In this document: one piece after another, positions 1 through 64,000 of the stretch | Layout of the letters: each line of letters opens with the position of its first letter | Numbering within the stretch: the first letter of the stretch is position 1 | Origin: Thermoplasmata archaeon | Lineage (GTDB): Archaea > Thermoplasmatota > E2 > DHVEG-1 | DNA: 64,000 nt | Assembly: GCA_020054495.1 (NCBI GenBank) | Contig: JAHWGK010000006.1 | Coordinates: 4,829-68,828 of the forward strand | Direction of reading: 5' to 3' | Notes under the pieces: model-generated | Databases searched by the model: none | What the model saw: only the letters and a program-made list of their open reading frames with translations | What the model was told of the DNA's origin: nothing | Program-made: the position numbers and the translations under genes

Positions 1-78
1 TTTGATGAAAATGATCTTTATATCGAAAATATAAACCCTGCCTATGTTATTGGTGCAGATAAATGGGAGGGAGATTAA
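1..78 (+). CDS. 3' end of an upstream gene (partial, product unknown)
   Basis: Frame +1 is open from the window edge (..[25 protein letters not shown]) and stops at TAA 76-78, 1 nt before ATG 80. Absent from the ORF track because it is truncated. Confidence 0.3.
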
Positions 79-79
79 A

Positions 80-1180
80 ATGGTAAGTAAAGATTATTCA
101 AATGTCATTTCTAAGATAGATGCTGTTGCTGAAAAGATTTATGAAGATTTTCAAAACACAGAGATACCTTATCTCCAGCTTCCTACTCGTACTAAATCAA
201 ATATAAAATTTGATGAGAAATTTAACGTATGGAAATATGGAAAAAACACAACCGAGAGAACCGCAAAATCACTTGATGGAGCATACATGCTTCTTCGTAC
301 TATGTATATGGCTGATTTCATAAAAGAGATGATTAAGATAAAGAAATCTTCAACACTGAGAGAAATGTATTACATATCGGAGGGTTGGGATCTTGCCAAG
401 TTTCATTCTCAACAGGAATCAAATTTACTTGCAGAAGACCTAGAAGTCATTACAAGCTGCATGAGAGAAGATTTCAAACTTAGACCTGAGGAAGATGGAG
501 CACGAGTCATGGGTAATTTGACTATTGAAGAAATGACTAGAAATAACACAAAAAAGAAGATTCATTGTCAAGATGATGTAGGCGATGCAGGATATTCAAT
601 TCCATACAACGTTGAACCAGAGAAAATAACATTTAAAAGTGTTGATGCAGATTTTATTATTGCAATAGAAACAGGTGGTATGTTTGATCGTCTTGCTGAA
701 AATGGTTTTGATACTACGCACAGAGCAATTCTTGTTCATTTGAAAGGACAACCAGCTAGATCCACGAGACGTTTTATTAAAAGGCTAAACGAAGAAACAA
801 ATATTCCAGTTCTAGTTTTTACTGACTGTGACCCCTGGAGCTTTAGGATATTTGCTAGTGTTGCATATGGCGCTATTAAAACTGCACATATATCTGAGTA
901 TCTAGCAACGCCGGCCTCTCAGTATCTCGGTGTTACACCATCAGATATTGAAAACTATGATCTACCAACAGATAGTCTTACAAAAGAAGATATAAACGCA
1001 TTAAAAAGCGAACTTACTGATCCACGTTTCCAGGATTCATATTGGAAAGGAGAAATCAAACTACAACTTAAAATTGGTAAGAAATCAGAACAACAGGCTC
1101 TTGCAAAATATGGTCTTGACTATGTTACTGATACATACCTACCTGAAAAATTAGCTGAAATGGGGATTATAAAAAAATAA
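80..1180 (+). CDS. top6A: DNA topoisomerase VI subunit A (Spo11 family)
   Basis: ORF track 44..1180. Hallmarks: YYISEGW, Toprim Glu in [14 protein letters not shown], DxD in [32 protein letters not shown] 80 is preferred over ATG 44 because a GGGAGGGAG run lies just upstream and the preceding ORF stops at 78. Confidence 0.93.
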
Positions 1181-1205
1181 AAACAAATTATTCTTCTTTT
1201 TTACT

Positions 1206-1649
1206 TCAAAGTTCCTCAGGTGGAATTATGAGAGATCTTAATCGTAAAACACTATTTTCATCAAATTCAATATATGTTTTAGTAAATATCCCACCGTCTT
1301 CTCCTTTTGGGAAAGTATAAACATAAACTCGTTTTCCATTGATGAATTCTGGTTTTGGTTTTTCTAATTCTATTCTTTTATTTCTAACAGAAGAAAAGTG
1401 GAAATAGAAAAACAACTCAAGAACAATGAAAACACCTAATAGAGCACTTAATGCAATTATCCACGCCTCCAGATTAAACAACGCCCAGTCATGTCCATAT
1501 TCAAAGGAAGTTACACCAATAAAAAGAAAAACAACAAAAATAATAAACAAAATGGCAATAAGTAGAAATAACTTAGACAATAGAGAATATCCCCTTCGAA
1601 GTTTATCCTCAGCATTTCTTAATTCAACATTTATTTGTTTATCCGACAT
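1206..1649 (-). CDS. hypothetical membrane protein (2 predicted TM helices plus a soluble C-terminal domain)
   Basis: 147-aa ORF with hydrophobic spans LFLLIAILFIIFVVFLFIGV and AWIIALSALLGVFIVLELFFYF. No family recognised. Confidence 0.5.
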   Translation of the reverse strand: MSDKQINVELRNAEDKLRRGYSLLSKLFLLIAILFIIFVVFLFIGVTSFEYGHDWALFNLEAWIIALSALLGVFIVLELFFYFHFSSVRNKRIELEKPKPEFINGKRVYVYTFPKGEDGGIFTKTYIEFDENSVLRLRSLIIPPEEL

Positions 1650-1699
1650 AATATCTCAAATATAATGTATTATACTTATAGGCTTTTAAAACTTTCTAT

Positions 1700-2263
1700 T
1701 TATATATTTTTAATAAAATCTTTTAATTTTTCTAATGATTTACCTCTATGTGAGAACAGATTTTTCTCTTCGGTTTCCATCTGAGCAAATGTTCTGATTT
1801 CACCATCTGGTATAAAAATCGGATCGTAACCAAAACCATGTTCGCCTAGAGTCTTCTTAGAGATTATGCCAGAACATTCTCCAATAAAAAACATGGGTTT
1901 CTTACCGGATTCACCGTAAACATAAACAGATTTAAAAGTTGCTTTTCGTTTATTATCATTAAGTCCGTCTAATAGTGTCAAAATTCCAGAGCACCCAATC
2001 TTGTAAAAAACATAAGCTGAATAAACACCAGGAAAGCCATCAAGGGCATCAATAAAAAGGCCAGCGTCTTCAAGGATAAAAGGTTGATCTAACTTTTTTT
2101 GTACATATTCTGCACCAAAAAGAGCAACATTCTCGAGAGAATCTGTCTGAATCTCAGGATAACCAAGATCTTTCTGGATAATATCAATATTTAAATCTGA
2201 AAATTTCGTTTTTGCTTCAAGGATTTTACCTTTATTACCAGTGATAAAAAATAAAGTCATCAT
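1700..2263 (-). CDS. rdgB: non-canonical purine NTP pyrophosphatase (HAM1/RdgB, dITP/XTPase)
   Basis: 187 aa with FITGNKGKILE at the N-terminus, FGYDPIF and FSHRGKS motifs. ATGA overlap with bud32 upstream. Confidence 0.9.
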   Translation of the reverse strand: MMTLFFITGNKGKILEAKTKFSDLNIDIIQKDLGYPEIQTDSLENVALFGAEYVQKKLDQPFILEDAGLFIDALDGFPGVYSAYVFYKIGCSGILTLLDGLNDNKRKATFKSVYVYGESGKKPMFFIGECSGIISKKTLGEHGFGYDPIFIPDGEIRTFAQMETEEKNLFSHRGKSLEKLKDFIKNI

Positions 2264-2886
2264 CTATATCTACCTCGTTTAATAATCTCCTCTATTTTTC
2301 TTATGACAAGATTTGCATCCTCTTTTAATTCTTTTTTATACCCATCTAAAACATATTTGAAACAATTGGAATATTTAGAATGAGTCGAATCAATTGCCTC
2401 CATAAGAACATGTAGATCAACACCTTTTGCTTCTAATTCACTGTTTTTTTCACCAAGTCCAAAATCTATAAAATGAATCTTGTCATCCATAAGTATCATG
2501 TTTGAAGTTGTAATATCTCCATGGATGATATTATTATTGTGAAATTTTGCTATGTTTTCACCAATTTTTTTACAGATATCAGCACGTTCTTCTTCACTTA
2601 AATCATTTAAAATATCCTTGACTCTTTTCCCTTTTAGGTAATCCATTGTTATAATTCCTTTTTCAAGATCAACATCATAAATTGTTGGGACTGAAACCCC
2701 GTGATTACGAGCCTCTGCTATAAGTTTAGCTTCTTCTTTGGTCCTATATAAAATAAGACGATCATCGATATTTTTAATACGATATGATTTACTAATCCTT
2801 CTTTTTTGAACTACATCAAGACCTAAATATTCTGATCTGCAAATTTTTGCTTCAGCCCCTTGATATAGAATCGTATCTTCAGTCAC
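2260..2886 (-). CDS. bud32: Bud32/PRPK-type small kinase (KEOPS subunit)
   Basis: 208-aa RIO-like kinase with catalytic HGDITTSNMIL and FIDFGLG. 8-nt overlap with kae1 and 4-nt overlap with the HAM1 gene. Confidence 0.88.
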   Translation of the reverse strand: MTEDTILYQGAEAKICRSEYLGLDVVQKRRISKSYRIKNIDDRLILYRTKEEAKLIAEARNHGVSVPTIYDVDLEKGIITMDYLKGKRVKDILNDLSEEERADICKKIGENIAKFHNNNIIHGDITTSNMILMDDKIHFIDFGLGEKNSELEAKGVDLHVLMEAIDSTHSKYSNCFKYVLDGYKKELKEDANLVIRKIEEIIKRGRYR

Positions 2887-3874
2887 GCCAGCTCACATCC
2901 ACCATATCAGTTCTAAAACGCTGATCAATAAAGCTATTCTCAACCTTCATCCTAATGCCACTATTGTACATAAGCACACCAAGCCAAGCTATCATTGCTC
3001 CATTATCTATGCAAAGGTCCTTTGATGGAACAAAAAAAGACGCACCGCGTTCTTTAGCCATAGTTTGAACCATGTCTCTTAATCTTTTATTTGCAGCTAC
3101 ACCTCCACCAAGAAGTACCTCGTCCTTTTCAGTATGTGCTATAGCTCTTTCTGTAACTTCAGTAAGAGCAGCAAAAGTTGTTTCTTGAATAGAATAACAT
3201 ATATCTTCCAGTTTCTCACCGTTGCTATAGAAATTTTCAGCTGCGGTAAGAAGACCAGAAAATGCAATATCCATTCCTTTAATTGAGTAAGGTAATTCAA
3301 AATATTCTTTCCCCAGACTTGCGAGTTTTTCAATTTTTGGACCACTTGGAAACTCAAGTCCAACGCTCCGACCAAATTTGTCAAGACAATTACCAATTCC
3401 TATATCAAGTGTCTCACCGAAAACACGATATCTGCCCTCTGCAAACGCAATAACTTGGGTATTCGCGCCAGATGTATACAACAAAACAGGGTCCATACAA
3501 TCACGTAATGTTCCTCGCCCAATCTCAAGATGAGCAACACAATGATTTACACCCATAATTGGTTTTTTTAGTGAAAGAGATAATGCTCGTGCAGCAGTCG
3601 CAGCAGTTCTAAGGCAAGGACCAAGCCCAGGGCCATTTGAAAAGGAAATAAGGTCAATGTTAGTGAAATCAATTTGAGCTTTTTCGACAGATTCCCTTAT
3701 TAAATCTGCGATGTGATTGGCATGATGATTTGCTGCCTCACGTGGATGAATACCGCCTTTTTCCGGGTGATAAATCTTAATAACATTAGAAATAACTTCG
3801 CATTTTCCACCCATATCTCTAATAATACCTACCCCGATAGAATGGGCCGTTCCTTCTATACCAAGACAAATCAT
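2879..3874 (-). CDS. kae1: tRNA N6-adenosine threonylcarbamoyltransferase Kae1
   Basis: 331 aa with GIEGTAHSIGVGI at the N-terminus, a metal-binding His pair (VNHCVAHLEIG), GGGVAANKRL and DNGAMIA motifs. Confidence 0.95.
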   Translation of the reverse strand: MICLGIEGTAHSIGVGIIRDMGGKCEVISNVIKIYHPEKGGIHPREAANHHANHIADLIRESVEKAQIDFTNIDLISFSNGPGLGPCLRTAATAARALSLSLKKPIMGVNHCVAHLEIGRGTLRDCMDPVLLYTSGANTQVIAFAEGRYRVFGETLDIGIGNCLDKFGRSVGLEFPSGPKIEKLASLGKEYFELPYSIKGMDIAFSGLLTAAENFYSNGEKLEDICYSIQETTFAALTEVTERAIAHTEKDEVLLGGGVAANKRLRDMVQTMAKERGASFFVPSKDLCIDNGAMIAWLGVLMYNSGIRMKVENSFIDQRFRTDMVDVSWRD

Positions 3875-3967
3875 GATAAAGAGTTGTAAGTAAGAAGAAT
3901 ATAAAATAAATTTGGTTTACAAATATACCTAAGGCTCCATCATAAACAAAAAATGGTAATTTATATT

Positions 3968-4222
3968 TTACAAACTCTTATAGAAGACTTGGGTGGACTT
4001 CCTTTTTTTATATAGTATATGAGCGTATTTTTTATGGAGCCGTTCATGTTCTTTAAGAGCGAATTCATATCCTATTTTATCTCCTCTTTCTTTTGCCTCT
4101 TTCATTTTTTTAGCAATTTTATTTATTTCCTCTAGAGCTTCTTCAATTGAGGGTTCAAACTCATTATTCATTTTGCCTATCCCGCCCAATCCATCACAAT
4201 TTTCAGAACATTCATGTATCAT
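3968..4222 (-). CDS. small helical hypothetical protein, translationally coupled to the upstream surface-protein gene
   Basis: 84-aa ORF. Its ATG overlaps the TGA of ORF 4219..5202 (ATGA, plus-strand tcat at 4219-4222). Charged, helix-prone sequence (EEALEEINKIAKKMKEAKERGDK). The internal start MNNEF (4171) is also possible. Confidence 0.4.
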   Translation of the reverse strand: MIHECSENCDGLGGIGKMNNEFEPSIEEALEEINKIAKKMKEAKERGDKIGYEFALKEHERLHKKYAHILYKKRKSTQVFYKSL

Positions 4223-5202
4223 TCTTCGATTACATATTCCTCTTCATAAAGGAAAAAAACACCTGTTTTAAAGAGCAGAAATATGATAATTATAACAGTT
4301 AAAACTATCCCTAAAATCACGTATAGCCACGGAAAAGACTCATAACGTGCTACAATAATCCCATCGTAAGTATGATCCCAAGAGCCATCTCTTGTGGTAT
4401 CAAGATAGGTTATACCATTTTCAACTTTTACTTTCGTATGGGAATTTGTTTGTGAATTGTACAGAATGTCACTTTGTTCATCTCCATCTGTATCCACAAG
4501 ATAATAGGTTGTCGCACCAATATTTATTTTTATTACATCGTTAATATCTTTTGGATTTGATCCACAGGATTCTTCAAAAGTATCAGATAGCCCATCATTG
4601 TCATCATCGTAGTCACCTGAATAATTCCCATCAGATGATTCATCATCAGGTGTTCCATCACCATCAGTATCTAGTGGATATTCATTTGGATCTTCAGGAT
4701 TTTTTCCATATGATTCTTCAACTTCATTGTTCCAACCATCGCTATCCAAATCAAGTGAAATAACAATATTTACGATTAAAGGTGGAGACCAATTGCTTTC
4801 AACTGTGTAAGCGCTTCTATGTTTAATCCTAACCTCATAAACACCATAGGAAGCCCAACTATAAACTTGAGAAATAAAAGTATCAGACTCTACCACGTCT
4901 ATCCAATCACTATAGTTACCATCACCCCAATCAAACATCCAACAAGAACCTACCTCTGAAGTATATTCAAAATATACATGGTCTACGTTAATATTACCAG
5001 TAGTGTTGCCTGAGGGAGAGGCTGGAGTGTAATGGCTAGAACCAGCAATAACATAAATATCATTAGAACAGAAAAATATAACAAAAAAGGAAAAGAGCAG
5101 AATAAAAGAAACTAATGAAAAAAAAGATGCAGACTTTAATCTTTTGAATTTTGGATTCTTTTTTAAAGTAATTAAATGTTTTAACATCTTTTTGCATCCC
5201 AT
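4219..5202 (-). CDS. membrane-anchored surface protein: PKD-like domain, TSP3-like Ca-binding Asp repeats, C-terminal FPW-TM-acidic tail
   Basis: 327 aa. N-terminal hydrophobic signal or anchor (FFSLVSFILLFSFFVIFF). PKD-type FDWGDGNYSDW motif. DxDxDG runs (LDSDGW, DTDGDGTPDD, DDDNDGLSD). C-terminal FPWLYVILGIVLTVIIIIFLLF followed by YEEEYVIEE. Confidence 0.75.
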   Translation of the reverse strand: MGCKKMLKHLITLKKNPKFKRLKSASFFSLVSFILLFSFFVIFFCSNDIYVIAGSSHYTPASPSGNTTGNINVDHVYFEYTSEVGSCWMFDWGDGNYSDWIDVVESDTFISQVYSWASYGVYEVRIKHRSAYTVESNWSPPLIVNIVISLDLDSDGWNNEVEESYGKNPEDPNEYPLDTDGDGTPDDESSDGNYSGDYDDDNDGLSDTFEESCGSNPKDINDVIKINIGATTYYLVDTDGDEQSDILYNSQTNSHTKVKVENGITYLDTTRDGSWDHTYDGIIVARYESFPWLYVILGIVLTVIIIIFLLFKTGVFFLYEEEYVIEE

Positions 5203-5306
5203 TATATAACTACCATACAGTATGTTATTATGATTTTTTATGCATCCGCATTAGCAACAAAAAATGAATATTACTCTATATAAAACTTTGTTTTAAATAA
5301 GGAATA

Positions 5307-8300
5307 TCAGTTTTCCTCAAACCATATTCTATAACCTGTTAAGTAAAGAACTAAAATAATTACAATAATTGCAATAACTATTCCAATTATCACAAGGCTC
5401 CACGGAAAATCGTCTGAGGACGCTTCTTCGCTATAAACTGTAATTTCACCACTTGCTGGATTGTATATATAATCCCATTTTGCATCCCCGTCCATATCAA
5501 TTAGATAATTGCCATCATCTGTTACATCCACAGTTGTTATTCTACCAACAGGATTGCAAAATTTATTAATTATACCATCCTTATCTGAATCTATCAAATA
5601 ATATTCTCTTCCTTCTATATCAACTACTATAACATCTGAATTATTATAAGGATCAGACCCCCATGTTTCTTCTAGATGATCAACAAGTCCATCATTATCA
5701 TCGTCTTCATCATACTCGTCTGGTAATCTATCTCCATCATTATCAATTGGACTGTCATTTGGATCTGACTTATTTGTATTAAACTCCACTTCTTCTAAAT
5801 CCGACCAGCCATCACCATCTGAGTCGAGTTCAATAGTTACTGCGGTTTTATTATTGTTTGACAGCCCAGCATTATCTATTACTTTAAGTGTTATATTGTA
5901 CAAACCTGGATTTACATATGTATAGGTTACTTGTTCACCGAAAAATATTGTTCCATCTCCAAGATTCCATGTATAATTGGTAATTGTTCCATCTGTATCA
6001 TAACTTCCTGATCCATCAAAGAATATATTTTCAAATGTTAATCCGAAGTATGGCCCCCCTGCATTTGCTACAGGTAAACCAGCAACAATTATGGTATTAA
6101 TAATAAAGAAGCATGTTTCATAATTACCAATATTTTCATTTGAACTTGCATCTCTTGCTTTCACATAAAATGTATGTGTACCATCTTCAATGGTACTAGT
6201 AGAGGTCCATGAAGTAACATTTCCAATCCAAATATCTGAACCATCATCTATTTTAACATAATAACCAGCGACACCACTTAAATCAGTTGCTGCGTCCCAG
6301 CTGAACGAGGGTGTATTATCAGTTTCTGGTGTTGTACATCCAACATTAGTTGGAGCAGTTGGAGCGGTTGTATCTCCTCCAGCCGGAGGAGGAGGATCAC
6401 CATTATCTGACTCTATATTTTTTACAGTTATATTAGTAGAATCTCCTGTATAACTATCTTTTGAAGTATATATCGGAAAGATAGTATCGGAGCTTACAGA
6501 TGGTGCAGTAAATGTTGTTTGTCCGTTTGAATTTGTTTGTTTAGTAACACTATTAAATGTCACATATGCACCTTGAACTAATGAGTTAAATTGAGTTTTA
6601 ACTGTTACAATAAAATTATTGCCTTCATCCACTGAAGAAACTGTATTAATTGATAATATGTAGTAATTCTCAAACTTATAAATTAACGGATATTTATCTT
6701 GATTACTACCGCCACTTATGTTATATTCTGAATCAACTATTCCATTGCTATTATTATCCCATGCTCCTTCTCCAGATTCGTCGAAATCATCCCAATAATT
6801 TCCGTTTAATAGAGTAATATTATACCAAGAATTATTTGAATCATCATATGCTTGTTGAGAATTATTGATAAAATTATTGTGATAAATAGTATTGTTAAAT
6901 CCATCTGATTCGTATACGCCCTTAGAGTTATTTTTTATAGTATTTTTATAAATATTGTTATAAGTTGAATCCTCAATAGATATACCTTGGAGATTATCTG
7001 TTATTGAGTTTCCAAATACTGTCGTATTTGCTGATGTACCAAAGATATATACCCCATCAGCAAAACTAAGATTATTCGATATAAGAGTATTATTAAAAAT
7101 ACTAGTTTTTTGTGAATCCTCAATCCATATGCAAGCTAAATCTGCATTCGTAATATTATTTTCAAAAATATTGGTATGAGTAGTCTCTAATATCCAAATT
7201 CCTATCCAAGAGTTATTTATTTTATTATAACTAATATTATTGTAACCGTAAGTTGTACCTCCTCCAGTATCAATTTCGATTCCATCGTCACAATCTTTGA
7301 TAAAGTTATGATGAATGTCTGAGTAATTTGACGAAACATAAATTGCTGCTAAAAGCATATCACTGTTTTGTAATGTAAATCTTGTTATTTCTACAGAGTC
7401 ATTATTGACTAGTAATATATAATCTTGATTTAATCCATCAATAATTGTGGAATTAATATCCTCTCCAATAAGCGATATTGATTTGTTAATATTAATATTA
7501 TATTCATTATATGTTCCATTAAAAACAAAAACTGTATCACTATTTGAAGAATTATTAATTCCATCCTTTATTGAATCAAAACAATATATTCCCCAACCTG
7601 GAGTGTTACTATTAAAGTCATCATTAACAAATATTTTTTGCACTGGACCTGGGTTAATTAGGGGATAATAATCAACATTACTTCCTCCTGATATGTTATA
7701 TTGTGAATCACCAATTCCCTCACCATTTAAATCTAATCCAGTGTAATTATCCCAATAATTTCCACCAATTGGATAACTCTTATTCCAATTGTTAGTTCCA
7801 GAATCATAACCATGTATGGTATTATTTATGAAATTATTATGATATATAGTATTATTTATTGAGTAGGAATTTTGATATACGCCATAAAAAGAATTATCTG
7901 AAATATTATTATTAAAAATGTTGTTGTATGATGAATCATAAAAGTATATTCCAATATAACTTCCTATGATATTGTTGTTAGATATATTATTATTAGATGA
8001 ATATGGTGAATCAATACCAGAAAACATATTGTTATTAATGGTGTTGTCAGTAACGTTCATGTCTGATGAATCCCATATACGTATGCCTCCATCATTGCAA
8101 TCACTAATATTATTTTCAAAAATGTTTGAAAAAGATGAATATCCAAAATCTACACCATAATAAGAGTGATTTGTGATAATATTATCTTTAACAGTATTAT
8201 TTTGAGAATAACCAATAATTATACCACCACCAAAATTATGGTATATAATATTGTCACTTATGTTGTTATTATTCAATTCTTCAAGCCAGAGGATGCCATA

Positions 8301-11300
8301 ATAGTTATTTACAACAATATTATCATAAATCTTATTATTATTTGAACTTACTTGTATGCCTGAATAATAATCAGTGGTAATGTTTTTGTTATGAGAGTCA
8401 CCCATTATTGACCAATTAACCGAGCTAAAAGCCATATCTCCAGCATTCATAATAGTAAATCCAGTTAAATTTACCCAATCAGAAGAAATGGTAACAACAG
8501 TTCCACTTTCATTTGAATCAATTATCGTTGAATTCTTATCCGCCCCCGTCAAATCAATTGTTTTGTCAATATTTATTTTTTCTTGGTAGGTTCCAGAATA
8601 GACAAAGATATCATCTCCTTCAAAAACCTCATCAATAGCATTTTGAATTGTTTGATAGGGATTGTTTTGTGTTCCAAGCCATGGACCTGCAATATTATCA
8701 TCATCAACATAAATAGTCCCATTTAATGAACCTGCCCAGGGATTTATTAGAGGATATCGGTCTTTACTATTATTTTGTCCTGAAATATTGTACGATGTAT
8801 CCCCTATTCCATCTACATTTAAATCCACACCTGAATAATTTTCCCACCAGTTACCACCACGTAAACGATATTCACTCAGATTGCCGTTATCCCAGGGATT
8901 ATTAGTGCCGTTATCAAAAGCATTAAGTGTATTATTGAAATTATTATGGTAAATAGAATTATTAGAACAATCTATGTTAACAATTATGCCAATATTATTG
9001 TTAAAAATTTCATTATCAGTTAATATGTTGTTATAAGATATATTGGTATAGCTGACTCCTAGAGAATGATTTGAAATATTAGTATCGGTTATTGTAATAT
9101 TTTCAGATGCATTTATACAAATACCTGTAACTGAGCTATTAAATATTGCACAATTTGTAATGGAAATATTCGACGAGGATTCCACATATAAACAAAAGGA
9201 TCCATTTCGTACTGTAAATTGTGTTATATTCACTGAGTTTCTATTTTGAATTTGTATCGTTCTTCCTGAAATCCCATTAGCATCAATAAATGTTGTATCT
9301 TTATTAATACCTGCTAAAGATATATTTTTATTGATACTCACATTTTCTGGATATATACCAGCTGGAACTAGTATATTATGGTCATCAAGTGTGTCAGTAT
9401 CATTTATTGATTCTTGAATTGTATCGAATAACTCATTCGTATCAATATTGAAAACGCCAACATTGACTGTTTGATTTCTTTCATTATCTGTATAGCTGTC
9501 TTCTGTAACGGCAGGACTGGATACATTCATACTAACATTATACGAACCTGCAGAAGGTGTCCAATTAAAACTTACCTGTTGAGAGGTTTGATTTGTAAAG
9601 GTTCCAATTGTAGTTGAGTTTTCTTCAGCGCCATTTATTCGAAAACTAACCAAGACATTCGTCTCATCGTTGTTGCCACTGTTATAAACAGTTGCATTTA
9701 CATGAATTGTTATATTGGATTTTACAGGATTTGTAGCATCTATATCTAAGGTTTGCACACCAACATTATGATCAAGTAACGTTGGAGGTTTAATTCGTTG
9801 TGCTGGATCTCCAAATAATAGACAACCTTGGATAATAGCCCGCCAGGTCCCATAAGAATAATCCCAGTTGATAGTTGGAGCCATCGTGTCCTTAGAAAAG
9901 GCCATGGCCTTTCCGAGTTGCCAATTGAAAGTACTTCCAGAGTTATTTGTTGTATCAAAAAAGTAGTCCCAGAAACATTTCTGTTGAAGTGAACTGCTTG
10001 AGTTTGTAGAATATAAGTTGCCCCATCCATAGCATGTGTTATAGACGCAGGCAAATGCTAGTTCAGTATCACTATGAAAAAGCATTGAGTGAAGCACACC
10101 ATCATCTGCAGCATCCATATCACCACTATGACACCCATAATCATGTAAAAAGAAAGGTTTTGTATTATGGTAGTCAGACTCCCAATTAGCATAATATACA
10201 TCTAAAGAATAATATTCATTCGCATGAGCAATGCCACTTAGAAGCGTAACATAATCATTGTTAATTGCATTTTTCAAACCAGCAATAGCTGCAGAATCTG
10301 AGCCACCTTGCCAACCAACATTAGGAGGTTCTGCAGTCCATTTAACAGAGAGGTTATATTCAACACCAGGATTTGTTGCATTCCAAGTTTCAAAACCATA
10401 TTGATAACCAAGCCAACTAGGATATGGACCATCACTATTAGGATCTGGGCCAAGCCAATTAGAGGTACCCTTAATCGCACTAAAATCAATGAAGTCATCC
10501 CCTTGACAAGACCATCCAGTATCACCACCATAAAAAGCTGCACTATCTAAATAGTCAGTAAATACAGAATCTGCATAATAGAAACTTTTATTCATCCAAT
10601 TTGAAACATCTTGCGGTGTATCACAAGTAATACGCCCGATATACATTTCAGCATATAAGTCAAAACCACTATCGCCTTCTTCTCCCCAATATGAATCGCC
10701 ATCCTCATTGAATGAATTGTCGAGATGATTCCAATAAATATCAGAATCAACATCAGATTCAAATACATATTTCATTTCTCTTGCTGGAATCCATTCGTCA
10801 TCCCCACCGATAAATATGTAACTGGCCCCCCAATCCTGATAAGCATCTTTACAAAATTCTCTTATATGTGCCGCTGTGTCATTGAATAGAGCAGTACCCT
10901 TCCAATAATCTGAACAATTATTGATATCTTGTATTGTAACTAGTGTACAATTTAAGCCGTCATCAGCCAAGTGCTTGTCCATTAAACTTGTCCAGTTATT
11001 TGGTGTAGTTGAGTTCGTTTCCCAATGATCAAGATTATTTTGTGTCGTCGTAATAATTACATAATCATAATCATCAATTGGACTGCATAGCCCACCAGAA
11101 TAATCTAAGATTGGAAAATTAGTAATTTCATATCTATCAATTATTTCTGGATTATTTACTAGGTTCGTCACCCATTCTTCATCTTCTTTGTTGTTTCGAT
11201 AAAACGAATTAAAAAATCCATTATCTTCAAGATCGATATTAACATTTAATTCAGGATAAAATGTTAATCTCCCTAAACCAGGAACATACTGTAAAGGATT

Positions 11301-11828
11301 AAGCCCCAAAGATAAAATGGTATAACCACGGCAATAACCTATATTATCTTCACCGAATAAATCAGACGGATAATTATCCATAGATCTATATCTCTCATAA
11401 TTAAACGCACATATGGTTGGTGGCGTACTACCTATAGGCAAAGGGTTTTGATATGGAACAATTGGTTTTTCAATGAGATCTATTTCAAGTGGAAAGATTT
11501 CTAAAGACAAACCATTCACTTCAATATTTTTCACAGATTTTGCAGGTGGCAACAAAATTTTGATAAATTTAACTGGCATTGCAGGCTCACCTACATCTTT
11601 ACCAAGCATTACACAACCTGGTAAGCTAATTGAAGTATATTGATTATCATAAACAATCATTTCATTAAAGCTTGGGGAATCAAACGAAAACGAGTAGCTT
11701 ATCCGCTCATAATCATCTACTTGCGTTTGAGCATAAGGTCTAACCTCATTGTCCTCAGAGATGACAGTGTTGAAACTAATAATTATACTAGCTATTGCCA
11801 TATAGGCAAAAATGGCTTTTAGTCCCAT
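5307..11828 (-). CDS. giant surface protein (2173 aa): C25/gingipain-like N-terminal region, three NosD/PbH1-type parallel beta-helix modules, Ig/Fn3/PKD-like domains, TSP3-like repeats, C-terminal TM anchor
   Basis: Signal peptide MGLKAIFAYMAIASIIISF. C25-propeptide-like GEPAMPV. Candidate His/Cys dyad (GIAHANEY, DYGCHSGD). Three modules each end in a GNYW..Y.G.D..GDGIGD..YNISGG...D.YPLI motif. PKD TWNLGDGT. DSDGDGWSD and DDDNDGLVD repeats. C-terminal DDFPWSLVIIGIVIAIIVIILVLYL..WFEEN. Confidence 0.85.
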   Translation of the reverse strand: MGLKAIFAYMAIASIIISFNTVISEDNEVRPYAQTQVDDYERISYSFSFDSPSFNEMIVYDNQYTSISLPGCVMLGKDVGEPAMPVKFIKILLPPAKSVKNIEVNGLSLEIFPLEIDLIEKPIVPYQNPLPIGSTPPTICAFNYERYRSMDNYPSDLFGEDNIGYCRGYTILSLGLNPLQYVPGLGRLTFYPELNVNIDLEDNGFFNSFYRNNKEDEEWVTNLVNNPEIIDRYEITNFPILDYSGGLCSPIDDYDYVIITTTQNNLDHWETNSTTPNNWTSLMDKHLADDGLNCTLVTIQDINNCSDYWKGTALFNDTAAHIREFCKDAYQDWGASYIFIGGDDEWIPAREMKYVFESDVDSDIYWNHLDNSFNEDGDSYWGEEGDSGFDLYAEMYIGRITCDTPQDVSNWMNKSFYYADSVFTDYLDSAAFYGGDTGWSCQGDDFIDFSAIKGTSNWLGPDPNSDGPYPSWLGYQYGFETWNATNPGVEYNLSVKWTAEPPNVGWQGGSDSAAIAGLKNAINNDYVTLLSGIAHANEYYSLDVYYANWESDYHNTKPFFLHDYGCHSGDMDAADDGVLHSMLFHSDTELAFACVYNTCYGWGNLYSTNSSSSLQQKCFWDYFFDTTNNSGSTFNWQLGKAMAFSKDTMAPTINWDYSYGTWRAIIQGCLLFGDPAQRIKPPTLLDHNVGVQTLDIDATNPVKSNITIHVNATVYNSGNNDETNVLVSFRINGAEENSTTIGTFTNQTSQQVSFNWTPSAGSYNVSMNVSSPAVTEDSYTDNERNQTVNVGVFNIDTNELFDTIQESINDTDTLDDHNILVPAGIYPENVSINKNISLAGINKDTTFIDANGISGRTIQIQNRNSVNITQFTVRNGSFCLYVESSSNISITNCAIFNSSVTGICINASENITITDTNISNHSLGVSYTNISYNNILTDNEIFNNNIGIIVNIDCSNNSIYHNNFNNTLNAFDNGTNNPWDNGNLSEYRLRGGNWWENYSGVDLNVDGIGDTSYNISGQNNSKDRYPLINPWAGSLNGTIYVDDDNIAGPWLGTQNNPYQTIQNAIDEVFEGDDIFVYSGTYQEKINIDKTIDLTGADKNSTIIDSNESGTVVTISSDWVNLTGFTIMNAGDMAFSSVNWSIMGDSHNKNITTDYYSGIQVSSNNNKIYDNIVVNNYYGILWLEELNNNNISDNIIYHNFGGGIIIGYSQNNTVKDNIITNHSYYGVDFGYSSFSNIFENNISDCNDGGIRIWDSSDMNVTDNTINNNMFSGIDSPYSSNNNISNNNIIGSYIGIYFYDSSYNNIFNNNISDNSFYGVYQNSYSINNTIYHNNFINNTIHGYDSGTNNWNKSYPIGGNYWDNYTGLDLNGEGIGDSQYNISGGSNVDYYPLINPGPVQKIFVNDDFNSNTPGWGIYCFDSIKDGINNSSNSDTVFVFNGTYNEYNININKSISLIGEDINSTIIDGLNQDYILLVNNDSVEITRFTLQNSDMLLAAIYVSSNYSDIHHNFIKDCDDGIEIDTGGGTTYGYNNISYNKINNSWIGIWILETTHTNIFENNITNADLACIWIEDSQKTSIFNNTLISNNLSFADGVYIFGTSANTTVFGNSITDNLQGISIEDSTYNNIYKNTIKNNSKGVYESDGFNNTIYHNNFINNSQQAYDDSNNSWYNITLLNGNYWDDFDESGEGAWDNNSNGIVDSEYNISGGSNQDKYPLIYKFENYYILSINTVSSVDEGNNFIVTVKTQFNSLVQGAYVTFNSVTKQTNSNGQTTFTAPSVSSDTIFPIYTSKDSYTGDSTNITVKNIESDNGDPPPPAGGDTTAPTAPTNVGCTTPETDNTPSFSWDAATDLSGVAGYYVKIDDGSDIWIGNVTSWTSTSTIEDGTHTFYVKARDASSNENIGNYETCFFIINTIIVAGLPVANAGGPYFGLTFENIFFDGSGSYDTDGTITNYTWNLGDGTIFFGEQVTYTYVNPGLYNITLKVIDNAGLSNNNKTAVTIELDSDGDGWSDLEEVEFNTNKSDPNDSPIDNDGDRLPDEYDEDDDNDGLVDHLEETWGSDPYNNSDVIVVDIEGREYYLIDSDKDGIINKFCNPVGRITTVDVTDDGNYLIDMDGDAKWDYIYNPASGEITVYSEEASSDDFPWSLVIIGIVIAIIVIILVLYLTGYRIWFEEN

Positions 11829-11900
11829 CCTCTAGAGCACCTATAAACTAAAACAAAACTTTCATATTTAAAACATTAGGATTGCACGTCAACTTGAAAG

Positions 11901-14900
11901 CTATTTTCGAATACCTATCTCAGCATCTAACTCATCAATCTTCCATTTCTTTATAAGAGATCCTATAGGCTTATCGGCAAAGATGAGTTGTTTTGAACGG
12001 GTCTCTCCTTTAATGTAATCTTCCCATTGTTTCAGTGATGTTATTTGTTTGGAGTCAATGCAAATCTCAGTAGTAATTCTATCCTCAACTTCCAAATTAA
12101 GTTCCTTGCGCATAGATTGAATTCTTCTCACTATCTCTCTTGCAAAACCTTCTGCCAAAAGCTCAGGTGTAAGATGTGTTTCAAATAATAAAATTATATC
12201 TTCAGTTTCAGTTCGTGCAATATGTTTTTTTTCTATTTCAACAACTTGAAAATCATCTTTTGTAAGGATTATTTTTTCATCATCCATTTCAACTATAAAT
12301 TTTTTCTTTGTGTTTAACTCTTCAAATAGTTTCTCTTTGTCCATTTTTTCTATTTTACTTAGAACAACCTTCGCTTTTTCGTGCAAACGTCGGCCGATAC
12401 TTGAGTGATTTGGTTTTAATGATTTTGTCATAAACTTTGAAGTATCTCTTTCAAAAGAGATATGTTTAACATTGATTTCTTCGTTTAATAAATCCAGTAG
12501 ATCTTTAATTGAATCCTCAACTTTCTTATCACATACCACTATTGCACTACCAAGCGGATATCTCACCTTTACTCCAATTTTTGATCTAAGTGCCCTTCCA
12601 ACTTCTACTAATGCTCTAATTTTTTTCATTCCCTCTTCAAGTTTTTCATCAATCTGTCTTTCATCAGGTTTTACATAGTCACATAAATGAACACTTTCAG
12701 GCATCTCATCTGTTCTCAGATTTTGATAAACTTCCTCTGTAATAAACGGAATAAACGGAGCTAAAAGTTTTGAAAGCCCTAAAAAGATATCATACATTGT
12801 TGAGTAACCTGCAAGTTTATCACTGGTTTTTTCCTCAACCCAAAGGCGCTTTCTAGATCGACGTAGATACCAATTGCTAAAATCTTCAATTACAAAATTA
12901 TCGACTGCTCTTGCAGCCTTGTGAATTTCAAATCTTTTGATATATTTTTTGACGTTAGACGTAGTTTTATTAAATTTACTAAGTATCCATCTATCTAAAG
13001 GCTGTCTCTTTTCAGTGCGTATCATGTCTTTTTTAGGGTCAAACTTGTCTAAAACAGCATATGTTGTAAAGAAATTATATGAATTCCAAAATGTTAAAAT
13101 GAATTTACCAAGAGTTTCTTTAACAGCCTGCTCATAAAATTGTGTGGATGTCCAAGGGGCATTTGCGGAGAATAGATACCAACGCATTGCATCAGCTCCC
13201 TCATTATCAAGAATAATCTCAGGGTCAACATAGTTTCTCTTGCTCTTGCTCATTTTTTGATTATCTTTATCTAGGACAAGACCCAGTGTTAGAACGTTAT
13301 TGTATGATTGTTTGCCAAAAAGAAACGTTGATATTGCAAGAAGCGAATAAAACCAACCTCTTGTTTGATCAAGCGCTTCGCTAATAAAATCCACTGGAAA
13401 GTTATTTTTGAACTTTTCTTTGTTTTCAAATGGATAATGCCACTGTGCAAAAAATGCTGAACCTGAATCATACCAACAATCAATAACTTCTTCTTCGCGT
13501 TTCATAGAAGATTTACATTTAGGACATTTAACAATGAGTTCATCAACTAGTGGTTTATGCAGGTCATAATCATCAGGAAAAGATTCGCTTAATTCTCTAA
13601 GTTCTTCAACACTACCGATACATATCTCATAATTACATTTTTTATCATTACAAATCCAGATCGGAAGCGGAGTACCCCAGTATCTTTTCCTAGACAGGGC
13701 CCAGTCTTTTACATCACGAATAAAATCTCCGAAACGCCCCTGCTGCAGATACTCCGGATGCCACTTAATTTGATTATTGTTTTTTATCAATGAATCCTGA
13801 ACCTTCGTCATCGCAATGAACCAAGAGTCCATTGCATAGTACAAAAGTGGTGAATCACAACGCCAACAAAAAGGATAATCGTGTTTATATGAATGAGTTC
13901 CTTCTAGTTTTCCACATTTGTCAAGATATTCGATAATACTTGGATCTGCATCTTTTACAAATTGTCCTTTCCAAAGCGTGACTTCATCTAAGAATGCTCC
14001 ATCAAGGTTAACCAACTGAACAACTGGGAGGTTATACTTTTTACCAATATTGTAATCATCTTCACCAAATGCTGGGGCTATATGAACAATCCCAGTTCCA
14101 TCCTCCATCGTAACAAAATCAGCAAGAACAACGTACCATGCTTTTTTATCTGGTTTAGCATAGTCAAATAATGGTTCGTATTCAATTCCATCTAGTTTTT
14201 TCCCTGGAAAACTATCTAGTATTTCATACTCCTGACCTTTGAGTAAAGAAGCTACGCGTTCTTCAGCAAAAATAAGTATCTGTCCATTATAACGGATTTT
14301 AATGTATACTTCATCGGGATGAACCGCAAGTGCAACATTTGAAATAAGAGTCCATGGAGTCGTAGTCCATGCCAAAAAATAAGCTCCTTCATTTTTCAGT
14401 TTGAATTTAACAAAAATTGAGGGCTCCTCAACGGCTTTATAGCCTTGGGCTAACTCATGAGCTGAAAGTGCAGTACCACAACGTGGACAATATGGGACAA
14501 CTTTATATCCTTTATACAAGAGTTTTTTTTCCCAAGCCTGCTTGAGAGACCACCAAACTGATTCAATGTACTCATTTTTAAAAGTAATATATGGGTCGTT
14601 CATATCAAGCCAAAAACCAATACGTTTTGTATTTTCAACCCATGCATTTTCATATATTAAAACATTTTTTTTACACTCTTCGTTGAATTTTTTTATACCG
14701 TATTTTTCAACAGCCTGTTTATCCTCAAGACCTAATTTTTTCTCAACCTCAATTTCTACAGGTAACCCATGTGTATCCCAACCAGCTTTTCTTAGAATGT
14801 AATGACCATTCATAGTTTGATATCTAAGCATCAAGTCCTTTATAACTCTGGTAAGAACATGGCCTGGATGAGGCAATCCATTTGCAGTTGGAGGTCCTTC

Positions 14901-15032
14901 TAAAAAAACATAAGGTTTACACCCTTCTCTTTGGTCTATTGATTTTTTGAATATATTATTCTCTACCCATAATTTAAGAATTTTTTCCTCAACCTGTTTA
15001 GGGTTGTATTTTTGAGGGGGTGATTTAATCAT
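11901..15032 (-). CDS. ileS: isoleucyl-tRNA synthetase
   Basis: 1043 aa with class I HIGH (PHPGHV) and KMSKS motifs, a long CP1 editing insertion, and Cys pairs CPRC and CWRC. Confidence 0.97.
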   Translation of the reverse strand: MIKSPPQKYNPKQVEEKILKLWVENNIFKKSIDQREGCKPYVFLEGPPTANGLPHPGHVLTRVIKDLMLRYQTMNGHYILRKAGWDTHGLPVEIEVEKKLGLEDKQAVEKYGIKKFNEECKKNVLIYENAWVENTKRIGFWLDMNDPYITFKNEYIESVWWSLKQAWEKKLLYKGYKVVPYCPRCGTALSAHELAQGYKAVEEPSIFVKFKLKNEGAYFLAWTTTPWTLISNVALAVHPDEVYIKIRYNGQILIFAEERVASLLKGQEYEILDSFPGKKLDGIEYEPLFDYAKPDKKAWYVVLADFVTMEDGTGIVHIAPAFGEDDYNIGKKYNLPVVQLVNLDGAFLDEVTLWKGQFVKDADPSIIEYLDKCGKLEGTHSYKHDYPFCWRCDSPLLYYAMDSWFIAMTKVQDSLIKNNNQIKWHPEYLQQGRFGDFIRDVKDWALSRKRYWGTPLPIWICNDKKCNYEICIGSVEELRELSESFPDDYDLHKPLVDELIVKCPKCKSSMKREEEVIDCWYDSGSAFFAQWHYPFENKEKFKNNFPVDFISEALDQTRGWFYSLLAISTFLFGKQSYNNVLTLGLVLDKDNQKMSKSKRNYVDPEIILDNEGADAMRWYLFSANAPWTSTQFYEQAVKETLGKFILTFWNSYNFFTTYAVLDKFDPKKDMIRTEKRQPLDRWILSKFNKTTSNVKKYIKRFEIHKAARAVDNFVIEDFSNWYLRRSRKRLWVEEKTSDKLAGYSTMYDIFLGLSKLLAPFIPFITEEVYQNLRTDEMPESVHLCDYVKPDERQIDEKLEEGMKKIRALVEVGRALRSKIGVKVRYPLGSAIVVCDKKVEDSIKDLLDLLNEEINVKHISFERDTSKFMTKSLKPNHSSIGRRLHEKAKVVLSKIEKMDKEKLFEELNTKKKFIVEMDDEKIILTKDDFQVVEIEKKHIARTETEDIILLFETHLTPELLAEGFAREIVRRIQSMRKELNLEVEDRITTEICIDSKQITSLKQWEDYIKGETRSKQLIFADKPIGSLIKKWKIDELDAEIGIRK

Positions 15033-15123
15033 CGTTTTTCCGCCAAATCTTCAAATGATATGTATTATGTAACAGCACCTTAATGACAAAAGGCTGATAA
15101 AACCGTTTCCATCACATTCAAAT

Positions 15124-16434
15124 CTAATAATTTTTAATATTATCTGCTTTCATAAACTCCCTAAGAAAAGATGTAGCATAGCATCCTTTTTGAAGTTGAA
15201 ATTTTAAAATTAATGCTTTTTTATCCTTGCTTAATTCATCATCAATTAGTTTAAAATCAAGGTCTCTAACAAAAGCAAGTATCGGATGTCTTGAACCTGA
15301 GGAAGAAATGTATGGAATATCAGGGATGATAAAATCTCTTGCATCAATTCTCTCACGGTCAATGATCCTATGCTCAATTTCACCCATCTCGCCACCAGAA
15401 AAAACTGAATCTCTGCCAAATAAAACACCACTTACAACTGCCTTACCCTTAGAAACTTGCTTATTTACTTTTTCAATATTATATTCTTTAACCATAACGC
15501 CATTTTTGTCAATAAATCCGTCTCTAATTGGAAGAATGATATCGCCAACAATAGCCTTATTCAAAGGAAGTTTTTTTCTAATACGTTCACTTAAAATTCT
15601 ATTAAAAAGATAAGATTGATAAGAATAAACAAACATGGTTAAAAGATTCTTTGGCAACTCTTTTAACGCACCAATAAAATCCTTTGGATCAATTACCAAT
15701 TTATTAAGAATAGCTTTCTCAAAAGTCAATTTATTAGGATAGGTCTTCAAAGCCTCTGAAAAATCACAGGTTTCTTCAAGCTGTTTACGCAATAGATAGC
15801 TTTCTTCATCTTCTTCATCCATAGGATTTGCAACATAATTCATAACAGCTTTTTCAAAATCACTTTTAATAATACATTTTCCAACAACATGAGTTATCGG
15901 TCTAACAATACCAAAGCGTTGAACTCCATAAAAATTAGGAAAACCACCATATTTCTCTATAACAGAAACAACATCTTTAATATAATCTGATTTAATCTTC
16001 TTATCAAGATTTCGAATAGTTATTTGAAATCTATTGCCTAAAAGATTACCAATTTTAACAGGGCGATCAGAGGTATATATATTTTCTATTTTAGTCTCTT
16101 TGATTTTTACATTGGATAACCTATCTATAGGGACATTATAAAAAGACATTAGCCGGGTAGTTTTTGCACGCTTATCTTTAGTACCTGCAAAACCAACACG
16201 CTGCCTTGAAATATGTAACCTGTTAGACAATTCTCTTACAAGAAGATTTGCCTCCCAATTTACCGCAGTGACATCAGCAATTGTAAACCTACCGTTTTCT
16301 GTTTTTGAAGGATAATTGGAAACCTCCCTTACAATAAAATCTTCAGGATGTGTACGTAATTTTCCACCTATGCCTTCATAAGGCGTAAAAAAAGTTTTTA
16401 TACCTATGGTTTTTTCAGTGTTTAAAACTTTCAT
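15124..16434 (-). CDS. truD: tRNA pseudouridine synthase TruD/Pus7 family
   Basis: 436 aa with the TruD signature FAGTKDKRA (catalytic Asp). Confidence 0.9.
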   Translation of the reverse strand: MKVLNTEKTIGIKTFFTPYEGIGGKLRTHPEDFIVREVSNYPSKTENGRFTIADVTAVNWEANLLVRELSNRLHISRQRVGFAGTKDKRAKTTRLMSFYNVPIDRLSNVKIKETKIENIYTSDRPVKIGNLLGNRFQITIRNLDKKIKSDYIKDVVSVIEKYGGFPNFYGVQRFGIVRPITHVVGKCIIKSDFEKAVMNYVANPMDEEDEESYLLRKQLEETCDFSEALKTYPNKLTFEKAILNKLVIDPKDFIGALKELPKNLLTMFVYSYQSYLFNRILSERIRKKLPLNKAIVGDIILPIRDGFIDKNGVMVKEYNIEKVNKQVSKGKAVVSGVLFGRDSVFSGGEMGEIEHRIIDRERIDARDFIIPDIPYISSSGSRHPILAFVRDLDFKLIDDELSKDKKALILKFQLQKGCYATSFLREFMKADNIKNY

Positions 16435-16719
16435 CTATTTTTTACTCTTGCTTTTTCCTTCAAAATTTTTACTGAAAGTTTTTATTTCATCCTCTAACTG
16501 TTTAACAGCTTTTTTTAGCATGTCCTCAGGTTTACCTTTCTTAACTCTAATGTACAAGCGTCGTTTATTTGACTCAGGATGACCTGAAAGATATGATGCA
16601 TATTCTACATCGTCATACTCTAACAATACTTCTGTAATAGGATTAAGTAAAGTCTCATTTTCTCCAGTGATTTCAAGATCAAGTTCTTTTGGTGTTTTTT
16701 TAATTGTTTTTAACTCCAT
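16435..16719 (-). CDS. rpoL: DNA-directed RNA polymerase subunit L (Rpo11)
   Basis: 94 aa of Rpo11/RpoL type (ITGENETLLNPI.., SGHPES). Its stop abuts the truD start (TAGATG). Confidence 0.8.
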   Translation of the reverse strand: MELKTIKKTPKELDLEITGENETLLNPITEVLLEYDDVEYASYLSGHPESNKRRLYIRVKKGKPEDMLKKAVKQLEDEIKTFSKNFEGKSKSKK

Positions 16720-16755
16720 AAATTATCACTCCGTTTCCAAATAAAATAATAAATC

Positions 16756-17328
16756 TTAAAGTTTATCTATATCAAAATTTCCATAGTCATCTGTAGTTTT
16801 TCTTTTTTCCGTATTTCTACAATTTTCACATTCTAGTAAATTGCCTTTTTTTATAAGCGGGTGTCTACACTTTGTACACATCGCTTTGATAACCCCAAGA
16901 TCTCTATCCTTTGTTGCAAGTTGAATACTAGGTTTTACTTGAGTAACTTTTGCTCTAATAACATCTCTAGGCGCATATTCTGTGGAGGGGTCCTTCACAT
17001 ATCCATTTGAAATCTCTGAAACGCGTAATGTTCCATTTGTATCTCCAGATATTGATCTACTTTTTCCAATAACATGAATCACATCAGCTATTATCATGTT
17101 TGATCTTACAGAACCAGCTATTGCAAGGACTATATCGCCTTTTTTTAATTCAACGGGAATACTTGTCAAGGGCCTAATTATAGCTCTTCTGTGTTTTTCA
17201 TCTACAACACATGTTCCAATTCTTGAAGCTCTAATTATTCCATCTTCTTCAAATGTTCCATCACCTGATGAAAGCTCCTCAGAAGTAGATACTTGATCCC
17301 CAGGTATTACTATTTTGTTCTTATCCAT
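16756..17328 (-). CDS. csl4: exosome complex RNA-binding subunit Csl4
   Basis: 190 aa with an S1-like central domain plus a C-terminal zinc ribbon (CTKCRHPL..CENC). Sits next to rpoL, as in many archaea. Confidence 0.8.
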   Translation of the reverse strand: MDKNKIVIPGDQVSTSEELSSGDGTFEEDGIIRASRIGTCVVDEKHRRAIIRPLTSIPVELKKGDIVLAIAGSVRSNMIIADVIHVIGKSRSISGDTNGTLRVSEISNGYVKDPSTEYAPRDVIRAKVTQVKPSIQLATKDRDLGVIKAMCTKCRHPLIKKGNLLECENCRNTEKRKTTDDYGNFDIDKL

Positions 17329-17489
17329 TGTTTCACCAAAATTTTTCTAGTTCTAGTAAGTTAAGGCAATCTTATTACCGTTTTAAAGGTTATGGTATAC
17401 TATAAATCAGGAAAATTTGATGTAAAAAGAGTTATAAATACCCTATCTATTTCGATTTTCTTACCAATAGAAACACTGGGTGGAAAAAA

Positions 17490-17996
17490 ATGTCACGAAA
17501 ACCAGGTAGTATGTACAGATATGTCAGAGGAAAGCCCTCTACCCGCAAAGAATACATGGGGGGTGTACCAGCATCGCGTATTACACAGTTTGTCCTTGGA
17601 AATAGAACAGCTGAATTCCCTGTACAACTTTCATTAACTGCAATTGAAAAATGTATGGTAAGACATAACGCATTAGAATCTGCTCGTATAACTGTGAACC
17701 GTACCATGGAGAAACAAGTAGGAATACCCAATTATAGAGTTCGTATTAGGGTTTATCCTCACGTCGTTCTCCGAGAAAACAAACAGGCAACAGGAGCAGG
17801 TGCCGATAGGGTTTCGCAAGGAATGAGATCTGCTTTCGGAAAAATAGTTAGCACAGCAGCTGAGATAAAGCCTAATCAAATTATAATTACAGTTGAAACA
17901 ACTGAACCTTTTGTTAAACAAGCAAAAGCTGCACTTAGAAAAGCAGGTATGAAAATACCTTCCCCATGCAAAGTTAATGTAAATGTGAGTGCTTAA
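17490..17996 (+). CDS. rpl10e: 50S ribosomal protein L10e (uL16)
   Basis: 168 aa starting MSRKPGSMYRYVRGKPSTRKEYMGGVP, typical of L10e/uL16. GGGTGG lies upstream of the ATG. Confidence 0.95.
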   Translation: MSRKPGSMYRYVRGKPSTRKEYMGGVPASRITQFVLGNRTAEFPVQLSLTAIEKCMVRHNALESARITVNRTMEKQVGIPNYRVRIRVYPHVVLRENKQATGAGADRVSQGMRSAFGKIVSTAAEIKPNQIIITVETTEPFVKQAKAALRKAGMKIPSPCKVNVNVSA

Positions 17997-18023
17997 CTGA
18001 AATATCTCTCATAAATACAATTT

Positions 18024-19409
18024 TTATACGTATTTTATAAAGAAGGGAAATATAACAAGAAACAAAATTGTAAGAGAAATTACTAAAGAAACGTTTTTTA
18101 CAATTTTATTTAATCGCTCATCAGACATATCTTTTCTAACTCGTTTTACAGAGGATCTTAATGCATCATTAAATAGAAATCCTCCATCAAGCGGAATCAT
18201 AGGTAGAACATTAAATAGCCCAACTAGAAGGTTAAGCCAGAAAATCCAGTACAATGCATTTACTATTACCCAAAAAACATTTGTTGGAAGGACATCTAGA
18301 GGACCTGTTATTTCGTAATTCTCCTTAAAAGGCGAAGCAATTGGATTATATCCATTAATAGCACCTAAGATTGGTAATGAAAATGAATTTAAGAAGCCAG
18401 CTGGGAAATCATATAAAAAGGGATTTTGAAGGGATAGAGTAAAAGCTTCTTGAGGTGAAAAACTTATACCTAAAAAACTTTCATTCTTGTAAGACTCGTT
18501 GATTTCTGAGTCGATATAACGACTGTAAAAATCGTATTCACTCATTAATTCAACATTTTTTTTAATAGTTTCTCCTTTAATAACATATGTTATATTCACT
18601 GTTTGTTTAGGTTCTGTTTTTTCTATGGCATCACTGAATCCAGCAATATTTTTAATATCTTCATCATTGAAACTAATAATTCTTGCTCCGTTAGGAATAT
18701 TAATTTCTTCTGCTGGTGTATCCTCAAATGGTGATAAAACTTCAGCTCCATCAAGTGGTTGGACTGAAGACAAAAAAACGAATGAAAAGAGTAGTAAAAC
18801 AACAAAGGCAACAACAAAATTTGATAGAGGCCCCGCGGCAAAAACACGCATACGTTTTGCTGTCTCTGTCTTTTTTAGTTCTTCTTCATCAGGTTCACAA
18901 AATGCACCTATTGGTACAATAAGATAAAGAATACCAAGTGATTTAACTTTTAATTTACCTGCAAACACAAGAATGCCATGAGAAAACTCATGAACAACAA
19001 TTGCAACCGCTAATGCTAGAATTACATACCCTATATACTCTAGAGGAAGTATTGGATTAATACCTGGAAGAATTAAGGCAAACTCAGGACCTGGCAGATT
19101 AGCCTTTTCTGCAGGGGTAAGATCCAATCCAATAAGCATCCAGGCCTGCCAGACAAAAATCACAACCATAAATATCATGACTATGAAGCAAAATACCACA
19201 CCAAAGCTCCCATAAGCTTTCCAAAATCTTTGTTTACTTGCAATTTTGTTAAGAAAATTTCTACCTTTTTTAGTACGAAGTAGTAATGCAGGGCCATAAA
19301 GAGATATGTTATACTTCTCAAGAATACCCTTCTTATGCAAAAATGCAACTATAAGAAAGTAGGATAAAAGTATTGTAAAAAAAATCAATAGGCCATCTAT
19401 AATCGACAT
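18024..19409 (-). CDS. site-2 protease family (M50) membrane metalloprotease with PDZ-like insert
   Basis: 461-aa polytopic protein with the HEFSHG zinc motif, FNVLPMIPLDGG (NxxPxxxLDG type) and a soluble insert between TM blocks. Confidence 0.88.
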   Translation of the reverse strand: MSIIDGLLIFFTILLSYFLIVAFLHKKGILEKYNISLYGPALLLRTKKGRNFLNKIASKQRFWKAYGSFGVVFCFIVMIFMVVIFVWQAWMLIGLDLTPAEKANLPGPEFALILPGINPILPLEYIGYVILALAVAIVVHEFSHGILVFAGKLKVKSLGILYLIVPIGAFCEPDEEELKKTETAKRMRVFAAGPLSNFVVAFVVLLLFSFVFLSSVQPLDGAEVLSPFEDTPAEEINIPNGARIISFNDEDIKNIAGFSDAIEKTEPKQTVNITYVIKGETIKKNVELMSEYDFYSRYIDSEINESYKNESFLGISFSPQEAFTLSLQNPFLYDFPAGFLNSFSLPILGAINGYNPIASPFKENYEITGPLDVLPTNVFWVIVNALYWIFWLNLLVGLFNVLPMIPLDGGFLFNDALRSSVKRVRKDMSDERLNKIVKNVSLVISLTILFLVIFPFFIKYV

Positions 19410-19465
19410 GATTCAGTGCCTGGAATGTATATTTGTTTATTAAAGTAACTAACGGAAATTCAAAA

Positions 19466-20167
19466 TCATAGATAATCTATATTTTGTTTATGTTTCTTTA
19501 ATAATTCAATTAGATATTTACACCATTTTAATTTCTTCAATTTTAATTTTTTATCATTGTTTGCTGAAAAGGAATATCTTCCAATTTCACCATCGAAGTC
19601 AAAGCCAATTAAATATGTCTTTTTTGCATTGAAATGTTCTGCAAGAAAGGCCGCCCTATCGCCATCTGTGAAACCACCAAAATTATGAATATTCTCATAA
19701 GGTTTAGGATTAGTTTGTGTAGTTCCAACTATGTTTCCTTTGAATTCTAAAACGAATTTTTTAACTTTGTCAATATTGTCCCCATGAGCATGTATTATTG
19801 TTATACTTCCTTTTGAATTTGCTTCTAATTGATCTGTTATTTTACCATCAAGATCGGTAACAATAATCTCGGGAAAAACATTGTTTTCCATGAGAGCACT
19901 TGTTGCACCATCTGCTGCAATCTTTAACTTACCAACAAGATCTTTTTTGTGTGTGATAAGTGAGGATTCTAAAGAGGGGCCTGCTCCAAAAATAACAACT
20001 TCTTTTCCAGTGATAATATCTTCTAATTCTTTTATAGAAAATGGTTTCCTCTTTTTTAACAACTGGTTTAAAACATCTGCTGATTTTTTATCATTTTCTA
20101 CTTGAAAATTAAAATCTTCTAATATTTTTCTATAAATTGGTTCCCAATCTTTATAAAACATATACAC
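19466..20167 (-). CDS. mptE: MptE-like 6-hydroxymethyl-7,8-dihydropterin pyrophosphokinase (DUF115 family)
   Basis: 233 aa with VVIFGAGPSLE, AADGATSAL and IVTDLDG motifs that match my recollection of the DUF115/MptE family. Confidence 0.6.
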   Translation of the reverse strand: MYMFYKDWEPIYRKILEDFNFQVENDKKSADVLNQLLKKRKPFSIKELEDIITGKEVVIFGAGPSLESSLITHKKDLVGKLKIAADGATSALMENNVFPEIIVTDLDGKITDQLEANSKGSITIIHAHGDNIDKVKKFVLEFKGNIVGTTQTNPKPYENIHNFGGFTDGDRAAFLAEHFNAKKTYLIGFDFDGEIGRYSFSANNDKKLKLKKLKWCKYLIELLKKHKQNIDYL

Positions 20168-21316
20168 TTAGTTTTCTTCAACAAGTTTTGTTTTTATTTT
20201 TTCGATTTCAAGCTCCTTTTCTTCAGCAATACGCATATCTTTAATGTAATGATGTGTTATCGCTCCGACTAATGCAATCATAATTCCTGTAGCGGTATAC
20301 CCAATGAAATTAATTGTAAAAAACGGACCAACGTTGAGGCTTGTAGGCCAATTAATTAAAGCTTTATATAAAGAACTAAAAATGGCAGAGGAAATAAAAC
20401 CAAAGGCAAAGAGAGAGAAGGGTACAATCCAATAGTTCCAGGGAGTTCTTTTTTCACGTACATAAATATCTACTACCCATCCAAATACGGTTATTAAACC
20501 TGCTATTACTATCCCCCACACTATGTTACTTACAAATAATAACGCTGGGATTAGTGGTGCATCTGGTGGATAATTTTTACCAACAAATGTTGCATTATAG
20601 GCTAAAATACCAAAGGCAATTAGTATTACAACTGCAAGTATATATGTATAAACAGAGAGTTTCCCAGTAAGAAAACCTGATTTTATTTCTCGCCATAATA
20701 CAGCAAGGTTTCTTTCCCATCTGAAAACTCTTATTAGCAAATAAGTACCTAGTGTTAATAGGATAGCGCCAAATCCACTAGCTGTCAAATCAAGTAGTAC
20801 AAAGAAAGCCCATACTATTAGAACTAGAGCTATAGGTAGCAAAAATTGTTTTTGCACTTTATCATCATCAAGAATTTTAAGAATACGGTAATATGTGTCT
20901 TCTAATTCCCTGCTTTGTTTTACAGAGACTCGGTTTATTGATGTTATTTTTATTCTAGATTGAATTATTGGTAGTACATAATCATCCTCGGCACCATCTG
21001 TAACAAGAATTACATTATTCGCCTTTGTTTCTTTGATAACCTGTTCTAGTTGTTCTGATAATATCTCATCTGATTTTATTCCAACGTTCATATGTCCACA
21101 AATCGTAGCTATCTCTACATCCTTTTTTTCATTAATGAGTAAGTTATAAGTAGAAATTGCGGAAAAAATTGCATTTAGATCTGAGTCTTCTGGGTCAGCT
21201 TGCCCAAGTTTATTTGCCGCATCAATATTACCCTTAACTCCAATTATAGGGCTTTTTACTTTTGCTTTTCTCCCAAAATCATCATCACGATCCACATTTA
21301 GAACTAGGATTTTCAT
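20168..21316 (-). CDS. conserved archaeal membrane protein (DUF373-like)
   Basis: 382 aa. Soluble N-terminal domain (MKILVLNVDRDDDFGRKAKV..) followed by about 7 TM helices. The architecture matches DUF373 from memory. Confidence 0.6.
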   Translation of the reverse strand: MKILVLNVDRDDDFGRKAKVKSPIIGVKGNIDAANKLGQADPEDSDLNAIFSAISTYNLLINEKKDVEIATICGHMNVGIKSDEILSEQLEQVIKETKANNVILVTDGAEDDYVLPIIQSRIKITSINRVSVKQSRELEDTYYRILKILDDDKVQKQFLLPIALVLIVWAFFVLLDLTASGFGAILLTLGTYLLIRVFRWERNLAVLWREIKSGFLTGKLSVYTYILAVVILIAFGILAYNATFVGKNYPPDAPLIPALLFVSNIVWGIVIAGLITVFGWVVDIYVREKRTPWNYWIVPFSLFAFGFISSAIFSSLYKALINWPTSLNVGPFFTINFIGYTATGIMIALVGAITHHYIKDMRIAEEKELEIEKIKTKLVEEN

Positions 21317-21603
21317 GAGTTTCCAATCACAGTATCAATTATTTCGTATATAAGAATGTTACTGTCAATACTATTGTCCAGTATGACTGGGAATCATGTT
21401 ATTGAAAATATAAATAATATTAACAGCAAAGTATTGCATGAGGCGCAATAGGTAATGGCCGATGCTGAAAAGATTGCGCAAATACGCAGGTTTGTCAAAA
21501 GACGGAAAGTTGAAATATAAATCTCGAAAAGCCTAAAAACAAAATACGTTTAACAAAAACTTAGCAACGATTTTTATATACAATCATTATTTGCTTCTAT
21601 CAA

Positions 21604-22545
21604 ATGAAGGAGCATCCAAAGACCAGCAAATTTGATAATTTACCCAATTGGCAGTTTGTATTAATGATGATGGTTGCTGTAGTTGTATGGGCTCTTGCAT
21701 TTCCATTCATTAAAATCGGATTGGAAGAACTTTCATTTATCAACCTGACAATAATGAGATTTTTCGTGGTTTGTTGTATTCTTTTTTTTGTTCTTATTCT
21801 ACAAAAAAAAAGATTCTCCAAACTACAAAAGAAAGATATACTTCCAATATTCCTACTAGGGCTCCTAGGAGTAATAGCATATCATCTAGGATTAAATTAT
21901 GGTGAACAATTCATATCTCCGGGTACAGCTAGCTTAATAATTGCTACAATTCCAGTACAAATCGTAATATTAGCAGTGATTTTTCTTAAAGAAAAAATAA
22001 CCCTTATAAAACTAATTGGAATAATAATTTCATTAAGTGGTGTAGTAATAATTTCAATGTGGGGAAAAACCGGTACATCATTAGAGATCGATTATATTTT
22101 TGGAGCCTTAGCAGTTTTAATTGCAGCAACAACAGGCGCAATATATACAATAGTGGGAAAAAAATTCTTAGAACGTTACTCAGGGCTATCTTTGACTGTT
22201 TACGCAATGCTTTTAGGAAGTATTGGATTAATACCAACTATTAATAATTCACTTTTTGATCAAGTTTCAAAAATGTCAATAAATGGATGGTTTGCTGTTT
22301 TATTCTTAGGGATTTTTTCTACAGTTATAGGATATACAATTTGGTATGTAGCTTTAAAAATAAAAAATGCAAGTGAAATAAGTATCTATCTCTATGCAAT
22401 CCCAGTGCTGTCTACAATATTCAGTTATTTTATGTTTGGGCAAGAAATTACTTTAATGTTTATTCTTGGAGGAGCTCTAGTAATAATGGGTGTTGTAATT
22501 GTTAATAAGAGAACTGATAAGCAGTTGAACAATAAAATTGATTAA
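21604..22545 (+). CDS. EamA/DMT-family transporter
   Basis: 313 aa, about 10 TM, with a two-fold internal EamA repeat pattern. Confidence 0.8.
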   Translation: MKEHPKTSKFDNLPNWQFVLMMMVAVVVWALAFPFIKIGLEELSFINLTIMRFFVVCCILFFVLILQKKRFSKLQKKDILPIFLLGLLGVIAYHLGLNYGEQFISPGTASLIIATIPVQIVILAVIFLKEKITLIKLIGIIISLSGVVIISMWGKTGTSLEIDYIFGALAVLIAATTGAIYTIVGKKFLERYSGLSLTVYAMLLGSIGLIPTINNSLFDQVSKMSINGWFAVLFLGIFSTVIGYTIWYVALKIKNASEISIYLYAIPVLSTIFSYFMFGQEITLMFILGGALVIMGVVIVNKRTDKQLNNKID

Positions 22546-22711
22546 GGTTTTTCTAGTAACACGTTTTTCTCGCAAAAATTAGCACTTTCTTTCGAGAGTC
22601 CTCCTGTTAATATAAACCTCTGTCGGCAGTTCCTTATTACAAATAAAAACAAAATTTTATTAAACATACAATTATTGAAAAATAAAGGAAAATAAAGAGG
22701 TAATACATAGG

Positions 22712-22891
22712 ATGAATAAAGACAGATTTAGAATAACAGTAAGCAAAGTAATTATACAAACCCTTGACGAATACTGTAAATTAGAAAACAGGGACAGAAG
22801 TAACATGATAGAAAAAATGATAGTATTCTATGACAAAATAACAAAAGATAAAAGAAAATATGATATTATGAACAATAACAAAAATATTTAA
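22712..22891 (+). CDS. ribbon-helix-helix (CopG/Arc-like) DNA-binding mini-protein
   Basis: 59-aa ORF, below the track cut-off: MNKDRFRITVSKVIIQTLDEYCKLENRDRSNMIEKMIVFY.. It has the N-terminal beta-strand (RITVS) and two helices typical of RHH proteins. AAAGAGG lies 9 nt upstream of the ATG. Confidence 0.6.
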   Translation: MNKDRFRITVSKVIIQTLDEYCKLENRDRSNMIEKMIVFYDKITKDKRKYDIMNNNKNI

Positions 22892-23007
22892 TAATCAAAA
22901 AAAATAGTTATTTTCTCTCCCTTTTATTTAAAAATAAATAATAAAGAAACTTATAATCTATATTGATATTCATTATATACTGCAATAAATAAGGGTAAGG
23001 ATTAACA

Positions 23008-24333
23008 ATGGATGTTAAATTATATGCTCTTGGAGGTTATGAAGAAGTCGGTCGAAACATGACGTGTCTAGAGATTGGTAATGAAGCAGTAATTCTTGAT
23101 ATGGGCGTGTACATGGATCGCTTTATCCCACTCCAAGACCAAATACAACAATGTTCAACACAAACCCTAATCAAAGAAGATGTTATCCCAGATGATAGAC
23201 CTATTAATCATCTTCGAAAGAAAATGAAAGCAATAATACTTAGTCATGCTCATCTTGATCATATTGGAGCAGCTTATTGGCTTTCATCAAATTATAATTG
23301 CCCAATTTATACTACACCTTATACTAATAAAATTTTACAGCAAAGAGAAAAAAATAATCAATTACAACTGAAAAATAAAATCATTAGCATCACTCCAAAT
23401 TCATCTTATAAAATATCTGATAAAATCGAAATCGAATTTATTCATGTTACACATTCTGTTATTCAATCATCAATGATTAATATCATTACATCAGAGGGAA
23501 ATGTTTTATATTCTCTTGATTACAAATTTGATAATCATCCAGTAATCGGTCAAACAACAAATAAACAACGATTAAGAGAACTTGGAAAAGAACACATGTT
23601 AGCTCTCATCGTTGATTCAACGAATGCTGAAAAAGAAAATAAAACATATTCAGAGTCGGTTGCTCGAGAGATGCTTAGAGATGTTGTCTTAGGTATGGAA
23701 ACAGAGAAACATGGAGTTATCGTTTCAACTTTTTCTTCTCATATCGCCCGTTTAAAAACAATTTTAGACGTATCAAAAGACCTTGGTAGAGATACCGTAT
23801 TTTTAGGTAGGTCACTTCATGAATACATTAGTGCAGCTGAACAATTAGATTTTGTAAATTTTTCTGAAAAGGCTGAGATCATTAAAAATCCATATCGTTC
23901 AAAAAAACGATTAGATGAAATCAATAAAAACAGGGATAAATATCTTGTTGTTGCAACAGGTAGTCAAGGTGAACCAAATGCAACGATTTCTAAGATTGTA
24001 AATGAAGATATTCCCCTTAGGATTAAATCTGATGATTTTATAATCTTTGCATGTGGAGTTATCCCTACTCCATCAATCCAGGCAAATAGGGGGATTTTAG
24101 AAAATAAGATCCATCATAAAAAGGGAAGAATCTTCAAAGATGTCCATGTCTCTGGACATGCATCCCGGGAAGACATTAGAGATTTAATTAAAATTGTTTC
24201 ACCAGAAAACATTATTCCAGCTCATGGCGATATAAAAAAATTGGCATCAGTTGCAACACTTTCTATGGATATGGGATATGCTCTTGGTAAAAATGTGCAT
24301 CTTTTACAGAATGGACGCTATGTAAAACTTTAA
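23008..24333 (+). CDS. rnj: beta-CASP metallo-beta-lactamase ribonuclease (archaeal RNase J type)
   Basis: 441 aa with HxHxDH (SHAHLDHIGA), beta-CASP motifs and a late His (SGHAS, PAHGD). Size and start (MDVKLYALGGYEEVGRN) are typical of archaeal RNase J. Confidence 0.85.
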   Translation: MDVKLYALGGYEEVGRNMTCLEIGNEAVILDMGVYMDRFIPLQDQIQQCSTQTLIKEDVIPDDRPINHLRKKMKAIILSHAHLDHIGAAYWLSSNYNCPIYTTPYTNKILQQREKNNQLQLKNKIISITPNSSYKISDKIEIEFIHVTHSVIQSSMINIITSEGNVLYSLDYKFDNHPVIGQTTNKQRLRELGKEHMLALIVDSTNAEKENKTYSESVAREMLRDVVLGMETEKHGVIVSTFSSHIARLKTILDVSKDLGRDTVFLGRSLHEYISAAEQLDFVNFSEKAEIIKNPYRSKKRLDEINKNRDKYLVVATGSQGEPNATISKIVNEDIPLRIKSDDFIIFACGVIPTPSIQANRGILENKIHHKKGRIFKDVHVSGHASREDIRDLIKIVSPENIIPAHGDIKKLASVATLSMDMGYALGKNVHLLQNGRYVKL

Positions 24334-24432
24334 CAACATCATAATCAGCAAGTAAAAATGTTCTTTTACATAAAATTATAATCATTTAGATTACTTCAGA
24401 TTTATATATCATTAATATAACATCTCCAGAAT

Positions 24433-24573
24433 TTACTTATCTTCATATTTTCTACAATCACGGGGGCATCCTCTAAATGTATTTACTCCAGCTAAACATC
24501 TAAAACCTACTGCTTTTTCATCACCCGATTTGGGAATTGTTATTTTATAATATTTGCAATTTCCGTTTGGCAT
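24433..24573 (-). CDS. Cys-rich mini-protein (46 aa), hypothetical
   Basis: MPNGNCKYYKITIPKSGDEKAVGFRCLAGVNTFRGCPRDCRKYEDK* has four Cys (C6, C26, C36, C40). No clear SD motif, so this is weak. Confidence 0.3.
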   Translation of the reverse strand: MPNGNCKYYKITIPKSGDEKAVGFRCLAGVNTFRGCPRDCRKYEDK

Positions 24574-24690
24574 ATAAAATTAATATTTTATTAAAGATTT
24601 AAAATTTTACCATCATCCTACTATATTCTATAAATGCTCCTTATTACTAAAAAATTTAAAATAAAAAGAAAGAAAAAGAAATAAAAATAG

Positions 24691-24900
24691 TTAATTATGT
24701 ATAATTTGATGTACTTTATGACTCCATTGTTTTAAAAAGCCAGTTTTATTAAGATATCTAAGGGTATATGAGAGTTGTACTGTATTCATTTCTAATTGGT
24801 TTCTAAATTTTTCATTATTCCTGATGAAAGAATATTGTTGTTCTTTCATTAACCTTTTTACTTGTTTCGATTGATTTATTATCCGTTTTAGACTCTGCAT
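24691..24900 (-). CDS. hypothetical small protein (69 aa)
   Basis: ORF track 24691..24915. The internal ATG 24900 (MQSLKRIINQ..) is preceded by GGAGG. Basic and helical. Confidence 0.4.
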   Translation of the reverse strand: MQSLKRIINQSKQVKRLMKEQQYSFIRNNEKFRNQLEMNTVQLSYTLRYLNKTGFLKQWSHKVHQIIHN

Positions 24901-24948
24901 GTTTTTTTCCTCCATTTAATATATCTTACTATATGTTTGATTTCAATT

Positions 24949-25068
24949 TTATTCATTAATCGTAGTTGTATGTGATAATTTAATTTTTTTCTGCCATTCA
25001 TTAGTTTGAGGTAACTCAAAATCATTCATCCAGTCATTAAATGGATCAATATTTCTCATTTTTTTCAT
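24949..25068 (-). CDS. hypothetical mini-protein (39 aa)
   Basis: MKKMRNIDPFNDWMNDFELPQTNEWQKKIKLSHTTTINE*. GGAAGG lies 8 nt upstream of the ATG. Confidence 0.3.
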   Translation of the reverse strand: MKKMRNIDPFNDWMNDFELPQTNEWQKKIKLSHTTTINE

Positions 25069-25128
25069 TTGTTTTTCCTTCCATCAAATCTAAAATTAAG
25101 AATGATATAGTAATAGATGATAGATCTT

Positions 25129-25284
25129 TTAATTTAGCTTTATTTCATTGATATTTTTCCATGCATTATTGACACGTTGTGAAAAAATTATCACTTCTTC
25201 TTTCTTTTTTAATCTATTATTACGTATCCTCTCACGTATTTCGCTTATTCTTTTATCTCTGTGGTTTTTAAAAGCCTCACTCAT
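25129..25284 (-). CDS. hypothetical small basic protein (51 aa)
   Basis: ORF track 25129..25317. ATG 25284 (MSEAFKNHRDKRISEIRERIRNN..) is preceded by GAGGT. Confidence 0.4.
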   Translation of the reverse strand: MSEAFKNHRDKRISEIRERIRNNRLKKKEEVIIFSQRVNNAWKNINEIKLN

Positions 25285-25338
25285 TTTTTCTACCTCTTCT
25301 AAACATATTACTATCAATAATAGTTGAATGTTAACAGA

Positions 25339-25440
25339 TTAAGTGTATACATGTGTTCCAAATTTTATCATGTGATCTTTTAGTGACTCTTCAGTTCTAA
25401 ATTTTCGTCCACAGTAAATACATCTGCAAATTTTTGTCAA
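25339..25440 (-). CDS. 33-aa classical C2H2 zinc-finger mini-protein
   Basis: (M)TKICRCIYCGRKFRTEESLKDHMIKFGTHVYT* fits C-x2-C-x3-F-x5-L-x2-H-x6-H. TTG start with AGGAGG 6 nt upstream (taGGAGGaaaagtTTG). Confidence 0.55.
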   Translation of the reverse strand: MTKICRCIYCGRKFRTEESLKDHMIKFGTHVYT

Positions 25441-25535
25441 ACTTTTCCTCCTAAAAAAAGAGATTTGGGCGATATAATCGTCCTTAATATTCTGATTATC
25501 TCATTTTCTTAGTTTTCAGTGTTAAGTACGTTAAC

Positions 25536-25658
25536 TCATCTATCTGCTCTTGTAAATGTTGCTCTTCGAAAGTCATCTGCTTCTAATGACTGAAGTCGTT
25601 TTTGCTTTCTCCAGTCCCTATCGTTTTCAAAGACCGTAAATTCTCTGTCTATATTCAT
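25536..25658 (-). CDS. hypothetical mini-protein (40 aa)
   Basis: ORF track 25536..25733. ATG 25658 (MNIDREFTVFENDRDWRKQKRLQSLEADDFRR..) is preceded by GGTGA. The longer N-terminus (MYTTIYTTYC..) looks non-coding. Confidence 0.35.
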   Translation of the reverse strand: MNIDREFTVFENDRDWRKQKRLQSLEADDFRRATFTRADR

Positions 25659-25724
25659 TGATTTCACCTGCTCTTTCCGAAATTTATCGGATGATAGTAG
25701 TATGCAGTAGGTAGTATATATCGT

Positions 25725-25775
25725 TGTGTACAAAGGTATATAAATGTGTAAAATTATTACATGTTTGTGTAAAAT
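25725..25775 (+). promoter_or_regulatory. divergent promoter with TATA-like box (TATATAAA, 25737-25744) and three phased TGTGTA(AAAT) repeats; candidate RHH operator
   Basis: TGTGTA occurs at 25725-25730, 25745-25750 and 25766-25771 (spacing 20 and 21 bp). The last two copies extend to the identical 10-mer TGTGTAAAAT, and the final copy ends 1 nt before ATG 25776. Confidence 0.45.
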
Positions 25776-25931
25776 ATGGTAAAAAGAATACGAATGAACA
25801 TATCTTTAACCAAAGAAGAAAATACCCTCATCAAAAAAATCGCGAAAGAAGAAGAAAGACCATATAGCAGACAAATAGTTTACATGATGAATTTCTACAT
25901 AAAAAATAATAAGAAAAATGAGGTGAAATAA
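25776..25931 (+). CDS. ribbon-helix-helix (CopG-like) mini-protein
   Basis: 51 aa: MVKRIRMNISLTKEENTLIKKIAKEEERPYSRQIVYMMNFYIKNN.. The pattern is RHH (beta-strand MNISL, helix, PYSRQIV helix). Its stop abuts the next ATG (TAAATG). Confidence 0.6.
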   Translation: MVKRIRMNISLTKEENTLIKKIAKEEERPYSRQIVYMMNFYIKNNKKNEVK

Positions 25932-26129
25932 ATGAAATATATATGTAATCGATGTGCTAAAATTTTTCAGGCAAATGACATAACCATTCATTATACGACA
26001 GGTGACAATGGATTAGAAATTGTTGCTATTTGTAAATTGTGTTTAGAAAGATACTTGGAGAAAACAAAGGTACATACTGATAGAAAAGAAGATGAAAATG
26101 AAAGAATGAAAATGAAAAGGAAATGGTAG
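25932..26129 (+). CDS. zinc-ribbon mini-protein (CxxC..CxxC) with Lys/Glu-rich tail
   Basis: 65 aa: MKYICNRCAKIF..VAICKLCLERY.. with two CxxC pairs 25 residues apart. Contiguous with the RHH gene. Confidence 0.55.
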   Translation: MKYICNRCAKIFQANDITIHYTTGDNGLEIVAICKLCLERYLEKTKVHTDRKEDENERMKMKRKW

Positions 26130-26169
26130 TTAAACAAATCCAAGCGAGAAATCCCCAACTTTTAACATA

Positions 26170-26269
26170 ACTTTTGCACTTTTTTGAAAAACAAGGAGAA
26201 AAGGTCAGTAGAGTAAATATTGCTATCTCTCCTTACATATGCCTGATTAATGACAAAAAGTGCAAAAGT
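26170..26269. repeat. nested inverted repeat (15-bp perfect outer arms, 7-bp inner arms)
   Basis: ACTTTTGCACTTTTT (26170-26184) is the exact reverse complement of AAAAAGTGCAAAAGT (26255-26269). Inner pair: AAGGAGA (26193-26199) and TCTCCTT (26228-26234). Confidence 0.6.
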
Positions 26270-26489
26270 ATTGTTATAAGTTTCCTTTGCATTCTTTTAA
26301 AAACAGGCCTTGTAAGTCAATCAAAAAAGAAAAATATCATCTTCATCAGCAGTTAATAAATTATTTCTAGCGGCAGGTTTAAAGATCAAATGACAAACTT
26401 TTGAAGGAAATACGAGAAATGATTTACATGTAAAGTGCTAATATTCAACGGAAACTATTTAATCAAAAAATTGTTGCATTTTTGATACA

Positions 26490-27728
26490 ATGTACCAGAA
26501 ATGGAATAACAATGTACGGTTAAAACCCAAAATTGTTAGAAAATGTGGAGAGATAAAACCATTGGATATAGTGGTGGGTGTACTCTGTAAAGATGTGGAG
26601 AGTACGATTCTGAATGTGTTAAATGTGGTCAACAAGGGACTCTACAAGTTCTTTCCTGATTTCAAAAAAGCCATCGTAGTCAGTATGGGGTTTTCATCAG
26701 ATGATACTGCCGAAGCAATAGAGCTTTTTCAACCATACAATAGCATAGCAAAAATCGTGACTGATGACATAACGTTGGGTGGCAAAGGCGGTGGTATACG
26801 AACCATTATCGAAATCGCTCATGAAGCTGAAGCAAAAGTAATTGTCTTACTCGATGGAGATCTTCTAAGTATCGAACCAGAATGGATCCAAGCGATTTCA
26901 ACACCCATTATATATGGACGGGCTGATCTTACTGTTCCCCACTATATACGGGATAAGTACGATGGTGTGGTCACCAACAATTTGGTTTATCCCTTTACGA
27001 GAGCAGTATACGGTCTTAACATCAGACAGCCGATTGCAGGTGAATTCGGGTTATCAAGGGATTTATATGAAATTTTACGGAAACATCCGTTATTCCCACC
27101 TGATTTTGGAGTTGACATTTTCATTGTAACCGTAGCAACAGCAGAACAAATGATGATAAGAGAAGGACTGTTTGCTCTCAAAATTCATAGGTCGACGGGA
27201 CGATATTTAGAACCTGAGAAATTTTTAATACCAATGTTTCGGAAGGTAACAGGGAACATGTTTGAACTCGCAAAATACTACGAAGAGCTTTGGAAGAAGA
27301 GAGAGCCAAAGCAGCATAAATCACGGTATAAAGAACATTTCGGCCAAAAACCTATCCCAGTTAACGTAGACATCAATAAATTGAAGAAGACTTTCAAAAA
27401 CGAGTTTACCACATCAAAAATGACGTTCGCACGATTCCTGCCAGATGAGATAATAGCTGCTCTAGATAATATTGCCCATCATATCGAACTATTTGATGCT
27501 GAACTCTGGGCTAATATCGTGTATCATTTTGCAGCGTCTTATAAGAAAATGAAAACCGATTCTGATAAGGATTTGCTCATCGAGTCGTTGAAAACACTTT
27601 GGATTGGTCGATTTGTAAGTTATGCTATTGAAACAAAAGATATGGACATAAATAAGGCAGAACATGTCATTCAAAAATCAGCAGAAATCTTCGAAAAACA
27701 ATTCAGTTATCTCCGTTCTATTTATTAG
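26490..27728 (+). CDS. GT-A fold glycosyltransferase (GT2/GT81-like; specific substrate unknown)
   Basis: 412 aa with a Rossmann-like N-terminal half, a DxD-type LLDGDLL motif and a QPIAGEFGLSRDL segment. It reminds me of glucosylglycerate or mannosylglycerate-type synthases, but I cannot verify that. Confidence 0.5.
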   Translation: MYQKWNNNVRLKPKIVRKCGEIKPLDIVVGVLCKDVESTILNVLNVVNKGLYKFFPDFKKAIVVSMGFSSDDTAEAIELFQPYNSIAKIVTDDITLGGKGGGIRTIIEIAHEAEAKVIVLLDGDLLSIEPEWIQAISTPIIYGRADLTVPHYIRDKYDGVVTNNLVYPFTRAVYGLNIRQPIAGEFGLSRDLYEILRKHPLFPPDFGVDIFIVTVATAEQMMIREGLFALKIHRSTGRYLEPEKFLIPMFRKVTGNMFELAKYYEELWKKREPKQHKSRYKEHFGQKPIPVNVDINKLKKTFKNEFTTSKMTFARFLPDEIIAALDNIAHHIELFDAELWANIVYHFAASYKKMKTDSDKDLLIESLKTLWIGRFVSYAIETKDMDINKAEHVIQKSAEIFEKQFSYLRSIY

Positions 27729-27987
27729 AAGAGATTCTGTACGTATAAACCAATGTGAATTATGAATTTCAAGAAAGGCCTTCGCGTGTTAAATAAAAAC
27801 ATTTTTCATTAGGTGGTTCATTAACCTGTAAGAAATCTTAATTTTTATTGGTAAAAGTGTATTCAAATCTCGTCCCTTGAACCTCAAATATTTAAAAAAC
27901 TATTGTCCAAGTATATGGACCATAAATAGAAAACGTATTATACGAAATACCTAAAAATTGATTAATCAATTATCATTTTCTAAAAAT

Positions 27988-28710
27988 ATGACCAAACTAC
28001 TGTACATGGGCAATATTGAAGGGAACTACATAAAGGAATTTGATGCAATTGTTATAAAAAATAAGAAAGACTATATTTGTCTTGACAAGACTGCATTTTA
28101 CCCTCTTGGCGGAGGGCAACCCTCAGATATTGGCGTATTAGAATGGAACGATAAAAAATCAGAGGTAAAAGAGGTCATCAAAAAAGGAGATACAATAAAA
28201 CACATAATTAAAGGAGAACTACCATCAGTCGGAACAAAAGTCCATGCAACACTAGATTGGCATAGGCGCTACAGCCATATGAAAATGCATACAGCTCAAC
28301 ATATCATATCTGGAATAGTCTTCGATGAATACAACAAAGCACGAACAGTAGGAAACCAGATACATGCAGATTATTCAAGAGTAGACTTTAATCCAGCAAG
28401 TTTTACAGAAAAAGACTTAGAAGATATAGTAAACAAATTTAATAAAATAATAGAACAAAACCTACCAGTAAAAATCTATGAAGAAGAACGAGAAATCCTG
28501 GAAAAAAGAGTTGACCAACAACGATGCAATCTTGATCTACTCCCGAAATTTATAACAAAACTACGAATTGTAGAAATACAAGGATTTGACATTTGCCCAT
28601 GCGCAGGAACACATGTCAAAAACACAAATGAGATAACGAAAATAGATAAAACAAAAAAAGAAAGAAAAGGAAAAGACACAGATCGTATAATTTATTCACT
28701 AAGTAAGTAG
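27988..28710 (+). CDS. alaX: alanyl-tRNA editing protein AlaX (AlaX-M type)
   Basis: Zinc motifs HxxxH (HTAQHIISG) and CxxxH (CPCAGTHV). ATG 27988 (MTKLLYM) is preferred to the TTG at 27958 used in the track. Confidence 0.85.
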   Translation: MTKLLYMGNIEGNYIKEFDAIVIKNKKDYICLDKTAFYPLGGGQPSDIGVLEWNDKKSEVKEVIKKGDTIKHIIKGELPSVGTKVHATLDWHRRYSHMKMHTAQHIISGIVFDEYNKARTVGNQIHADYSRVDFNPASFTEKDLEDIVNKFNKIIEQNLPVKIYEEEREILEKRVDQQRCNLDLLPKFITKLRIVEIQGFDICPCAGTHVKNTNEITKIDKTKKERKGKDTDRIIYSLSK

Positions 28711-28711
28711 A

Positions 28712-28861
28712 TCATAATTTCAGTCTTATTTCAACATCTTTTATCTCATCTACGTCTTTTAATGATCTAAGCATTCCACAAATTGAATTTGCAATAAATT
28801 CTGCAGGAAATTCAGTTAAGGGAATTTCTTTACCATTTACTTTTACGTTTATTCTTTCCAT
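28712..28861 (-). CDS. hypothetical 49-aa protein immediately downstream of mobB
   Basis: MERINVKVNGKEIPLTEFPAEFIANSICGMLRSLKDVDEIKDVEIRLKL*. Its ATG directly follows the mobB stop (no gap). Confidence 0.35.
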   Translation of the reverse strand: MERINVKVNGKEIPLTEFPAEFIANSICGMLRSLKDVDEIKDVEIRLKL

Positions 28862-29299
28862 TTAATTCCTCCCTAGAAATTCAGTTTTCATAAAATTAAT
28901 CAATTTTTCAAAATCATTCTCATAAGTAATAATTGTATTTTTCCTTTCTTTTATTCCTCCAATTCTTATTTTTGGGATATTATCATCATTTGCTCCTTCA
29001 ATTATAATAATATCATATTTTCCCAAGGATTTAATAACGTTAACAATCTCACTGTTATTCATATTTTGTTTTAGTAAAAAATCAGTTTCGTTTTCTGAAG
29101 AAAAAACAACAAGATTTGCACCGGCCTGTGCATGTTTCCAAGTGTCTTTTCCTTCTGAATCGATACTAATTTTTTTATCAGATATTTTTACAGATGCAAC
29201 ATTAAATCCTTCTTTAGACAAGCGGTTAATCATTTCAACAATAAGTGTTGTTTTTCCAGTGCCAGATTCGCCATACAGTCCAATTATTGATGGATTCAT
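28862..29299 (-). CDS. mobB: MobB-like molybdopterin-guanine dinucleotide biosynthesis adapter (P-loop)
   Basis: 145 aa with Walker A GESGTGKTT and the MobB-like stretch GKDTWKHAQAGA. Confidence 0.6.
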   Translation of the reverse strand: MNPSIIGLYGESGTGKTTLIVEMINRLSKEGFNVASVKISDKKISIDSEGKDTWKHAQAGANLVVFSSENETDFLLKQNMNNSEIVNVIKSLGKYDIIIIEGANDDNIPKIRIGGIKERKNTIITYENDFEKLINFMKTEFLGRN

Positions 29300-29351
29300 G
29301 AATTTAGTTAAACCATAAACTCAAAATAAATATTTTCGTTTACCTTTCTTA

Positions 29352-30278
29352 TTGATCGATTTGAAAATTAATAAGCCATATATTGGATTGTTTATTGCTA
29401 TTATCTCTGTTTCTACAGCAGCAATATTAATTAAAACTGTTTCTTTTCATGAGCAGTTCCCTCTGACAGTTGCATTCTATCGTCTTCTATTTACCACTTT
29501 GCTTGTTTTACCTTTTGTAATATTTAGAAAGAAAATTCGAAAAGAACTTACAGGTTTATCAAGAGAATCTATTTTAATTATGTTTATTATCGGTTTGCTT
29601 CTTGCTGCTCATTTTGCTTTTTGGGTTAGTAGTCTTGGAAAAACATCTGTTGCAAGCTCTGTTATTTTAGTCACAGCACATCCTTTGCTTGTTGGACCCG
29701 CTTCGCATTATTTCCTGAAGGAACGGCTATCCAAGGCAAATGTTATCGGTATTTTGTTATCGGTTTTTGGTGTAATTATTTTAATCTATGGGAATAATAG
29801 TTATGTTTCAGACACTATCGATACACTTGAAGGTAATATTCTTGCTATTCTTGGTGGAATTGCTGCAGGTTTATATATTTTAGGTGGTAGAAAAGTTCGA
29901 AAAAATGTTTCAGTATGGTCTTATGCTTTTGTTGTTTATACTATTGCGACTATTATTTTATTTTTACTTTGTTTGTTTTTACAGTCTCCTATTTATGGAA
30001 TTTCATCTGAGGATTACGCTCTTATTTTTATTATGGCAATATTTGCGGGCATTTTAGGTCATACTCTTTATAATTGGTCATTGGAGTACGTTCGTGCATC
30101 TATTGCTTCTGTTGTTTTACTAGGTGAACCCATTGGTTCGTCTATTCTCGCATTTGCATTACCTTGGATTAGTCAAATTCCATCAGAATATACAATAGTT
30201 GGAGGAGTCATTATTCTTGTTGGTATCTTTCTTACCGCAAGAAGAACCATGGAAGTTAAATCTCTAACAAACATTTAA
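29352..30278 (+). CDS. EamA/DMT-family transporter
   Basis: 308 aa, about 10 TM, duplicated EamA pattern. TTG start as given in the track. Confidence 0.75.
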   Translation: MIDLKINKPYIGLFIAIISVSTAAILIKTVSFHEQFPLTVAFYRLLFTTLLVLPFVIFRKKIRKELTGLSRESILIMFIIGLLLAAHFAFWVSSLGKTSVASSVILVTAHPLLVGPASHYFLKERLSKANVIGILLSVFGVIILIYGNNSYVSDTIDTLEGNILAILGGIAAGLYILGGRKVRKNVSVWSYAFVVYTIATIILFLLCLFLQSPIYGISSEDYALIFIMAIFAGILGHTLYNWSLEYVRASIASVVLLGEPIGSSILAFALPWISQIPSEYTIVGGVIILVGIFLTARRTMEVKSLTNI

Positions 30279-30319
30279 AAACTTGATTTTATCTAAGATA
30301 TAGTAAAGGCATCTGGCAT

Positions 30320-31045
30320 ATGAAAAACATAGAGGAGCTAGTTTACAATGTTAAAAAATACAAAAATGCAGTAATTCAAGGTGAATTCAAAAGTAAAAAA
30401 AATGCAGTTGCATATGTAACTATTAATGATAAACCTCGTGTATTAAAATGGTTTGTACCAGGTTTAAAAAAACAAATGAAAACAGAATATGATATTCTCA
30501 AAAAAGGTTCATCAAAGCTTAACATACCATTTATTTTTGAAATGGATGGCGAAAATAACGTGTTGGTAACAAGTTATATTAATGGTGAAAATCTCTGTGA
30601 TCTTATAAATGATGAAAAAACTGCAACTAGTGAAAAAAAGAGATTAATGATTTTATTAGCTGAGTGGTTTGCCGAGTTTCACAATCATTTCAAGACAGGC
30701 AATCAATTTCGTATTCGTGGTGATTCTATTTTAAGGAACTTTATTCTTACTGATCGTATTTGGGGGGTAGATTTTGAAGAATCAAGAATGGGAAATGCTA
30801 TTGAAGATATTGTAGGAATGTGCTCATCTATTCTTAGTACAGATCCTATGTTTACATCTGAGAAATTTCAACTATGTGAAATATTCATAGAATCTTATAT
30901 AAAATTGGCCCCAGGGCGTATTGTAAATGTTAATGATGAGATAGCATATGCATTGCTTGAGAAGATACAATGGAGACCTGATGAAGAAGATACTCTTAGG
31001 AAATATAGTAAAAGAATAAGAGAAAAAGGACTAAAACAAGATTAA
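30320..31045 (+). CDS. protein-kinase-like fold protein (APH/Kdo-kinase/RIO-like)
   Basis: 241 aa with a Lys in VLKWF, a catalytic-loop-like RGDSILRNFIL and a DFG-like GVDFEES. Confidence 0.4.
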   Translation: MKNIEELVYNVKKYKNAVIQGEFKSKKNAVAYVTINDKPRVLKWFVPGLKKQMKTEYDILKKGSSKLNIPFIFEMDGENNVLVTSYINGENLCDLINDEKTATSEKKRLMILLAEWFAEFHNHFKTGNQFRIRGDSILRNFILTDRIWGVDFEESRMGNAIEDIVGMCSSILSTDPMFTSEKFQLCEIFIESYIKLAPGRIVNVNDEIAYALLEKIQWRPDEEDTLRKYSKRIREKGLKQD

Positions 31046-31087
31046 CTCAATGCCTATTATAGATAAGTTTTTTAACAAAACCGGCTT

Positions 31088-31161
31088 TGCTTCTAAAGTC
31101 AGTTTTTTGCTCCTAAAGCCCTATTTTTATTCCTAAAGTCTGCTCCTAAAGTCAGTTTAAG
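31088..31161 (+). repeat. four direct copies of YCCTAAAGYC (longer form TGCTYCTAAAGTCAGTTT) in an intergenic region
   Basis: The core motif occurs at 31091-31100 (ttctaaagtc), 31111-31120 (tcctaaagcc), 31131-31140 (tcctaaagtc) and 31144-31153 (tcctaaagtc). Spacing is 20, 20 and 13 bp. Confidence 0.6.
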
Positions 31162-31222
31162 AACAAACCCAACAAAACCATTAAAAAGATATGTAGTATT
31201 TAGTTATTTGAGGGGAAAGATA

Positions 31223-31525
31223 ATGTCAGCGGAAGAAACAGTTGATGAATTGATTGATAAGGCAATTGATGAAGTACTCTCTAAACCTGGTAAAGATAGC
31301 GAAGATATCAATAAAAGAAAGCCAAAACCATTTAGATATCTGACTAATGAAGAAGAAATTCAAGCAGAGCTAACCCCCGAAGAGGCCCCTGCTAGCATAA
31401 TGAAAGAATCTACTGCAGCAAAGATCGTTGAAGATCAACTTGCAATATTAGGATTAGGTGACATAGATATTATTGAGAATGTAATTAGAAAGCATGAAGC
31501 TAGCAGGAAATTTAGAGAAAAATAA
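31223..31525 (+). CDS. acidic hypothetical protein
   Basis: ORF track 31208..31525 (TTG). ATG 31223 (MSAEETVDEL..) is preceded by GAGGGGA. No family recognised. Confidence 0.45.
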   Translation: MSAEETVDELIDKAIDEVLSKPGKDSEDINKRKPKPFRYLTNEEEIQAELTPEEAPASIMKESTAAKIVEDQLAILGLGDIDIIENVIRKHEASRKFREK

Positions 31526-31607
31526 GCAGTTAATAAAGAATAATTTAAATTTATTTTTCAAGTCATAATTTTTATATAGACATTATGCTATCCGTGCACC
31601 GATAATT

Positions 31608-32009
31608 ATGGGGAAGGAAAAAATTATACCAATTTTAGCACTGATAATCCTAATAATAGGCGGAACATCCTCAGCATATGTTTATGCTACACAAATCGAC
31701 AAAGAGACTATATCAATTAATGGATATGAATACACGATTGATCAATTATTTTACATGGGGGAAGCAAAAACAATTGAAACAATGGAAGGAGAAAAAACAG
31801 GCGTTTCTCTTGAGGATCTGATTCCAAAGCTAGGCGTAGGTTGTCCATCCTGTCACGAATACACAATAATGGGAAAAGAGGGTTATCAAAAAACTGTTGA
31901 TTGGGATATTATGAAAACAGGAGTTTTGGCTGATATTAAAAAGGTTTATTTCCCTGATACTGCAAAGTCTTTTTGGGTAGGAGATATAGTTGAAATTGAG
32001 GTGAAATAA
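31608..32009 (+). CDS. N-terminally anchored small exported protein with a single CXXCH motif
   Basis: 133 aa with signal anchor IIPILALIILIIGGTSSAYVYA and the motif GVGCPSCHEY. First gene of the tightly packed AOR operon. Confidence 0.6.
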   Translation: MGKEKIIPILALIILIIGGTSSAYVYATQIDKETISINGYEYTIDQLFYMGEAKTIETMEGEKTGVSLEDLIPKLGVGCPSCHEYTIMGKEGYQKTVDWDIMKTGVLADIKKVYFPDTAKSFWVGDIVEIEVK

Positions 32010-32010
32010 A

Positions 32011-32652
32011 ATGAAAAAATGGAAAGTTATCGCTGGAATTTTATTATTTGGTTCACTTTGGGGATTCTCTGAAGTAATAATTGGATCAACGATTCAAGAT
32101 GTAGGTTTACCAAGTGGGGCAATTATGACCGGTGTTTTTGCAATATTTTTCTTAGTGTCCAGTAGAATAATTTATCGCCAACCAGGTATGCAATTTGGTA
32201 TAGGTCTTGTTGCTGGTGGTTTAAGACTTTTTAACCCATTTGTCGGATGTCATTTATGTTCAGCTATCGCAATAATGGCTGAAGGTGCCATTTTTGAATT
32301 AATTTGGTATAGGATTTCATTTGATTTCAGTGAGCTAAAAACAACAATTATGCAGGGCAGCATGGGTATAATATCTGCTTATACCATTTTCGTTGGAGGG
32401 TATATTGTAACCCAGATTTTAACACCTATTGCAGATGGAGCAAATTTTTATATCGAAAACTTAATTGTTTTTATGCCTAATATACTTGCAAGAGGATTAA
32501 TTGCTGCTGTGATTGGAGGTATAGTTTTGCCAATCACAATTTTAACAAAGAAAATTGACATAACTATCAAAGATCGGTTATACTATCCTACCACAATTGG
32601 CCTATCTATATTATGTTGGTTCGTTGTAATTGGAAATTGGTTTGTGGCATAG
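32011..32652 (+). CDS. polytopic membrane protein (about 6 TM), unknown function
   Basis: 213 aa. Starts 1 nt after the previous stop. Intramembrane GCHLCS motif. Confidence 0.6.
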   Translation: MKKWKVIAGILLFGSLWGFSEVIIGSTIQDVGLPSGAIMTGVFAIFFLVSSRIIYRQPGMQFGIGLVAGGLRLFNPFVGCHLCSAIAIMAEGAIFELIWYRISFDFSELKTTIMQGSMGIISAYTIFVGGYIVTQILTPIADGANFYIENLIVFMPNILARGLIAAVIGGIVLPITILTKKIDITIKDRLYYPTTIGLSILCWFVVIGNWFVA

Positions 32653-32661
32653 GCGGATATA

Positions 32662-33117
32662 ATGATGGATAAACTAAAAACTGTAAAGATCTTAAAGTTC
32701 CACCCTGAAAAATGTGATGGAAGCCTTGCATGCGAGAGAGCATGTTCACAGGTTCATTTTAAAACAGATGAGGGTGGTGACAAATCAGCAATCAGGATAT
32801 TAAAAAATGGAAATTCTTACAAGATGCATGTTTGTGACCAACGCGGTTTATGCTTAGATATGTGTCCTGTTGGAGCTCTTAATAGAAAAAAGAATGGAAT
32901 AGTCTGGCTTGATAAGGATATATGTATCGGTTGTCAGGCGTGTGTTGGTTTTTGTCCAATTGGTGCAATGAGAAAATCAGATGCAAGAATTGAACCTTTT
33001 AAATGTATCTCATGTGGTGCATGTGTTCGCGCCTGTCCAAATGGTGCACTTGAACTAATAGAAGTAAAAATCGATGATATAAAAAAAGTCGTTTATCATA
33101 AACAGGGGACAGAATAA
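32662..33117 (+). CDS. multi-cluster 4Fe-4S ferredoxin-domain protein (AOR electron-transfer subunit type)
   Basis: 151 aa with several Cys clusters, including CIGCQACVGFCP and CISCGACVRACP. TAATG overlap with the AOR gene. Confidence 0.85.
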   Translation: MMDKLKTVKILKFHPEKCDGSLACERACSQVHFKTDEGGDKSAIRILKNGNSYKMHVCDQRGLCLDMCPVGALNRKKNGIVWLDKDICIGCQACVGFCPIGAMRKSDARIEPFKCISCGACVRACPNGALELIEVKIDDIKKVVYHKQGTE

Positions 33118-35441
33118 TGGCTGAAGGACAAATTCCAATTGAAGAATATGAAACTGGAAATACTAAACATAAATGGGATTTGAAAAAACTCAAATTTGCT
33201 CATAGAGTTATTTTTGAATATAATTACAAAAAAGGCGAAATTAAAAGAGGATATGCGAATAGAACGTTATACCTCAATTTAACAAAGAAAGAGATCAAAG
33301 AAAAACCGGTCACAGAGGATATGAAAAAGAAATTCACAGGTGGCCGTGGTTTTGGACTTAAATTAATGTGGGCCTCTATCAAATCATCAACACGCTGGAA
33401 CAGTGATGAAAATGAGCTTTTAATTACAACCGGGCCATTATGTGGTACAACACAATATCCTGGTTCTGGTAAATCTCTTTGTTTAACTATATCCCCTTCA
33501 ACAGATATTATTTGTGATAGTAATGTGGGAGGATTCTTTGGCCCATATCTTAAATTTGCAGGATTTGACGCAATTGAAATACAAGGAAAAGCAAAACAAG
33601 ATGTTGTAATTGTTGTTGATGGGGAAAAAGGAAAAATCTCAGTTGAAACTGCACCTCTAGAGGAGACAAACTCACATCTGATAAATGAACAACTCACTCA
33701 TATGTATGCATCTGAAAATACTGATAAATCTAGACAAAAAGTTTCTGTCGTTTCAGCTGGAAAAGGAGCAGAACATAGTTATTGGGGCTGTTTGAATTTC
33801 TCATTTTATGATATTAGGAGAAAATTACCTCGTATGAAACAGGCTGGGCGGGGAGGACTTGGAACAGTTCTAAGAGACAAAAAGATCAAAGCAATAGTTA
33901 CTAAAATTGAAAAATTCGATGGTGTTTCAAATAATCCTGCTGATCCTATAGCTCTTGCTAAGGTTGGAACCAAACTACATCGTGAAATCAGGGATCTGGA
34001 TAGGCATCAATGCAATATGCGTGCTGTAGGAACCGTGCATCTTGTTGAAATTATGGATGAATATGATTTACTTCCGACAGAAAACTATCGTTTTGGAAGT
34101 TTTCCTAAAGCCTCTAAAATTTATTCACCTAAATTTTTCAAACACTTTACAAAAATTATTCCAGATGGCTGCTGGCATGGATGTACAATGGCATGTGCAA
34201 AAACTGTTGATGGATTCACTGTTATGACTGGGCCATATAAAGGACAAAAAACAACTGTTGATGGGCCAGAATATGAAACAGTAGCTTGTTGCTCTAATAT
34301 GAGCTTATGGGATCCACTATGGGTCCTTGAATTCAACTTTTATTGCGATACATATGGCCTTGATACAATATCAACTGGTACTGCAATTGCATTCTATATG
34401 GAAATGTATGAATATGGTATTTTAAACAAAGAAAGATGTGATGGTCTGGAGCTTTGTTTTGGTAATGGGGAAGCAGTCATGGAATTTATGCATCGTATTG
34501 CACAGGGCAACAAGGGAGAATTCACTAAAATTGCAGCAAAAGGTGCAAGGCGAGTTAAAGATTGGCTTATAAAAAATGCATGGGGTACTCCTCAGCTAAT
34601 TGAGGATTGCGGAATGGAGAGCAAAGGTCTTGAGTACTCTGAATATGTAACAAAGGAATCACTTGCTATGCAGGGGGGTTACGGACTCACATTAAAAGGC
34701 CCACAACATGATGAGGCATGGCTAATTTTCATGGATATGGTAAACAATGCAATACCAACATTTGAAGACAAAGCAGAAGCACTTCATTACTTTCCCATGT
34801 GGAGAACATGGTTTGGACTCAATGGTTTATGTAAACTTCCTTGGAATGATGTAGAACCTGCTAATAATGCAGAAACTGATGAACCATCAAAAGTTCCTGA
34901 ACATACCCAAAACTATGTAGAATACCAAAATGCGATAACCGGTTGGAATGTTGATAAAGAGGAACTAATTCTACAGAGTGAGCGATGTTACAACTGGCAG
35001 CGAGCAATGAATGTATGGCTGGGACGAGGTCGTAGAAAAGATGATTGGATTCCATATCGTTCAATGGGGCCAGTAACTGAGATGGAATATCTTTCAAGAA
35101 AAGATAGATATGATAAACAACTAGTTGAAAAATTAGGACATTCTGAAAAAGAAGTAGAAAAGATGAAAATAAAGGAGAAAATAGAACTCCTTTATGATTA
35201 CAGACAAGCTCAATATCAGAAACTCGCTGATGCTGTTTATTACAGGCGAGGATGGACTCCCAATGGTATTCCGACACCCCAAAAAATGAAACAGCTTGGA
35301 ATGGATGACCCCAAGATGTTAAAATTGCTCCAGGATAAAATTAATGAGGACGAAAAAGCTGGTCTGAATGTTTGGGGAGGAAAATACGGAAAAGGAGAAA
35401 AACCACCAAACATTCATCTTAAATATTGGGAGAAATGGTAA
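33117..35441 (+). CDS. aor: aldehyde:ferredoxin oxidoreductase family (tungsto/molybdopterin) enzyme, unusually long (774 aa)
   Basis: N-domain FTGGRGFGLKLMW, [4Fe-4S] Cys motif CWHGCTMAC, pterin-binding-type YCDTYGLDTISTG, ESKGLE and GPQHDEAW segments. Confidence 0.9.
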   Translation: MAEGQIPIEEYETGNTKHKWDLKKLKFAHRVIFEYNYKKGEIKRGYANRTLYLNLTKKEIKEKPVTEDMKKKFTGGRGFGLKLMWASIKSSTRWNSDENELLITTGPLCGTTQYPGSGKSLCLTISPSTDIICDSNVGGFFGPYLKFAGFDAIEIQGKAKQDVVIVVDGEKGKISVETAPLEETNSHLINEQLTHMYASENTDKSRQKVSVVSAGKGAEHSYWGCLNFSFYDIRRKLPRMKQAGRGGLGTVLRDKKIKAIVTKIEKFDGVSNNPADPIALAKVGTKLHREIRDLDRHQCNMRAVGTVHLVEIMDEYDLLPTENYRFGSFPKASKIYSPKFFKHFTKIIPDGCWHGCTMACAKTVDGFTVMTGPYKGQKTTVDGPEYETVACCSNMSLWDPLWVLEFNFYCDTYGLDTISTGTAIAFYMEMYEYGILNKERCDGLELCFGNGEAVMEFMHRIAQGNKGEFTKIAAKGARRVKDWLIKNAWGTPQLIEDCGMESKGLEYSEYVTKESLAMQGGYGLTLKGPQHDEAWLIFMDMVNNAIPTFEDKAEALHYFPMWRTWFGLNGLCKLPWNDVEPANNAETDEPSKVPEHTQNYVEYQNAITGWNVDKEELILQSERCYNWQRAMNVWLGRGRRKDDWIPYRSMGPVTEMEYLSRKDRYDKQLVEKLGHSEKEVEKMKIKEKIELLYDYRQAQYQKLADAVYYRRGWTPNGIPTPQKMKQLGMDDPKMLKLLQDKINEDEKAGLNVWGGKYGKGEKPPNIHLKYWEKW

Positions 35442-35446
35442 AAAAT

Positions 35447-36055
35447 ATGAATTTAGAAAAATCTGAGAAAATTAAGAAGAAATTAGGTAGATCTAGTGTC
35501 GGAATAGCCGGACTTGGGGGGCTTGGTTCAAACGCGGCTGTTGCTCTCGCTCGTGCGGGCATTGGAAAAATGATTCTTGTTGATTTTGACATAGTTGAGA
35601 AAAAAAATCTAACTAGACAATATTATTTTTTAGACCAGATTGGAAAACTAAAGGTAGATGCATTAAGAGAGAACTTAGAAAAAATCAATCCTGAAATAAT
35701 AATAGAAACTTACAATCTAAAATTAGAAAAAAATTCAATGGAAAAACCATTTATTGATGTCGATGTTGTAATTGAAGCTCTTGATCGCGCGGAGATAAAA
35801 GCAGCATTTATTGAAGAATCACTTTCAAAACTTCCAGATAAACATGTTGTCGCTGCTTCTGGTGTGGCAGGTTACGGGAATTCAGATAGAATTGTTACAA
35901 AACGCTTGGGTAATCTGTATATGTGTTATGATGAACACGCCTTATCAAGTGATGATGATGTGCTCATGGCTCCACGTGTTGCTCTTATGGCAAACTGGGA
36001 GGCAAATCTAGCACTTGAAATCATATTGGGTGAGGACAAGTGGGCATTGAAGTAA
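35447..36055 (+). CDS. thiF: short ThiF/MoeB-family adenylyltransferase (E1-like)
   Basis: ORF track 35426..36055 (TTG). ATG 35447 (MNLEKSEK..) lies just after the AOR stop. Nucleotide loop GLGGLGSNAA. About 200 aa, the short ThiF family. Confidence 0.8.
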   Translation: MNLEKSEKIKKKLGRSSVGIAGLGGLGSNAAVALARAGIGKMILVDFDIVEKKNLTRQYYFLDQIGKLKVDALRENLEKINPEIIIETYNLKLEKNSMEKPFIDVDVVIEALDRAEIKAAFIEESLSKLPDKHVVAASGVAGYGNSDRIVTKRLGNLYMCYDEHALSSDDDVLMAPRVALMANWEANLALEIILGEDKWALK

Positions 36056-36240
36056 ATGGTAGAAAAGTCGAGTGGGTTAAAAACGAAACCGTTAAATATC
36101 TCCTTAGGAGAATGAGATATACATTTCCACTTGTTGTCGTAAAAATAAATGACAAGATAATTCCCCGGAAAGATTTTTCAGATGTTATCGTGCCTGATAA
36201 TTCTAAGGTTGCTGTTATTCATATGATAAGTGGCGGCTAA
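36040..36240 (+). CDS. thiS: ThiS/MoaD-type beta-grasp sulfur carrier (C-terminal GG)
   Basis: 66 aa, MGIEVNGRKV...VIHMISGG*. GTG start with GGTGAGG 4 nt upstream. 16-nt overlap with thiF. Confidence 0.8.
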   Translation: MGIEVNGRKVEWVKNETVKYLLRRMRYTFPLVVVKINDKIIPRKDFSDVIVPDNSKVAVIHMISGG

Positions 36241-36259
36241 AAAAATTATAGGATTCTTA

Positions 36260-37477
36260 CTAAGATTGTGTTTCCATTTTATAATATACAGTTGTAATAT
36301 AATCTCCTGGAATTTGACCAAATGGGATATTACATCTGTAATTCACATTATCAGTCGTTTTCACCGTATTATTATCATCTGCTCCAACAAATGTTGTTGA
36401 AGAACCGTAGAAATATATTGAGTTGTTTCCCTCAAAATTGTTAAATTGAGTCATATCTCCACCTTGTACCCATATAGTTTGATTAGACATATTTGCTGTA
36501 GGATGCGTCTTATGTAGTAATGCGTCTACATCAACTGATAAAGAATAATCTACATTTGACAGAGTATCAATAGTAATGTTAGATGCAACTGATGCATTTT
36601 CTCCTGGTGCCCCATGGATTGTTGGTATTCCTGCACTTTTTATCTGAGTATAAGAGTTTATTCCAAATTCGTCAACAACAAAGGTTGTTTTTGGACTTGA
36701 AGCTTGTTCTCCACTGTCCGTAACTGATATTAGAAAATTCCATGACCAAATATCATTAATTTCATTTTTTGTTTTATCCCAGCTATCATCTCCTGGTGCA
36801 TATCTAAACTGAAAACCAGGAATAAATGAAAAAGTTAGGTTACCGCATTCTGTTTCATTGGAGTTTCCATTAATATCCGCTTCAATTTTTTCTGTGAAGC
36901 TTACTTTGATTACTTCGTTATCTGGCCATAGCATAGTATAACTAGCAGCCCCAGTAGTGTTCTTATATCGCAAGAACATGTTTAGGTTTCCACCCTCTGT
37001 TTGATTATAAATAGTGCCATCATCACCATTGTCAAACCATGCTTGGATATCTATTTGTTCAATGTCATCCCATCCTTGGTGGCTACTGATGTTGATGCAA
37101 AATTTATACTCTTGCTTCACGTCAATCTTAGAGTTTAACATAGAAACGTCTGTTTTTGTTTGAAGATCATACCAATTAATTATCGGTTCGGTTTTATAGG
37201 ATGGTGGCACAGGAGGTCCTGGTGGCACAGGAGGTCCTGGTGGCACAGGAGGTTCTGGAGGTTCTGGGGGTTCTGGTTCTTCTTCTAGTGGGGTTGTTAA
37301 TTTAAGATACGTGTTGTTATCTGAGTCAAAGGTGACATCTGCTGCAAAAGCAGTTTCTATTATTGGAATTACAGCTATTGGGTTGTTAGAAGTAGTAAGT
37401 AATGTTAAAAATATTAGAAAGGTAGCGAAACTTTTCATTATTGTTTTTTCTACCTTTCTGTTCATTTCGCAAGCCAC
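36260..37477 (-). CDS. secreted protein with Pro-rich linker (PEPPEPPEPPVPPGPPVPPGPPVPP) and beta-rich body; possible adhesin or pilus-like subunit
   Basis: 405 aa with a signal peptide (FATFLIFLTLLTTS..AFA), the Pro linker, many N-x-S/T sequons, and a final strand PGDYITTVYYKMETQS. Confidence 0.65.
   Translation of the reverse strand: MACEMNRKVEKTIMKSFATFLIFLTLLTTSNNPIAVIPIIETAFAADVTFDSDNNTYLKLTTPLEEEPEPPEPPEPPVPPGPPVPPGPPVPPSYKTEPIINWYDLQTKTDVSMLNSKIDVKQEYKFCINISSHQGWDDIEQIDIQAWFDNGDDGTIYNQTEGGNLNMFLRYKNTTGAASYTMLWPDNEVIKVSFTEKIEADINGNSNETECGNLTFSFIPGFQFRYAPGDDSWDKTKNEINDIWSWNFLISVTDSGEQASSPKTTFVVDEFGINSYTQIKSAGIPTIHGAPGENASVASNITIDTLSNVDYSLSVDVDALLHKTHPTANMSNQTIWVQGGDMTQFNNFEGNNSIYFYGSSTTFVGADDNNTVKTTDNVNYRCNIPFGQIPGDYITTVYYKMETQS
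37203..37280 (-). repeat. in-frame tandem repeat (18 bp x3, then 9 bp x2-3) encoding the PPVPPG/PEP linker
   Basis: ggtggcacaggaggtcct at 37203-37220 and 37221-37238, ggtggcacaggaggttct at 37239-37256, then ggaggttct, gggggttct and ggttct. Confidence 0.8.
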
Positions 37478-37663
37478 CGTTCCTTTTATCTGTCGTGTTA
37501 AAAAAATTCACGACAAATATTATCATGTATATTGTTCACAAGTATCATTACTTAAAGCTTTGGTGGCAAAAAAACAAACTGTAAAAATTACAAAACGACA
37601 GATTGACACTAAAAATAAGAAAGCAAATCTAGATTAATTTCAGTTATAAGATATAAAATGTGT

Positions 37664-37967
37664 CTATTTTTTAATAGTTTTATTCATGAGAGTATAAACT
37701 GTAATAGTAAGAAGTGGTACAAAAACAATGAAAATGTACTCCTCAATCGGAATTCCAAAAATATTTCCTATGACCGTGTCCTGTGAGAAACTCCAAATTC
37801 CCAGCCTTACAGATAATTGATCCCAAATCACCCCCAGGATAAACAGTAAAAAAAAGAGAAATCGCTAGATTTTTGAAATTAATTCTATTCCGAAGGAAAT
37901 AAAGTAAAATCAGTGAGGGTATTATTGCAAAAAGTAGCATTAGCCCAATATAACTATAATTAGGCAT
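37664..37967 (-). pseudogene. lycopene-cyclase-domain (CrtYc/Yd, CruF-like) small membrane protein interrupted by a 1-nt frameshift in a T8 run
   Basis: The track ORF 37743..37967 carries the N-terminal helix only. The adjacent frame, open from 37864 to TAG 37664-37666, reads ..LLFILGVIWDQLSVRLGIWSFSQDTVIGNIFGIPIEEYIFIVFVPLL... The frames meet at the homopolymer 37848-37855 (A8 on the plus strand). Removing one base gives a continuous protein of about 100 aa. Confidence 0.6.
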
Positions 37968-38020
37968 ATTAAAAGAAAAACAAATAATATTTAATAAATT
38001 CTTGTATGAGTTCTATTTCG

Positions 38021-38938
38021 TTATGCCGCAACAGAGCCCAATATTGTGAGAAATGAGAAACCAAATGCGAAAGCGAAGTAGGTTACATACATCAAGGTCC
38101 ATGAAGATGTATTTTCTAGGAGTCCACCTTTTTTCTTTTCCTTAACCATCAGATGAAATATGAAGTATCCAGGTATTGCTAAGAATGTTAGTAACCATAA
38201 GTATGAATCTAGTATACCACTATCAATCAATAAAGGAATATATGCAAAGGGGAAAAACATGAATGGTAGTGACATCAATGCTGCTTTTTTAATTCCAAAT
38301 GTGTTAACTAGTGTCCGTGTACCAGTTTTTTTATCAGCTTCGCTATCTACAATATCTTTTGTGATTGATCCGCCGATTAAGAAGAACATAGCAATCAAAC
38401 CAATAGCCATTGGCAATGGTTCCAACGCGTTACCAAAAACACTCCAAGAAGCTAGTATACCAAGAAGTCCACGTGGCACTCCAACCCATAACTGATTTAG
38501 GAATAAAACGTCTTTTATTCTGGGTGGAAGTGAGTAAGTGACTGTAAAAATTACAATAAGCAGAACAAATACACTGAACATGATATTAACAAGTATTGAT
38601 AAAGAAAAAGCAGTAATATACAATATAATTGACATAACTTTGGCTTCAATAAGAGATACGTCACCTCTAACTATGGGACGATATGGTTTTGATATTTTAT
38701 CTGACTCAACATCTGTGATTTGATTTAGTGTATTTGAAGCTCCGTTTAATATTGCAAGAGCAAAACTAGCAGGTATTATTGTTGTCCACCAGATAGTAAA
38801 AAGACCATCTGTTCTTCCGTTATAGAAGAAACTTGCAATCATTATACATGCAGATACAATAATTGGTGCAAGTAGTGTAAAAGGACGTATTAAATCGAAA
38901 TAGCCTATGATGCATTGTTTGAGTCTTATTATCTTCAT
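38021..38938 (-). CDS. UbiA-family aromatic/isoprenoid prenyltransferase
   Basis: 305 aa, 8-9 TM, with Asp-rich motifs NQITDVESDKISKPYRPI and KDIVDSEADKKTG. Confidence 0.85.
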   Translation of the reverse strand: MKIIRLKQCIIGYFDLIRPFTLLAPIIVSACIMIASFFYNGRTDGLFTIWWTTIIPASFALAILNGASNTLNQITDVESDKISKPYRPIVRGDVSLIEAKVMSIILYITAFSLSILVNIMFSVFVLLIVIFTVTYSLPPRIKDVLFLNQLWVGVPRGLLGILASWSVFGNALEPLPMAIGLIAMFFLIGGSITKDIVDSEADKKTGTRTLVNTFGIKKAALMSLPFMFFPFAYIPLLIDSGILDSYLWLLTFLAIPGYFIFHLMVKEKKKGGLLENTSSWTLMYVTYFAFAFGFSFLTILGSVAA

Positions 38939-38968
38939 TTTCTATCTCTCCGATGATAACAAGTTTGT

Positions 38969-39000
38969 GCCTGTTAGAATATAAAGGTTGTTTAACAGGC
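38969..39000. promoter_or_regulatory. 8-bp GC-rich palindrome in the divergent UbiA/thpR intergenic region
   Basis: GCCTGTTA (38969-38976), a 16-nt gap, then TAACAGGC (38993-39000). It stands out in an AT-rich spacer. Confidence 0.25.
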
Positions 39001-39099
39001 GTTATCCAAAATCAAAAAATAACCAAAAGAGGCTGTTTTGGCACCAAAATAGATTTTATAGAAGTAAGATATTCATGGATATACTATCAGGAGGAGTAA

Positions 39100-39654
39100 A
39101 TGTCAAAATTTAGAGGATTTATAGCTATAGATATTGGCTCTTTTCCAAAGCTAGTACAATTTGAAAACGAAATCAAGAATACAGGGGCAAATACAAAACT
39201 TGTCGAGCTTGAAAATGTTCATATTACTCTCAAGTTTCTTGGAGATACTGATGAAGAACAAATAGATAGGATCGAAGAAATTATTAAAGATGCAGTAAAG
39301 GAAATCAATTCTTTTGAAATTCAATTGAAGGGCGCAGGGGTTTTTCCAAATGAAAATTACATTAGAATTATGTGGATAGGAATAAAAAACGGGGAAAAAA
39401 TAGGGGAAATTGCATATAAAATTGATGAACAAATATCTGAACTTGGTTTTCAAAAAGAAAGAAGGAAATTTTCTGCACATTTAACAATTGCACGTGTTAA
39501 ATCTGTAAGAAATAAAGAAAAACTTTTACAAGTAATCGAAAAATTTAGAGATGCTGAGTTTGGAAATTTTAAAGTCGACTCTATTAAATTAAAGAAAAGT
39601 GAATTGACTCAAAAAGGACCTATTTATACAACGCTAAAAGAGGTAAAAATATAA
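39100..39654 (+). CDS. thpR: RNA 2',3'-cyclic phosphodiesterase / 2'-5' RNA ligase (2H family)
   Basis: 184 aa with two H-x-T/S-x motifs (HITLKF, HLTIAR). Confidence 0.88.
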   Translation: MSKFRGFIAIDIGSFPKLVQFENEIKNTGANTKLVELENVHITLKFLGDTDEEQIDRIEEIIKDAVKEINSFEIQLKGAGVFPNENYIRIMWIGIKNGEKIGEIAYKIDEQISELGFQKERRKFSAHLTIARVKSVRNKEKLLQVIEKFRDAEFGNFKVDSIKLKKSELTQKGPIYTTLKEVKI

Positions 39655-39695
39655 CTATAGTGGTGGTGAAATAAATAGAAACATGGATTATTGTT

Positions 39696-40463
39696 TTGGG
39701 GTTAATCAATTTTATACTGCTACTATTTAGTTTGAAAATCTTTATTCCAAAGGAATTTTATCAGAGAAAAGATATAGCAATTTTCCAAATTATTAGAAAA
39801 CATCTTCCGTTTTTGTTATTACTATTTGGAGTTGTTGCTTTTCATCTTTTTGAAGTAAATGTTATCGACCCTCAAATAACAGAATGGATAGGGCAAGATT
39901 TTACAAATAATATTAAAAATATTGAGGGAGATACTGTATTTTGGTTTTCACAACACTGGATACCAACTCTTACTTATTTCTTTGTAATAATGTACATAGC
40001 TGTGTATCCTTTTACGCTATGGTTTTCTCCTACATATTTCTTAATAACAGATAATAAAAAAGCAATGAAAACACTTGCATATGGACTACTGCTGATTTAT
40101 ATCATCGCACTTCCATTTTACCTATTTGTACCAATAACAAATGTTTACACCTATTACAATGTAAATTCAGCTCTTGAAAGTGTTATTCCATCTGTTGAAA
40201 ACTTTTTTTATACAACTACAACCCATAACAATTGCTTACCATCACTTCATACAGCTATGACAATACTAATGGCCCATACTGTTGGTTTAACCGGAAATCG
40301 AAAACTAACATATTTTACATATTTTACGATGATATCAGTCATAATCTCAGTCATATATTTATCGATACACTGGATTACGGATGTAATAACTGGTGCTTTA
40401 CTTGCAATTGGAGTAATACTCATATTGAAAAAATTCATGAAGGATGAAGGGCAAAATGAATGA
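39696..40463 (+). CDS. PAP2-superfamily membrane phosphatase/transferase
   Basis: 255 aa, polytopic, with PSLHTAM and SIHWITDVITG motifs. TTG start as in the track. Confidence 0.65.
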   Translation: MGLINFILLLFSLKIFIPKEFYQRKDIAIFQIIRKHLPFLLLLFGVVAFHLFEVNVIDPQITEWIGQDFTNNIKNIEGDTVFWFSQHWIPTLTYFFVIMYIAVYPFTLWFSPTYFLITDNKKAMKTLAYGLLLIYIIALPFYLFVPITNVYTYYNVNSALESVIPSVENFFYTTTTHNNCLPSLHTAMTILMAHTVGLTGNRKLTYFTYFTMISVIISVIYLSIHWITDVITGALLAIGVILILKKFMKDEGQNE

Positions 40464-41820
40464 AAAAGAAATAGAAAAGCAAATCTTAGATCAAATTACT
40501 CCTTCTTCAGAATACAGAAAAAAACTTAAAACAGTTATTCAAGAGATAAAAGAAAAACTCAAACAAGAAATTACTGAGAGAGATCTCCCTGTTTCCATTG
40601 AACTAGTAGGATCAACAGCTAAAGATACCTACTTAAAAGATAATCTAGATATCGATTTTTTTCTACTATTTCCCACAAAATTTCAAAAAGAAGACATAGC
40701 AAAAAATGCTCTTTCAATAGGGAAAAAACTTCTCAAAGACACTGAAGAATCCTATGCAGAACATCCATATCTTAGGGGATATTACAAGGATTATTATGTA
40801 GAAATAGTTCCATGTTACAAGATTGAAAAAGCATCACAAAAAATATCAGCAGTAGATCGAACCCCACTGCATACAAAATATGTAAAAGAAAATCTACCGG
40901 CATCACAAAAACAAGAGGTGCTTTTATTCAAACAATTCCTTAGAGGGATTGGATGCTATGGTGCTGAAGCAGAAATTGAAGGATTTTCAGGTTATTTATG
41001 CGAAATTTTAATTATTAAATATGGTTCTTTAAAAAAATTAATAGAAAATGCAAACAACTGGAAGACAGGAGAAAAGTTTGTATTTTCTAAAGTGAAATCT
41101 CCAAGTTTTGACACGCCACTTACAGTTATTGATCCAGTTGACACAAATAGAAACGTGGCCTCTGCTCTCTCAAAAGAAAAGTTTGACTTATTTGTAAGAG
41201 CGTGCAGAGAATATTTGAAAAAACCAAGTGTTACCTTCTTTTTTCCAAACAAAATAAAACCTTGGTCATTAGAGGAAATAAAAAAGGAAATACAAACACA
41301 AAAATGTCTTTATATCGGTATAAAATTTGATAAACCAGATATAATCACTGAGAATCTTTATCCTCAGATTAGAAAAGCTTCACGATCAATAAGGGATACT
41401 TGTGAAAGATACGATTTTAAAATCTATGATATAACATTTCACATAGATGACAAAGAAAGTATTATCTATATTATAGTCAAAACAAAAGATGAAACACTAT
41501 CAAAAACACTCAAACATATGGGACCACCTACAAAATTGGAAAAAAATGCAGATGAATTTGTTAAAAAATGGAATAGTGATTCAAGAGTAATAAGCACACC
41601 CTATGAAAAAAACGGCAGATTATATGTTGAAATAAAACGAGAATACTTAGATATAAATCACTTTTTGAAAGATAAAATCAAAAATCTGAGTACAGGTAAA
41701 CATATCGACAAAATTGTAAAAAAAAGATATTCAATTTTAGAGATGAAAGAGCTATTCAAAGATAACTTGAGAGAGTTTTGGACTGAATACTTAGATGGAA
41801 AAATGTCTTGGGAAAGATAG
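40456..41820 (+). CDS. cca: CCA-adding tRNA nucleotidyltransferase (archaeal class I)
   Basis: ORF track 40444..41820. GSTAKDTYL..DIDFFLLF nucleotidyltransferase motif. ATG 40456 has better SD spacing (GAAGGG). Overlaps the PAP2 gene end. Confidence 0.9.
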   Translation: MNEKEIEKQILDQITPSSEYRKKLKTVIQEIKEKLKQEITERDLPVSIELVGSTAKDTYLKDNLDIDFFLLFPTKFQKEDIAKNALSIGKKLLKDTEESYAEHPYLRGYYKDYYVEIVPCYKIEKASQKISAVDRTPLHTKYVKENLPASQKQEVLLFKQFLRGIGCYGAEAEIEGFSGYLCEILIIKYGSLKKLIENANNWKTGEKFVFSKVKSPSFDTPLTVIDPVDTNRNVASALSKEKFDLFVRACREYLKKPSVTFFFPNKIKPWSLEEIKKEIQTQKCLYIGIKFDKPDIITENLYPQIRKASRSIRDTCERYDFKIYDITFHIDDKESIIYIIVKTKDETLSKTLKHMGPPTKLEKNADEFVKKWNSDSRVISTPYEKNGRLYVEIKREYLDINHFLKDKIKNLSTGKHIDKIVKKRYSILEMKELFKDNLREFWTEYLDGKMSWER

Positions 41821-41821
41821 A

Positions 41822-42598
41822 ATGAAAACTATTGGAGTTTTCACAAAGGATTTTTCGTTATATTATGATCTTATAAAAGTACTCAGGAAAAGAAAGATAC
41901 CATATGTTTCGCTTTCATCTGTTGATCATATTCCAAGCAGGATTGGTGTTATACTCACTTCTAATAATGAATTACATGATATAAAATCTCAAAAAGTAAT
42001 TGCAGCTGATGCTTATGATACTGTTGATCATGCGCTGGATTTAGCTCTTCAAATGTTAATCGGGAAAGACTTGTATTCTAAGGTTTTTATTGGCATAGAT
42101 CCTGGTGATCAACCTGGTGTAGCCATTGTTGGTGACGATATTATTTTACAAAAAATAAATGTTGAAACACCAGAAAAAGTTGTGACAGTTATTAAAAGAA
42201 TCCTAAGGGAGTATCCAGCTTTAGAAACTTTAATACGAATAGGTCACGGATCTGTAATAACGAGAAATAGAATAATCAATTCATTAATTATACTTAAAAT
42301 TCCAATAGAAATTGTTGACGAAACAAAAACAACTCCATCTCAACAGGTTAGAAGACATGAACGAGATAGTGAAGCCGCTGCTGCAATAGCCCTTTTAACT
42401 GGTGGTAAGGTACAGAAACAGTTACCATTAGAGCCTACAAAAGGTGAAATCAGAAATATTCAGGAACGCAGCAGGAAGCTTACAGATGGAAAATTTTCAA
42501 TTTCTGAGAAAACTGCTATTGAGGTTTTAAAGGGTAAATTAAGTCTAAAAAAAGCAATTGATTTAGAAAAAAATCGTAAGATACCCAAACGTTTATGA
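41822..42598 (+). CDS. predicted RNase H-fold (RuvC/YqgF-like) nuclease-domain protein
   Basis: ORF track 41795..42598. ATG 41822 (MKTIGVF) lies just after the cca stop. IGIDPGDQPGVA and ERDSEAAAAIA resemble the first and last acidic motifs of RuvC/YqgF-type folds. Confidence 0.4.
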   Translation: MKTIGVFTKDFSLYYDLIKVLRKRKIPYVSLSSVDHIPSRIGVILTSNNELHDIKSQKVIAADAYDTVDHALDLALQMLIGKDLYSKVFIGIDPGDQPGVAIVGDDIILQKINVETPEKVVTVIKRILREYPALETLIRIGHGSVITRNRIINSLIILKIPIEIVDETKTTPSQQVRRHERDSEAAAAIALLTGGKVQKQLPLEPTKGEIRNIQERSRKLTDGKFSISEKTAIEVLKGKLSLKKAIDLEKNRKIPKRL

Positions 42599-42629
42599 AG
42601 CGCTCTCATATGCTGATTAGGTAAGAGTG

Positions 42630-44180
42630 ATGAAGGCTAAAAGAGCTCTGATTAGCGTTTCAGATAAAGAAGGTATAACTGATTTTGCAAAAGGTCTATC
42701 TAATCTTGATATAGAGATTTTTTCAACTGGTGGGACAGCATCTGTTTTAAGTAAAGCGGGTATAAAAATCAAAGAAGTATCAGATATCACTGGTTTTCCA
42801 GAAATGCTTGACGGAAGGGTAAAAACACTTCATCCAATTATTCATGCAGGTATTCTTGCAAAAAGGGATGAAAAAAAACATATAGATGTGCTAAAAAAAC
42901 ATAGCATAGATACTATAGACATATTGGTTTGTAACCTGTATCCTTTTGAAAAAACTATAAAAAAACCAAAGGTTGGTATTGAAGAAGTCATCGAAAATAT
43001 AGATATCGGTGGTCCTACTCTTATTAGAGCTGCTGCTAAAAACTATAAAGATGTCGTTGTAGTGACGAATACAGATCAGTATAATGATGTTTTAAAATCT
43101 TTTGAGTCAAATGGAGAGCTGAGTTTAGGGGAAAAAGAAAAACTAGCATTGGATGCTTTTGCTCATACCGCACAATACGATTCAATTATTTCGAATTATC
43201 TAAGGTATAAATGGACAGATGATATATTGCCAGATGAAAATAGCATTGCTATGAGAAAAATTAAGGATATGCGGTATGGAGAGAATCCTCACTTAAAAGG
43301 TGCTTTTTATAAATCATTACCAGAAATTAAAGAGCCTTGTATTATAAATGCTGAAAAAATTCAGGGAAAAGAGCTTTCATATAATAACATTCTTGATAGT
43401 GACTGTGCTATTGAGTGTATTAAAGAATTTTCCAATCCTACTTGTGTAATTATAAAACATGCAACGCCTTGTGGAATCGCAAGTGCAGATGATTTGTTAC
43501 AAGCATGGAAAGATGCCTATGCAACTGATACAAATTCTCCTTTTGGCGGTATTGTAGCATTTAATAGAGAATTAGAAAAAGATGTGGCAGAAGAACTTTC
43601 AAATCTATTTTTAGAAGTGATAATTGCATTAGGATTTACTAAGGAATCGTTGGAAATTTTTAGTAAAAAGAAAAACCTTAGACTCCTTGAACTTAAAAAT
43701 CTTGATAAAATAATTGACAGAAAAGGCATAGTGTTTAGAAGTGTTGTTGGAGGTTTTCTTTCACAGGAGCGAGATGTTAAATTAACTTCTAGAAAAGATT
43801 GGAAGATAGTTACAAAGAAAAAACCTACAGAAAAAGAACTTCATTCAATGGAGTTTGCAGTTAAATGTGTAAAGCACATAAAATCAAATTCAGTTGTTTT
43901 TGTAAAAGATGCACATACTGTTGGAATTGGTGGTGGGCAAACCGCTCGTGTTGATGCTGCATGGATTGCAACTCATAAGGGAAAAGAAAATATCAAAGAT
44001 TCTACTATGGCTAGTGATGCATTTTTCCCATTCAGAGATGCCGTTGATATAGCAGCGGAAGCAGGTGTAAAAGCAATCATTCAACCAGGTGGATCTATCC
44101 GGGATGATGAAGTGATTCAAGCCGCAGATGGCCATAATATAGCTATGGTTTTTTCAGGTCAGCGTTATTTTAGACATTAA
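42630..44180 (+). CDS. purH: bifunctional AICAR transformylase / IMP cyclohydrolase
   Basis: About 516 aa with an MGS-like N-terminus (ALISVSDKEGI, TGGTA) and an AICARFT C-terminal half (..SGQRYFRH*). Confidence 0.95.
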   Translation: MKAKRALISVSDKEGITDFAKGLSNLDIEIFSTGGTASVLSKAGIKIKEVSDITGFPEMLDGRVKTLHPIIHAGILAKRDEKKHIDVLKKHSIDTIDILVCNLYPFEKTIKKPKVGIEEVIENIDIGGPTLIRAAAKNYKDVVVVTNTDQYNDVLKSFESNGELSLGEKEKLALDAFAHTAQYDSIISNYLRYKWTDDILPDENSIAMRKIKDMRYGENPHLKGAFYKSLPEIKEPCIINAEKIQGKELSYNNILDSDCAIECIKEFSNPTCVIIKHATPCGIASADDLLQAWKDAYATDTNSPFGGIVAFNRELEKDVAEELSNLFLEVIIALGFTKESLEIFSKKKNLRLLELKNLDKIIDRKGIVFRSVVGGFLSQERDVKLTSRKDWKIVTKKKPTEKELHSMEFAVKCVKHIKSNSVVFVKDAHTVGIGGGQTARVDAAWIATHKGKENIKDSTMASDAFFPFRDAVDIAAEAGVKAIIQPGGSIRDDEVIQAADGHNIAMVFSGQRYFRH

Positions 44181-44227
44181 ATAAAGAAAAAAATGAGAGG
44201 AGATTTAGGACTATAGCAAAATATTTT

Positions 44228-47200
44228 TTATTGTAGTCCTAATCGTAGTAGTAGACGTTGTAGAATTGGAAATAGATCAGGATAATTCTGTTGGAACCAT
44301 TGCAATAGCATTGTGGTTACCTTGTTTCTTGGCATAGTAACAGTAAGTGTTCCCTCGGTACCAATAAAACCATTGATGTCTTTTGCTTTAGCAGTAATTA
44401 TATAATCACCCCGTTCAGCCCATGTATGACTTGCAAATGCATCTTCTCCAGATGCAAAAGGACCTGCGATGATTTCTTCCCCAGTACCGTCACCCCAGTC
44501 TACAATATACTCTGCGATGTCATCATCATCAGGATCTATTGATTTAAAACTGTATTCATACTCTGTTCCAGCATCTCCATTATCTTCACCATCTATTATA
44601 GGTGCATTTGGCGGTTCATTACCAGGTTCAGGTTCTGTTGTGAACGTATAAACTTCTTCTGTTGTTTCGCCACTACCATCTGGATCTGTAGCACTCACAT
44701 ACCAAGTATATATGGTACTATAATCTAGACCAGAAATACTACATGTTTTTGTACCCTCACTTTCACCTGTACCACTATTGCTACCAACATCAGGACTGGT
44801 TGTAATACTCCAATCAAAGCTATTTTCCTCAGGGTCTGCTATATAAACAGATAACGAAGATGTAGTTATGGGTACACCAGTAGCACCGTCAAGTGGATCT
44901 TCATTTGAAAACACAGGTGGAAAATTCGGTGGCGCACTTTCTTTAGTGAAGAAATCCCACACAAGGCCAATAGTACTTTCACCGTATGGATCCCATGCGA
45001 CAATCTGCCACCAATAATGCGTGTTATACTCTAGCGGATTTGGTGGAGTATAACTGGTTTCTGATTGATTGTGTGATACTAAAACATCAGGGGTTTGATC
45101 ATTTGCTTCAAGATATACACAATACGTTACAGGATCACCATTTGGATCACTACAAGTCCAACTCAGGGTAGGAGTAACACCAACATTTGTTGCGCCATCG
45201 GGTGGATAGGGATTACTAGGGGGATAAGGTGGTAGGTTGTCCTCTGGGACTGTAGCTTCTCCCATATATGGGCAGAAATTATGTTTGGTGACAGTTACAT
45301 ACATGACACCCCCAGAAGACGGCACGGGATAAAACGTTACATCTCCAGCTGAATTTGTATAGCCTGTTAAATATACTTCATCCTCTTTTGATAAACAGAC
45401 ATATGCGCCATTGACATTGGTTCCTCCTGTAGTTTCAACATGAACTGTGAAAGATGAAGAGCTAACAGTATCAGGATGAGTTACATCAAGATTCTGTGGA
45501 GCTGCTGTCCATATCTCCATACTTGGATCCCCAAAAACATGGAACAACTCAAAGGTATACCTTTCATACCCCCAGGGATCACCCCATGTGTTTCCCATGT
45601 ATGTTTTACCGTTATTCAATATTTCTCCTAAGGTATAAAGCGGAATATCACCACCAATATCCTGATCAAAATCAGGCCAGATAGCATCATAAAAACCACG
45701 ACATAAAAAGTCGTTATACCCACTATAGCTTACTCGAGTTGCACCAAAAACAGCAACGGCACCTCCACCATCTTTTCTTATAAATTTTTCACAGAAACAC
45801 TCATAATTATCAAACTTACCAGTCAGACAATTAATGCTGAACACAACAGGAGTAAGATCACCATTTGTTAACCCCGCTATATGAGAAGATTGGAAATAAG
45901 GATCACCCCAGCCACCTTCAGACCCATGATCCCGATGATTCAAGATAAACACTCCTGACTCTATTGCGTTGATAATATCATCAGCATCACCATCCCAAGC
46001 AAACGTTGGACGAAGAAGCTCAGGCGGTAAAGGCTCTCCATTACCATAATAACCATTATTATAATGAGTAGGATAAACACTTGGTTCTGTAACATAAATA
46101 CGTTCTCCATCATAACCCTCTGATAACAGATAATCCCTGACTTCCTCAGAGGTTCTCACAAACCTCCTAGTTTCATATCCATTATGCTCATCATCCTGGA
46201 AATATGCTGCTACCGCAAAATCTTCATAATAACTAGTAGCAGTAGGAGGAGCCTGCTCATATTTTAGTATTTTTTCAACAATTACTTCAGCTTCTTGAGA
46301 CGTATCAGCAGGTATTCTTCCAATAAAAAGATCAGGGTAATAATCAGATCCACTAACAGTAGCATACCACAAATCTGATGCAGCAGAATAAACATAATTA
46401 GTTGGCACATATTCAGCATCACCAACAAGTAGAACATACGATGGTTTCAGATCCCATGTATCATATGCATTTTGAATATATTGACGTATCTGTGAAGAAG
46501 TACTTCCTGCTTCAATAGTGTCAACAACTTTAGTAAATAATCCTTTAGAGTGCTTCCAATCTGCCAGCTCAAGAATCTCCATATAAAAATCAGGATGAGT
46601 AATAATTAAATAATCACATCCCTCCTCCCGTGATCCACTACCTGAACCTTGTGAGGATTCATCAAATATGGTATTTTCCAAAAACTCTTGCCAATTCTCA
46701 AATACGTTTTCATAAAACCGGGTAAACAATACATTATCAAAACCTGATTCCACAGCCACTTTTTCACCCTCATCCCAAGATAGCTCTATAACGATTTCAT
46801 CATAAATAGTTGCAATTTCTTGTTTTGGATTACATTGAACCGGGTAAAACTCAATTTTCACAAAACAAATATCACGAATCTTACCATCATACACCAATTC
46901 AACTAGCTTTCCAGGATACTCGATATCCTGCTGGTAAAACGATTCATCAATTATAAACTCAGTATTATCACCCGTTTCACTATCAGACTGAGGACTCTGA
47001 GCAGGATACACCCGGCCAACCCAACTAGACTCCATAACTTCAGCATCAACAACATTCAAAGATACATCCAATGTAGGAACAGCAAAAATACAAGTCACAA
47101 CAGGCAACTGTGGTTTACCCAAGTCACCGATAAAACCGGCATTAGGGATATTAAACGTGGTAAAGGTACCATGCTCGGTCACATCTTGATCTTGTATTAG

Positions 47201-47389
47201 CTCCTGCAATTTAAAAGAAATAAGTAGCTCATGATCACTTACATAATTATAAGAAACCATCGTGTCATTTTCTAATCTAGTTTCATTCAACCCTACCGTA
47301 TTTATTGAACTTGGCAACAAAAATAATACGACAATACCCAGCGTCACAACCATTTTTAAAACTATTTTCCTATCTCTATATATTTTCAT
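44228..47389 (-). CDS. secreted C25 (gingipain-like) cysteine peptidase with Fn3-like and PKD domains and a conserved C-terminal FPILQRLLLRLGL tail
   Basis: 1053 aa with a signal peptide, propeptide-like GKPQLPV, catalytic-type HRDHGSEGGW (His) and SINCLTGKF (Cys), two Fn3-like units, PKD YIVDWGDGTG, and the tail ..TMPRNK-x16-FPILQRLLLRLGLQ*. Confidence 0.88.
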   Translation of the reverse strand: MKIYRDRKIVLKMVVTLGIVVLFLLPSSINTVGLNETRLENDTMVSYNYVSDHELLISFKLQELIQDQDVTEHGTFTTFNIPNAGFIGDLGKPQLPVVTCIFAVPTLDVSLNVVDAEVMESSWVGRVYPAQSPQSDSETGDNTEFIIDESFYQQDIEYPGKLVELVYDGKIRDICFVKIEFYPVQCNPKQEIATIYDEIVIELSWDEGEKVAVESGFDNVLFTRFYENVFENWQEFLENTIFDESSQGSGSGSREEGCDYLIITHPDFYMEILELADWKHSKGLFTKVVDTIEAGSTSSQIRQYIQNAYDTWDLKPSYVLLVGDAEYVPTNYVYSAASDLWYATVSGSDYYPDLFIGRIPADTSQEAEVIVEKILKYEQAPPTATSYYEDFAVAAYFQDDEHNGYETRRFVRTSEEVRDYLLSEGYDGERIYVTEPSVYPTHYNNGYYGNGEPLPPELLRPTFAWDGDADDIINAIESGVFILNHRDHGSEGGWGDPYFQSSHIAGLTNGDLTPVVFSINCLTGKFDNYECFCEKFIRKDGGGAVAVFGATRVSYSGYNDFLCRGFYDAIWPDFDQDIGGDIPLYTLGEILNNGKTYMGNTWGDPWGYERYTFELFHVFGDPSMEIWTAAPQNLDVTHPDTVSSSSFTVHVETTGGTNVNGAYVCLSKEDEVYLTGYTNSAGDVTFYPVPSSGGVMYVTVTKHNFCPYMGEATVPEDNLPPYPPSNPYPPDGATNVGVTPTLSWTCSDPNGDPVTYCVYLEANDQTPDVLVSHNQSETSYTPPNPLEYNTHYWWQIVAWDPYGESTIGLVWDFFTKESAPPNFPPVFSNEDPLDGATGVPITTSSLSVYIADPEENSFDWSITTSPDVGSNSGTGESEGTKTCSISGLDYSTIYTWYVSATDPDGSGETTEEVYTFTTEPEPGNEPPNAPIIDGEDNGDAGTEYEYSFKSIDPDDDDIAEYIVDWGDGTGEEIIAGPFASGEDAFASHTWAERGDYIITAKAKDINGFIGTEGTLTVTMPRNKVTTMLLQWFQQNYPDLFPILQRLLLRLGLQ

Positions 47390-47587
47390 ATTTTTTACCC
47401 CCCGGTAATAAATATATATTTGTAATATATTATTTTAATTAAAAACTTTCTAATAATAAATTATCTAATCTTTATTTTTTATATGCAACAAGTTGTTAAG
47501 AAAAAAAAAGGTTTTTTTACATTTCAACTCCTATTAATTAAAAAGAAAATGAATTTGGACATATTGGCCCAAGGTGGTAAAATTTTT

Positions 47588-48157
47588 TTAGCGACGTTTA
47601 AAATTAAAAAAATATCTCCACTTTTCATTTTTTTCTATAGGAAAATCCCAGACAGATTTTTTAATTGTGCAGTATTCCTCTGGCTTTATTTCTTGATTTC
47701 CTGTTTCATCAAATTTAAAAGTAAGATAAAAAAGAGCACCAAGATTATTTCTTTTTACTTGCATGTTCCCAGTTTTATATCCAACAGGAACTCGTCTTCT
47801 TGTTATAATTGTTTTATTCCAACGTTGCTTTTTTGTCTCAACAATTTTATAACATGTGCTATTCTTAATTTTATTTGGACGTTTTTTTGAGAATACAGCA
47901 ATTTTCTGTATTTTATGCTGATGAGAGGTCCCAAACCTATTTATTATTTTTTTGCTACTCCATTTTACAATAGTAATGATACATTTTAAGAGTTTTATTG
48001 TAAAATCTATTATCTTTCTTGCAGAGAATTTAGGTATAGAGCGGATTTTTTCAGAAATATCTTTTTTTTTCTTTACTTCTTTTTTTGCATCATCCTTTGG
48101 CTTCTGTTCTATTGTTTTTCCAAAGTTTTGCAGATCTGAAAATTCATCACTTGACAA
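47588..48157 (-). CDS. hypothetical basic protein (189 aa), orphan
   Basis: TTG start with GGAG about 11 nt upstream. Lys/Arg-rich, no recognisable family. The overlapping plus-strand ORF 47483..47890 looks like AT-rich noise. Confidence 0.45.
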   Translation of the reverse strand: MSSDEFSDLQNFGKTIEQKPKDDAKKEVKKKKDISEKIRSIPKFSARKIIDFTIKLLKCIITIVKWSSKKIINRFGTSHQHKIQKIAVFSKKRPNKIKNSTCYKIVETKKQRWNKTIITRRRVPVGYKTGNMQVKRNNLGALFYLTFKFDETGNQEIKPEEYCTIKKSVWDFPIEKNEKWRYFFNFKRR

Positions 48158-48212
48158 AAAACATCTCCTTTTTTATCAAATATTCAAATTAATTTAAGAT
48201 AATTGCTAGTAA

Positions 48213-48311
48213 TTATTCAGTTTCATATTGCTTTAAAGTTCCGTCTTCCTCTTCTTCAAATAATGGTATCTGTTTTGGTATAGTATAATAAAATTTGTTA
48301 TGATTGTCCAT
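48213..48311 (-). CDS. hypothetical 32-aa acidic mini-protein
   Basis: MDNHNKFYYTIPKQIPLFEEEEDGTLKQYETE*. Strong SD (GAGGAGGGTAAAGATG). Confidence 0.35.
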   Translation of the reverse strand: MDNHNKFYYTIPKQIPLFEEEEDGTLKQYETE

Positions 48312-48590
48312 CTTTACCCTCCTCAGTCCTATAACAAACATGTGTTTAAAAAACTATACTATTTTTTCATAAAAAATATTAAAATTGCAGTTAACAAATA
48401 ATATTTATAGATACAGGAAGTTATTATTTCTATTACCAAATCTTTTCTAAATAAATGATCGTTCAAAGTTTTTTATTTGAATGTATCTGTAATAATAATA
48501 ATTTTCAACAATTTATTAATAAAAAAAAATCCTCATTTTTTAACATTCTGATTGTAATTAATTAAAAAGAAAAAAAGAGATGGACTATTT

Positions 48591-49736
48591 TTATAGTCCT
48601 AAACGCAGTAGCAGTCGTTGTAGTATCGGGAATAGATTGAGATAGTTCTCAAGGAAGTCTAAGAATGGTGTATTGATAGCTTTGTTTCTTGGTGTTGTCA
48701 TTGATACATCTATTGTACAGAAATCTCCAGGATTATCTTTATTTTCGATTGTTATTATTCCGGCGTAATCGTTTTTTTCTTCCGGTGCAATAACAGTTAC
48801 TTGTACTGTGACTGGAGAGCCTGGTTCTAAATCATCTCCTTGCTCTGGATTAAATGTCCATGTTCCCCAACTTGGTTCGTCTGTGATTTGCCAGCCAAGC
48901 AATCCGCCACCTGCGTTCTTAACAGTAAAACTACCTTCTAATGTTGCACCTGCAGTTACATTGCCAAAATGAAGATCGCCTTCACATAACAAGTCAGGAT
49001 CTAATTCAAAATCAACACCAGTAACAGTGAAATCATCTAAAAAGAACGCAAAATGATCCCATGAAACAACGTGGATCCCAATATATATATCTTGTCCAAT
49101 ATAATCAGTAAGACTATAAGTATACTCAGTCCAATCTGTTGGAACTTCAATAATTCCACCAGAAACAATTGTAAAACTCGATGGATCTGTGTCCGTAGTT
49201 GAAATACCATACTCTATTTCTTCTAAACCATATGCATCATTAAGTGATCTTGCCCAGAACGAAAGCATTCCATCTTCTATCATCGTTAATTGAGGGCTAA
49301 ACAGCCAATCATCATTTGGTGGTGTTATTGAATCCCAACATGATGCATATTTTTCTCCAGTATGCGGAGGATGACTAGTAAATGGTGGAGTCGTTAAAGA
49401 TGGATTAAATATCATAAACGCACCTGCATATCCTGCATTAGGCCAATCAACTCCTTCAACACCCCAGGTATCTGAGCCATCACCATCTAAGGTAGTCCAT
49501 GGTGGAAAGTTATCAACAACAAAGTCTGGATAGTTTTCAAAACTATCTGAAAAAACTCCTTTGGTTATTAACGGGGTATTACTTGATTCCTGAATTTTTA
49601 ATTCAACATTTTCATAAGATTTCATCGTTTTTTTTACAGCATTAGTATTTGCTGTCGCAGATACCGCTGTAAGAATCAGTATCGTAGTAATCAGCAAAAC
49701 AACAGCTTCTTTTCCTATTTTTCTCGTATTTTTCAT
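48591..49736 (-). CDS. secreted cleaved-adhesin / choice-of-anchor-J-like domain protein with the same C-terminal FPILQRLLLRLGL tail
   Basis: 381 aa with signal peptide MKNTRKIGKEAVVLLITTILILTAVSATA. FENYP..WTTLDGDGSDTWG..PPNDDWLFSP..FWARS resembles the gingipain/hemagglutinin cleaved-adhesin domain. Ig-like domain, then tail ..TPRNK-x16-FPILQRLLLRLGL*. Confidence 0.75.
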   Translation of the reverse strand: MKNTRKIGKEAVVLLITTILILTAVSATANTNAVKKTMKSYENVELKIQESSNTPLITKGVFSDSFENYPDFVVDNFPPWTTLDGDGSDTWGVEGVDWPNAGYAGAFMIFNPSLTTPPFTSHPPHTGEKYASCWDSITPPNDDWLFSPQLTMIEDGMLSFWARSLNDAYGLEEIEYGISTTDTDPSSFTIVSGGIIEVPTDWTEYTYSLTDYIGQDIYIGIHVVSWDHFAFFLDDFTVTGVDFELDPDLLCEGDLHFGNVTAGATLEGSFTVKNAGGGLLGWQITDEPSWGTWTFNPEQGDDLEPGSPVTVQVTVIAPEEKNDYAGIITIENKDNPGDFCTIDVSMTTPRNKAINTPFLDFLENYLNLFPILQRLLLRLGL

Positions 49737-50240
49737 CTACTACTCCCTCATAATATATTTATTATAACATTATAATATGTTAACAGGTTTTTAAAGTTAT
49801 GCAAAATTAAATATAACAAAATGAAAAAACTTTCTATTTTTATCATATTTTTTAAAATAATCTCATTTTAACAAAAATAAAAGCCTATGGATTCCAGTAT
49901 TTCTAAGCGAGGGAGATCAAAAGATGAAAAAAATTAGGTTATGCCTTAAATTAATTCACTCTAAACTTAAAAAGTTTGAATCCCAAAAAACTTATTTTTC
50001 AAGGGTTAAACCTTACATTCAGTCAATTTATTTTTATGAGCAGCAATTCTAACGACCCCTCTAACCTTTATATGAAGTATACTGCAGCGTATCAAAACGA
50101 ATGCAATCTCCGCTCGTTATTTTTTATGGTCGTCTGAATTTATAATGACAATAAAAACCTAAATTAATCCAAAAAATTCTTTTGAGCTCGAGGCGAAAAT
50201 AGCATATTATAGTATCTGATTACAGGCTCATTCAATTCAC

Positions 50241-50250
50241 TTTATAAAAT
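50241..50250 (+). promoter_or_regulatory. putative TATA box of the tbp promoter
   Basis: TTTATAAAAT lies 32 nt upstream of ATG 50282, with an AGGAAGTGA SD-like element between them. Confidence 0.35.
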
Positions 50251-50281
50251 AGAAACAGTGTTCGTTAGGAAGTGACACCAT

Positions 50282-50830
50282 ATGATAAAAGTAAAAGTAG
50301 AAAATATTGTAGCATCCACAGCATTTGCAGATAAGTTAGACCTGGACATGATAATACAATCGGTAGAAGGAGCAGAATATGAACCAGAACAATTCCCAGG
50401 ATTGATTTATAAATTAAGTAACCCAAAGACCGCCACCCTTCTTTTTAAAAGTGGAAAAGCTAACTGCACAGGGGCAAAAAACATCGAAGATGTACATAAG
50501 ACTGTTGACATCATAGCAGATAGACTAAGAAAACTAGGTGTAGATGTATATAAAAATATTGAGATGGTCGTTCAGAACATAGTGGCTGTTGGCGACCTAC
50601 GTGGAGAACTCAATCTTACTGAAACAGCTATGGGTCTAGGTTTACAAAATATAGAATATGAACCAGAGCAGTTCCCAGGAATGGTTTATAGAATAAAGGA
50701 ACCTAAAGTAGCTATGTTGCTCTTTAGCTCTGGGAAAATAGTGTGTACCGGAGCGAAGAACGTTGAGGATGTATCAATAGCGGCAGAGAAATTATCAAAA
50801 GAGCTTAATTCACTGGGGCTTCTTCGCTAA
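50282..50830 (+). CDS. tbp: TATA-box binding protein
   Basis: 182 aa with two direct TBP repeats (..YEPEQFPGLIYKL..SGKANCTGAK.. and ..YEPEQFPGMVYRI..SGKIVCTGAK..). Confidence 0.97.
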   Translation: MIKVKVENIVASTAFADKLDLDMIIQSVEGAEYEPEQFPGLIYKLSNPKTATLLFKSGKANCTGAKNIEDVHKTVDIIADRLRKLGVDVYKNIEMVVQNIVAVGDLRGELNLTETAMGLGLQNIEYEPEQFPGMVYRIKEPKVAMLLFSSGKIVCTGAKNVEDVSIAAEKLSKELNSLGLLR

Positions 50831-50931
50831 ATCATACAAATGATAAAAATTAGGAAAATGAAAAACAGATAGCCAATGGTAAATATTGGAGAAATGAAAA
50901 ATCAGTCTGATTATAATGGTAAGGACACAAT

Positions 50932-51702
50932 ATGAACTATGAAACGGAAGTGGTGGATGGAAGAGTTGCGACAGAAAATGGGCCATGCAAGACAGGAATA
51001 GAAGAACTTGATAAAGGGTTGGGCGGCGGTATCTCACTAGGCAGCGCTGTTCTCATGCCTGGAAGCAGCGGCTCGGGTAAAACCACATTATGCATGCAAT
51101 TTTTAATTAATGGTGCTAAGCAAGGTAAGAGAGGAATATTTTTCACGGCAACTGAACCCTTATTTAAATTAACAAAAAACATGGAGGGGTTCAGTTTTTA
51201 TGATAAAAAGTTAATTGAATCAGGAATGATTAACCTTATAGATTTAAGAATAATAAGCGAGCGACTAGGGTTGGACATGGAGAAATATACGGCAGAAGAT
51301 GCTAGTGCTCTACTGGATGTGTTGAGGGATATAGTTGATGAATTGGATGTAAAACGATTAGTGATAGATTCGGTAACCGCATTATGTTATAGATTACAAA
51401 CCAAGGAGATGATTAGGGATTTCGTTTTTAAATTAGGATCATCCCTTGCAGCTATGAACTGTACATCTATTTTCACGTCAGAGGTACCACCACAGGTTTT
51501 TCAATATTCTCAATATGGGGTAGAAGAGTTCATCGCAGATGGTATAATAATGCTAGGAGACATCGAGAGGAAGGGAGATCTGATACGAACGTTTCAAATT
51601 ATAAAAATGCGAGGCATAGCACATCACAGAACAAAATTTGCAATGAATATCTCATCTAAGAACGGCATAGAATTAGCTCCATTACTAAAATCCCAAGAGT
51701 AG
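50932..51702 (+). CDS. single-domain KaiC/RadA-like (RecA-superfamily) ATPase
   Basis: 256 aa with TGIEELDKGLGGG, Walker A GSSGSGKTT, Walker B VIDSV and the C-terminal IIKMRGIAHH motif. Confidence 0.8.
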   Translation: MNYETEVVDGRVATENGPCKTGIEELDKGLGGGISLGSAVLMPGSSGSGKTTLCMQFLINGAKQGKRGIFFTATEPLFKLTKNMEGFSFYDKKLIESGMINLIDLRIISERLGLDMEKYTAEDASALLDVLRDIVDELDVKRLVIDSVTALCYRLQTKEMIRDFVFKLGSSLAAMNCTSIFTSEVPPQVFQYSQYGVEEFIADGIIMLGDIERKGDLIRTFQIIKMRGIAHHRTKFAMNISSKNGIELAPLLKSQE

Positions 51703-51877
51703 AACCTAAATCGATGGTTTAAAAGAAAGAATTTCTGATGCAGCCAATCGGAAAACGTGAATGGACGAAGAAACGATTTGACGTATAAAACTTATATTTA
51801 TTTTTAGTTAACTTAGCATTAAATATACATAATTAGATGCCAAATTTTATCTAAATATAAATTTATACCTGTAAATA

Positions 51878-53671
51878 ATGCAATTTAGTGTAAAAGAAAG
51901 AGATGGCCCTGCAAGAATCGGAGAGCTCATAGTTGATAGAAAAAGAATTGTTACGCCAAACATACTGTTTGTAGATACTGATCGTTTTAAAACTCCAAAC
52001 TATACAGATATCCTCATAATAAACAATAAACGTCAAAAAGAGAAACCGACACTACAAATTTCTAACTATTTCGTCTATCCTAAAGACATTCCAAAAGAAC
52101 TGCATCTCTTGTCGATAAGAGATTATAAAAAAGATAACGAAAAGTATTACGTAATACCCGGAAACAAAAATGTAATTGATGATGCATTGAAAGATAATCC
52201 AGCTTCGATCTTTATTGTTGCAAACGCTCTTCAACTTTTTCAGCAGCCCAGAAAATTTACAGATTTTATTTTAGAGCTTAGAGCAAAGATAGGTTATGAG
52301 AAATTGATATATTTCCCAAGTATTGGAAATCCTGCTAATTTTGCTTTGTTAGCCTATTCTGGTGTTGATTTATTTGATTCTGTTTCTGCGATTCTAGCTG
52401 CTAGGGAAAATACCTTGTTATTTTCCAATGGAGGATATAACACAAATGAATTACATGAACTTCCTTGTAGTTGCCCATCATGTAGTAAATCTAAAGATAA
52501 ACCATGCAATATGAGCTTCCAGAATATCCTAAATCATAACTATTTTGCAATATTAGATGAATTAAAACAGGTTAGAAATGCTATATATCAAGGAAATTTA
52601 CGCAGTCTTGTTGAAACAAGAGTAAAAACAAATCCAAATCTAACAGCTGTTTTTAGATATCTTGATGCAAATCATTATGATTTTTTAGAAAAACGAACGC
52701 CGATAACAAGTAAAAGTAAGGTTATAGCAACCACAAAAGAGTCAATGTTTAGACCTGAAATAAGACGATTTCAAAAACGGGTAATAAATCGATTCAGAAA
52801 GCCAGAATCTGCAAAAATATTGCTTCTTCTGCCTTGCTCTGCAAAAAAACCTTATTCATTTTCAAAATCCCATAGACTTTATAGGGAAAAGCTAAACAAT
52901 TCTGGAAATCCTTTTATTGCTCATGAAGTTATTGTTACGTCTCCAATGGGCCTTGTTCCAAGGGAGCTTGAACTCATTTATCCAGCTTCCTCTTACGATA
53001 TACCAGTAATTGGAGTATGGGATGAAGATGAAAAAAAGATGATAAGAGATTTACTTGTAAAATATCTTGATATCAACAAATATGAATTAATTATCGCGCA
53101 TCTTCCTGCAAATATTATGCAGTTCATTGAGGATATTCTAGAAAATTCATATAATACATGCATCGATAATCCGACTTCAAAGAAATCATTAGATAAACTT
53201 TCATCTACGCTCAAGAAAAAAGTTAATTTATTTGATAAAATAAAATCACAAAAAAGATTAAGAGAGGACTTACAAGGTTTTGCTTCATACCAGTTTGGCA
53301 GAAAAACAGCTGAAAAACTTCTAAAAGATTGCATCATAAAAGGAAAATACCCCTATCAAAAAATAATGCACAACAATACACAACTTGGGATGATAATAAA
53401 AGAGAGGGGGCTTGTTTCACTTACAATTAACGGTGCAGAAAGAGTTGCAAAATCAAAGGAATACTGGGTAGAAATATACGATGATTTTACATTAAAAGGA
53501 TCTGTATTTGCCCCGGGTGTAAAAGATGCAGATAAAATGATTAGAGTTGGTGATGAAGTAATTGTAATAAAAAACAATAAACTATGTGCCGTTGGCGTAG
53601 CGCAGATGAATGGTGATGAAATAAAAAAATCACTACATGGAGAAGCTGTAAAAGTTAGACATAGAATTTAG
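51878..53671 (+). CDS. arcS: archaeosine synthase ArcS (TGT-like N-domain plus PUA)
   Basis: 597 aa. PCSAKKPYSFSKSH exactly matches the published ArcS PC-X3-KPY-X2-S-X2-H motif. Zn motif CSCPSC. C-terminal PUA-like domain. Confidence 0.85.
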   Translation: MQFSVKERDGPARIGELIVDRKRIVTPNILFVDTDRFKTPNYTDILIINNKRQKEKPTLQISNYFVYPKDIPKELHLLSIRDYKKDNEKYYVIPGNKNVIDDALKDNPASIFIVANALQLFQQPRKFTDFILELRAKIGYEKLIYFPSIGNPANFALLAYSGVDLFDSVSAILAARENTLLFSNGGYNTNELHELPCSCPSCSKSKDKPCNMSFQNILNHNYFAILDELKQVRNAIYQGNLRSLVETRVKTNPNLTAVFRYLDANHYDFLEKRTPITSKSKVIATTKESMFRPEIRRFQKRVINRFRKPESAKILLLLPCSAKKPYSFSKSHRLYREKLNNSGNPFIAHEVIVTSPMGLVPRELELIYPASSYDIPVIGVWDEDEKKMIRDLLVKYLDINKYELIIAHLPANIMQFIEDILENSYNTCIDNPTSKKSLDKLSSTLKKKVNLFDKIKSQKRLREDLQGFASYQFGRKTAEKLLKDCIIKGKYPYQKIMHNNTQLGMIIKERGLVSLTINGAERVAKSKEYWVEIYDDFTLKGSVFAPGVKDADKMIRVGDEVIVIKNNKLCAVGVAQMNGDEIKKSLHGEAVKVRHRI

Positions 53672-54198
53672 ATGTGTATCATTGCTTCGTCTTCACCACA
53701 AAAAGGGCACGAATAGACACACATGTCCTTATATAAATCAGCACCTTCAGCCCAAACGGTAATACCTTCTCCACAAACATTGCATTTGAAATTTGCTTTG
53801 ATAGATTTTTTTTCAGGAATTTCTTCTTCTACGCATGTAGGATTAGGAGAGATAACACCTATTGCACCGCAATCAGGACATGTCATCCTAACATATTTCT
53901 TATTATTACGTTTAGATTTTTTAATGGCAAAAATACCGCTGCAGGTTTGACATTTGAAATGATATAAACCACCTTTTAATGTTTTTTCAAATTCATCTAC
54001 GGTAATTGCTGAAACTTCATCTTTTTTATATCTTAAAAAGACTAAAAAAATAGTAATTATGATAAGCACTGCATAAGAGGCTAACATTATTGTCATCCAA
54101 CCTCTGTCAGTCGTTATATCATATATTGAGAAAATCATTACAAATAATCCTAGTAAGGTTATTATAACCAATAGCCCCGAACCCCTAATCAAATTCAT
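53668..54198 (-). CDS. membrane-anchored double zinc-ribbon protein
   Basis: 176 aa with two N-terminal TM helices, then CQTC..CPDC and CNVC..CPFC pairs. ATGA overlap with the upstream CARDB giant gene. Confidence 0.5.
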   Translation of the reverse strand: MNLIRGSGLLVIITLLGLFVMIFSIYDITTDRGWMTIMLASYAVLIIITIFLVFLRYKKDEVSAITVDEFEKTLKGGLYHFKCQTCSGIFAIKKSKRNNKKYVRMTCPDCGAIGVISPNPTCVEEEIPEKKSIKANFKCNVCGEGITVWAEGADLYKDMCVYSCPFCGEDEAMIHI

Positions 54199-57100
54199 TT
54201 AGATTTTCTCCTTTTAACAAAAAGTATTAAGATTATTAGAAAAATGAACAAGGCAATAGAACCTATTAGGTACCAGGCGTTATCTTCTAATCTATAAATA
54301 GCATTTTCAAAGATAATATCTTTTGTTGGATTATTACCAGCTGCATATTCTTTAAGATTTGTTAAACCATCTTTATCCTCATCGTCTTGTGCATCCATTG
54401 GATTCTCTGGGTCTAAACCATATTTTTCTTCCCACCAATCAGGCATTCCATCATCATCTCTATCGTCAATATCTGATGTTATCCAGAAATATTCTGAATC
54501 TGTCTCAACCCAGTTTCCAGCTTTATCTTTTACAAGTATAGTAAAATAATACCTTCCAGTTATATTATATATATCATCATATACATATTTGCCGCTTGGG
54601 AACCAGTTCATTGTTCTTTCAAAAGATAATCCATCCGGAGGAGTAATAAAAACTTTAGCAGTATTTATTCCAATATTATCTGTCGCTATACAAGTAATGG
54701 TAACATCATTATTTATTAATTGAACATGCGGTCGAACTTCAAAGTATGATATGACTGGAGGTATTGAATCTTTTTTTATGTAAAAAATATCCTTTGCAGT
54801 AACATTATTACTATGGATTGATAGATCCACGGCTTTGATTTGGAATGTGTAAGTTCCTACTAAAAGCGTATTGTCAAAAGTGAACTTGAATAAATCTCCA
54901 GTTGTTCTTACCATCGTTTCATCAGGATATGAAAAATTTGAAGGATTTGTAATTCTAATTGTTACAGATTCAAGGCCTGAATCATCAGTTACCTTAGCAG
55001 TTATAGTTACAGATCCACCTTGTTCCTGTCTACGGGGCATAACATTAATACTATCTATTACTGGTTTAATTCTCTCAAGCCCTTTAACTTTTAGGGTTTG
55101 ATTAGAGAGAAATATATTGTTTGCTCGATAAGTATCCCATTTAGAAACAGTAACTACAACATATGCTCCAACAAACCATTCACCAGGTATAGCCGAATCC
55201 CATATAATAGGAATTTTTTTACTTTCATTAATTTTAATACTAAAAGTTGCATTGTCAATTTCGTTTTCATATTTCATAACTCCTTCTTCAACTTTTTCAA
55301 GATAAAGATTTACTACGTAATCAACTGCATCTCCTTTCCCAATATTTGCAATAACAATATCAAATTTTAATTCTTCAAATTCAGTTATTGTTCCTGTTGG
55401 TAAAATAATATTTCTAATAACTAAATCAGGCCATCGATAAACAATAAATTCTTTTTTCTTTTGATTATTGGTTTCATTTTTTTCTTCTATCAAATCATCA
55501 GGATCTACTGTTATTGTTACATTGAAAATACCAGAATCATTTGCCTTCCATTTATTAAAACTGACAGTGTTTTCTTTATCTTTATAAATAGTTTTTACAA
55601 CAGTATCATTATAAATTATATTATTTGTATTATTAAATATCTTAATTGTTACATTAGCATTTAGAACAGTTGCTTCATAAGCAACCAGATATGCTGTAAA
55701 ATTTACTGTATCGTCAATATAAATCTTGGGATAAGTTGCTGGATTATTTGTTGAAATAGAAATATTAACTATTTCAATATCTGGTAGCCCAACATAAATC
55801 TTATGCTCTTTTAAAACTGGTTCATATCCAGCCCCATCGATACTTGTGATTCTAATAACCCAGTTTCCGGTCTCATTTAACTCAAGGTTATCATATTCCC
55901 ATGAAATATTATCCTGAATATTAATCAAAGAACGAGTGAAATTAATACTTACATTATTTTGCATAAAAACAAATGCTTCAACATATTTTGCCTTTGAAGA
56001 GGTATTTACTTTTATGTATATCGATTGATTAAGAAGTGTGTAACTACCATTAATTGGCTCTGCAAAATCAATCCACCATCCATCCAGAGCTGTATAATCA
56101 CCAACATATGCGTCACCAGAGATATTGATATCTTCGGTTTCATTAAGTTCAGTTCTTTCACCAGTGTTATTTGTTACATCGAAATAGATACAATAAAATT
56201 TTTCTTTTGATGAACCTGTCACATTCCATATTAAAGTTCCAGTTGCATTATTAATGGAATCAAATGTAATGCTTTCATTAAATTTGTATTGTTGCGATAC
56301 ATTAACAATATCTCCGTCATATGAGTATTCAACAATTCTTAATGTGTCATTTTCAAAGGTTTGAGAAAACACTTCAAGTTCTTCTAAGAATTGTGTGAAA
56401 TTTAAAAATCCAGGAACATTTCCAGTTCCATTAACCGTTAAAAAATATCTGTAATGCCAGTTTTTATCCCACCATTTAAGATGCTCAACTCCAATAGATA
56501 TCGTTCTCTCCTCATAATCATGGGTTTCTCCTTCATAAATAATGTTAAAAGTTATTTTTTCACTTCCAAAATGCGAAGGAGTCCAATTGAAATAAAAGGT
56601 ATGTGTTGCATTTCTTGCAAGACTATTTTGTCTCGTATCATTTTGGATTTGACCATCAATGCTTGAATTTAATTGTGCAATGATTGTATCTGTTGTTTTA
56701 CCACCATAATTCTTTATTTTTACAGCAATCATTGACGTAGTATTTATAACAAAGCTATCTGGAAGGCCAATATCAATTATTTCTAAACTAGGACCTTTTT
56801 CATTAACATAGATATGTCCAGTCTGGTAATTATTATTCCAATTGCTATCACCAAGTAAAGGGCAGGCAACTTCTATTAAAACAGATCTTTGAGTTTCGGT
56901 TCCTAACTCTGCAGTCCAACTAATATTCATATATTTTGTTTCTCCAACATTTAGACCATCTGAGTTACTTATGCTTTCTTCTTCTAAATCATCTATAAAT
57001 AGTGTTACAATTATTGGTGTACCCTCTGAAATATTAAGAAATTCCCCAGTTTCTACATTTACTATATTTTTTATCCTAACAGTAAATTCGACATCATTTC

Positions 57101-57257
57101 CTTCATTAACATTTGTTGGAAAATTAAAATAATCGATTGACAGGTCAGGTGAAGCTTTATCGGCAGAAACAGAACCATTGAGATTATTTAATAGAAAAAT
57201 TATTAAAATTGTTAGAATAATAAATCTTTTAGTAATACTATTATCAACTCTTGACAT
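54195..57257 (-). CDS. large surface protein (1020 aa) with multiple CARDB/Ig-like domains, TSP3-like Asp repeat and C-terminal TM plus basic tail
   Basis: Signal peptide. Repeated CARDB-type units (DLSIDYFNFP..EGNDVEFTVRIKN, PDLVIRNIILP..). DIDDRDDDGMPDWWE..DEDKDGLTN. C-terminal AWYLIGSIALFIFLIILILFVKRRKSK*. Confidence 0.8.
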   Translation of the reverse strand: MSRVDNSITKRFIILTILIIFLLNNLNGSVSADKASPDLSIDYFNFPTNVNEGNDVEFTVRIKNIVNVETGEFLNISEGTPIIVTLFIDDLEEESISNSDGLNVGETKYMNISWTAELGTETQRSVLIEVACPLLGDSNWNNNYQTGHIYVNEKGPSLEIIDIGLPDSFVINTTSMIAVKIKNYGGKTTDTIIAQLNSSIDGQIQNDTRQNSLARNATHTFYFNWTPSHFGSEKITFNIIYEGETHDYEERTISIGVEHLKWWDKNWHYRYFLTVNGTGNVPGFLNFTQFLEELEVFSQTFENDTLRIVEYSYDGDIVNVSQQYKFNESITFDSINNATGTLIWNVTGSSKEKFYCIYFDVTNNTGERTELNETEDINISGDAYVGDYTALDGWWIDFAEPINGSYTLLNQSIYIKVNTSSKAKYVEAFVFMQNNVSINFTRSLINIQDNISWEYDNLELNETGNWVIRITSIDGAGYEPVLKEHKIYVGLPDIEIVNISISTNNPATYPKIYIDDTVNFTAYLVAYEATVLNANVTIKIFNNTNNIIYNDTVVKTIYKDKENTVSFNKWKANDSGIFNVTITVDPDDLIEEKNETNNQKKKEFIVYRWPDLVIRNIILPTGTITEFEELKFDIVIANIGKGDAVDYVVNLYLEKVEEGVMKYENEIDNATFSIKINESKKIPIIWDSAIPGEWFVGAYVVVTVSKWDTYRANNIFLSNQTLKVKGLERIKPVIDSINVMPRRQEQGGSVTITAKVTDDSGLESVTIRITNPSNFSYPDETMVRTTGDLFKFTFDNTLLVGTYTFQIKAVDLSIHSNNVTAKDIFYIKKDSIPPVISYFEVRPHVQLINNDVTITCIATDNIGINTAKVFITPPDGLSFERTMNWFPSGKYVYDDIYNITGRYYFTILVKDKAGNWVETDSEYFWITSDIDDRDDDGMPDWWEEKYGLDPENPMDAQDDEDKDGLTNLKEYAAGNNPTKDIIFENAIYRLEDNAWYLIGSIALFIFLIILILFVKRRKSK

Positions 57258-57436
57258 GTAACATCATCCTTTGTAATTATTCCCCCAACTACCAAACTGT
57301 AATTTATATCCCCAATGTTGTATTTCTAGCTTTCTATTTATATAAAAAATAATTAGTTTTTATAAATTTAATTTTTCAGTTATAAACATAAACTATAAAA
57401 CTAATTTATTATTACCAAAAAACCTGGAAGGTAAAA

Positions 57437-57946
57437 ATGATACCAAAGATCCATGAGTCAAGTTTTGTTGCAAATACCGCTGTGATAATTGGTAACGTAA
57501 AAATTGGAAAAAATTGTGGAATTTTTCCATGTGCTGTTATCCGTGGCGATGACAATTCTATAGAAATAGGAGATGGATCAAACGTTCAAGATTGTTGTAT
57601 CCTTCATGTGGATGCAAATCATAAAATAAAAATTGGTAAAAATGTATCGATAGGACATGGCGCAATGGTTCACGGAGCAACTATCGAAGATGAATGTTTA
57701 ATTGGTATCAACGCTACTGTTTTAGACGGCGCTAATATTGGAAAAGGATCAGTTGTTGGAGCCAATGCTCTTGTTACAACAAATATGAAAGTCCCCGAAA
57801 ATAGTTTAGTAATAGGAATTCCAGGTAAAATTCAAAAGCTTGATAAAAAACTCAAAGATATTATTTTATACAATGCAAAGGAATATCAAAGATTGAGTAA
57901 AGAACATAAGGCTAGAAAATTCTCAAGTTTTTTACCTGAAGAATAA
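57437..57946 (+). CDS. gamma-class carbonic anhydrase-like hexapeptide-repeat (LbH) protein
   Basis: 169 aa with a left-handed beta-helix hexapeptide pattern and the IRGD..I.IG..SNVQD.C.LH signature. Confidence 0.8.
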   Translation: MIPKIHESSFVANTAVIIGNVKIGKNCGIFPCAVIRGDDNSIEIGDGSNVQDCCILHVDANHKIKIGKNVSIGHGAMVHGATIEDECLIGINATVLDGANIGKGSVVGANALVTTNMKVPENSLVIGIPGKIQKLDKKLKDIILYNAKEYQRLSKEHKARKFSSFLPEE

Positions 57947-57958
57947 TACCAAGAATTT

Positions 57959-58441
57959 CTATCTCTTTTTTAATTTTGAACGAGTATAAGCAAGTAGTCC
58001 ACCCGCATCCCTAATGGCAATTATTTCTTTTGGAAGCTTTGGAAATGAAAACGGTTTCCCACCCACAATTATTTTTCCAGTGTCCGCTATAAGTTCTATA
58101 TCGTCTCCTTTTGAGTATGCTTCTACAGCCTGAGGGCATTCAATAAGTAAGAGACCCTGATTAATTGCTGCCCTGTAAAAGATTCGTGCAAAACTTTCTG
58201 CTACAACTGCTCTTATTCCTACTGCTTTCAATCCCACAACAGGTTGTTCACGGGAGCTGCCACATCCAAAGTTTTTACCTGCAAAAATAATATCTCCTTC
58301 TTTGACATTTTTTGAAAAAGTGGAATCCAGGTCCTCTAAAAGATGAGGTTTAATCTCTTCACGGGTGCTGCAAGTATATGTATATTTTCCCGGGAATAAC
58401 ATATCAGTATTAATGTTATCACCATATCTCCATACATTCAT
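57959..58441 (-). CDS. leuD: 3-isopropylmalate/homoaconitate-type dehydratase small subunit
   Basis: 160 aa with GDNINTDMLFPGKY, GKNFGCGSSREQ. TAATG overlap with the large subunit. LeuD versus HacB is not distinguishable here. Confidence 0.85.
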   Translation of the reverse strand: MNVWRYGDNINTDMLFPGKYTYTCSTREEIKPHLLEDLDSTFSKNVKEGDIIFAGKNFGCGSSREQPVVGLKAVGIRAVVAESFARIFYRAAINQGLLLIECPQAVEAYSKGDDIELIADTGKIIVGGKPFSFPKLPKEIIAIRDAGGLLAYTRSKLKKR

Positions 58442-59706
58442 TATTTCATCACCTCTCTTGGGTCAATAATCTTACCATATATCGCTGAAGCCGCAACAGT
58501 TGCAGGGCTTGCTAGATAAATTTCTGCGTCTTTGCAACCCATACGGCCTTTGAAATTACGATTAGCAGTAGAAAGACATCGTTCACCAGGTGCAAGTATC
58601 CCCTGATGAGCACCAAGACATGGGCCACATCCAGGAGGAAGTAATACTCCTCCAGATTTAATAAGAGTTTCAATGATACCTGCTTTTAATGCCTTCTCCA
58701 AAATATCTTTAGATGCAGGTAAAATTAATAATCTAACATTTGAATTCACCTGTTTTCCTTTTAAAATATCCGCAACAACCTTTAAATCAGAAAGTCTTCC
58801 ATTAGTACATGTACCAATCAAGCATTGTTGAATTTCTAAACCTGATATTTCTGCAACCGGCTTAACATTATCAACAGTATGGGGACATGCAATCATTGGA
58901 ACAATTTCAGATAAATCGTATTCTAATTCCTGCAAGTAGGAAGCATCTCTATCAGGGAAAATGGGATTATACGAAGAGCTAGATACTCCAATTGAATCAA
59001 GAAAAATTTCTGTAACAGCATCTACAAAAAATACCGAGTTTTTCGCCCCCATCTCAATGCCCATATTAGCAATTGTAAATCTATCAGCAATAGAGAATTG
59101 ATCAATATCACCATGGTACTCAACTGAACAATAGTTAGCACCAGAAGCAGAAATATCACCAACAATATGTAGAACTACATCTTTTGCATACACACCAAAT
59201 TTTAGTATTCCATTTAGCATTATTTTTATACTATCTGGGACCTTTAGCCACGTCTCACCTGTAAGCATAAGCGATGCTGCCTCAGTTCTATCAATACCAG
59301 ATGAAAAAGCGCCAACTGCACCATACGAACAAGTGTGAGAATCACTACCTAAAAGCAATTTTCCTGGAAGGCCAAGACCTTTTTCTATAACAACTTGATG
59401 GCATACTCCAATACCTACATCAAAAAAATTTTCAATATTGTGAGTTTTGACAAATTCTCTAATAACTTTATGATTCGTCGATGTCTTTTCAGATGCAGCG
59501 GGAATAACATGGTCAAGAACTATTATTGGAAGTGACTTAGAAAATACACCATATTTTTTTAACTCAGGCTCAATCTTTTTTATAATAGCTGCTGTATTAT
59601 CATGAGTCAAAAGATGATCAGGATGAACGGTTACTATCTGGCCTGGAACTACATTTTTCTCCCCCGCATAATTTGATAATAGTTTTTCTACGAATGTCAT
59701 ACTCAT
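58441..59706 (-). CDS. leuC: 3-isopropylmalate/homoaconitate-type dehydratase large subunit (aconitase family)
   Basis: ORF track 58441..59772. ATG 59706 (MSMTFVEKL) is preceded by GGAGG. Fe-S Cys motifs (GTCTNGR, PGCGPCLG). Confidence 0.9.
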   Translation of the reverse strand: MSMTFVEKLLSNYAGEKNVVPGQIVTVHPDHLLTHDNTAAIIKKIEPELKKYGVFSKSLPIIVLDHVIPAASEKTSTNHKVIREFVKTHNIENFFDVGIGVCHQVVIEKGLGLPGKLLLGSDSHTCSYGAVGAFSSGIDRTEAASLMLTGETWLKVPDSIKIMLNGILKFGVYAKDVVLHIVGDISASGANYCSVEYHGDIDQFSIADRFTIANMGIEMGAKNSVFFVDAVTEIFLDSIGVSSSSYNPIFPDRDASYLQELEYDLSEIVPMIACPHTVDNVKPVAEISGLEIQQCLIGTCTNGRLSDLKVVADILKGKQVNSNVRLLILPASKDILEKALKAGIIETLIKSGGVLLPPGCGPCLGAHQGILAPGERCLSTANRNFKGRMGCKDAEIYLASPATVAASAIYGKIIDPREVMK

Positions 59707-59891
59707 ATATGTTGGCCTCCACAATTTATAACAAATAAACGATTCATTACGGAATTCTAAAGTAGGAATCAATTAATCCTCTTTAAATTTATTTAGAAAA
59801 AATATTGACACTCTTACAATCTGACAGATTTATAAGAAAACTATAAGTTATAGTATATAGATATTGTTATTAAGAGGGTGAAGCTGGAGAG

Positions 59892-60818
59892 ATGAAACAC
59901 AGGAAGTTTATCAAAGAAAATTCCGCAGTCGCAGGAGTTATTGAAGCAATCTTACTCATTGCTCTTGTTGCAATAATCCTCTCTATGATACAATTAACTT
60001 ATGTACCTATAATGATGGAACAAAAAGAAGCTGACCACATGGATGAGGTATCAAATCAATTTTCGCAATTAAAATCTGTAATAGAAATTCAATCAATGAT
60101 GGGTGCTATGGGGACAGGTGAACCCATTACATATACTCCTATGTCATCTCCAATAACTCTAGGTAGTAAAGAACTTCCATATTTTGTATCAGCAAGATCA
60201 TCAGGTCAAATAGATTTAATTGGTCAAGATGATGCTGGGGATCACAAGATAAATATTCAACCTGCGCCAGCTGATTTCCCATCTGGAATACCTTTAACTT
60301 CGATTAAATATAGAGCAACTAACTTTTATTTCCCTAAATCTTCAGCAGAACCCTGGCAAGAATATATTCTTGAAGGTGGAGGTATAATTCTTAAACAATC
60401 AGATGGAGAGGTAATGCGGGTTTATCAAGGTATTGCTGTTGAAAATAATAGCGACCTGGGCAATATCAAAATAAAATATTACATTCCTTTATTTACGGGT
60501 GTTCCCGGGAAAAAATTGTATGCTGATTATAAAGATTGTTATGTTCATACAAACTACACTAATCATTATACACATTCAGGGCCTACCGCCTTTATTCATA
60601 TTTATACAGAATATCCAGATGCTTGGTATCAATCACTTATTAAAGATGATACAGGGTTACTATGGGAATGCTACGATAATGGATATATAAATGTTAATTT
60701 AGATGACACTGTAACTCCAAATAAGGTGGAAATAACACCCGGTAGTTTAACAATTACTTTAGAACTTACGATAGTAGAAATTGGGGTTCAAGTTGGTCCA
60801 GGTTATGTGATACCTTAA
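59892..60818 (+). CDS. archaeal type IV pilin-like protein (class III signal peptide, Pilin_N/DUF1628-like N-terminus)
   Basis: 308 aa. MKHRKFIKENSAVAGVIEAILLIALVAIILSMI matches the archaeal prepilin pattern (charged leader, AV-x-x-VI-E/G, hydrophobic helix). Large beta-rich body. Confidence 0.65.
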   Translation: MKHRKFIKENSAVAGVIEAILLIALVAIILSMIQLTYVPIMMEQKEADHMDEVSNQFSQLKSVIEIQSMMGAMGTGEPITYTPMSSPITLGSKELPYFVSARSSGQIDLIGQDDAGDHKINIQPAPADFPSGIPLTSIKYRATNFYFPKSSAEPWQEYILEGGGIILKQSDGEVMRVYQGIAVENNSDLGNIKIKYYIPLFTGVPGKKLYADYKDCYVHTNYTNHYTHSGPTAFIHIYTEYPDAWYQSLIKDDTGLLWECYDNGYINVNLDDTVTPNKVEITPGSLTITLELTIVEIGVQVGPGYVIP

Positions 60819-60953
60819 AAATAGTTTAAAAACAAATATTTTAGTAGAAAACATAAGAAAGTTTTTTTATTAACTAGGAGATATAGCTCATAAGATGATA
60901 GAGGATAGTATAACAAAGTTAAGTTTTGATGTAAAAGGCCTCTATTAAAATTA

Positions 60954-61769
60954 ATGTCTCATATAATGACAATACAAGAGAGCGATTTAGCAATGGATGA
61001 AGTCGAAGATAATAGCAAAGATAAGAAAGAAAATGTACTAAAAACAGAAGTTAGTGGATTTGATGAGTTATTTACAGATGGGGGCATTCCAAAGGGCAGC
61101 TCTGTTTTAGTAGCTGGGGGACCAGGAACAGGTAAAAGCATACTTTGTAGACATATATGTTATAATCTTGTTTCAATAGGAAAAAAGTGTATGTATGTCA
61201 GCTTTGAGGAAAGCAAAGAACGTATTGTAAGAAGTATGGAAGATTTTGGGTGGGATGTAACAAAATTTATTGAGAATGGGGATTTTATAATACAGAAAAT
61301 TAATCCGCTTGATATACTTAGAATGAAGTTTGGATCAATAGGAGGATCTGGGTCAGCTACCGAGTTATCTTACAAGATAAAGCCACTTGTTATACCTAAA
61401 AATTTTCATCCAGATATTATAGCTGTTGATTCTTTGACTGCAATTATTGCTGTTTCGGTTACAAAAGATAGAAACTACAGAGTTTATCTACAGCAATTGT
61501 TTAGCTTCTTTGAAGAGACCGGTTCTACTTCATTTTTAATTACTGAAACAGATCCAATTCCGACTAGATATAGTGAAACTGGAATTGAAGAATTTTTAGC
61601 AGATGGAATAATCGTCCTTTATAATATTCAAAAGAATGATGTTAGGCAGAACGCTATTGAAGTTTTAAAAATGAGATATGGAAAACATCAGAAGAAAATG
61701 GTTTTAATGACAATTACAGATAAAGGCATTATAGTTCATCCAGATGAATGTGTTGCAATTGAATCCTGA
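60954..61769 (+). CDS. single-domain KaiC/RadA-like ATPase with acidic N-terminal extension
   Basis: 271 aa with SGFDELFTDGGIPKG, Walker A GGPGTGKS, Walker B AVDSL and VLKMRYGKH. Confidence 0.8.
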   Translation: MSHIMTIQESDLAMDEVEDNSKDKKENVLKTEVSGFDELFTDGGIPKGSSVLVAGGPGTGKSILCRHICYNLVSIGKKCMYVSFEESKERIVRSMEDFGWDVTKFIENGDFIIQKINPLDILRMKFGSIGGSGSATELSYKIKPLVIPKNFHPDIIAVDSLTAIIAVSVTKDRNYRVYLQQLFSFFEETGSTSFLITETDPIPTRYSETGIEEFLADGIIVLYNIQKNDVRQNAIEVLKMRYGKHQKKMVLMTITDKGIIVHPDECVAIES

Positions 61770-61781
61770 TAGGAATTGATA

Positions 61782-62027
61782 TTATAAAAATTTGAAAGGT
61801 TCAGCGTGTTTATCAAGTCTTTTTGCTCCGTATTTTATAATAGTATTTTCTATTTGTTTAATCTGAAGTCTGTTTAATCCTGTCCTTTTTAATATCAGCT
61901 TATCGTTTTCATCATATATCTTTAATGTTCCATTGTCTATACTTGATATAGCTTTCATTATTCTGCCATTTTGCAACCAGACCCAGATATTTATGTTATT
62001 CTTAGTCATACGATCGCCTGATTTCAT
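61782..62027 (-). CDS. hypothetical small protein
   Basis: 81-aa ORF (possibly starting at MTKNN, 62009), between two KaiC-like genes on the opposite strand. No family recognised. Confidence 0.4.
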   Translation of the reverse strand: MKSGDRMTKNNINIWVWLQNGRIMKAISSIDNGTLKIYDENDKLILKRTGLNRLQIKQIENTIIKYGAKRLDKHAEPFKFL

Positions 62028-62234
62028 TTATATCCAATAATAATTTTATTTTGCAAAGTATATAAACATTTCTATACAACTCTAGCCCACAATAAAATTG
62101 CGCAACCAAAACCTAACTTTTCTCAAAAATTAATAAATAAATTTTTTTGATGAAAGGATAAAATAATATACGAGCATTTGCATATCACATTAATGACTGG
62201 GATCACTAATATTAATGATTATAGAGAGGTAAAA

Positions 62235-62957
62235 ATGGACAGAGTGTCGACAGGAGTTGAAGGGCTTGACTCAACAATTGAAGGCGGTTTACCAAAAAAA
62301 TCGATTACCCTTATTTCAGGCCCTCCTGGTGGCGGTAAAAGTATTTTTTGTTTTCAGTTTATATATGACGGGGCAAAAAATGGTGAAAAATGTCTATTTC
62401 TATCTTTAGATAAAAAAGCAGAAGGGCTTCTCATCCAAGCAAAACATCTAGGATTTGATTTTCAACCAGCGATTGAACAAAATCTTGTTAAATTTCTCTA
62501 TTTGAACATCTCCAAAAAATTTGTTTATGAGACTATGACAAATGAAATCTTATCAGGCGATTATGATAGAATTGTATTAGATTCAATTACCCCACTTTCC
62601 GAAATGCCAATATTTATGAGAACTTCTATGGATAATAAAGTCGATACCAGTATGGTTGATTTTGAGGAATTCCCAGAAGATGTTTCTCTACCGACAAGAA
62701 GACTGCATCTACGTTATATATTAAGTGCATTAGAATCAACAAAATCAACTTCTATTGTTACATCGGAACTTCCAGTTGGCACATCTCTTCTTTCAAGAGA
62801 TGGTATTTCAGAATTTTTGGCAGATGGCGTTATAACCCTTTCTCTTGACCCCACAATGGATAGGCGAAAGCTTTCAGTTATGAAAATGAGAAACACAAAA
62901 CATACGCTTAAACCACATGATATTGTTATAGACTATGGTGGTATCAAAATCGTTTAA
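62235..62957 (+). CDS. single-domain KaiC/RadA-like ATPase
   Basis: ORF track 62178..62957. ATG 62235 (MDRVSTGVEGLD) is preceded by GAGAGG. Walker A GPPGGGKS, Walker B VLDSI and VMKMRNTKH. Confidence 0.8.
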   Translation: MDRVSTGVEGLDSTIEGGLPKKSITLISGPPGGGKSIFCFQFIYDGAKNGEKCLFLSLDKKAEGLLIQAKHLGFDFQPAIEQNLVKFLYLNISKKFVYETMTNEILSGDYDRIVLDSITPLSEMPIFMRTSMDNKVDTSMVDFEEFPEDVSLPTRRLHLRYILSALESTKSTSIVTSELPVGTSLLSRDGISEFLADGVITLSLDPTMDRRKLSVMKMRNTKHTLKPHDIVIDYGGIKIV

Positions 62958-62968
62958 AAACTTCAAAT

Positions 62969-63439
62969 ATGTTTTTAGATTATAAGCCTCCTAAAGAACT
63001 TAGAGCACTATTTATTGTTCACTATGCGCCACTAATTTTAATTATATTAATAGGGCCATTGACAGCATTATTTGATGTCTGGAAACTACCTATAAATATG
63101 ATTTTTAGTATCATCCTAGGATCTGTTATTTTTCTACTTGGTGCTTTTGTATATTTTAAATGGGAATTATTCTGGTATAAAGCATATAAAGGCCAACTTG
63201 TAACTGGAGGGATTTTTCAACATATTAGACATCCACATTATACTTCGCTTCTTATCGTTGGATTTGGGCTTTCATTATTTTTTTGGTCGTTAGCAGCGTT
63301 ACTCATTGCAATTATTGCAATACCAATAATGATATGGAGTATATTTGATGAAGAAAAACTCCTGATAAAACAATATGGTAAAGAATACGTTGAATATATG
63401 AAAAAGGTACCTTGGCGAATAATTCCAAAGATTTTTTAA
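62969..63439 (+). CDS. isoprenylcysteine carboxyl methyltransferase / phospholipid methyltransferase family membrane protein
   Basis: 156 aa, 4-5 TM, with GIFQHIRHPHYTS and the distal EEKLL..YG..Y..Y motif. Confidence 0.65.
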   Translation: MFLDYKPPKELRALFIVHYAPLILIILIGPLTALFDVWKLPINMIFSIILGSVIFLLGAFVYFKWELFWYKAYKGQLVTGGIFQHIRHPHYTSLLIVGFGLSLFFWSLAALLIAIIAIPIMIWSIFDEEKLLIKQYGKEYVEYMKKVPWRIIPKIF

Positions 63440-63530
63440 TTTCCAGTAAAGAGTGTTTCTATTAATATATTCTACAAAGAAAAAAATTTGATTGTTTCTT
63501 TTCTATAATTTAATTTTTTGAAAGAAGTTT

Positions 63531-63548
63531 AAAAAAAAAAGAAAAAAA
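63531..63548 (-). terminator. oligo-T terminator candidate for the PKD-tail gene
   Basis: The minus strand reads T7-C-T10 (plus strand A10-G-A7 at 63531-63548), about 20 nt downstream of the stop at 63569. Oligo-T tracts are the usual archaeal termination signal. Confidence 0.4.
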
Positions 63549-63568
63549 GAGGGGTATGTTTGTTTTTT

Positions 63569-64000
63569 CTAGATGCTCAATAGTATATTTAGTATTTGAT
63601 CAAGTACTGGAAATCGTTCCATGAATGCCTCGAGAAGTGCAATGACTAAGTTGAATTGTTTGGCTTTTGGCATACTAATGTATAGTATTCCCCATGGACC
63701 TTCTGCATCATTCACATCTTTTGCCTTCACTTTTACTGTATAGACACCATTTGAAGACCAAGTATGACTTGCAGATGATCCCTCGCCTGAACTATATGGA
63801 CCATCCCAATCTTCAAATGTGTCATCTCCCCAGTCTACATAGTAGTATATATCGTCTCCATTAGGATCAGTTGCAGAAAATGTAATGGTATATTGTGTTC
63901 CTGGTTTTCCACTGGTTGGCCCGTCAACCTCTGGTGCATATGGTTGCTGGTTGTTTGATTCTTCTATCGTCGAGTCAACTGGAACTGGTGCAGACCATTC
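63569..64000 (-). CDS. 3' part of a secreted PKD-domain protein carrying a variant of the conserved C-terminal tail (N-terminus beyond the window)
   Basis: Not in the ORF track because it is truncated. The reverse frame is open from 64000 to TAG 63569-63571: ..PYAPEVDGPTSGKPGTQYTITFSATDPNGDDIYYYVDWGDDTFEDWDGPYSSGEGSSASHTWSSNGVYTVKVKAKDVNDAEGPWGILYISMPKAKQFNLVIALLEAFMERFPVLDQILNILLSI*. Confidence 0.75.
   Translation of the reverse strand, partial: EWSAPVPVDSTIEESNNQQPYAPEVDGPTSGKPGTQYTITFSATDPNGDDIYYYVDWGDDTFEDWDGPYSSGEGSSASHTWSSNGVYTVKVKAKDVNDAEGPWGILYISMPKAKQFNLVIALLEAFMERFPVLDQILNILLSI

What the first reader, a model, noticed from the sequence alone, without database searches (positions are those of the whole stretch)
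24334..26489. 2-kb islet made only of mini-proteins (33-69 aa): RHH, zinc ribbon, C2H2 finger and Cys-rich peptides in two divergent units
Seen in the sequence: between RNase J and a glycosyltransferase there is no ORF longer than 74 aa. I could read six small minus-strand ORFs: 25536..25658, 25339..25440, 25129..25284, 24949..25068, 24691..24900 and 24433..24573. Five of the six are preceded by GGAGG, GGAAGG, GAGGT or GGTGA motifs. A divergent plus-strand pair (RHH 25776..25931 and zinc ribbon 25932..26129) completes the region. Established knowledge: dense arrays of tiny RHH, Zn-ribbon and C2H2 proteins are typical of archaeal viruses, plasmids and their integrated remnants. Inference: this is either a degraded or very compact mobile-element remnant, or a small-protein regulatory module. 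No integrase, att repeat or capsid gene is visible, so a provirus cannot be claimed.
Basis: partly seen in the sequence, partly recalled or inferred. Interest (0 to 1): 0.58.

Follow-up and report, generated by a model that had tools for sequence, protein, structure and literature searches.

The report
Mobile small-protein regulatory cassettes in an archaeal island
The 2-kb stretch of tiny genes is real, and it belongs to a pool of small regulator and zinc-finger gene cassettes that uncultured sediment archaea (Thermoprofundales/MBG-D type) swap between genera, here sitting inside a 5.4-kb insertion rather than a virus.

Summary
Observation confirmed. All eight mini-ORFs are at the stated coordinates. 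The interval is the longest stretch of this 2.5-Mb assembly without an ORF of 90 aa or more.

Most of the ORFs are real genes. dN/dS across relatives is 0.05 for RHH51, 0.30 for the zinc ribbon, 0.33 for C2H2, 0.29 for the 69-aa ORF and 0.45 for the 40-aa ORF. The 51-aa and 39-aa ORFs give only weak signals.

The islet lies inside a 5,408-bp insertion (22546-27953). This insertion splits an EamA-AlaX gene pair that is adjacent in 14 of 16 related genera. It is a mosaic: each piece is far closer to a copy in another genus (dS 0-0.7) than core genes are (dS 1-3).

Its core is a 117-bp divergent control region with three phased TGTGTA boxes and two TATA boxes. An RHH + zinc-ribbon operon lies on one side. 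On the other side lie a 40-aa ORF, a hairpin with a T-run, an SD and then cargo. In relatives this unit is multi-copy and precedes cold-shock, glycogen-synthase-like GT4 and GH57 genes.

No viral, plasmid or defence match was found. The island also carries a MITE, one tRNA-Leu-3'-end att-like copy, and an RNase J gene 94% identical to that of another genus.

Earlier scan notes on other genomes describe the same leader/micro-ORF module (e1-3795252, e1-4369355, e1-5607126).

The parts
22534..22545 (+). Left copy of the 12-nt direct repeat AAAATTGATTAA (last codons and stop of the EamA gene)
   Evidence: 4 copies in the window against 0.18 expected, two of them exactly flanking the insert. One search shows the sequence context.
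22546..27953 (.). 5,408-bp insertion (flexible island) between EamA and AlaX
   Evidence: EamA abuts AlaX in G013 and G006. This holds in 14 of 16 genera that have an AlaX orthologue; hit-to-hit gaps are 16-100 nt in 13 of them and 401 nt in one.
22712..22891 (+). 59-aa RHH-like gene (RHH0)
   Evidence: Weak RHH_1/RHH_5/HicB-like hits. A homologue lies directly after the GT orthologue in G070.
23008..24333 (+). RNase J gene, horizontally acquired
   Evidence: TIGR00649, 399 bits. Not found at E<=1e-30 in 25 relatives. It is 94% nt / 95% aa identical to G070, with dS 0.21 against 1.7 for a core gene.
24329..24362 (.). Short intergenic repeat (CATCATAATCAGCAAGTAAaAATG) at the junction of the RNase J and Cys46 segments
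   Evidence: Further copies occur in G000 and in several relatives, always between genes. A reading as a small ORF was rejected.
24337..24668 (-). Cys46 cassette: own AT-rich promoter region plus the 46-aa four-Cys ORF (24433-24573)
   Evidence: Window 24337-24613 is 100% nt identical to two contig ends of G070, a different genus; 24603-24668 matches at 98% (65 of 66 nt). One true homologue, P0044, is 59% identical and keeps all four Cys.
24691..24900 (-). 69-aa ORF (o74)
   Evidence: 95% nt identity to G013:C206 (dS 0.03), where it lies with a cold-shock gene between two att-like repeats. dN/dS 0.29 over 5 sequences. 14 clusters in the protein database.
24949..25068 (-). 39-aa ORF (o39)
   Evidence: Conserved after C2H2-o62 in G018, G013 and L032. 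The coding signature is weak: dN/dS 0.59, n=4.
25129..25284 (-). 51-aa charged ORF (o62)
   Evidence: Conserved string C2H2-o62-o39. dN/dS 0.53, n=5.
25339..25440 (-). 33-aa C2H2-type zinc-finger ORF, TTG start, AGGAGG SD
   Evidence: Pfam zf-C2H2_4 E 3.5e-5, below the cutoff. dN/dS 0.33, n=8. Homologues keep CxxC...HxxxxxxH.
25443..25535 (-). Conserved 'tail' after o40: hairpin (25467-25483), T7 run (25453-25459), then the SD of the next gene (25447-25452)
   Evidence: Conserved together with o40 in relatives. The hairpin pairs are kept, with one compensatory and several wobble changes.
25536..25658 (-). 40-aa ORF o40 (MNIDREFTVFEND..RKRKRLQ..DDFRR..)
   Evidence: About two-thirds of 32 nucleotide-defined copies keep a similar-length frame. 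Six carry an alternative 30-aa ORF. A few are shifted or end early in the C-terminal part. dN/dS 0.45. Only 29 protein clusters, all unnamed or 'hypothetical'.
25659..25775 (.). 117-bp divergent control region: three phased TGTGTA(A/C)A boxes, two TATA boxes, a short 5'UTR hairpin CCGAtaaattTCGG, SD GGTGA
   Evidence: The boxes and TATA elements are the best-conserved positions across 42 unique copies. The region occurs with or without an adjacent RHH gene and in front of different first ORFs.
25776..25931 (+). RHH51, 51-aa ribbon-helix-helix-like repressor candidate
   Evidence: dN/dS 0.05 over 39 unique copies. AF2 gives an extended N-terminus, H13-26 and H32-50. Found in 15 of 36 genera of the family and none outside, 1-7 copies per genome.
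25932..26129 (+). ZnR65, 65-aa zinc-ribbon protein with a basic tail; its ATG follows the RHH51 stop directly
   Evidence: C5, C8 and C34 invariant, C37 in at least 90%. dN/dS 0.30. In some relatives other small genes take its place.
26166..26273 (.). MITE-like element (two inverted arms of an IS terminus)
   Evidence: The arms match the terminus of an IS that ends at least 10 contigs of this assembly.
26490..27728 (+). Glycosyltransferase (glucosylglycerate/GpgS-like), a relocated or xenologous copy
   Evidence: Relatives carry it in an operon HAD-400aa-GT-phosphoesterase. In G000:C167 the GT is missing from that operon. It is only 65% aa identical to the same-genus G001 copy. GC is 0.39-0.40 against about 0.31 background.
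27831..27882 (+). att-like copy of a tRNA-Leu 3' end with a conserved AT-rich prefix
   Evidence: nhmmer E 2.1e-8; it is the only copy in the window. The same unit bounds cassettes next to tRNA-Leu genes in G000 and in relatives.
27954..27965 (+). Right copy of the 12-nt direct repeat, 22 nt before the probable AlaX start (ATG 27988)
   Evidence: The same relic lies before AlaX in G023, where EamA is replaced by other genes.

Best explanation
Short version. The islet is a set of genuine small-protein genes. They come from a pool of small gene cassettes that is restricted to this archaeal family and moves horizontally. In this genome they were assembled inside a 5.4-kb insertion between two genes that are normally adjacent.

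The functional core is a portable regulatory unit, as follows.
1. A 51-aa RHH protein is co-transcribed with a 65-aa zinc-ribbon protein.
2. The RHH protein is proposed to bind three helically phased TGTGTA boxes. These boxes overlap the two TATA boxes of a 117-bp divergent control region. Binding would repress both its own operon and the opposite transcript.
3. The opposite transcript starts with a 40-aa ORF.
4. A hairpin plus T-run follows that ORF. It would let only part of transcription run on into SD-led cargo.
5. Here the cargo is C2H2, then the 51-aa, 39-aa and 69-aa ORFs.

In relatives the same control region, with or without the o40 unit, sits in front of cold-shock-domain genes and a ~95-aa ORF of unknown family. 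The o40 unit also precedes GT4 glycogen-synthase-like and GH57 genes. This suggests a stress or dormancy regulon.

Shown here: the ORFs; purifying selection on most of them; the insertion; the mosaic origin; low synonymous divergence between genera; multi-copy and patchy distribution; conservation of the boxes; the MITE; the att-like site.

Inferred, not shown: DNA binding by the RHH protein, attenuation at the hairpin, the physiological role, and the route of transfer.
For: The ORFs are real and the stretch is exceptional.

Empty site: EamA abuts AlaX in 14 of 16 genera, and a 12-nt direct repeat flanks the insert.

Mosaic origin with low dS:
- G000 against G006: core genes dS 1.1-2.9, o40 0.24, ZnR65 0.23.
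- G000 against G013: core genes 1.0-1.6, o74 0.03, C2H2/o62/o39 0.44-0.70.
- G000 against G070: core gene 1.7, RNase J 0.21, and the Cys46 cassette is identical.

Distribution: RHH51 occurs in 15 of 36 genera of the family and none outside. It is absent from the same-genus genome (83% complete). It has 1-7 copies per genome, many at contig ends.

Modularity: the control region, the o40+tail unit and the cargo recombine independently.

The boxes and TATA elements are the most conserved positions over 42 copies. The hairpin is conserved.

Cargo in relatives: CSD, GT4 and GH57.

Mobility context: a MITE of an active IS. att-like tRNA-Leu-end copies occur in the island, bound the CSP+o74 cassette in G013, and lie near modules in other genomes.
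Against: The island has no recombinase, and only one att-like copy lies in the window. The insertion mechanism is therefore open.

The 12-nt repeat overlaps a palindrome (TTGATTAATCAA), and it also stands before AlaX in G023. It may be an old site feature rather than a fresh target duplication.

There is no expression or binding data.

The o39 and o62 signals are weak (dN/dS 0.5-0.6, n=4-5). Cys46 rests on one homologue.

All genomes are MAGs. The 100% identity to G070 sits at contig ends, so it could reflect binning or assembly cross-talk.

Low dS in very short genes is noisy.

The RHH assignment is by topology and weak profile hits only.
Confidence: 0.6

Rival explanations
1. The islet is a degraded remnant of an integrated virus or plasmid of Thermoprofundales. 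The hallmark genes have been lost and only the early/regulatory small genes remain.
For: The insertion is absent from relatives and has flanking repeats. RHH and zinc-finger minis are common in archaeal mobile elements (established knowledge). The best, though non-significant, structural hits of RHH51 are plasmid pRN1 ORF56 and a ParE-associated RHH. An att-like tRNA-end copy is present.
Against: No integrase, Rep, capsid or packaging gene lies in 22546-27953. No significant PHROG hit was found. IMG/VR gave nothing with RHH51, ZnR65, o40 or a DNA pattern. There is no nucleotide hit in the phage or plasmid collections. In relatives the same modules sit among ordinary metabolic genes such as GT4/GH57. 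The pieces have different nearest relatives, so this was not one element.
Confidence: 0.12
2. RHH51-ZnR65 is a type II toxin-antitoxin-like addiction pair. Its selfish spread would explain the multi-copy, patchy and horizontally mobile pattern.
For: It is a two-gene operon with no spacer, with the RHH gene first. It is multi-copy and patchy and has low dS against core genes. A non-significant structural hit is an RHH antitoxin complex, 7etr.
Against: RHH51 is only 51 aa and has no C-terminal toxin-binding extension. ZnR65 matches no toxin family. The partner after the RHH gene varies or is missing. The control region also drives housekeeping-type stress genes.
Confidence: 0.1
3. These are ordinary, vertically inherited core small proteins. 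Their high nucleotide conservation reflects strong functional constraint, and the local arrangement is only a chromosomal rearrangement.
For: RHH51 is under very strong purifying selection, dN/dS 0.05. Conserved operator and promoter positions explain part of the non-coding identity. A GH57-GT4-RHH cluster recurs in several genomes.
Against: The module was found in only 15 of 36 genera and not in the same-genus genome. ZnR65 shows 75% aa but 87% nt identity, with dS 0.23 and dN/dS about 0.55. That is the pattern of recent divergence, not of constraint. Identical or 95% identical segments are shared with other genera. The flanks differ between genomes.
Confidence: 0.1

Closest known systems
CopG/Arc/MetJ-type ribbon-helix-helix repressors (e.g. 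ORF56 of Sulfolobus plasmid pRN1, PDB 2k9i/3ft7)
   Same: About 50 aa, with strand-helix-helix topology. The gene sits first in a small operon next to a repeat-bearing promoter. The top structural hits are these proteins.
   Different: There is no significant sequence or structure score. It is not on a plasmid and is not linked to a replicase. The control region is duplicated in front of unrelated cargo genes.
Zinc-finger micro-proteins of Haloferax volcanii (PMC6562870, PMC10716476, PMC11241148)
   Same: They are stand-alone archaeal proteins under 70 aa with two Cys pairs. In Haloferax, deletion mutants affect stress adaptation, biofilm formation and swarming.
   Different: There is no sequence relationship beyond weak DUF7479/DUF7837 hits at E 0.011. 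The motifs here are CNxC...CxxC and a C2H2 type, not C(P)XCG. Here the genes are clustered, multi-copy and exchanged between genera.
Mobile promoters / promoter propagation in prokaryotes (recalled from the literature, not checked here)
   Same: One promoter-bearing non-coding segment recurs in front of non-homologous genes, both within and between genomes.
   Different: Here the unit also carries operator boxes, a cognate repressor gene, a small ORF and a terminator-like hairpin. It is archaeal.
Integron-like or tRNA-linked cassette arrays (earlier scan report e1-4479304: integrase-less cassette arrays bounded by tRNA-Leu 3' ends in a Thermoplasmata genome)
   Same: Copies of a tRNA-Leu 3' end with a conserved prefix bound 1-3-gene cassettes in G000. 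They also bound the CSP+o74 cassette in G013, and one copy lies at the right end of this island.
   Different: The window has no tRNA gene and only one att-like copy. The mini-ORFs inside the islet are not individually bounded by such repeats.
Bacterial leader-peptide attenuators and the long cspA-type leaders of cold-shock genes
   Same: A short ORF is followed by a hairpin plus U-run directly before the SD of the regulated gene. In relatives the same control region drives cold-shock-domain genes.
   Different: No alternative anti-terminator fold was found. The 5'UTR is probably short (about 30 nt). Attenuation of this kind is not established in archaea. The o40 peptide is conserved as a protein, which a pure sensor ORF need not be.

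Membership tests
Ribbon-helix-helix (CopG/Arc/MetJ) superfamily: RHH51 | N-terminal beta-strand followed by two helices in about 45 residues | tested here: met
   The AF2 model from 20 homologues has extended residues 1-12, H13-26 and H32-50, with mean pLDDT 68.
Ribbon-helix-helix (CopG/Arc/MetJ) superfamily: RHH51 | Significant profile or structure match to known RHH families | tested here: inconclusive
   Pfam RHH_5 E 0.1. PHROG Arc-like E 0.0056. The PDB profile search found nothing. The top Foldseek hits are RHH proteins but with E above 1.
Ribbon-helix-helix (CopG/Arc/MetJ) superfamily: RHH51 | Binds repeated operator half-sites in its own promoter | not testable with these tools
   Three phased, highly conserved TGTGTA boxes overlap the TATA boxes. 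Binding was not measured.
C2H2 zinc finger (Pfam zf-C2H2 clan): 33-aa ORF | C-x2-C ... H-x3-6-H spacing and a score above the family threshold | tested here: inconclusive
   The motif is present, and is kept in 5 of 7 family members. The best score is 24.6 bits against a cutoff of 27.
Zinc ribbon: ZnR65 | Two conserved Cys pairs flanking a beta-hairpin region | tested here: met
   C5, C8 and C34 are invariant and C37 is kept in at least 90% of 18 homologues. No curated family is matched.
Provirus or integrated plasmid | Integrase plus replication, capsid or packaging hallmark genes | tested here: not met
   None lies in 22546-27953. No relatives were found in IMG/VR, the phage records or the plasmid records.
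Provirus or integrated plasmid | Insertion bounded by direct repeats and absent from related genomes | tested here: met
   A 12-nt direct repeat flanks the insert, and 14 of 16 genera have an empty site.
Type II toxin-antitoxin pair | Antitoxin with a toxin-neutralising extension, plus a recognisable toxin family | tested here: not met
   RHH51 is a bare 51-aa DNA-binding fold. ZnR65 matches no toxin or defence model.
tRNA-end-bounded cassette array (earlier scan report e1-4479304) | Cassettes each bounded by a copy of the tRNA 3' end, next to the tRNA gene | tested here: not met
   The window has one att-like copy (27831-27882) and no tRNA gene. The feature is met elsewhere in G000, and for the o74+CSP cassette in G013.
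MITE (element at 26166-26273) | Short, non-coding, with terminal inverted repeats matching a resident IS | tested here: met
   The arms align with the terminus of an IS found at 10 or more contig ends. The IS interior encodes a DDE-type transposase N-terminus, judged by eye. The target duplication is unclear (TTTTAA against TTATAA).

The most novel reading that the evidence does not exclude
Thermoprofundales carry a portable regulon. It consists of a mobile operator-promoter cassette with its own RHH repressor and a conserved leader micro-protein followed by an attenuator-like hairpin. The cassette spreads between genera. It wires new cargo to one control circuit: cold-shock, glycogen-type and zinc-finger micro-protein genes. 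The o40/hairpin unit may act as a translation-coupled attenuator, a mechanism not yet established in archaea.
Probability: 0.25. Interest if true: 0.75.

Novelty: new variant of a known kind. Interest (0 to 1): 0.6.

Why it matters
Micro-proteins and their regulation are poorly charted in archaea, and there are no data for the uncultured, globally abundant sediment lineage Thermoprofundales.

This locus shows that a set of unannotated genes of 33-69 aa is conserved, selected, clustered and exchanged between genera. It also shows that one compact control region with its own repressor is re-used in front of stress-type genes.

If the regulatory reading holds, it gives three things:
- a concrete regulon that can be tested in a heterologous host;
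- an example of promoter/operator mobility in archaea;
- a practical warning that ORF-length cut-offs hide a whole gene class in these MAGs.

Tried and rejected
1. Viral or plasmid origin. PHROGs gave only E>=0.0035 hits. IMG/VR scans with RHH51, the ZnR65 and o40 alignments and a degenerate DNA pattern found nothing. blastn against the phage and plasmid collections found nothing.
2. Defence system. No PADLOC hit.
3. Known RNA. No Rfam family and no tRNA in the window.
4. o40 as non-coding RNA only. Rejected, because most nucleotide-defined copies keep the frame. RNAalifold found little beyond the terminator-like hairpin.
5. The 34-nt junction motif as a hidden micro-ORF (..LLADYDV..). Rejected, because the copies share neither a start nor a consistent stop.
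6. o40 function. The ESM Atlas gave only low-recognition pentapeptide-repeat look-alikes, treated as chance. AF2 gave a single low-confidence helix.
7. PDB sequence searches for GT, RHH and ZnR65 were uninformative.
8. Cys46 hits to long repeat proteins are spurious. Only P0044 is a true homologue.
10. A second att-like copy was sought in the window with an nhmmer profile. None was found.
Full report
OBSERVATION

The window comes from a low-GC (about 31%) archaeal MAG. Record titles of related contigs name uncultured Thermoplasmatota such as SM1-50 and SG8-52-3. I read these as the MBG-D/Thermoprofundales type.

Five of the six minus-strand ORFs have an SD 8-9 nt upstream. Spacers of 48-95 nt link o40, C2H2, o62, o39 and o74 into a probable operon. 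That operon ends in a T-rich tract. The Cys-rich ORF has its own AT-rich upstream region. The interval is the longest stretch without any ORF of 90 aa or more in 2.5 Mb of this assembly. GC drops to 0.23-0.27 in its left half.

ARE THE ORFS GENES?

Homologues were collected from relatives by tblastn and tested for selection.

| ORF | dN/dS | unique copies |
|---|---|---|
| RHH51 | 0.05 | 39 |
| ZnR65 | 0.30 | 22 |
| C2H2 | 0.33 | 8 |
| o74 | 0.29 | 5 |
| o40 | 0.45 | 26 |
| o62 | 0.53 | 5 |
| o39 | 0.59 | 4 |

- In an unbiased, nucleotide-defined set of 32 o40 units, about two-thirds keep a similar-length frame. Six carry a different conserved 30-aa ORF at the same place.
- Cys46 has one true homologue, 59% identical with all four Cys kept.
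- o40 and o74 form tiny, unnamed families of 29 and 14 clusters among 5.8 billion proteins.
- The domain labels are plausible but sub-threshold in curated libraries.
- The AF2 model of RHH51 has the expected extended N-terminus and two helices. Its best Foldseek hits are RHH proteins, but the scores are not significant.

THE ISLET LIES IN AN INSERTION

In G013 and G006 the EamA gene abuts the AlaX gene. Among 16 genera with an AlaX orthologue, 14 have EamA directly upstream. The hit-to-hit gap is 16-100 nt in 13 of them and 401 nt in one.

In this genome 5,408 bp (22546-27953) separate the two genes. The insert is flanked by a perfect 12-nt direct repeat, AAAATTGATTAA. The right copy lies 22 nt before the ATG at 27988, which aligns with the AlaX start of relatives. 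G023 keeps the same relic before AlaX, but there EamA is replaced by 5.6 kb of other genes. The site is therefore a recurrent breakpoint.

THE INSERT IS A MOSAIC OF HORIZONTALLY MOVED PIECES

Synonymous divergence (dS) of core genes and of islet pieces, for G000 against three other genera:

| Compared genome | Core genes | Islet pieces |
|---|---|---|
| G006 | 1.1-2.9 | o40 0.24; ZnR65 0.23 |
| G013 | 1.0-1.6 | o74 0.03 (95% nt); C2H2/o62/o39 0.44-0.70 |
| G070 | 1.7 | RNase J 0.21 (94% nt); window 24337-24613 100% identical to two G070 contig ends, 24603-24668 at 98% |

- RNase J was not found in 25 other relatives.
- The glycosyltransferase at the right end is a displaced copy. Relatives carry it in a HAD-400aa-GT-phosphoesterase operon, and in G000:C167 the GT is missing from that operon. 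The island copy is only 65% identical to that of the same-genus genome. It is also GC-rich.

THE REGULATORY CASSETTE

The segment 25443-26138 is 80-87% identical at nucleotide level to copies in at least eight other genera. Flanking core genes are only 65-73% identical. RHH51 occurs in 15 of 36 genera of the family and in none outside it. It has 1-7 copies per genome, often at contig ends.

The unit is modular:
- (i) RHH51 plus the 117-bp control region;
- (ii) o40 plus a 95-nt tail;
- (iii) the cargo.

Over 42 unique copies the most conserved positions are three TACACAA/TGTGTA boxes spaced about 20 nt apart and two TATA boxes. The tail carries a conserved hairpin (GGACGAT-n3-ATCGTCC) with one compensatory change. 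A T-run and then the SD of the next gene follow it directly.

The first ORFs found behind the control region in relatives are o40 variants, a 30-aa ORF, cold-shock-domain proteins and a ~95-aa ORF with no family match. Genes that follow the o40 unit include GT4 glycogen-synthase-like genes, GH57 genes and a 93-aa zinc-ribbon gene. A thermosome-like gene, identified by eye only, follows one o40 unit.

A published analysis lists CspA and a glucosylglycerate synthase among stress genes gained at the ancestral node of Thermoprofundales (PMC9585477). The island's GT gives a weak glucosyl-3-phosphoglycerate-synthase-like hit.

MOBILITY CONTEXT

- The 100-nt inverted repeat at 26166-26273 is a MITE. 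Its arms match the terminus of an IS that ends ten or more contigs of this assembly.
- A lead from an earlier scan report (e1-4479304) was tested here. G000 has copies of the tRNA-Leu 3' end, each with a conserved AT-rich prefix, that bound cassettes next to two tRNA-Leu genes and elsewhere.
- One such copy lies in the island at 27831-27882 (E 2e-8), and it is the only one in the window.
- In G013 the CSP+o74 pair lies between two such copies. Further copies lie near modules in other genomes.
- No recombinase gene is present in the island.

WHAT IT IS NOT

There is no significant PHROG, PADLOC or Rfam match. IMG/VR and the phage and plasmid collections gave nothing. A provirus or plasmid remnant therefore has no positive support. 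Mobile elements of this lineage may, however, be unsampled.

MECHANISM (INFERRED)

RHH51 would bind the phased boxes and repress both divergent promoters. ZnR65 may be a cofactor. The hairpin plus T-run after o40 would set how much transcription continues into the C2H2-o62-o39-o74 string. The cargo seen in relatives points to a stress or dormancy regulon. Transfer probably combines att-type recombination with homologous exchange through the conserved control and tail sequences.

CAVEATS

All the data come from MAGs. Identities at contig ends may include assembly artefacts. The short genes give noisy dS values. Nothing has been tested for expression or binding.

NOVELTY

The components are known kinds: RHH repressors, zinc-finger micro-proteins, genomic islands and MITEs. 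What I found undescribed in any library or paper searched is the combination: a family-restricted, inter-genus mobile operator/promoter/leader-ORF cassette with its own repressor, re-used before stress genes. First readers of this scan had noted the same leader/micro-ORF module on other genomes.

Noticed in passing
window 26166-26273; G000 contig ends C174, C180, C185, C194, C215, C223, C190, C205, C228; C111:120888-121408: A multi-copy IS ends at least ten contigs of this assembly about 50 nt inside the element. Its terminus reads ...AAAAAGTGCAAAAGCCTTG, often next to TTATAA. Its interior looks like a DDE_5/IS701-type transposase (judged by eye). The window's 100-nt inverted repeat is a MITE-like derivative of it.
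   Followed up: yes
window 23008-24333: The RNase J gene is accessory in this family. It was not found in 25 relatives. It is 94% nt identical to a copy in G070 (another genus). It is about 65% nt identical to genes in a different family of the same class.
   Followed up: partly
G000:C167:31400-34200 compared with window 26490-27728: The conserved operon HAD-400aa-GT-metallophosphoesterase-Zn-finger lacks its GT in this genome. The only GT copy is the divergent, GC-rich one in the island.
   Followed up: yes
window 24329-24362; G000 C77:6372, C77:7307, C223:4605; several copies in L071 (G070:C38): A roughly 30-nt imperfectly palindromic intergenic repeat (CATCATAATCAGCAAGTAAtAATG) recurs between genes in several genomes. 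In C77 it lies about 100 nt from att-like tRNA-end copies. Its function is unknown; it could be a terminator or a cassette boundary.
   Followed up: partly
G000 C55:19400-26235, C174:6200-9115, C77:6259-7424: Arrays of 1-3-gene cassettes are bounded by copies of the tRNA-Leu 3' end with a conserved prefix (..CAGGAGAAA..TTTTTTACCGGTAAAA..). They lie next to tRNA-Leu(gag) and tRNA-Leu(caa). The cargo seen by eye includes a multidrug-efflux-like transporter with a small regulator, and a methyltransferase-like gene.
   Followed up: partly
L067 (G070:C26) compared with window 24603-24613: In G070 an 808-nt segment carrying a 164-aa ORF is inserted upstream of the Cys46 gene. It is flanked by an 11-nt direct repeat, AATTTTACCAT.
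   Followed up: no
window 27958-27990: The AlaX-like gene probably starts at ATG 27988 (MTKLLYM..., as in relatives), not at the TTG at 27958. The 30 nt between them contain the palindrome TTGATTAATCAA.
   Followed up: partly
G000 C66:30759-32810; also C226:37044-38334, C111:9664-10504, C172:3544-4618, C178:8854-9670: Other long stretches free of ORFs of 90 aa or more in this genome also hold small genes of the same pool (cold-shock proteins, a ~60-aa family c67, zinc-ribbon ORFs). The genome therefore has several mini-protein islets.
   Followed up: no
L095 (G023:C4:69600-75100): In G023 the EamA gene at this locus is replaced by about 5.6 kb of other genes (three ~380-440-aa genes, a radical-SAM-like gene, an 80-aa ORF). 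The 12-nt relic before AlaX is kept, so the site is a recurrent breakpoint.
   Followed up: partly

Follow-up and report, generated by a model that had tools for sequence, protein, structure and literature searches.

Within the window, by which we mean the whole 64,000-nucleotide stretch of DNA that was analysed, two genes on the minus strand encode secreted proteins with a common C-terminal tail. The first (44228..47389, -) encodes a C25 (gingipain-family) peptidase of 1053 residues (Peptidase_C25, 1.7e-74; Propeptide_C25, 1.4e-18; PKD_4, 2.4e-08), in which a signal peptide is followed by the C25 propeptide, the catalytic domain, Ig-like domains (assigned by domain search as a C25 Ig-like domain and Big_5), a PKD domain and the tail. 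The PKD domain, the final passenger domain (residues 924-1018; 44336..44620, -), stops exactly where the 35-residue tail starts (copy 1; 44231..44335, -; MPRNK-VTTMLLQWFQQNYPDL-FPILQRLLLRLGLQ; tail-profile E = 1.4e-13), and the protein ends in TVTMPRNKVTTMLLQWFQQNYPDLFPILQRLLLRLGLQ. The second gene (48591..49736, -) encodes a secreted protein of 381 residues (choice_anch_J, 3.3e-15; choice_anch_D, 6.1e-06; AF2 mean pLDDT 82.9) consisting of a signal peptide, a choice-of-anchor J (cleaved-adhesin-like) domain, a choice-of-anchor D Ig-like domain and a 34-residue tail (copy 2; 48594..48695, -; TPRNK-AINTPFLDFLENYLNL-FPILQRLLLRLGL; E = 1.9e-15), its C-terminus reading DVSMTTPRNKAINTPFLDFLENYLNLFPILQRLLLRLGL. 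Three homologues of this protein carry precomputed matches to PF07675, which we take to be the Cleaved_Adhesin domain. The Sec-type N-terminal signal regions are placed approximately, at 47300..47389 (-) in the peptidase (MKIYRDRKIVLKMVVTLGIVVLFLLPSSIN; hydrophobic-segment heuristic, boundary undetermined) and at 49647..49736 (-) in the 381-residue protein (MKNTRKIGKEAVVLLITTILILTAVSATAN; AF2 helix at residues 6-26, then a low-confidence linker). An initial annotation, made from the sequence alone, had described the pair as a C25 protease and a cleaved-adhesin-like protein, both with Sec signals; the domain searches and the signal-like N-termini uphold this description. A third, more divergent tail, overlooked by that annotation, lies at the end of a gene of which the window holds only the 3' part, with a PKD-like 'DWGDD' domain (63569..64000, -; the ORF leaves the window at its end). 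This copy belongs to a divergent subclass (copy 3; 34 residues; 63572..63673, -; MPKAK-QFNLVIALLEAFME-RFPVLDQILNILLSI; E = 9.2e-11) and its C-terminus reads ISMPKAKQFNLVIALLEAFMERFPVLDQILNILLSI.

The ends of the 1053- and 381-residue proteins share an identical core of 13 residues, FPILQRLLLRLGL (44234..44272 and 48594..48632, both -). Seven of the 13 codons differ between the two genes, by one base each (ttt/ttc, cca/ccg, att/ata, cgt/cga, cta/ctg twice and cga/cgt), and all seven differences are synonymous, with no replacements. Because one in three of all possible single-base changes to these codons is synonymous, the probability of seven silent differences out of seven is ~4.6e-4. In both proteins P-R-N-K and a 16-residue spacer precede the core, and the spacer sequences are largely unlike. 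ERFPNAFPILR cores that are identical within one genome likewise occur in 5-8 DNA versions, including switches between CGN and AGR arginine codons. Selection thus acts on the tail peptide and not on the DNA, and the resemblance of the two tails is real and far above chance. The sequences, coordinates, identity, silent differences and spacing recorded in the initial annotation are all confirmed.

The tail is a module of 30-36 residues. A proline-containing, usually basic linker, [MT]-P-[KR]-N-[KR], exits the last beta-sandwich domain and leads into an amphipathic, aromatic-rich first helix (..[FL][LF]E[RN][FH]), which is followed by a proline turn, P-N-x-F-P, and by a second amphipathic helix, I-L-R-x-L-L-G-L, with which the protein ends. 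Conservation is high (F 99%, P 97%, L 95%, P 90%, E 81%, R 80%), the prolines are conserved, and the terminal segment contains 2-5 charged residues in 93% of tails. The AF2 model of the 381-residue protein places the linker at residues 347-355 and helices at 356-363 and 365-377 with a kink between them, the pLDDT being 58-75 across the tail as against block means of 84-97 for the two passenger domains. The best 19-residue Kyte-Doolittle mean of the window tails is 0.32-0.82, compared with 3.0-3.6 for the true C-terminal TM anchors of three other surface proteins of the window, and none of 293 tails reaches TM-level hydrophobicity; the tail is not a TM helix, as had been noted for the first two copies. 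Hydrophobic moments are 0.45-0.50, and the last 26 residues contain on average 4.8 aromatic residues and have a mean Wimley-White interfacial free energy of -2.8 kcal/mol, compared with +4 to +5 for control 26-mers.

Searches of Pfam and NCBIfam at E<=10 with the three window tails and 34 aligned tails returned nothing over the conserved core, while a search of this kind does pick up the GG_III-CTERM anchor of a different window protein, which thus acts as a positive control. Two matches, RecG_wedge (E = 0.21; residues 7-30 of one tail sequence) and pepcterm_ChnLen (E = 0.097), are non-significant and unrelated. The PDB holds no relative of the tail, and six core-motif strings are absent from the searchable papers. 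Within the databases searched (Pfam, NCBIfam and PDB), the tail matches no catalogued sorting signal, and the possibility left open by the initial annotation, that it is an already described sorting domain, is not borne out.

The same annotation had allowed that the motif might occur only in these paralogues, and this is rejected. A profile of the tail alone matched 768 cluster representatives (clustered at 50% identity; E<=1e-3) among 1.84 billion proteins, and nearly all of the best 150 matches lie at, or no more than 3 residues from, the C-terminus. Across 1.12 Mb of related loci, 103 of 112 tail matches end 0-3 residues before the stop codon. Sixty Pfam families are found on 85 tail-bearing proteins, among them PKD, PQQ and Kelch propellers, NosD/beta-helix and the C25 and C1 peptidases, with subtilisin also among the passengers (P0093), and the last domain before the tail belongs to either of two unrelated kinds, PKD-like or Ig-like. 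A signal-like N-terminal hydrophobic segment is present in 89% of tail proteins compared with 44% of neighbouring ORFs, which confirms the suggested enrichment on signal-peptide proteins. In species-representative genomes the tail is almost confined to Thermoplasmatota MAGs and the MBG-D single-cell genome SCGC AB-540-F20; one subclass alone accounts for 156 confirmed sites among GTDB species representatives, nearly all of them in Thermoplasmatota. Even from the fetched loci alone, single genomes yield minimum counts of 30, 17 and 11 distinct tail proteins. Because the tail itself served to fetch these loci, the copy numbers are minimum figures and the neighbourhoods a biased sample. Adjacent tail genes are common, with 16 same-strand pairs less than 600 bp apart.

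Homologous passengers carry other anchors in the position of the tail. The other C25 peptidase of the window (5307..11828) ends in a TM helix, the passenger domains of the 381-residue protein belong to NCBIfam 'choice-of-anchor' families, and bacterial homologues of this protein have PF18962, which we take to be the T9SS C-terminal domain, where it has the tail. We take this interchangeability with known anchors as support for a localisation tag. The proposal of an unnamed C-terminal sorting or attachment tag is supported, its function still being inferred: the tail is likely to be a modular, lineage-specific tag by which Thermoplasmatota of the MBG-D/Thermoprofundales type localise or retain their Sec-exported surface proteins. 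For its mechanism we favour, only tentatively and by inference, an interfacial membrane anchor. After export and removal of the signal peptide, the two helices would form a hairpin, which is too polar to cross the membrane and is predicted to enter its outer interface, aided by the basic linker. The hairpin would serve as a non-covalent cell-surface tether for peptidases, adhesin-like proteins and propeller or beta-helix proteins, the role played on sister proteins of the same genome by a C-terminal TM helix.

By analogy, the closest match to this proposed working is provided by in-plane anchors such as those of E. coli PBP5/PBP6 and the pestivirus Erns glycoprotein (PMC4536213), in which a non-spanning C-terminal amphipathic helix holds an exported enzyme on the outer side of the membrane. 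These are, however, single helices of little sequence conservation, each in one protein family, whereas the tail, with its two helices on either side of a proline turn, is a conserved module common to hundreds of unrelated proteins. Like the tail, PGF-CTERM/archaeosortase A and the other exosortase- or archaeosortase-type signals (PEP-, PEF- and VPXXXP-CTERM) are short, strictly C-terminal and modular on Sec-exported surface proteins, with many copies per genome, lineage restriction and diverse passengers. These signals are tripartite, comprising a motif and a basic cluster as well as a hydrophobic TM helix (PMC6098224); the tail, in contrast, lacks the TM helix (0 of 293), ends in L-G-L instead of the basic cluster, is matched by none of their HMMs and has no known cognate enzyme. 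The T9SS CTD and PorU (C25-family) sortase of Bacteroidota share with the tail gingipain-type C25 and cleaved-adhesin-like/choice-of-anchor J passengers. The T9SS CTD is a beta-sandwich of ~80 residues that directs transport across the outer membrane, whereas the tail is helical and ~34 residues long, and these archaea are not known to have an outer membrane or a T9SS. Dockerin-cohesin pairs and the stalk protease of Staphylothermus marinus tetrabrachion offer a likeness in small helical C-terminal modules or non-covalent binding, with many enzymes on a surface scaffold, and the stalk-bound protease is an archaeal precedent for surface-tethered proteases; the tail, however, has no calcium-binding F-hand repeats, is half the length of a dockerin and has no identified scaffold. 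The GPI-anchor signal, acted upon by the GPI8 transamidase, likewise consists of a linker and a spacer that lead to a hydrophobic terminal stretch, beyond which there is no cytoplasmic tail. GPI8 and the abundant C25 peptidases belong to clan CD, and clan CD peptidases are abundant in tail-bearing genomes. The tail differs in its charged terminal segment and conserved prolines, and there is no evidence of tail cleavage or of a transamidase.

Several other readings can be set against the anchor. That the likeness of the window pair is due to chance, recent duplication or gene conversion finds support only in the two genes being ~1.2 kb apart on the same strand; it is all but excluded by the exclusively silent differences, the diverged spacers and the recurrence of the tail across many genomes and hundreds of protein clusters. 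A more serious possibility is that the tail is a docking peptide, its helical hairpin binding a conserved envelope protein (S-layer, stalk or membrane-anchored scaffold) or other tails, so that many enzymes could be assembled on the surface as by a minimal calcium-independent dockerin or the Staphylothermus protease-on-stalk. Docking is favoured by very strong conservation of specific residues across lineages and in hundreds of unrelated passengers, a pattern more characteristic of protein recognition than of binding to lipids. Tail genes also frequently lie side by side, membrane-anchored Cohesin+PKD proteins occur in some tail-rich loci of two genomes, and the moderate pLDDT of the tail suggests that it does not pack on its own passenger. 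Against docking, no conserved receptor candidate lies beside tail genes across genomes in the loci examined, the tail has neither the calcium-binding repeats nor a Pfam match of dockerins, and Cohesin genes are near tail genes in only 2 of ~20 genomes.

It is less probable that the tail is a cleaved sorting signal, which a dedicated enzyme, perhaps a C25 (clan CD) paralogue, would remove at or near the [KR]-N-[KR] linker while transferring the protein to lipid or glycan, as an archaeal analogue of T9SS CTD/PorU or GPI signal/GPI8. The genomic signature agrees with that of established sorting signals, in that the tail sits strictly at the C-terminus, is present many times per genome, is borne by diverse exported passengers and has a restricted lineage range. 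A striking 29 C25 genes, most without the tail, lie in the 1.12 Mb around tail genes, and C25 proteins match the PorU sortase model weakly (1.2e-30). Gingipains cleave after Arg or Lys, which would fit the linker. However, the PorU matches fall far under the cut-off (105.9 bits against 420) and are explained by shared C25 catalytic-domain homology, the abundance of C25 is equally explained by protein-degrading gene islands, and the tail lacks the TM helix of every sortase-, exosortase-, archaeosortase- and rhombosortase-type signal (PMC6098224). The initial annotation had raised processing at the basic motif; this is weakened because several lineages have S-Y-E-P-P-H-F in place of P-[KR]-N-[KR] while keeping the remaining tail, and no co-occurring processing enzyme, nor any candidate co-varying with the tail, was found in the loci examined. 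Least plausible is a role other than localisation, as a cap, propeptide, folding or stability element of the last beta-sandwich, or autoinhibitory or regulatory peptide. A beta-sandwich domain always precedes the tail through the conserved [MT]-P junction, and C-terminal propeptides are used by some secreted proteases, but the last domains are of two unrelated types, enzymes, propellers and adhesin-like proteins all carry the tail, many paralogues with TM or other ends fold without it, and AF2 confidence is lower for the tail than for the passenger domains.

Returning to the surface-retention tag, with an interfacial amphipathic hairpin anchor as the best guess, we put this combined reading at a probability of roughly 0.45, a figure nearer that for the mechanism than that for the tag. 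Neither experimental localisation nor a structure of the tail, whether in a membrane or with a partner, is available. Conservation is above that usual for purely lipid-binding helices, which points towards a protein partner or a defined mini-fold. Mean hydrophobicity and moment bring the tail no further than the edge of Eisenberg's 'surface-seeking' region (with the boundary as we take it), and the interfacial free energy of copy 3 is close to zero (+0.49). Protein docking and cleavage by a sorting enzyme both stay possible, and an S-layer or other receptor cannot be ruled out because no description of the envelope exists for these uncultured archaea. As far as can be inferred, the tail most likely holds protein-degrading enzymes of sediment archaea (Thermoplasmatota) at the cell surface.

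The tail, a 30-36-aa two-helix module, is conserved, strictly C-terminal, non-transmembrane, helical, under purifying selection and carried by many unrelated exported proteins; it is restricted to one archaeal lineage and is exchangeable with transmembrane (TM) or T9SS anchors. The initial annotation had seen it on two proteins of the window: a 1053-aa C25 peptidase (44228..47389, minus strand), which ends in ..MPRNKVTTMLLQWFQQNYPDLFPILQRLLLRLGLQ, and a 381-aa protein (48591..49736, minus strand), which ends in ..TPRNKAINTPFLDFLENYLNLFPILQRLLLRLGL. A third tail-bearing gene, for a partial PKD-like protein truncated by the window end (63569..64000, minus strand; end ..MPKAKQFNLVIALLEAFMERFPVLDQILNILLSI), had been overlooked; a six-frame motif scan revealed it, and its divergent tail is of the RFPVL subclass. 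The C25 protein comprises a propeptide, a catalytic domain, Ig-like domains and a PKD domain, and its tail starts exactly where the PKD domain ends. The 381-aa protein contains choice-of-anchor J and choice-of-anchor D domains; its closest relative on record is 96% identical and comes from a JGI metagenome, and three of its homologues contain PF07675, which we take to be Cleaved_Adhesin.

The tails of these two proteins share a 13-residue core in which the peptide is the same and 7 codons differ, by one silent change each (P ~4.6e-4 for seven out of seven, one third of the possible single-base changes there being silent), and their 16-residue spacers are unlike at most positions. Within single genomes, identical ERFPNAFPILR cores come in 5-8 DNA versions, with arginine codons switched between CGN and AGR among the differences, and the occurrence of one core peptide in several DNA versions points to selection on the peptide. 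The 1.2-kb gap between the C25 and 381-aa genes (47390..48590) holds only low-quality Lys-rich ORFs (e.g. 47588..48157, 189 aa), for which we found no Pfam match and no homologue in the related loci.

Alignment of 296 distinct tails gives the consensus [MT]P[KR]N[KR][AP][FI]N-x-[LP][FL]-x-[WRQ][FL][LF]E[RN][FH]PN[ALM]FPILR-x-[LIM]L-(QRL)-GL, with conservation of 99% at F22, 97% at P23, 95% at L25, 94% at P2, 90% at P19, 81% at E16 and 80% at R26. Most tails are 30-36 aa long; AINTPFLDFLENYLNLFPILQR is an example of a peptide covering linker and tail, and the window core ..FPILQRLLLRLGL is a variant with the optional three-residue insert. Some lineages have S-Y-E-P-P-H-F in place of the basic linker and retain the remainder of the tail. 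Two unrelated last domains precede the tail (..KAKD..G.ESDW..LEVTMP-KNK and ..VN..D..D.C.IDVSL.TP-KNK), so the linker belongs to the tail and not to the passenger. An AF2 model of the 381-aa protein (50-sequence alignment, mean pLDDT 82.9, 58-75 in the tail) places after the last beta-strand a 9-residue linker, a helix (356-363), an F-P kink and a second helix (365-377).

A profile of the tail alone (34 positions), searched against 1.84 billion cluster representatives, recovered 768 proteins at E<=1e-3, the top match scoring 55 bits (E=6e-10), and in nearly all of the best 150 the match lies <=3 residues from the C-terminus. Since the 34-tail alignment was too diverse for a scan, our GTDB census, with one genome per species, was limited to a single subclass (WLFERFPN / AFPILR..G; ERFPNAFPILR). 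For this subclass 156 sites were confirmed, almost all in Thermoplasmatota or Thermoplasmatales MAGs; the MBG-D genome SG8-52-3 and three closed chromosomes are among these, and one hit is a protein from SCGC AB-540-F20, an MBG-D single-cell genome. The rare exceptions are one 'Parvarchaeota' record (2.7 kb), two 'Methanobacteriota' records (2.1 and 14.5 kb) and UBA33, to which the homologues of the 381-aa protein add one 'Helarchaeota'-labelled protein; the very short out-of-lineage records may be artefacts of binning or labelling. IMG/VR viral contigs yielded no tail. In the 1.12 Mb formed by 79 fetched loci and the window, the profile matches 112 ORFs, 103 of which end 0-3 residues before the stop codon, and the tail thereby satisfies one criterion for a sorting tag, confinement to the extreme C-terminus. 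Counting the fetched loci only, single genomes encode at least 30, 17 and 11 distinct tail proteins, frequently from genes in tandem.

The 85 full-length carriers contain 60 different Pfam families, among them PKD, PQQ/Kelch/FG-GAP propellers, NosD/beta-helix, peptidases C25 and C1, arylsulfotransferase-like domains and others, and the homologue search with the 381-aa protein also returned subtilisin and sortilin-type carriers. Enrichment among signal-peptide proteins, a check proposed with the initial annotation, was observed: a signal-like N-terminal hydrophobic segment is present on 89% of carriers versus 44% of other ORFs in the same loci, with the reservations that the call is a crude hydrophobic-segment heuristic and that the background ORFs are themselves rich in membrane proteins. 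A further criterion for a sorting tag, many copies on unrelated passengers with signal peptides, is met by these families and signal-like segments together with the at least 17-30 copies per genome. This tail type is found on around half of the 381-aa protein's homologues (e.g. TP[KR]N[KR]..ERFPNAFPILRH[IL]LGL or ..LERLIQRFPVLELIFSHLLG, each directly before the stop), and others have a hydrophobic C-terminal stretch or, in the bacterial ones, PF18962, which we take to be the T9SS C-terminal domain. The tail is thus swappable with other anchors, as a sorting tag should be. The passenger domains are named 'choice-of-anchor' in NCBIfam because they occur with alternative anchors.

The same exchange is seen between the C25 paralogues of the window, one of which has a TM anchor and the other the tail. 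The second, giant C25 peptidase (5307..11828, minus strand; 2173 aa, with CARDB, six NosD/beta-helix stretches and PKD) ends in a TM helix, and the genome therefore uses alternative anchors on C25 paralogues. This peptidase and its 327-aa neighbour (4219..5202, minus strand) have similar ends in which 'FPW' is followed by a TM helix and then an acidic end (..DDFPWSLVIIGIV.. and ..ESFPWLYVILGIV..); the shared motif has no significant NCBIfam match. A 1020-aa CARDB surface protein (54195..57257, minus strand) ends in a TM region and KRRKSK and matches GG_III-CTERM at 22.3 bits, barely reaching the cut-off of 22. Some paralogues of tail proteins, C25 peptidases included, end instead in an unannotated beta-strand-like module, ..GFGxxxIxVxV....G..LLFFVIGVA or ..ILFFIVSIKPGGG before the stop (homologous proteins P0035-P0064; in related loci L030:10624-13230, L046:1308-4100 and L053:16822-18471). 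No NCBIfam model matched these alternative ends, which could be another C-terminal module.

The interpretation offered cautiously in the initial annotation, an unnamed signal for sorting, attachment or processing, called for comparison with catalogued models. With the three window tails and the 34 aligned tails, no Pfam or NCBIfam match at E<=10 covers the conserved core, and no NCBIfam sorting-domain model was matched; the window tails alone returned nothing from NCBIfam at this threshold. The sole Pfam row, RecG_wedge (E=0.21, residues 7-30 of the 45-aa C25 protein end), and the sole NCBIfam row, the chain-length determinant pepcterm_ChnLen (E=0.097, one of the 34 aligned tails), are non-significant and unrelated. 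As a positive control, a comparable search detects GG_III-CTERM on the protein at 54195..57257. The tail has no relative in the PDB, where the best matches (E=1.5-2.4) are at chance level, and its core-motif strings are absent from the literature searched; the papers checked on Thermoprofundales and protein-degrading sediment archaea do not mention the positioning or a C-terminal anchor of exoenzymes.

Three elements define archaeosortase-type signals: a motif, a TM helix and a charged end (PMC6098224). Whereas the archaeosortase and exosortase signals (PGF-, PEF- and PEP-CTERM) have a TM helix after the motif and a basic cluster at the extreme C-terminus, no TM helix is found in any of 293 tails and their last residues are LGL, GLQ, LLG or LEL, so that the tail fails both structural criteria. 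The T9SS C-terminal domain (Por_Secre_tail; PF18962/TIGR04183) is a beta-sandwich of ~70-100 aa, in contrast to the far shorter and predicted helical tail, which matches neither model. Dockerins consist of duplicated calcium-binding F-hand segments, whereas the tail consensus lacks an Asp-rich loop and no dockerin was matched in Pfam at E<=10. Targeting peptides of encapsulins or microcompartments were rejected in view of the signal peptides and extracellular-type domains of the carriers. Without a TM helix or a beta-sandwich, the architecture is unlike that of the named C-terminal signals, and by inference the tail occupies, functionally, the location of known anchors. The observation in the initial annotation was thus real and its cautious reading holds: the tail belongs to the general, already known kind of C-terminal surface-localisation signals and is itself uncatalogued, its function and partner not having been demonstrated.

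The physical properties were assessed computationally only; no cultured host exists. Over the last 28 aa, the best 19-residue Kyte-Doolittle means have an average of 0.60 and a maximum of 1.50, and not one of the 293 tails reaches 1.6, as against 3.0-3.6 for the genuine C-terminal TM anchors of three other window surface proteins. Both helices are amphipathic (hydrophobic moments 0.45-0.50). The last 26 residues contain a mean of 4.8 aromatic residues and have a mean Wimley-White interfacial free energy of -2.8 kcal/mol, versus control values of +5.1 (other C-termini) and +4.2 (segments from the interior of the same proteins). On these numbers the tail satisfies the criterion for an in-plane anchor, i.e. 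helical, amphipathic, interfacial and not membrane-spanning.

Clustering of 913 genes across the 1.12 Mb of loci, which are not whole genomes, revealed no conserved enzyme or receptor adjoining the tail genes. Two unannotated membrane-protein families (~200 aa, 12 copies; ~290 aa, 6 copies in 5 genomes), both absent from the window, at first seemed tail-associated. The ~200-aa family was set aside as a separate system because it lies directly downstream of NosD-like genes with another end, FDWxPAxEPYDI, and the ~290-aa family was set aside with it because it adjoins those genes in some loci. These NosD-like proteins (related loci L018:14898-16394, L022:976-2472, L052:10221-12097, L059:4671-6026 and L056:3060-6244) end in ..NYWxxPRxxPK..PWxQFDWxPAxEPYDIGV; the ~200-aa protein (SPLFxVRxxRAIxEESKD, Cys-rich C-terminal TM) follows 4-9 bp later, and some cassettes also include the ~290-aa protein (APSINANVSK signal end, C-terminal multi-TM). 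These genes recur as a cassette whose function is unknown. The third tail gene faces, in convergent orientation, a gene for a PEMT/ICMT-family membrane methyltransferase (62969..63439, plus strand). We rejected this enzyme as a partner, since the tail has no Cys and just one other locus (L013) has a homologue close to a tail gene; the adjacency is probably coincidental. Membrane-anchored proteins that combine a Cohesin domain with two PKD domains and end in a TM helix (L018:1464-2741, L018:4323-5546, L020:4250-5164, L039:1-852) sit in tail-rich regions of two closed genomes and may be scaffold proteins. Many short C25 paralogues of 450-660 aa (L004:12517-15311, L012, L015, L024, L042, L049 and others), which have a signal peptide and end just after the catalytic domain (..GDPSLKIGGY) without tail or anchor, often adjoin tail genes.

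We infer that the tail is likely to determine the final location of the exported protein, i.e. that it is a localisation tag. How it would do so is less certain. In our main reading, to which we give a probability of roughly 0.4 in the absence of localisation data, the tail would form an amphipathic hairpin that holds the protein non-covalently at the cell surface through the membrane interface, with the basic linker and the aromatic residues placed in the lipid headgroup region. We prefer this interfacial anchor because the computed values speak for interfacial partitioning and because no partner emerged. The residue-level conservation is unusually high, and this speaks for a partner of some kind: a protein receptor that binds the tail remains possible, as does, with slightly less support, an enzyme that cleaves or sorts at it.

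An attractive speculation is that such an enzyme is a clan-CD 'sortase' among the C25 paralogues near tail genes, in favour of which are the 29 C25 genes in the 1.12 Mb and weak, sub-threshold matches to the PorU model. However, the linker is variable, and the PorU matches reflect ordinary catalytic-domain homology. The boldest reading, which we consider unlikely, makes the tail the true sorting signal of an unknown archaeal surface-attachment pathway: a clan-CD (C25-type) paralogue or other dedicated enzyme would recognize the hairpin and cleave near the linker, and the passenger would be joined covalently to a membrane lipid or an envelope glycan. If true, a clan-CD protease would have become a C-terminal transpeptidase for a third time independently, in addition to PorU and GPI8, and the tail would be the first sorting signal of its class to lack a transmembrane helix.

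With the tail, the known C-terminal localisation signals of prokaryotes gain a helical type that has no TM segment, and a concrete problem is posed, the identity of the tail's receptor or processing enzyme. Its HMM is a simple sequence marker for the surface proteome of an uncultured lineage, and the tail itself is a short candidate module for archaeal surface display. The MBG-D/Thermoprofundales are among the most widespread archaea of marine sediments, and degradation of buried protein is thought to be driven by their extracellular peptidases of families C25, C1 and S8 (PMC6461988, PMC6752024, PMC9123169). Since dozens of exoenzymes per genome share one tag, we infer that these enzymes are kept on the cell and not released, and enzymes attached in this way would alter how the return from extracellular hydrolysis is modelled.

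Follow-up and report, generated by a model that had tools for sequence, protein, structure and literature searches.

At one end of the 64-kb stretch of DNA that we analyzed (the window), positions 63569 to 64000 on the minus strand carry the 3' end of a gene from an uncultured Thermoplasmata archaeon; its product, here called T3, is probably a secreted surface protein. Direct translation gives a PKD domain followed by ...SMPKAKQFNLVIALLEAFMERFPVLDQILNILLSI* and reproduces exactly the peptide quoted in a preliminary description of this DNA, down to its C-terminal end, ...GILYISMPKAKQFNLVIALLEAFMERFPVLDQILNILLSI*. The same description had reported a truncated open reading frame (ORF) absent from the ORF track, and this is correct: the T3 ORF is missing from the ORF list because its reading frame crosses the window end. 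In translation, the gene enters the window with a linker, EWSAPVPVDSTIEESN (positions 63953 to 64000, minus strand), which precedes the PKD domain (positions 63674 to 63952, minus strand; ...DPNGDDIYYYVDWGDD...SASHTW...VKVKAKD...GPWGILYIS). Residues 17 to 99 of the encoded T3 segment match the PKD models PF18911 (E = 1.7e-7) and PF00801 (E = 3.8e-7), both above their Pfam gathering thresholds (31.6 bits versus 27 and 30.5 bits versus 23.5, respectively). The domain is also supported by AF2 and by the PKD of PDB entry 4xed, which aligns over 96 residues (E = 1.9e-30).

The PKD domain ends at residue 109-110, at the junction ...ILYIS-MPKAK...SI*, and is followed by a tail of 34 residues, MPKAKQFNLVIALLEAFMERFPVLDQILNILLSI (positions 63572 to 63673, minus strand), characterized by translation, AF2, HMM scores, shuffling and hhalign. 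The tail consists, in order, of a basic hinge M-P-K-A-K, which fits the pattern P-[KR]-x-[KR], helix 1 (QFNLVIALLEAFMER), an F-P kink and helix 2 (PVLDQILNILLS). The layout previously proposed, in which the PKD domain is followed by M-P-K-A-K, a 15-residue helical spacer and F-P, is thus borne out by translation, by Pfam and by AF2, which places a helix at residues 115 to 129. The gene closes with a TAG stop codon (positions 63569 to 63571, minus strand), and within about 40 nucleotides past it the coding strand carries two T-rich runs, T7 and T10. Oligo-T tracts are an archaeal termination signal. Scans of the window for tRNAs and Rfam families returned no matches.

Two other genes of the window, also on the minus strand, carry a tail at the C-terminus, at 44 to 49 kb as described earlier. 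T1 (positions 44228 to 47389) encodes a 1053-aa C25 peptidase in which, according to domain matches and AF2, a propeptide, the catalytic domain, Ig domains and a PKD domain are followed by a canonical-type tail, MPRNKVTTMLLQWFQQNYPDLFPILQRLLLRLGLQ. T2 (positions 48591 to 49736), 13.8 kb from T3, encodes a 381-aa secreted protein with the canonical tail TPRNKAINTPFLDFLENYLNLFPILQRLLLRLGL, identified by domain matches and tail HMMs (55 to 67 bits); it carries the NCBIfam choice-of-anchor J and D domains and has no PKD before the tail. In domain searches, T1 and T2 are unrelated apart from the tail. Their 14 terminal residues are identical, and the codons differ by 7 synonymous and 0 non-synonymous changes. 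The 7 synonymous differences in 14 identical codons rule out a recent gene conversion between T1 and T2.

The T3 tail is homologous to the tails of T1 and T2, as a diverged copy and not a chance resemblance. A regular expression for the tail pattern was run over the six-frame segments of 60 aa or more, restricted to the 55 C-terminal residues of each, and matched only the ORFs of T1, T2 and T3. Against a canonical-tail HMM built without T3 and its orthologs, T3 scores 15.5 to 17.5 bits; the best of 20,000 composition shuffles reached 14.3 bits, and a further 20,000 shuffles, in which the hydrophobic/polar pattern was preserved, never equaled the T3 score. A fully independent HMM made from 92 metagenomic tails gave 29.0 bits (null maxima, 13.7 and 15.5), and the tail alone, without the PKD strand, scored 17.3 bits (null maxima, 14.9 and 13.5). 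By HMM score, T3 ranks third of 207 six-frame segments of the window, just after T1 and T2. Comparison of the canonical alignment with an alignment of T3-type tails by hhalign supports the same relationship (probability 95%, P = 3e-8), and intermediate tails are known (P0024, ...FLEQFPILQKILNLIL; L002, ...LFELFPILERLLNLLR).

To what extent is the tail found beyond this window? A word-index search with the tail profile gave just 13 short fragments, and an exhaustive HMM search of 1.84 billion proteins was used instead. It yielded 1,119 cluster representatives, whose named sources are all uncultured Thermoplasmata; the metagenome scan was carried out with alignment A6, which is narrower than alignment A2. 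The tail ends within about 10 residues of the C-terminus in approximately 147 of the 150 best matches (nearly all within 5), and among 103 tail ORFs from 80 metagenomic loci the match ends no more than 2 residues from the stop codon in 90. The cargo is very diverse and includes PKD domains, beta-helices, propellers and C25, C10, C1, C13, C14 and S8 peptidases. By a simple heuristic, an N-terminus resembling a signal peptide is present in 73 of 110 members, and the remainder are mostly N-terminally truncated fragments. The tail is the sole similarity in 850 of 5,995 member pairs, and when the last 131 residues are left out of the comparison, about 90% of member pairs are dissimilar. Several copies may lie on one genome fragment (3 in the 64-kb window and 7 in L002, a 20-kb locus of one MAG). 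No Pfam or NCBIfam model covers the tail in scans of whole proteins and isolated tails, its motif strings occur in no paper of the literature searched, and the papers on Thermoprofundales, on extracellular peptidases and on Haft's sorting signals hold no description of it. The tail is a widespread, uncatalogued family attached to many unrelated secreted proteins, and the proposal that it marks a family of otherwise unrelated cargo is upheld. Membership was judged by profile A2 and the metagenomic tail HMM.

We also examined which unit recurs. A PKD domain plus tail, which the preliminary description had suggested might be a mobile module, occurs more often than any other arrangement (67 of 110 members). 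However, the tail also follows non-PKD domains, as in T2, and in one case directly follows a C25 catalytic domain (L021, 6309 to 8198); therefore, the tail, and not the PKD-tail pair, is the module. The PKD domains next to tails form a subtype, in which the T3 domain falls (46% identity to the PKD of T1, E = 1e-21).

Canonical tails share a consensus of about 31 residues, P[KR]N[KR]AINTPFLxFLxxHPxLFP[LI]L[RQ]xLLxL. Its hinge is conserved as P in 98%, [KR] in 99%, N in 79% and [KR] in 98% of tails, and several polar, proline and F-P positions are nearly fixed (N7, 88%; H17, 91%; F21, 100%; P22, 97%). The Leu-rich helix 2 (LLRQLLGL or ILQRLLLRLGL) is strongly conserved in sequence. Conservation is 62% in the tail versus 42% in the neighboring region, a difference that is inflated because members were chosen by tail score. 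The earlier statement that only the pattern is conserved thus holds for T3 against T1 and T2, but not for the family, whose canonical sequence is sharply conserved. The near-fixed polar and proline positions, along with the 7 synonymous versus 0 non-synonymous changes between T1 and T2, were counted as selection in favor of a sorting role.

Structure prediction gives a helix-break-helix for T3 and T1 alike. In T3, AF2 places helices at residues 115 to 129 and 131 to 142 (pLDDT of about 78, versus >95 for the PKD domain), and in the last 130 aa of T1 at residues 101 to 112 and 116 to 126, separated by a loop, YPD; pLDDT values of the tail helices are only about 78 to 89, which was counted against a sorting role. 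The F130-P131 pair of T3 lies 20 residues past P111, compared with 21 in canonical tails. As modeled, the tail begins with a basic P-[KR]-x-[KR] hinge, set directly behind the final beta-strand of an Ig-like domain, and continues as two amphipathic helices with a kink at an invariant F-P; the second helix is Leu-rich and closes the protein. The tail lies outside the PKD fold, given that the 4xed construct ends at ...TMPK: the PKD of this M14-like peptidase is closely related to the domain before T3's tail and its crystallized chain ends at ...LEVTMPK, with the opening residues of the tail hinge, whereas the solved construct lacks the tail itself. Hydropathy rejects the tail as a transmembrane (TM) anchor. 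The best 19-residue Kyte-Doolittle windows of the tails score 0.3 to 1.24 (T3, 1.24), and those of real C-terminal anchors in the window 3.05 to 3.58. The hydrophobic moment of the tails is high (0.53 to 0.63), and their mean hydrophobicity is low.

True TM anchors occupy the same architectural slot on other surface proteins of the window. Some C25 homologs end in a TM anchor (window positions 5307 to 11828), others are bare (...GDPSLKIGGYS*) and others have the tail, and in the hybrid P0008 a real TM helix stands where helix 2 would be. This equivalence of slot, which covers the shared position of TM anchors, the C25 variants, the choice-of-anchor J and D domains of T2, and P0008, was counted in favor of a sorting role.

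Measured against Haft's eight attributes of sorting signals (bioRxiv 10.1101/2023.06.07.544157), the tail shows six (1, 2, 3, 6, 7 and 8), which correspond to terminal position, several copies per genome, a conserved hinge motif, signal peptides, pairs similar in the tail only, and homologs that are tail-less or otherwise anchored. The two that it lacks are a TM segment and a basic end: tails finish in ...LLGL, ...RLGLQ or ...ILLSI, with no terminal basic cluster. The absence of the TM helix and terminal basic cluster of established signals was counted against a sorting role. Like the tripartite sorting domains of the LPXTG/sortase, PEP-CTERM/exosortase, PGF-CTERM/archaeosortase A, GlyGly-CTERM/rhombosortase and MYXO-/CGP-CTERM/myxosortase-type systems, the tail is found on unrelated cargo with signal peptides, and has homologs without it or with another anchor. 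Unlike them, it has no hydrophobic TM helix, its basic residues come first and not last, and it conserves about 30 residues instead of a motif of 3 to 5; no cognate multi-pass protease has been identified for it, and it has no NCBIfam -CTERM match.

Two further systems invite comparison. Penicillin-binding proteins PBP5 and PBP6 of E. coli are held on the membrane by a C-terminal amphipathic helix. They resemble the tail proteins in being Sec-exported and in having a short C-terminal amphipathic helix instead of a TM segment, in a slot interchangeable with TM anchors. The tail differs in its two helices, fixed F-P kink, conserved polar residues and presence on >1,000 unrelated proteins, and has no sequence relationship to PBP5 or PBP6. 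The CTD of the T9SS is likewise a C-terminal tag on many secreted proteins, notably C25 (gingipain-family) peptidases with Ig and PKD domains. However, it is a beta-sandwich of about 80 residues in diderm Bacteroidota, whereas the tail is helical, about 31 residues long and archaeal; no T9SS components were seen. The PorU model gives a weak match with T1 (1.2e-30; 106 bits versus a cut-off of 420), which reflects general C25 homology and lies well under the family cut-off.

The neighborhoods of tail genes in 80 loci revealed no universal partner. Clustering of 346 non-tail ORFs from 80 loci yielded no recurring multi-pass membrane protein or protease near the tail, and no conserved neighboring enzyme or receptor was found in the 80 loci or in the window, which was counted against a sorting role. 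Two further long-contig contexts contain only lipid-synthesis and surface-protein genes. C25 homologs adjoin tail genes in 14 of the 80 loci, and a small protein of 135 aa, secreted, helical and rich in Ile and Leu, does so in 6 of the 80 (about 4 independent contexts).

Its extreme C-terminal position, diverse cargo and several copies per genome fragment agree with the earlier suggestion that the tail behaves like a recognized signal, a role that we infer. We propose that it is most likely a C-terminal signal for cell-surface sorting or retention. On this proposal, which we favor overall and consider probable, the T3 gene end belongs to a Sec-exported surface protein with a homologous tail of a faster-evolving subtype. 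A tail-bearing protein would be exported through its N-terminal signal peptide, after which the helix-kink-helix would be bound at the membrane surface by a common partner, such as a receptor or a processing enzyme, or would dock on the membrane interface. As a result, peptidases and adhesin-like proteins would be kept on the cell instead of diffusing away. Such a partner, and any cut at the hinge, we infer.

The strongest competitor to a sorting or retention signal, possible though distinctly less probable, is that the tail would act as a self-sufficient interfacial anchor, with its two amphipathic helices in the outer leaflet of the cytoplasmic membrane and its hinge on lipid head groups, and with no enzyme, receptor or cleavage. 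Such an anchor would be in keeping with the high hydrophobic moment and the low mean hydrophobicity, which leaves no TM segment, and with a slot in which paralogous surface proteins have C-terminal TM anchors. The hybrid P0008, the lack of a partner gene among those searched, and T3 itself, which keeps mainly the pattern (enough for lipid binding), point the same way. However, near-invariant N, H, P and F-P residues are not required for a helix to bind lipid, nor is a dN of 0 over 14 codons with 7 synonymous changes. Conservation to this degree suggests that the tail adopts a defined fold or binds a specific protein.

We regard as unlikely a role for the tail in protein-protein assembly, as a dockerin-like module or a Leu-zipper-like oligomerization helix that would gather different secreted enzymes into a surface complex or on a scaffold. 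The strongly conserved Leu-rich helix 2, the occurrence of the same tail on many different hydrolases and the 135-aa helical protein in its independent contexts are consistent with such a module, but that protein is limited to 6 of the 80 loci and has no homolog in the window, no cohesin-like scaffold was seen, and Pfam and NCBIfam show no similarity to dockerins.

A specific form of the sorting proposal is equally doubtful, namely that the tail would be the tag of an undescribed, non-tripartite archaeal sorting system, in which a dedicated enzyme of the surface or membrane, conceivably a C25 (PorU-family) peptidase, would recognize the helix-kink-helix, cut at the P-[KR]-N-[KR] hinge and attach the cargo to the envelope. 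C25 peptidases are Arg/Lys-specific, abundant and co-occur with tail genes. If this is true, the tail and its enzyme would be the archaeal counterpart, in function, of the T9SS CTD/PorU system, and would set whether the extracellular peptidases of the very abundant, MBG-D-like sediment Thermoplasmata stay cell-bound or are released.

Thermoprofundales/MBG-D-like sediment Thermoplasmata are among the most abundant benthic archaea and are thought to use detrital protein, and their extracellular C25, C10, C11 and C13 peptidases are highly transcribed (PMC6461988). Whether a peptidase is cell-bound or released decides who profits from hydrolysis. The tail is common to >1,000 protein clusters, those peptidases included, and behaves genomically like a sorting signal without the TM design of every known one. 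Its profile offers a handle for annotating surface proteins across these archaea, and the tail is a marker by which cognate machinery might be sought.

With respect to T3 itself, the full gene was sought by an exact look-up of the adjoining gene, which returned only an 814-bp contig, and by a scan of the genome collection, which returned relatives at 43 to 51% identity. Seven orthologs (P0001-4, P0015, P0174 and P0175) were found, with about 62 to 65% overall identity, and all have a full-length tail. In P0001-P0004 and P0175, an N-terminal domain ending ...YGDPxLIxYSPEW precedes the linker and PKD. The longest ortholog fragment, P0175 (358 aa), has no Pfam or NCBIfam match in residues 1 to 225 and no BLAST similarity to T1 outside the PKD domain and tail, in agreement with the earlier view of T3 as an unlinked PKD protein. 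When the N-terminal part of P0175 was compared as a profile with C25 catalytic domains, the only match spanned 23 residues around the catalytic-His motif (probability 6%, P = 0.006).

T3 is without the canonical capping motifs, having F-N-L-V for N-T-P and F-M-E-R for H-P-x-L, and of these positions keeps only N7. The absence of these motifs defines a diverged subtype, common to P0001-4 and P0015. T3-type tails score 12 to 29 bits with tail HMMs, compared with 38 to 67 bits for T1 and T2, and show 41 to 48% identity, versus 69 to 73% for the adjacent PKD. T3 belongs to a faster-evolving tail subtype, which its orthologs keep. The faster evolution is as compatible with relaxed constraint as with a specific signal and was counted against a sorting role.

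The divergence in excess of the PKD, the loss of the T-P and H-P caps and the low bit scores could also be read as decay of a canonical tail into a non-functional remnant in one PKD-protein lineage. We consider this improbable. In the alignment of the tail region, all seven orthologs span 37 to 39 residues and never vary at the K, F-P and Leu positions, and none shows a truncation or frameshift; a helix-kink-helix is still predicted for T3; and comparable short tails are seen again on other proteins (L002, 1587 to 3077, and L067). Least credible by far is a coincidental likeness to T1 and T2, of the kind seen among short amphipathic helices: the region is short and T3 is only about 24 to 30% identical to T1 and T2, but the shuffles of both kinds with three different HMMs (the independent one included), hhalign and the third rank in the window all reject chance, which had been named at the outset as what could undo the comparison, and T3 also shares the position from last PKD strand to stop codon and a hinge-to-FP spacing only one residue off. 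The features that survive in the diverged T3, namely the basic hinge, the helix lengths, the F-P kink and the Leu spacing, indicate what the minimal signal may be.

Translation of the minus strand at 63569-64000 yields a frame of 143 residues that is open at the window end and terminates in ...DPNGDDIYYYVDWGDDTFEDWDGPYSSGEGSSASHTWSSNGVYTVKVKAKDVNDAEGPWGILYISMPKAKQFNLVIALLEAFMERFPVLDQILNILLSI before a TAG stop codon (63569-63571, minus strand). The ORF is missing from the ORF track because the ORF lister skips ORFs that run off the source. Residues 17-99 encode a PKD domain (PF18911, E = 1.7e-7; PF00801, E = 3.8e-7), and the truncated PKD-plus-tail ORF of the preliminary description is thus borne out by translation and Pfam matches. 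The domain closely matches a PKD domain of known structure, 4xed (E = 1.9e-30); the crystallized chain of 4xed ends in ...LEVTMPK, exactly the start point of the tail. The reference tails T1 and T2 are also as described there, on a 1053-aa C25 peptidase (44228-47389, minus strand) and on a protein of 381 aa (48591-49736, minus strand) that contains choice-of-anchor domains J and D. The window DNA is archaeal (G+C, 31-37%), with genes for TBP, archaeosine tRNA-guanine transglycosylase, an archaeal CCA-adding enzyme, and KaiC paralogs. Among three of these KaiC-family ATPases (50932-51702, 60954-61769, 62178-62957 (+)) sits a 308-aa protein (59892-60818, plus strand) that matches nothing in Pfam and whose N-terminus, MKHRKFIKENSAVAGVIEAILLIALVAIIL, is of class III (type IV pilin-like). 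The gene for a PEMT/ICMT-family membrane methyltransferase (62969-63439, plus strand) is convergent with the T3 gene, 130 nt from its end.

The likeness of the T3 ending to the T1 and T2 tails is more than chance. Among all six-frame window segments of at least 60 aa, the tail-pattern regular expression matches only three ORF ends: T1, T2, and T3. With an HMM of canonical tails from elsewhere, from which T3 and its orthologs were left out, T3 scores 15.5 to 17.5 bits (composition shuffles, maximum 14.3; 0 of 20,000 reach T3) and ranks third of 207 window segments, after T1 and T2. Because the preliminary description had named as the contrary outcome a similarity within the range that short amphipathic helices reach by chance, a second null was chosen in which T3 was shuffled with its hydrophobic/polar pattern preserved; none of 20,000 such shuffles attains the T3 score, and the similarity therefore goes beyond that chance level. 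To avoid circularity, an independent HMM was built from 92 unique tails from 80 metagenomic loci, retrieved by canonical-only patterns. T3 scores 29.0 bits with this model (null maxima, 13.7 and 15.5), and 17.3 bits when the PKD strand is removed (null maxima, 14.9 and 13.5). Canonical and T3-type alignments match in a profile-profile comparison (probability 95%, P = 3e-8), and in their joint alignment the hinge proline and the invariant F-P of T3 are separated by 20 residues, one fewer than the 21 of canonical tails. Intermediate tails occur in the protein P0024 (...RFLEQFPILQKILNLIL) and at 1587-3077 of the metagenomic locus L002 (...RLFELFPILERLLNLLR).

When 1.84 billion cluster representatives were searched exhaustively with an HMM, 1,119 proteins matched the tail at E ≤ 0.001, of which 155 did so at E ≤ 1e-10. 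The match ends within ~10 residues of the C-terminus in ~147 of the best 150 (nearly all within 5), and stops 0 to 2 residues before the stop codon in 90 of the 103 tail ORFs in the 80 metagenomic loci (G+C, 29-39%). Cargo is diverse among the 110 longer members, comprising PKD (67 members), NosD/beta-helix (11 members), FG-GAP and PQQ propellers, and C14, S8, C25, C1, and C13 peptidases; C10 peptidase cargo is found in Thermoplasmatales MAG loci. A signal-peptide-like N-terminus is present in 73 of the 110, the remainder being mostly fragments. The tail is the sole similarity in 850 of 5,995 member pairs, and 90% of pairs are dissimilar once the last 131 residues are cut off. With this breadth of cargo across 1,119 representatives, the earlier proposal that the tail marks a family of otherwise unrelated proteins holds. 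The proposal that only a pattern is conserved applies to T3, a diverged subtype, but not to the family, whose canonical tail is strongly conserved in sequence (consensus P[KR]N[KR]AINTPFLxFLxxHPxLFP[LI]L[RQ]xLLxL), with near-fixed polar and proline positions (N7, 88%; P9, 91%; H17, 91%; P18, 95%) in addition to F21 (100%) and P22 (97%).

All named sources are uncultured Thermoplasmata/Thermoplasmatales MAGs or sediment metagenomes. One 20-kb MAG locus (L002 1-20366, Thermoplasmatales archaeon CSMAG_1140) is a secretome island with seven tail genes on the same strand, ranging from canonical through T3-like; they encode NosD/beta-helix, C10 peptidase, and PKD proteins, and between them lie genes for a C25 peptidase, a Fic-domain protein, and an ABC ATPase. 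Further tails, too degenerate for the canonical HMM to detect at E ≤ 1e-3 (L008 4806-6677, L064 9136-10833, L087 3374-5602, L067 3-995, and L024 1391-2419; example ends, ...SIPKNKSIDNINPWIFRLIQRFQIFKYLF and ...LLRILERFPLLQKLLLFLK) form a divergence continuum like that of T3, and the family therefore exceeds 1,119 clusters. Two proteins from the HMM search, P0149 (994 aa, residues 278-312) and P0171 (586 aa, residues 292-323), have an internal tail match plus a tail-like C-terminus, which may result from the fusion of gene calls or from read-through, or may represent true tandem modules.

The nearest relatives of the T3 protein (P0001-P0004, P0015, P0174, and P0175; 62-65% identity) all carry a T3-like end, e.g., ...VPRTKSFNLITKILQAIFEHFPLLEQILVKLLTL, in which K, F-P, and two leucines are invariant and none is truncated. 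Within this group, identity to T3 is 69-73% in the PKD domain and 41-48% in the tail, and the subtype is without the N-T-P and H-P capping motifs. Given this divergence at full length, the T3 subtype is a faster-evolving but retained variant. In the region of the N-terminal cargo, residues 1-225 of P0175 have no match in Pfam or NCBIfam and no resemblance to T1.

The T3 PKD domain resembles that of T1 (46% identity, E = 1e-21), whereas its best similarity to the transmembrane (TM)-anchored C25 protein at 5307-11828 is marginal (E = 0.13). It is of the tail-adjacent subtype, and PKD and tail thus often travel together, as the suggested mobile PKD-plus-tail unit would have it. However, T2 and its relatives carry the tail behind domains other than PKD, and a single protein (L021 6309-8198) has it directly after a C25 catalytic domain; therefore, the module is the tail itself.

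AlphaFold2 models the T3 protein as a confident PKD sandwich, a basic linker of 4 to 5 residues, helix 1 (115-129), a break at F130-P131, and helix 2 (131-142). In the T1 model the helices span 101-112 and 116-126 with Y-P-D between them, and the two tails are predicted to adopt the same layout (tail helix pLDDT, 78 to 89). A transmembrane segment is ruled out: the best 19-residue Kyte-Doolittle mean of the tails is 0.3 to 1.24, whereas three other surface proteins of the window have genuine C-terminal anchors, with values of 3.05 to 3.58.

T3 is the third, weaker instance of the tail, for which the main evidence comes from the 44-49 kb region and from the family at large. Paralogous surface proteins have a TM anchor at the architectural position equivalent to the tail; C25 homologs occur with a tail, with a TM anchor, or bare; the T2 protein bears choice-of-anchor domains; and in the homolog P0008 a sequence like tail helix 1 precedes a genuine TM helix. 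Together these observations place the tail in an anchor or sorting-signal slot. The P0008 ending (...SMPK, then ILSQLFQFVEENP, the TM helix, and a basic end) is the sole hybrid in ~250 endings examined. The last 14 residues of T1 and T2, LFPILQRLLLRLGL, are identical, with seven synonymous and no non-synonymous differences (44231-44275 and 48594-48635), a pattern that indicates purifying selection on the peptide; recent gene conversion is ruled out by the same seven differences.

Direct binding of the tail to the membrane interface is a less probable reading but a serious rival. The hydrophobic moment of the tail is high (0.53 to 0.63), and its closest functional analogs are C-terminal anchors formed by an amphipathic helix, as in PBP5, but the fixed polar and proline residues and the synonymous-only T1/T2 differences point beyond mere amphipathicity to specific recognition. 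Because the tail both occupies an anchor slot and bears these marks of recognition, we favor, with some confidence, a C-terminal surface-retention or sorting signal. The earlier view of the tail as a recognized signal is supported in this refined form by its terminal position, unrelated cargo, and fixed residues. Such a signal may be recognized by a protein partner, with possible cleavage at the basic hinge, or may itself bind the membrane interface. Clustering of 346 neighboring ORFs revealed no universal companion of tail genes and only two recurrent neighbors: C25 peptidases that have no tail (14 loci) and a secreted protein of 135 aa that is rich in Ile and Leu (6 loci, ~4 independent contexts; L021 10258-10665, L022 1204-1611, L009 1614-2021, L010 6785-7192, L035 183-590, and L015 7586-7993). 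The latter is a possible partner or receptor of the tail; it has no homolog within the window. It consists of a signal peptide and a ~60-residue Ile/Leu-rich helical region, and in L021 and L022 it lies directly downstream of the tail gene.

Whether scanned within whole proteins or in isolation, the tail matches no entry of Pfam (2025 copy) or of NCBIfam release 20.0, and the motif strings are absent from ~8 million full-text papers. The Thermoprofundales genomics paper (PMC6461988) describes PKD proteins and extracellular peptidases (C25, C10, C11, and C13) of the kinds seen here and does not mention the tail. According to Haft (bioRxiv 10.1101/2023.06.07.544157, section 5), small C-terminal sorting domains have eight attributes, of which the tail shows six: it is terminal, occurs several times per genome, and opens with a conserved motif; its cargo proteins have signal peptides, are unrelated to one another, and have homologs that end differently. 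The two that it lacks are structural: it has no TM helix and does not end in a basic cluster. Therefore, although it behaves genomically like the tripartite sorting domains, it should not be filed among them. The T9SS CTD/PorU system is a looser functional analogy, and the match of T1 to the PorU model (106 bits; cut-off, 420) reflects general C25 homology only. The tail is apparently a previously undescribed sorting-like signal of non-tripartite, helix-kink-helix design, confined to uncultured Thermoplasmata, and its large family is found on enzymes of ecological importance from archaea that are very abundant.

Other endings recur among surface proteins. Two adjacent genes, at 4219-5202 (minus strand) and 5307-11828 (minus strand; a 2173-aa C25/NosD/PKD protein), share a C-terminal module of ...[DS]FPW, a TM helix, and an acidic end (FEEN or EEEYVIEE), possibly a second anchoring signal of the source organism, here of the TM type. 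A third, beta-rich ending, ...G[LF]GK.I.(I/V)...(I/V)(K/Q), is found on secreted Thermoplasmata surface proteins, a C25 peptidase among them (L002 3317-4255 and 4415-6823; L004 9122-10606).
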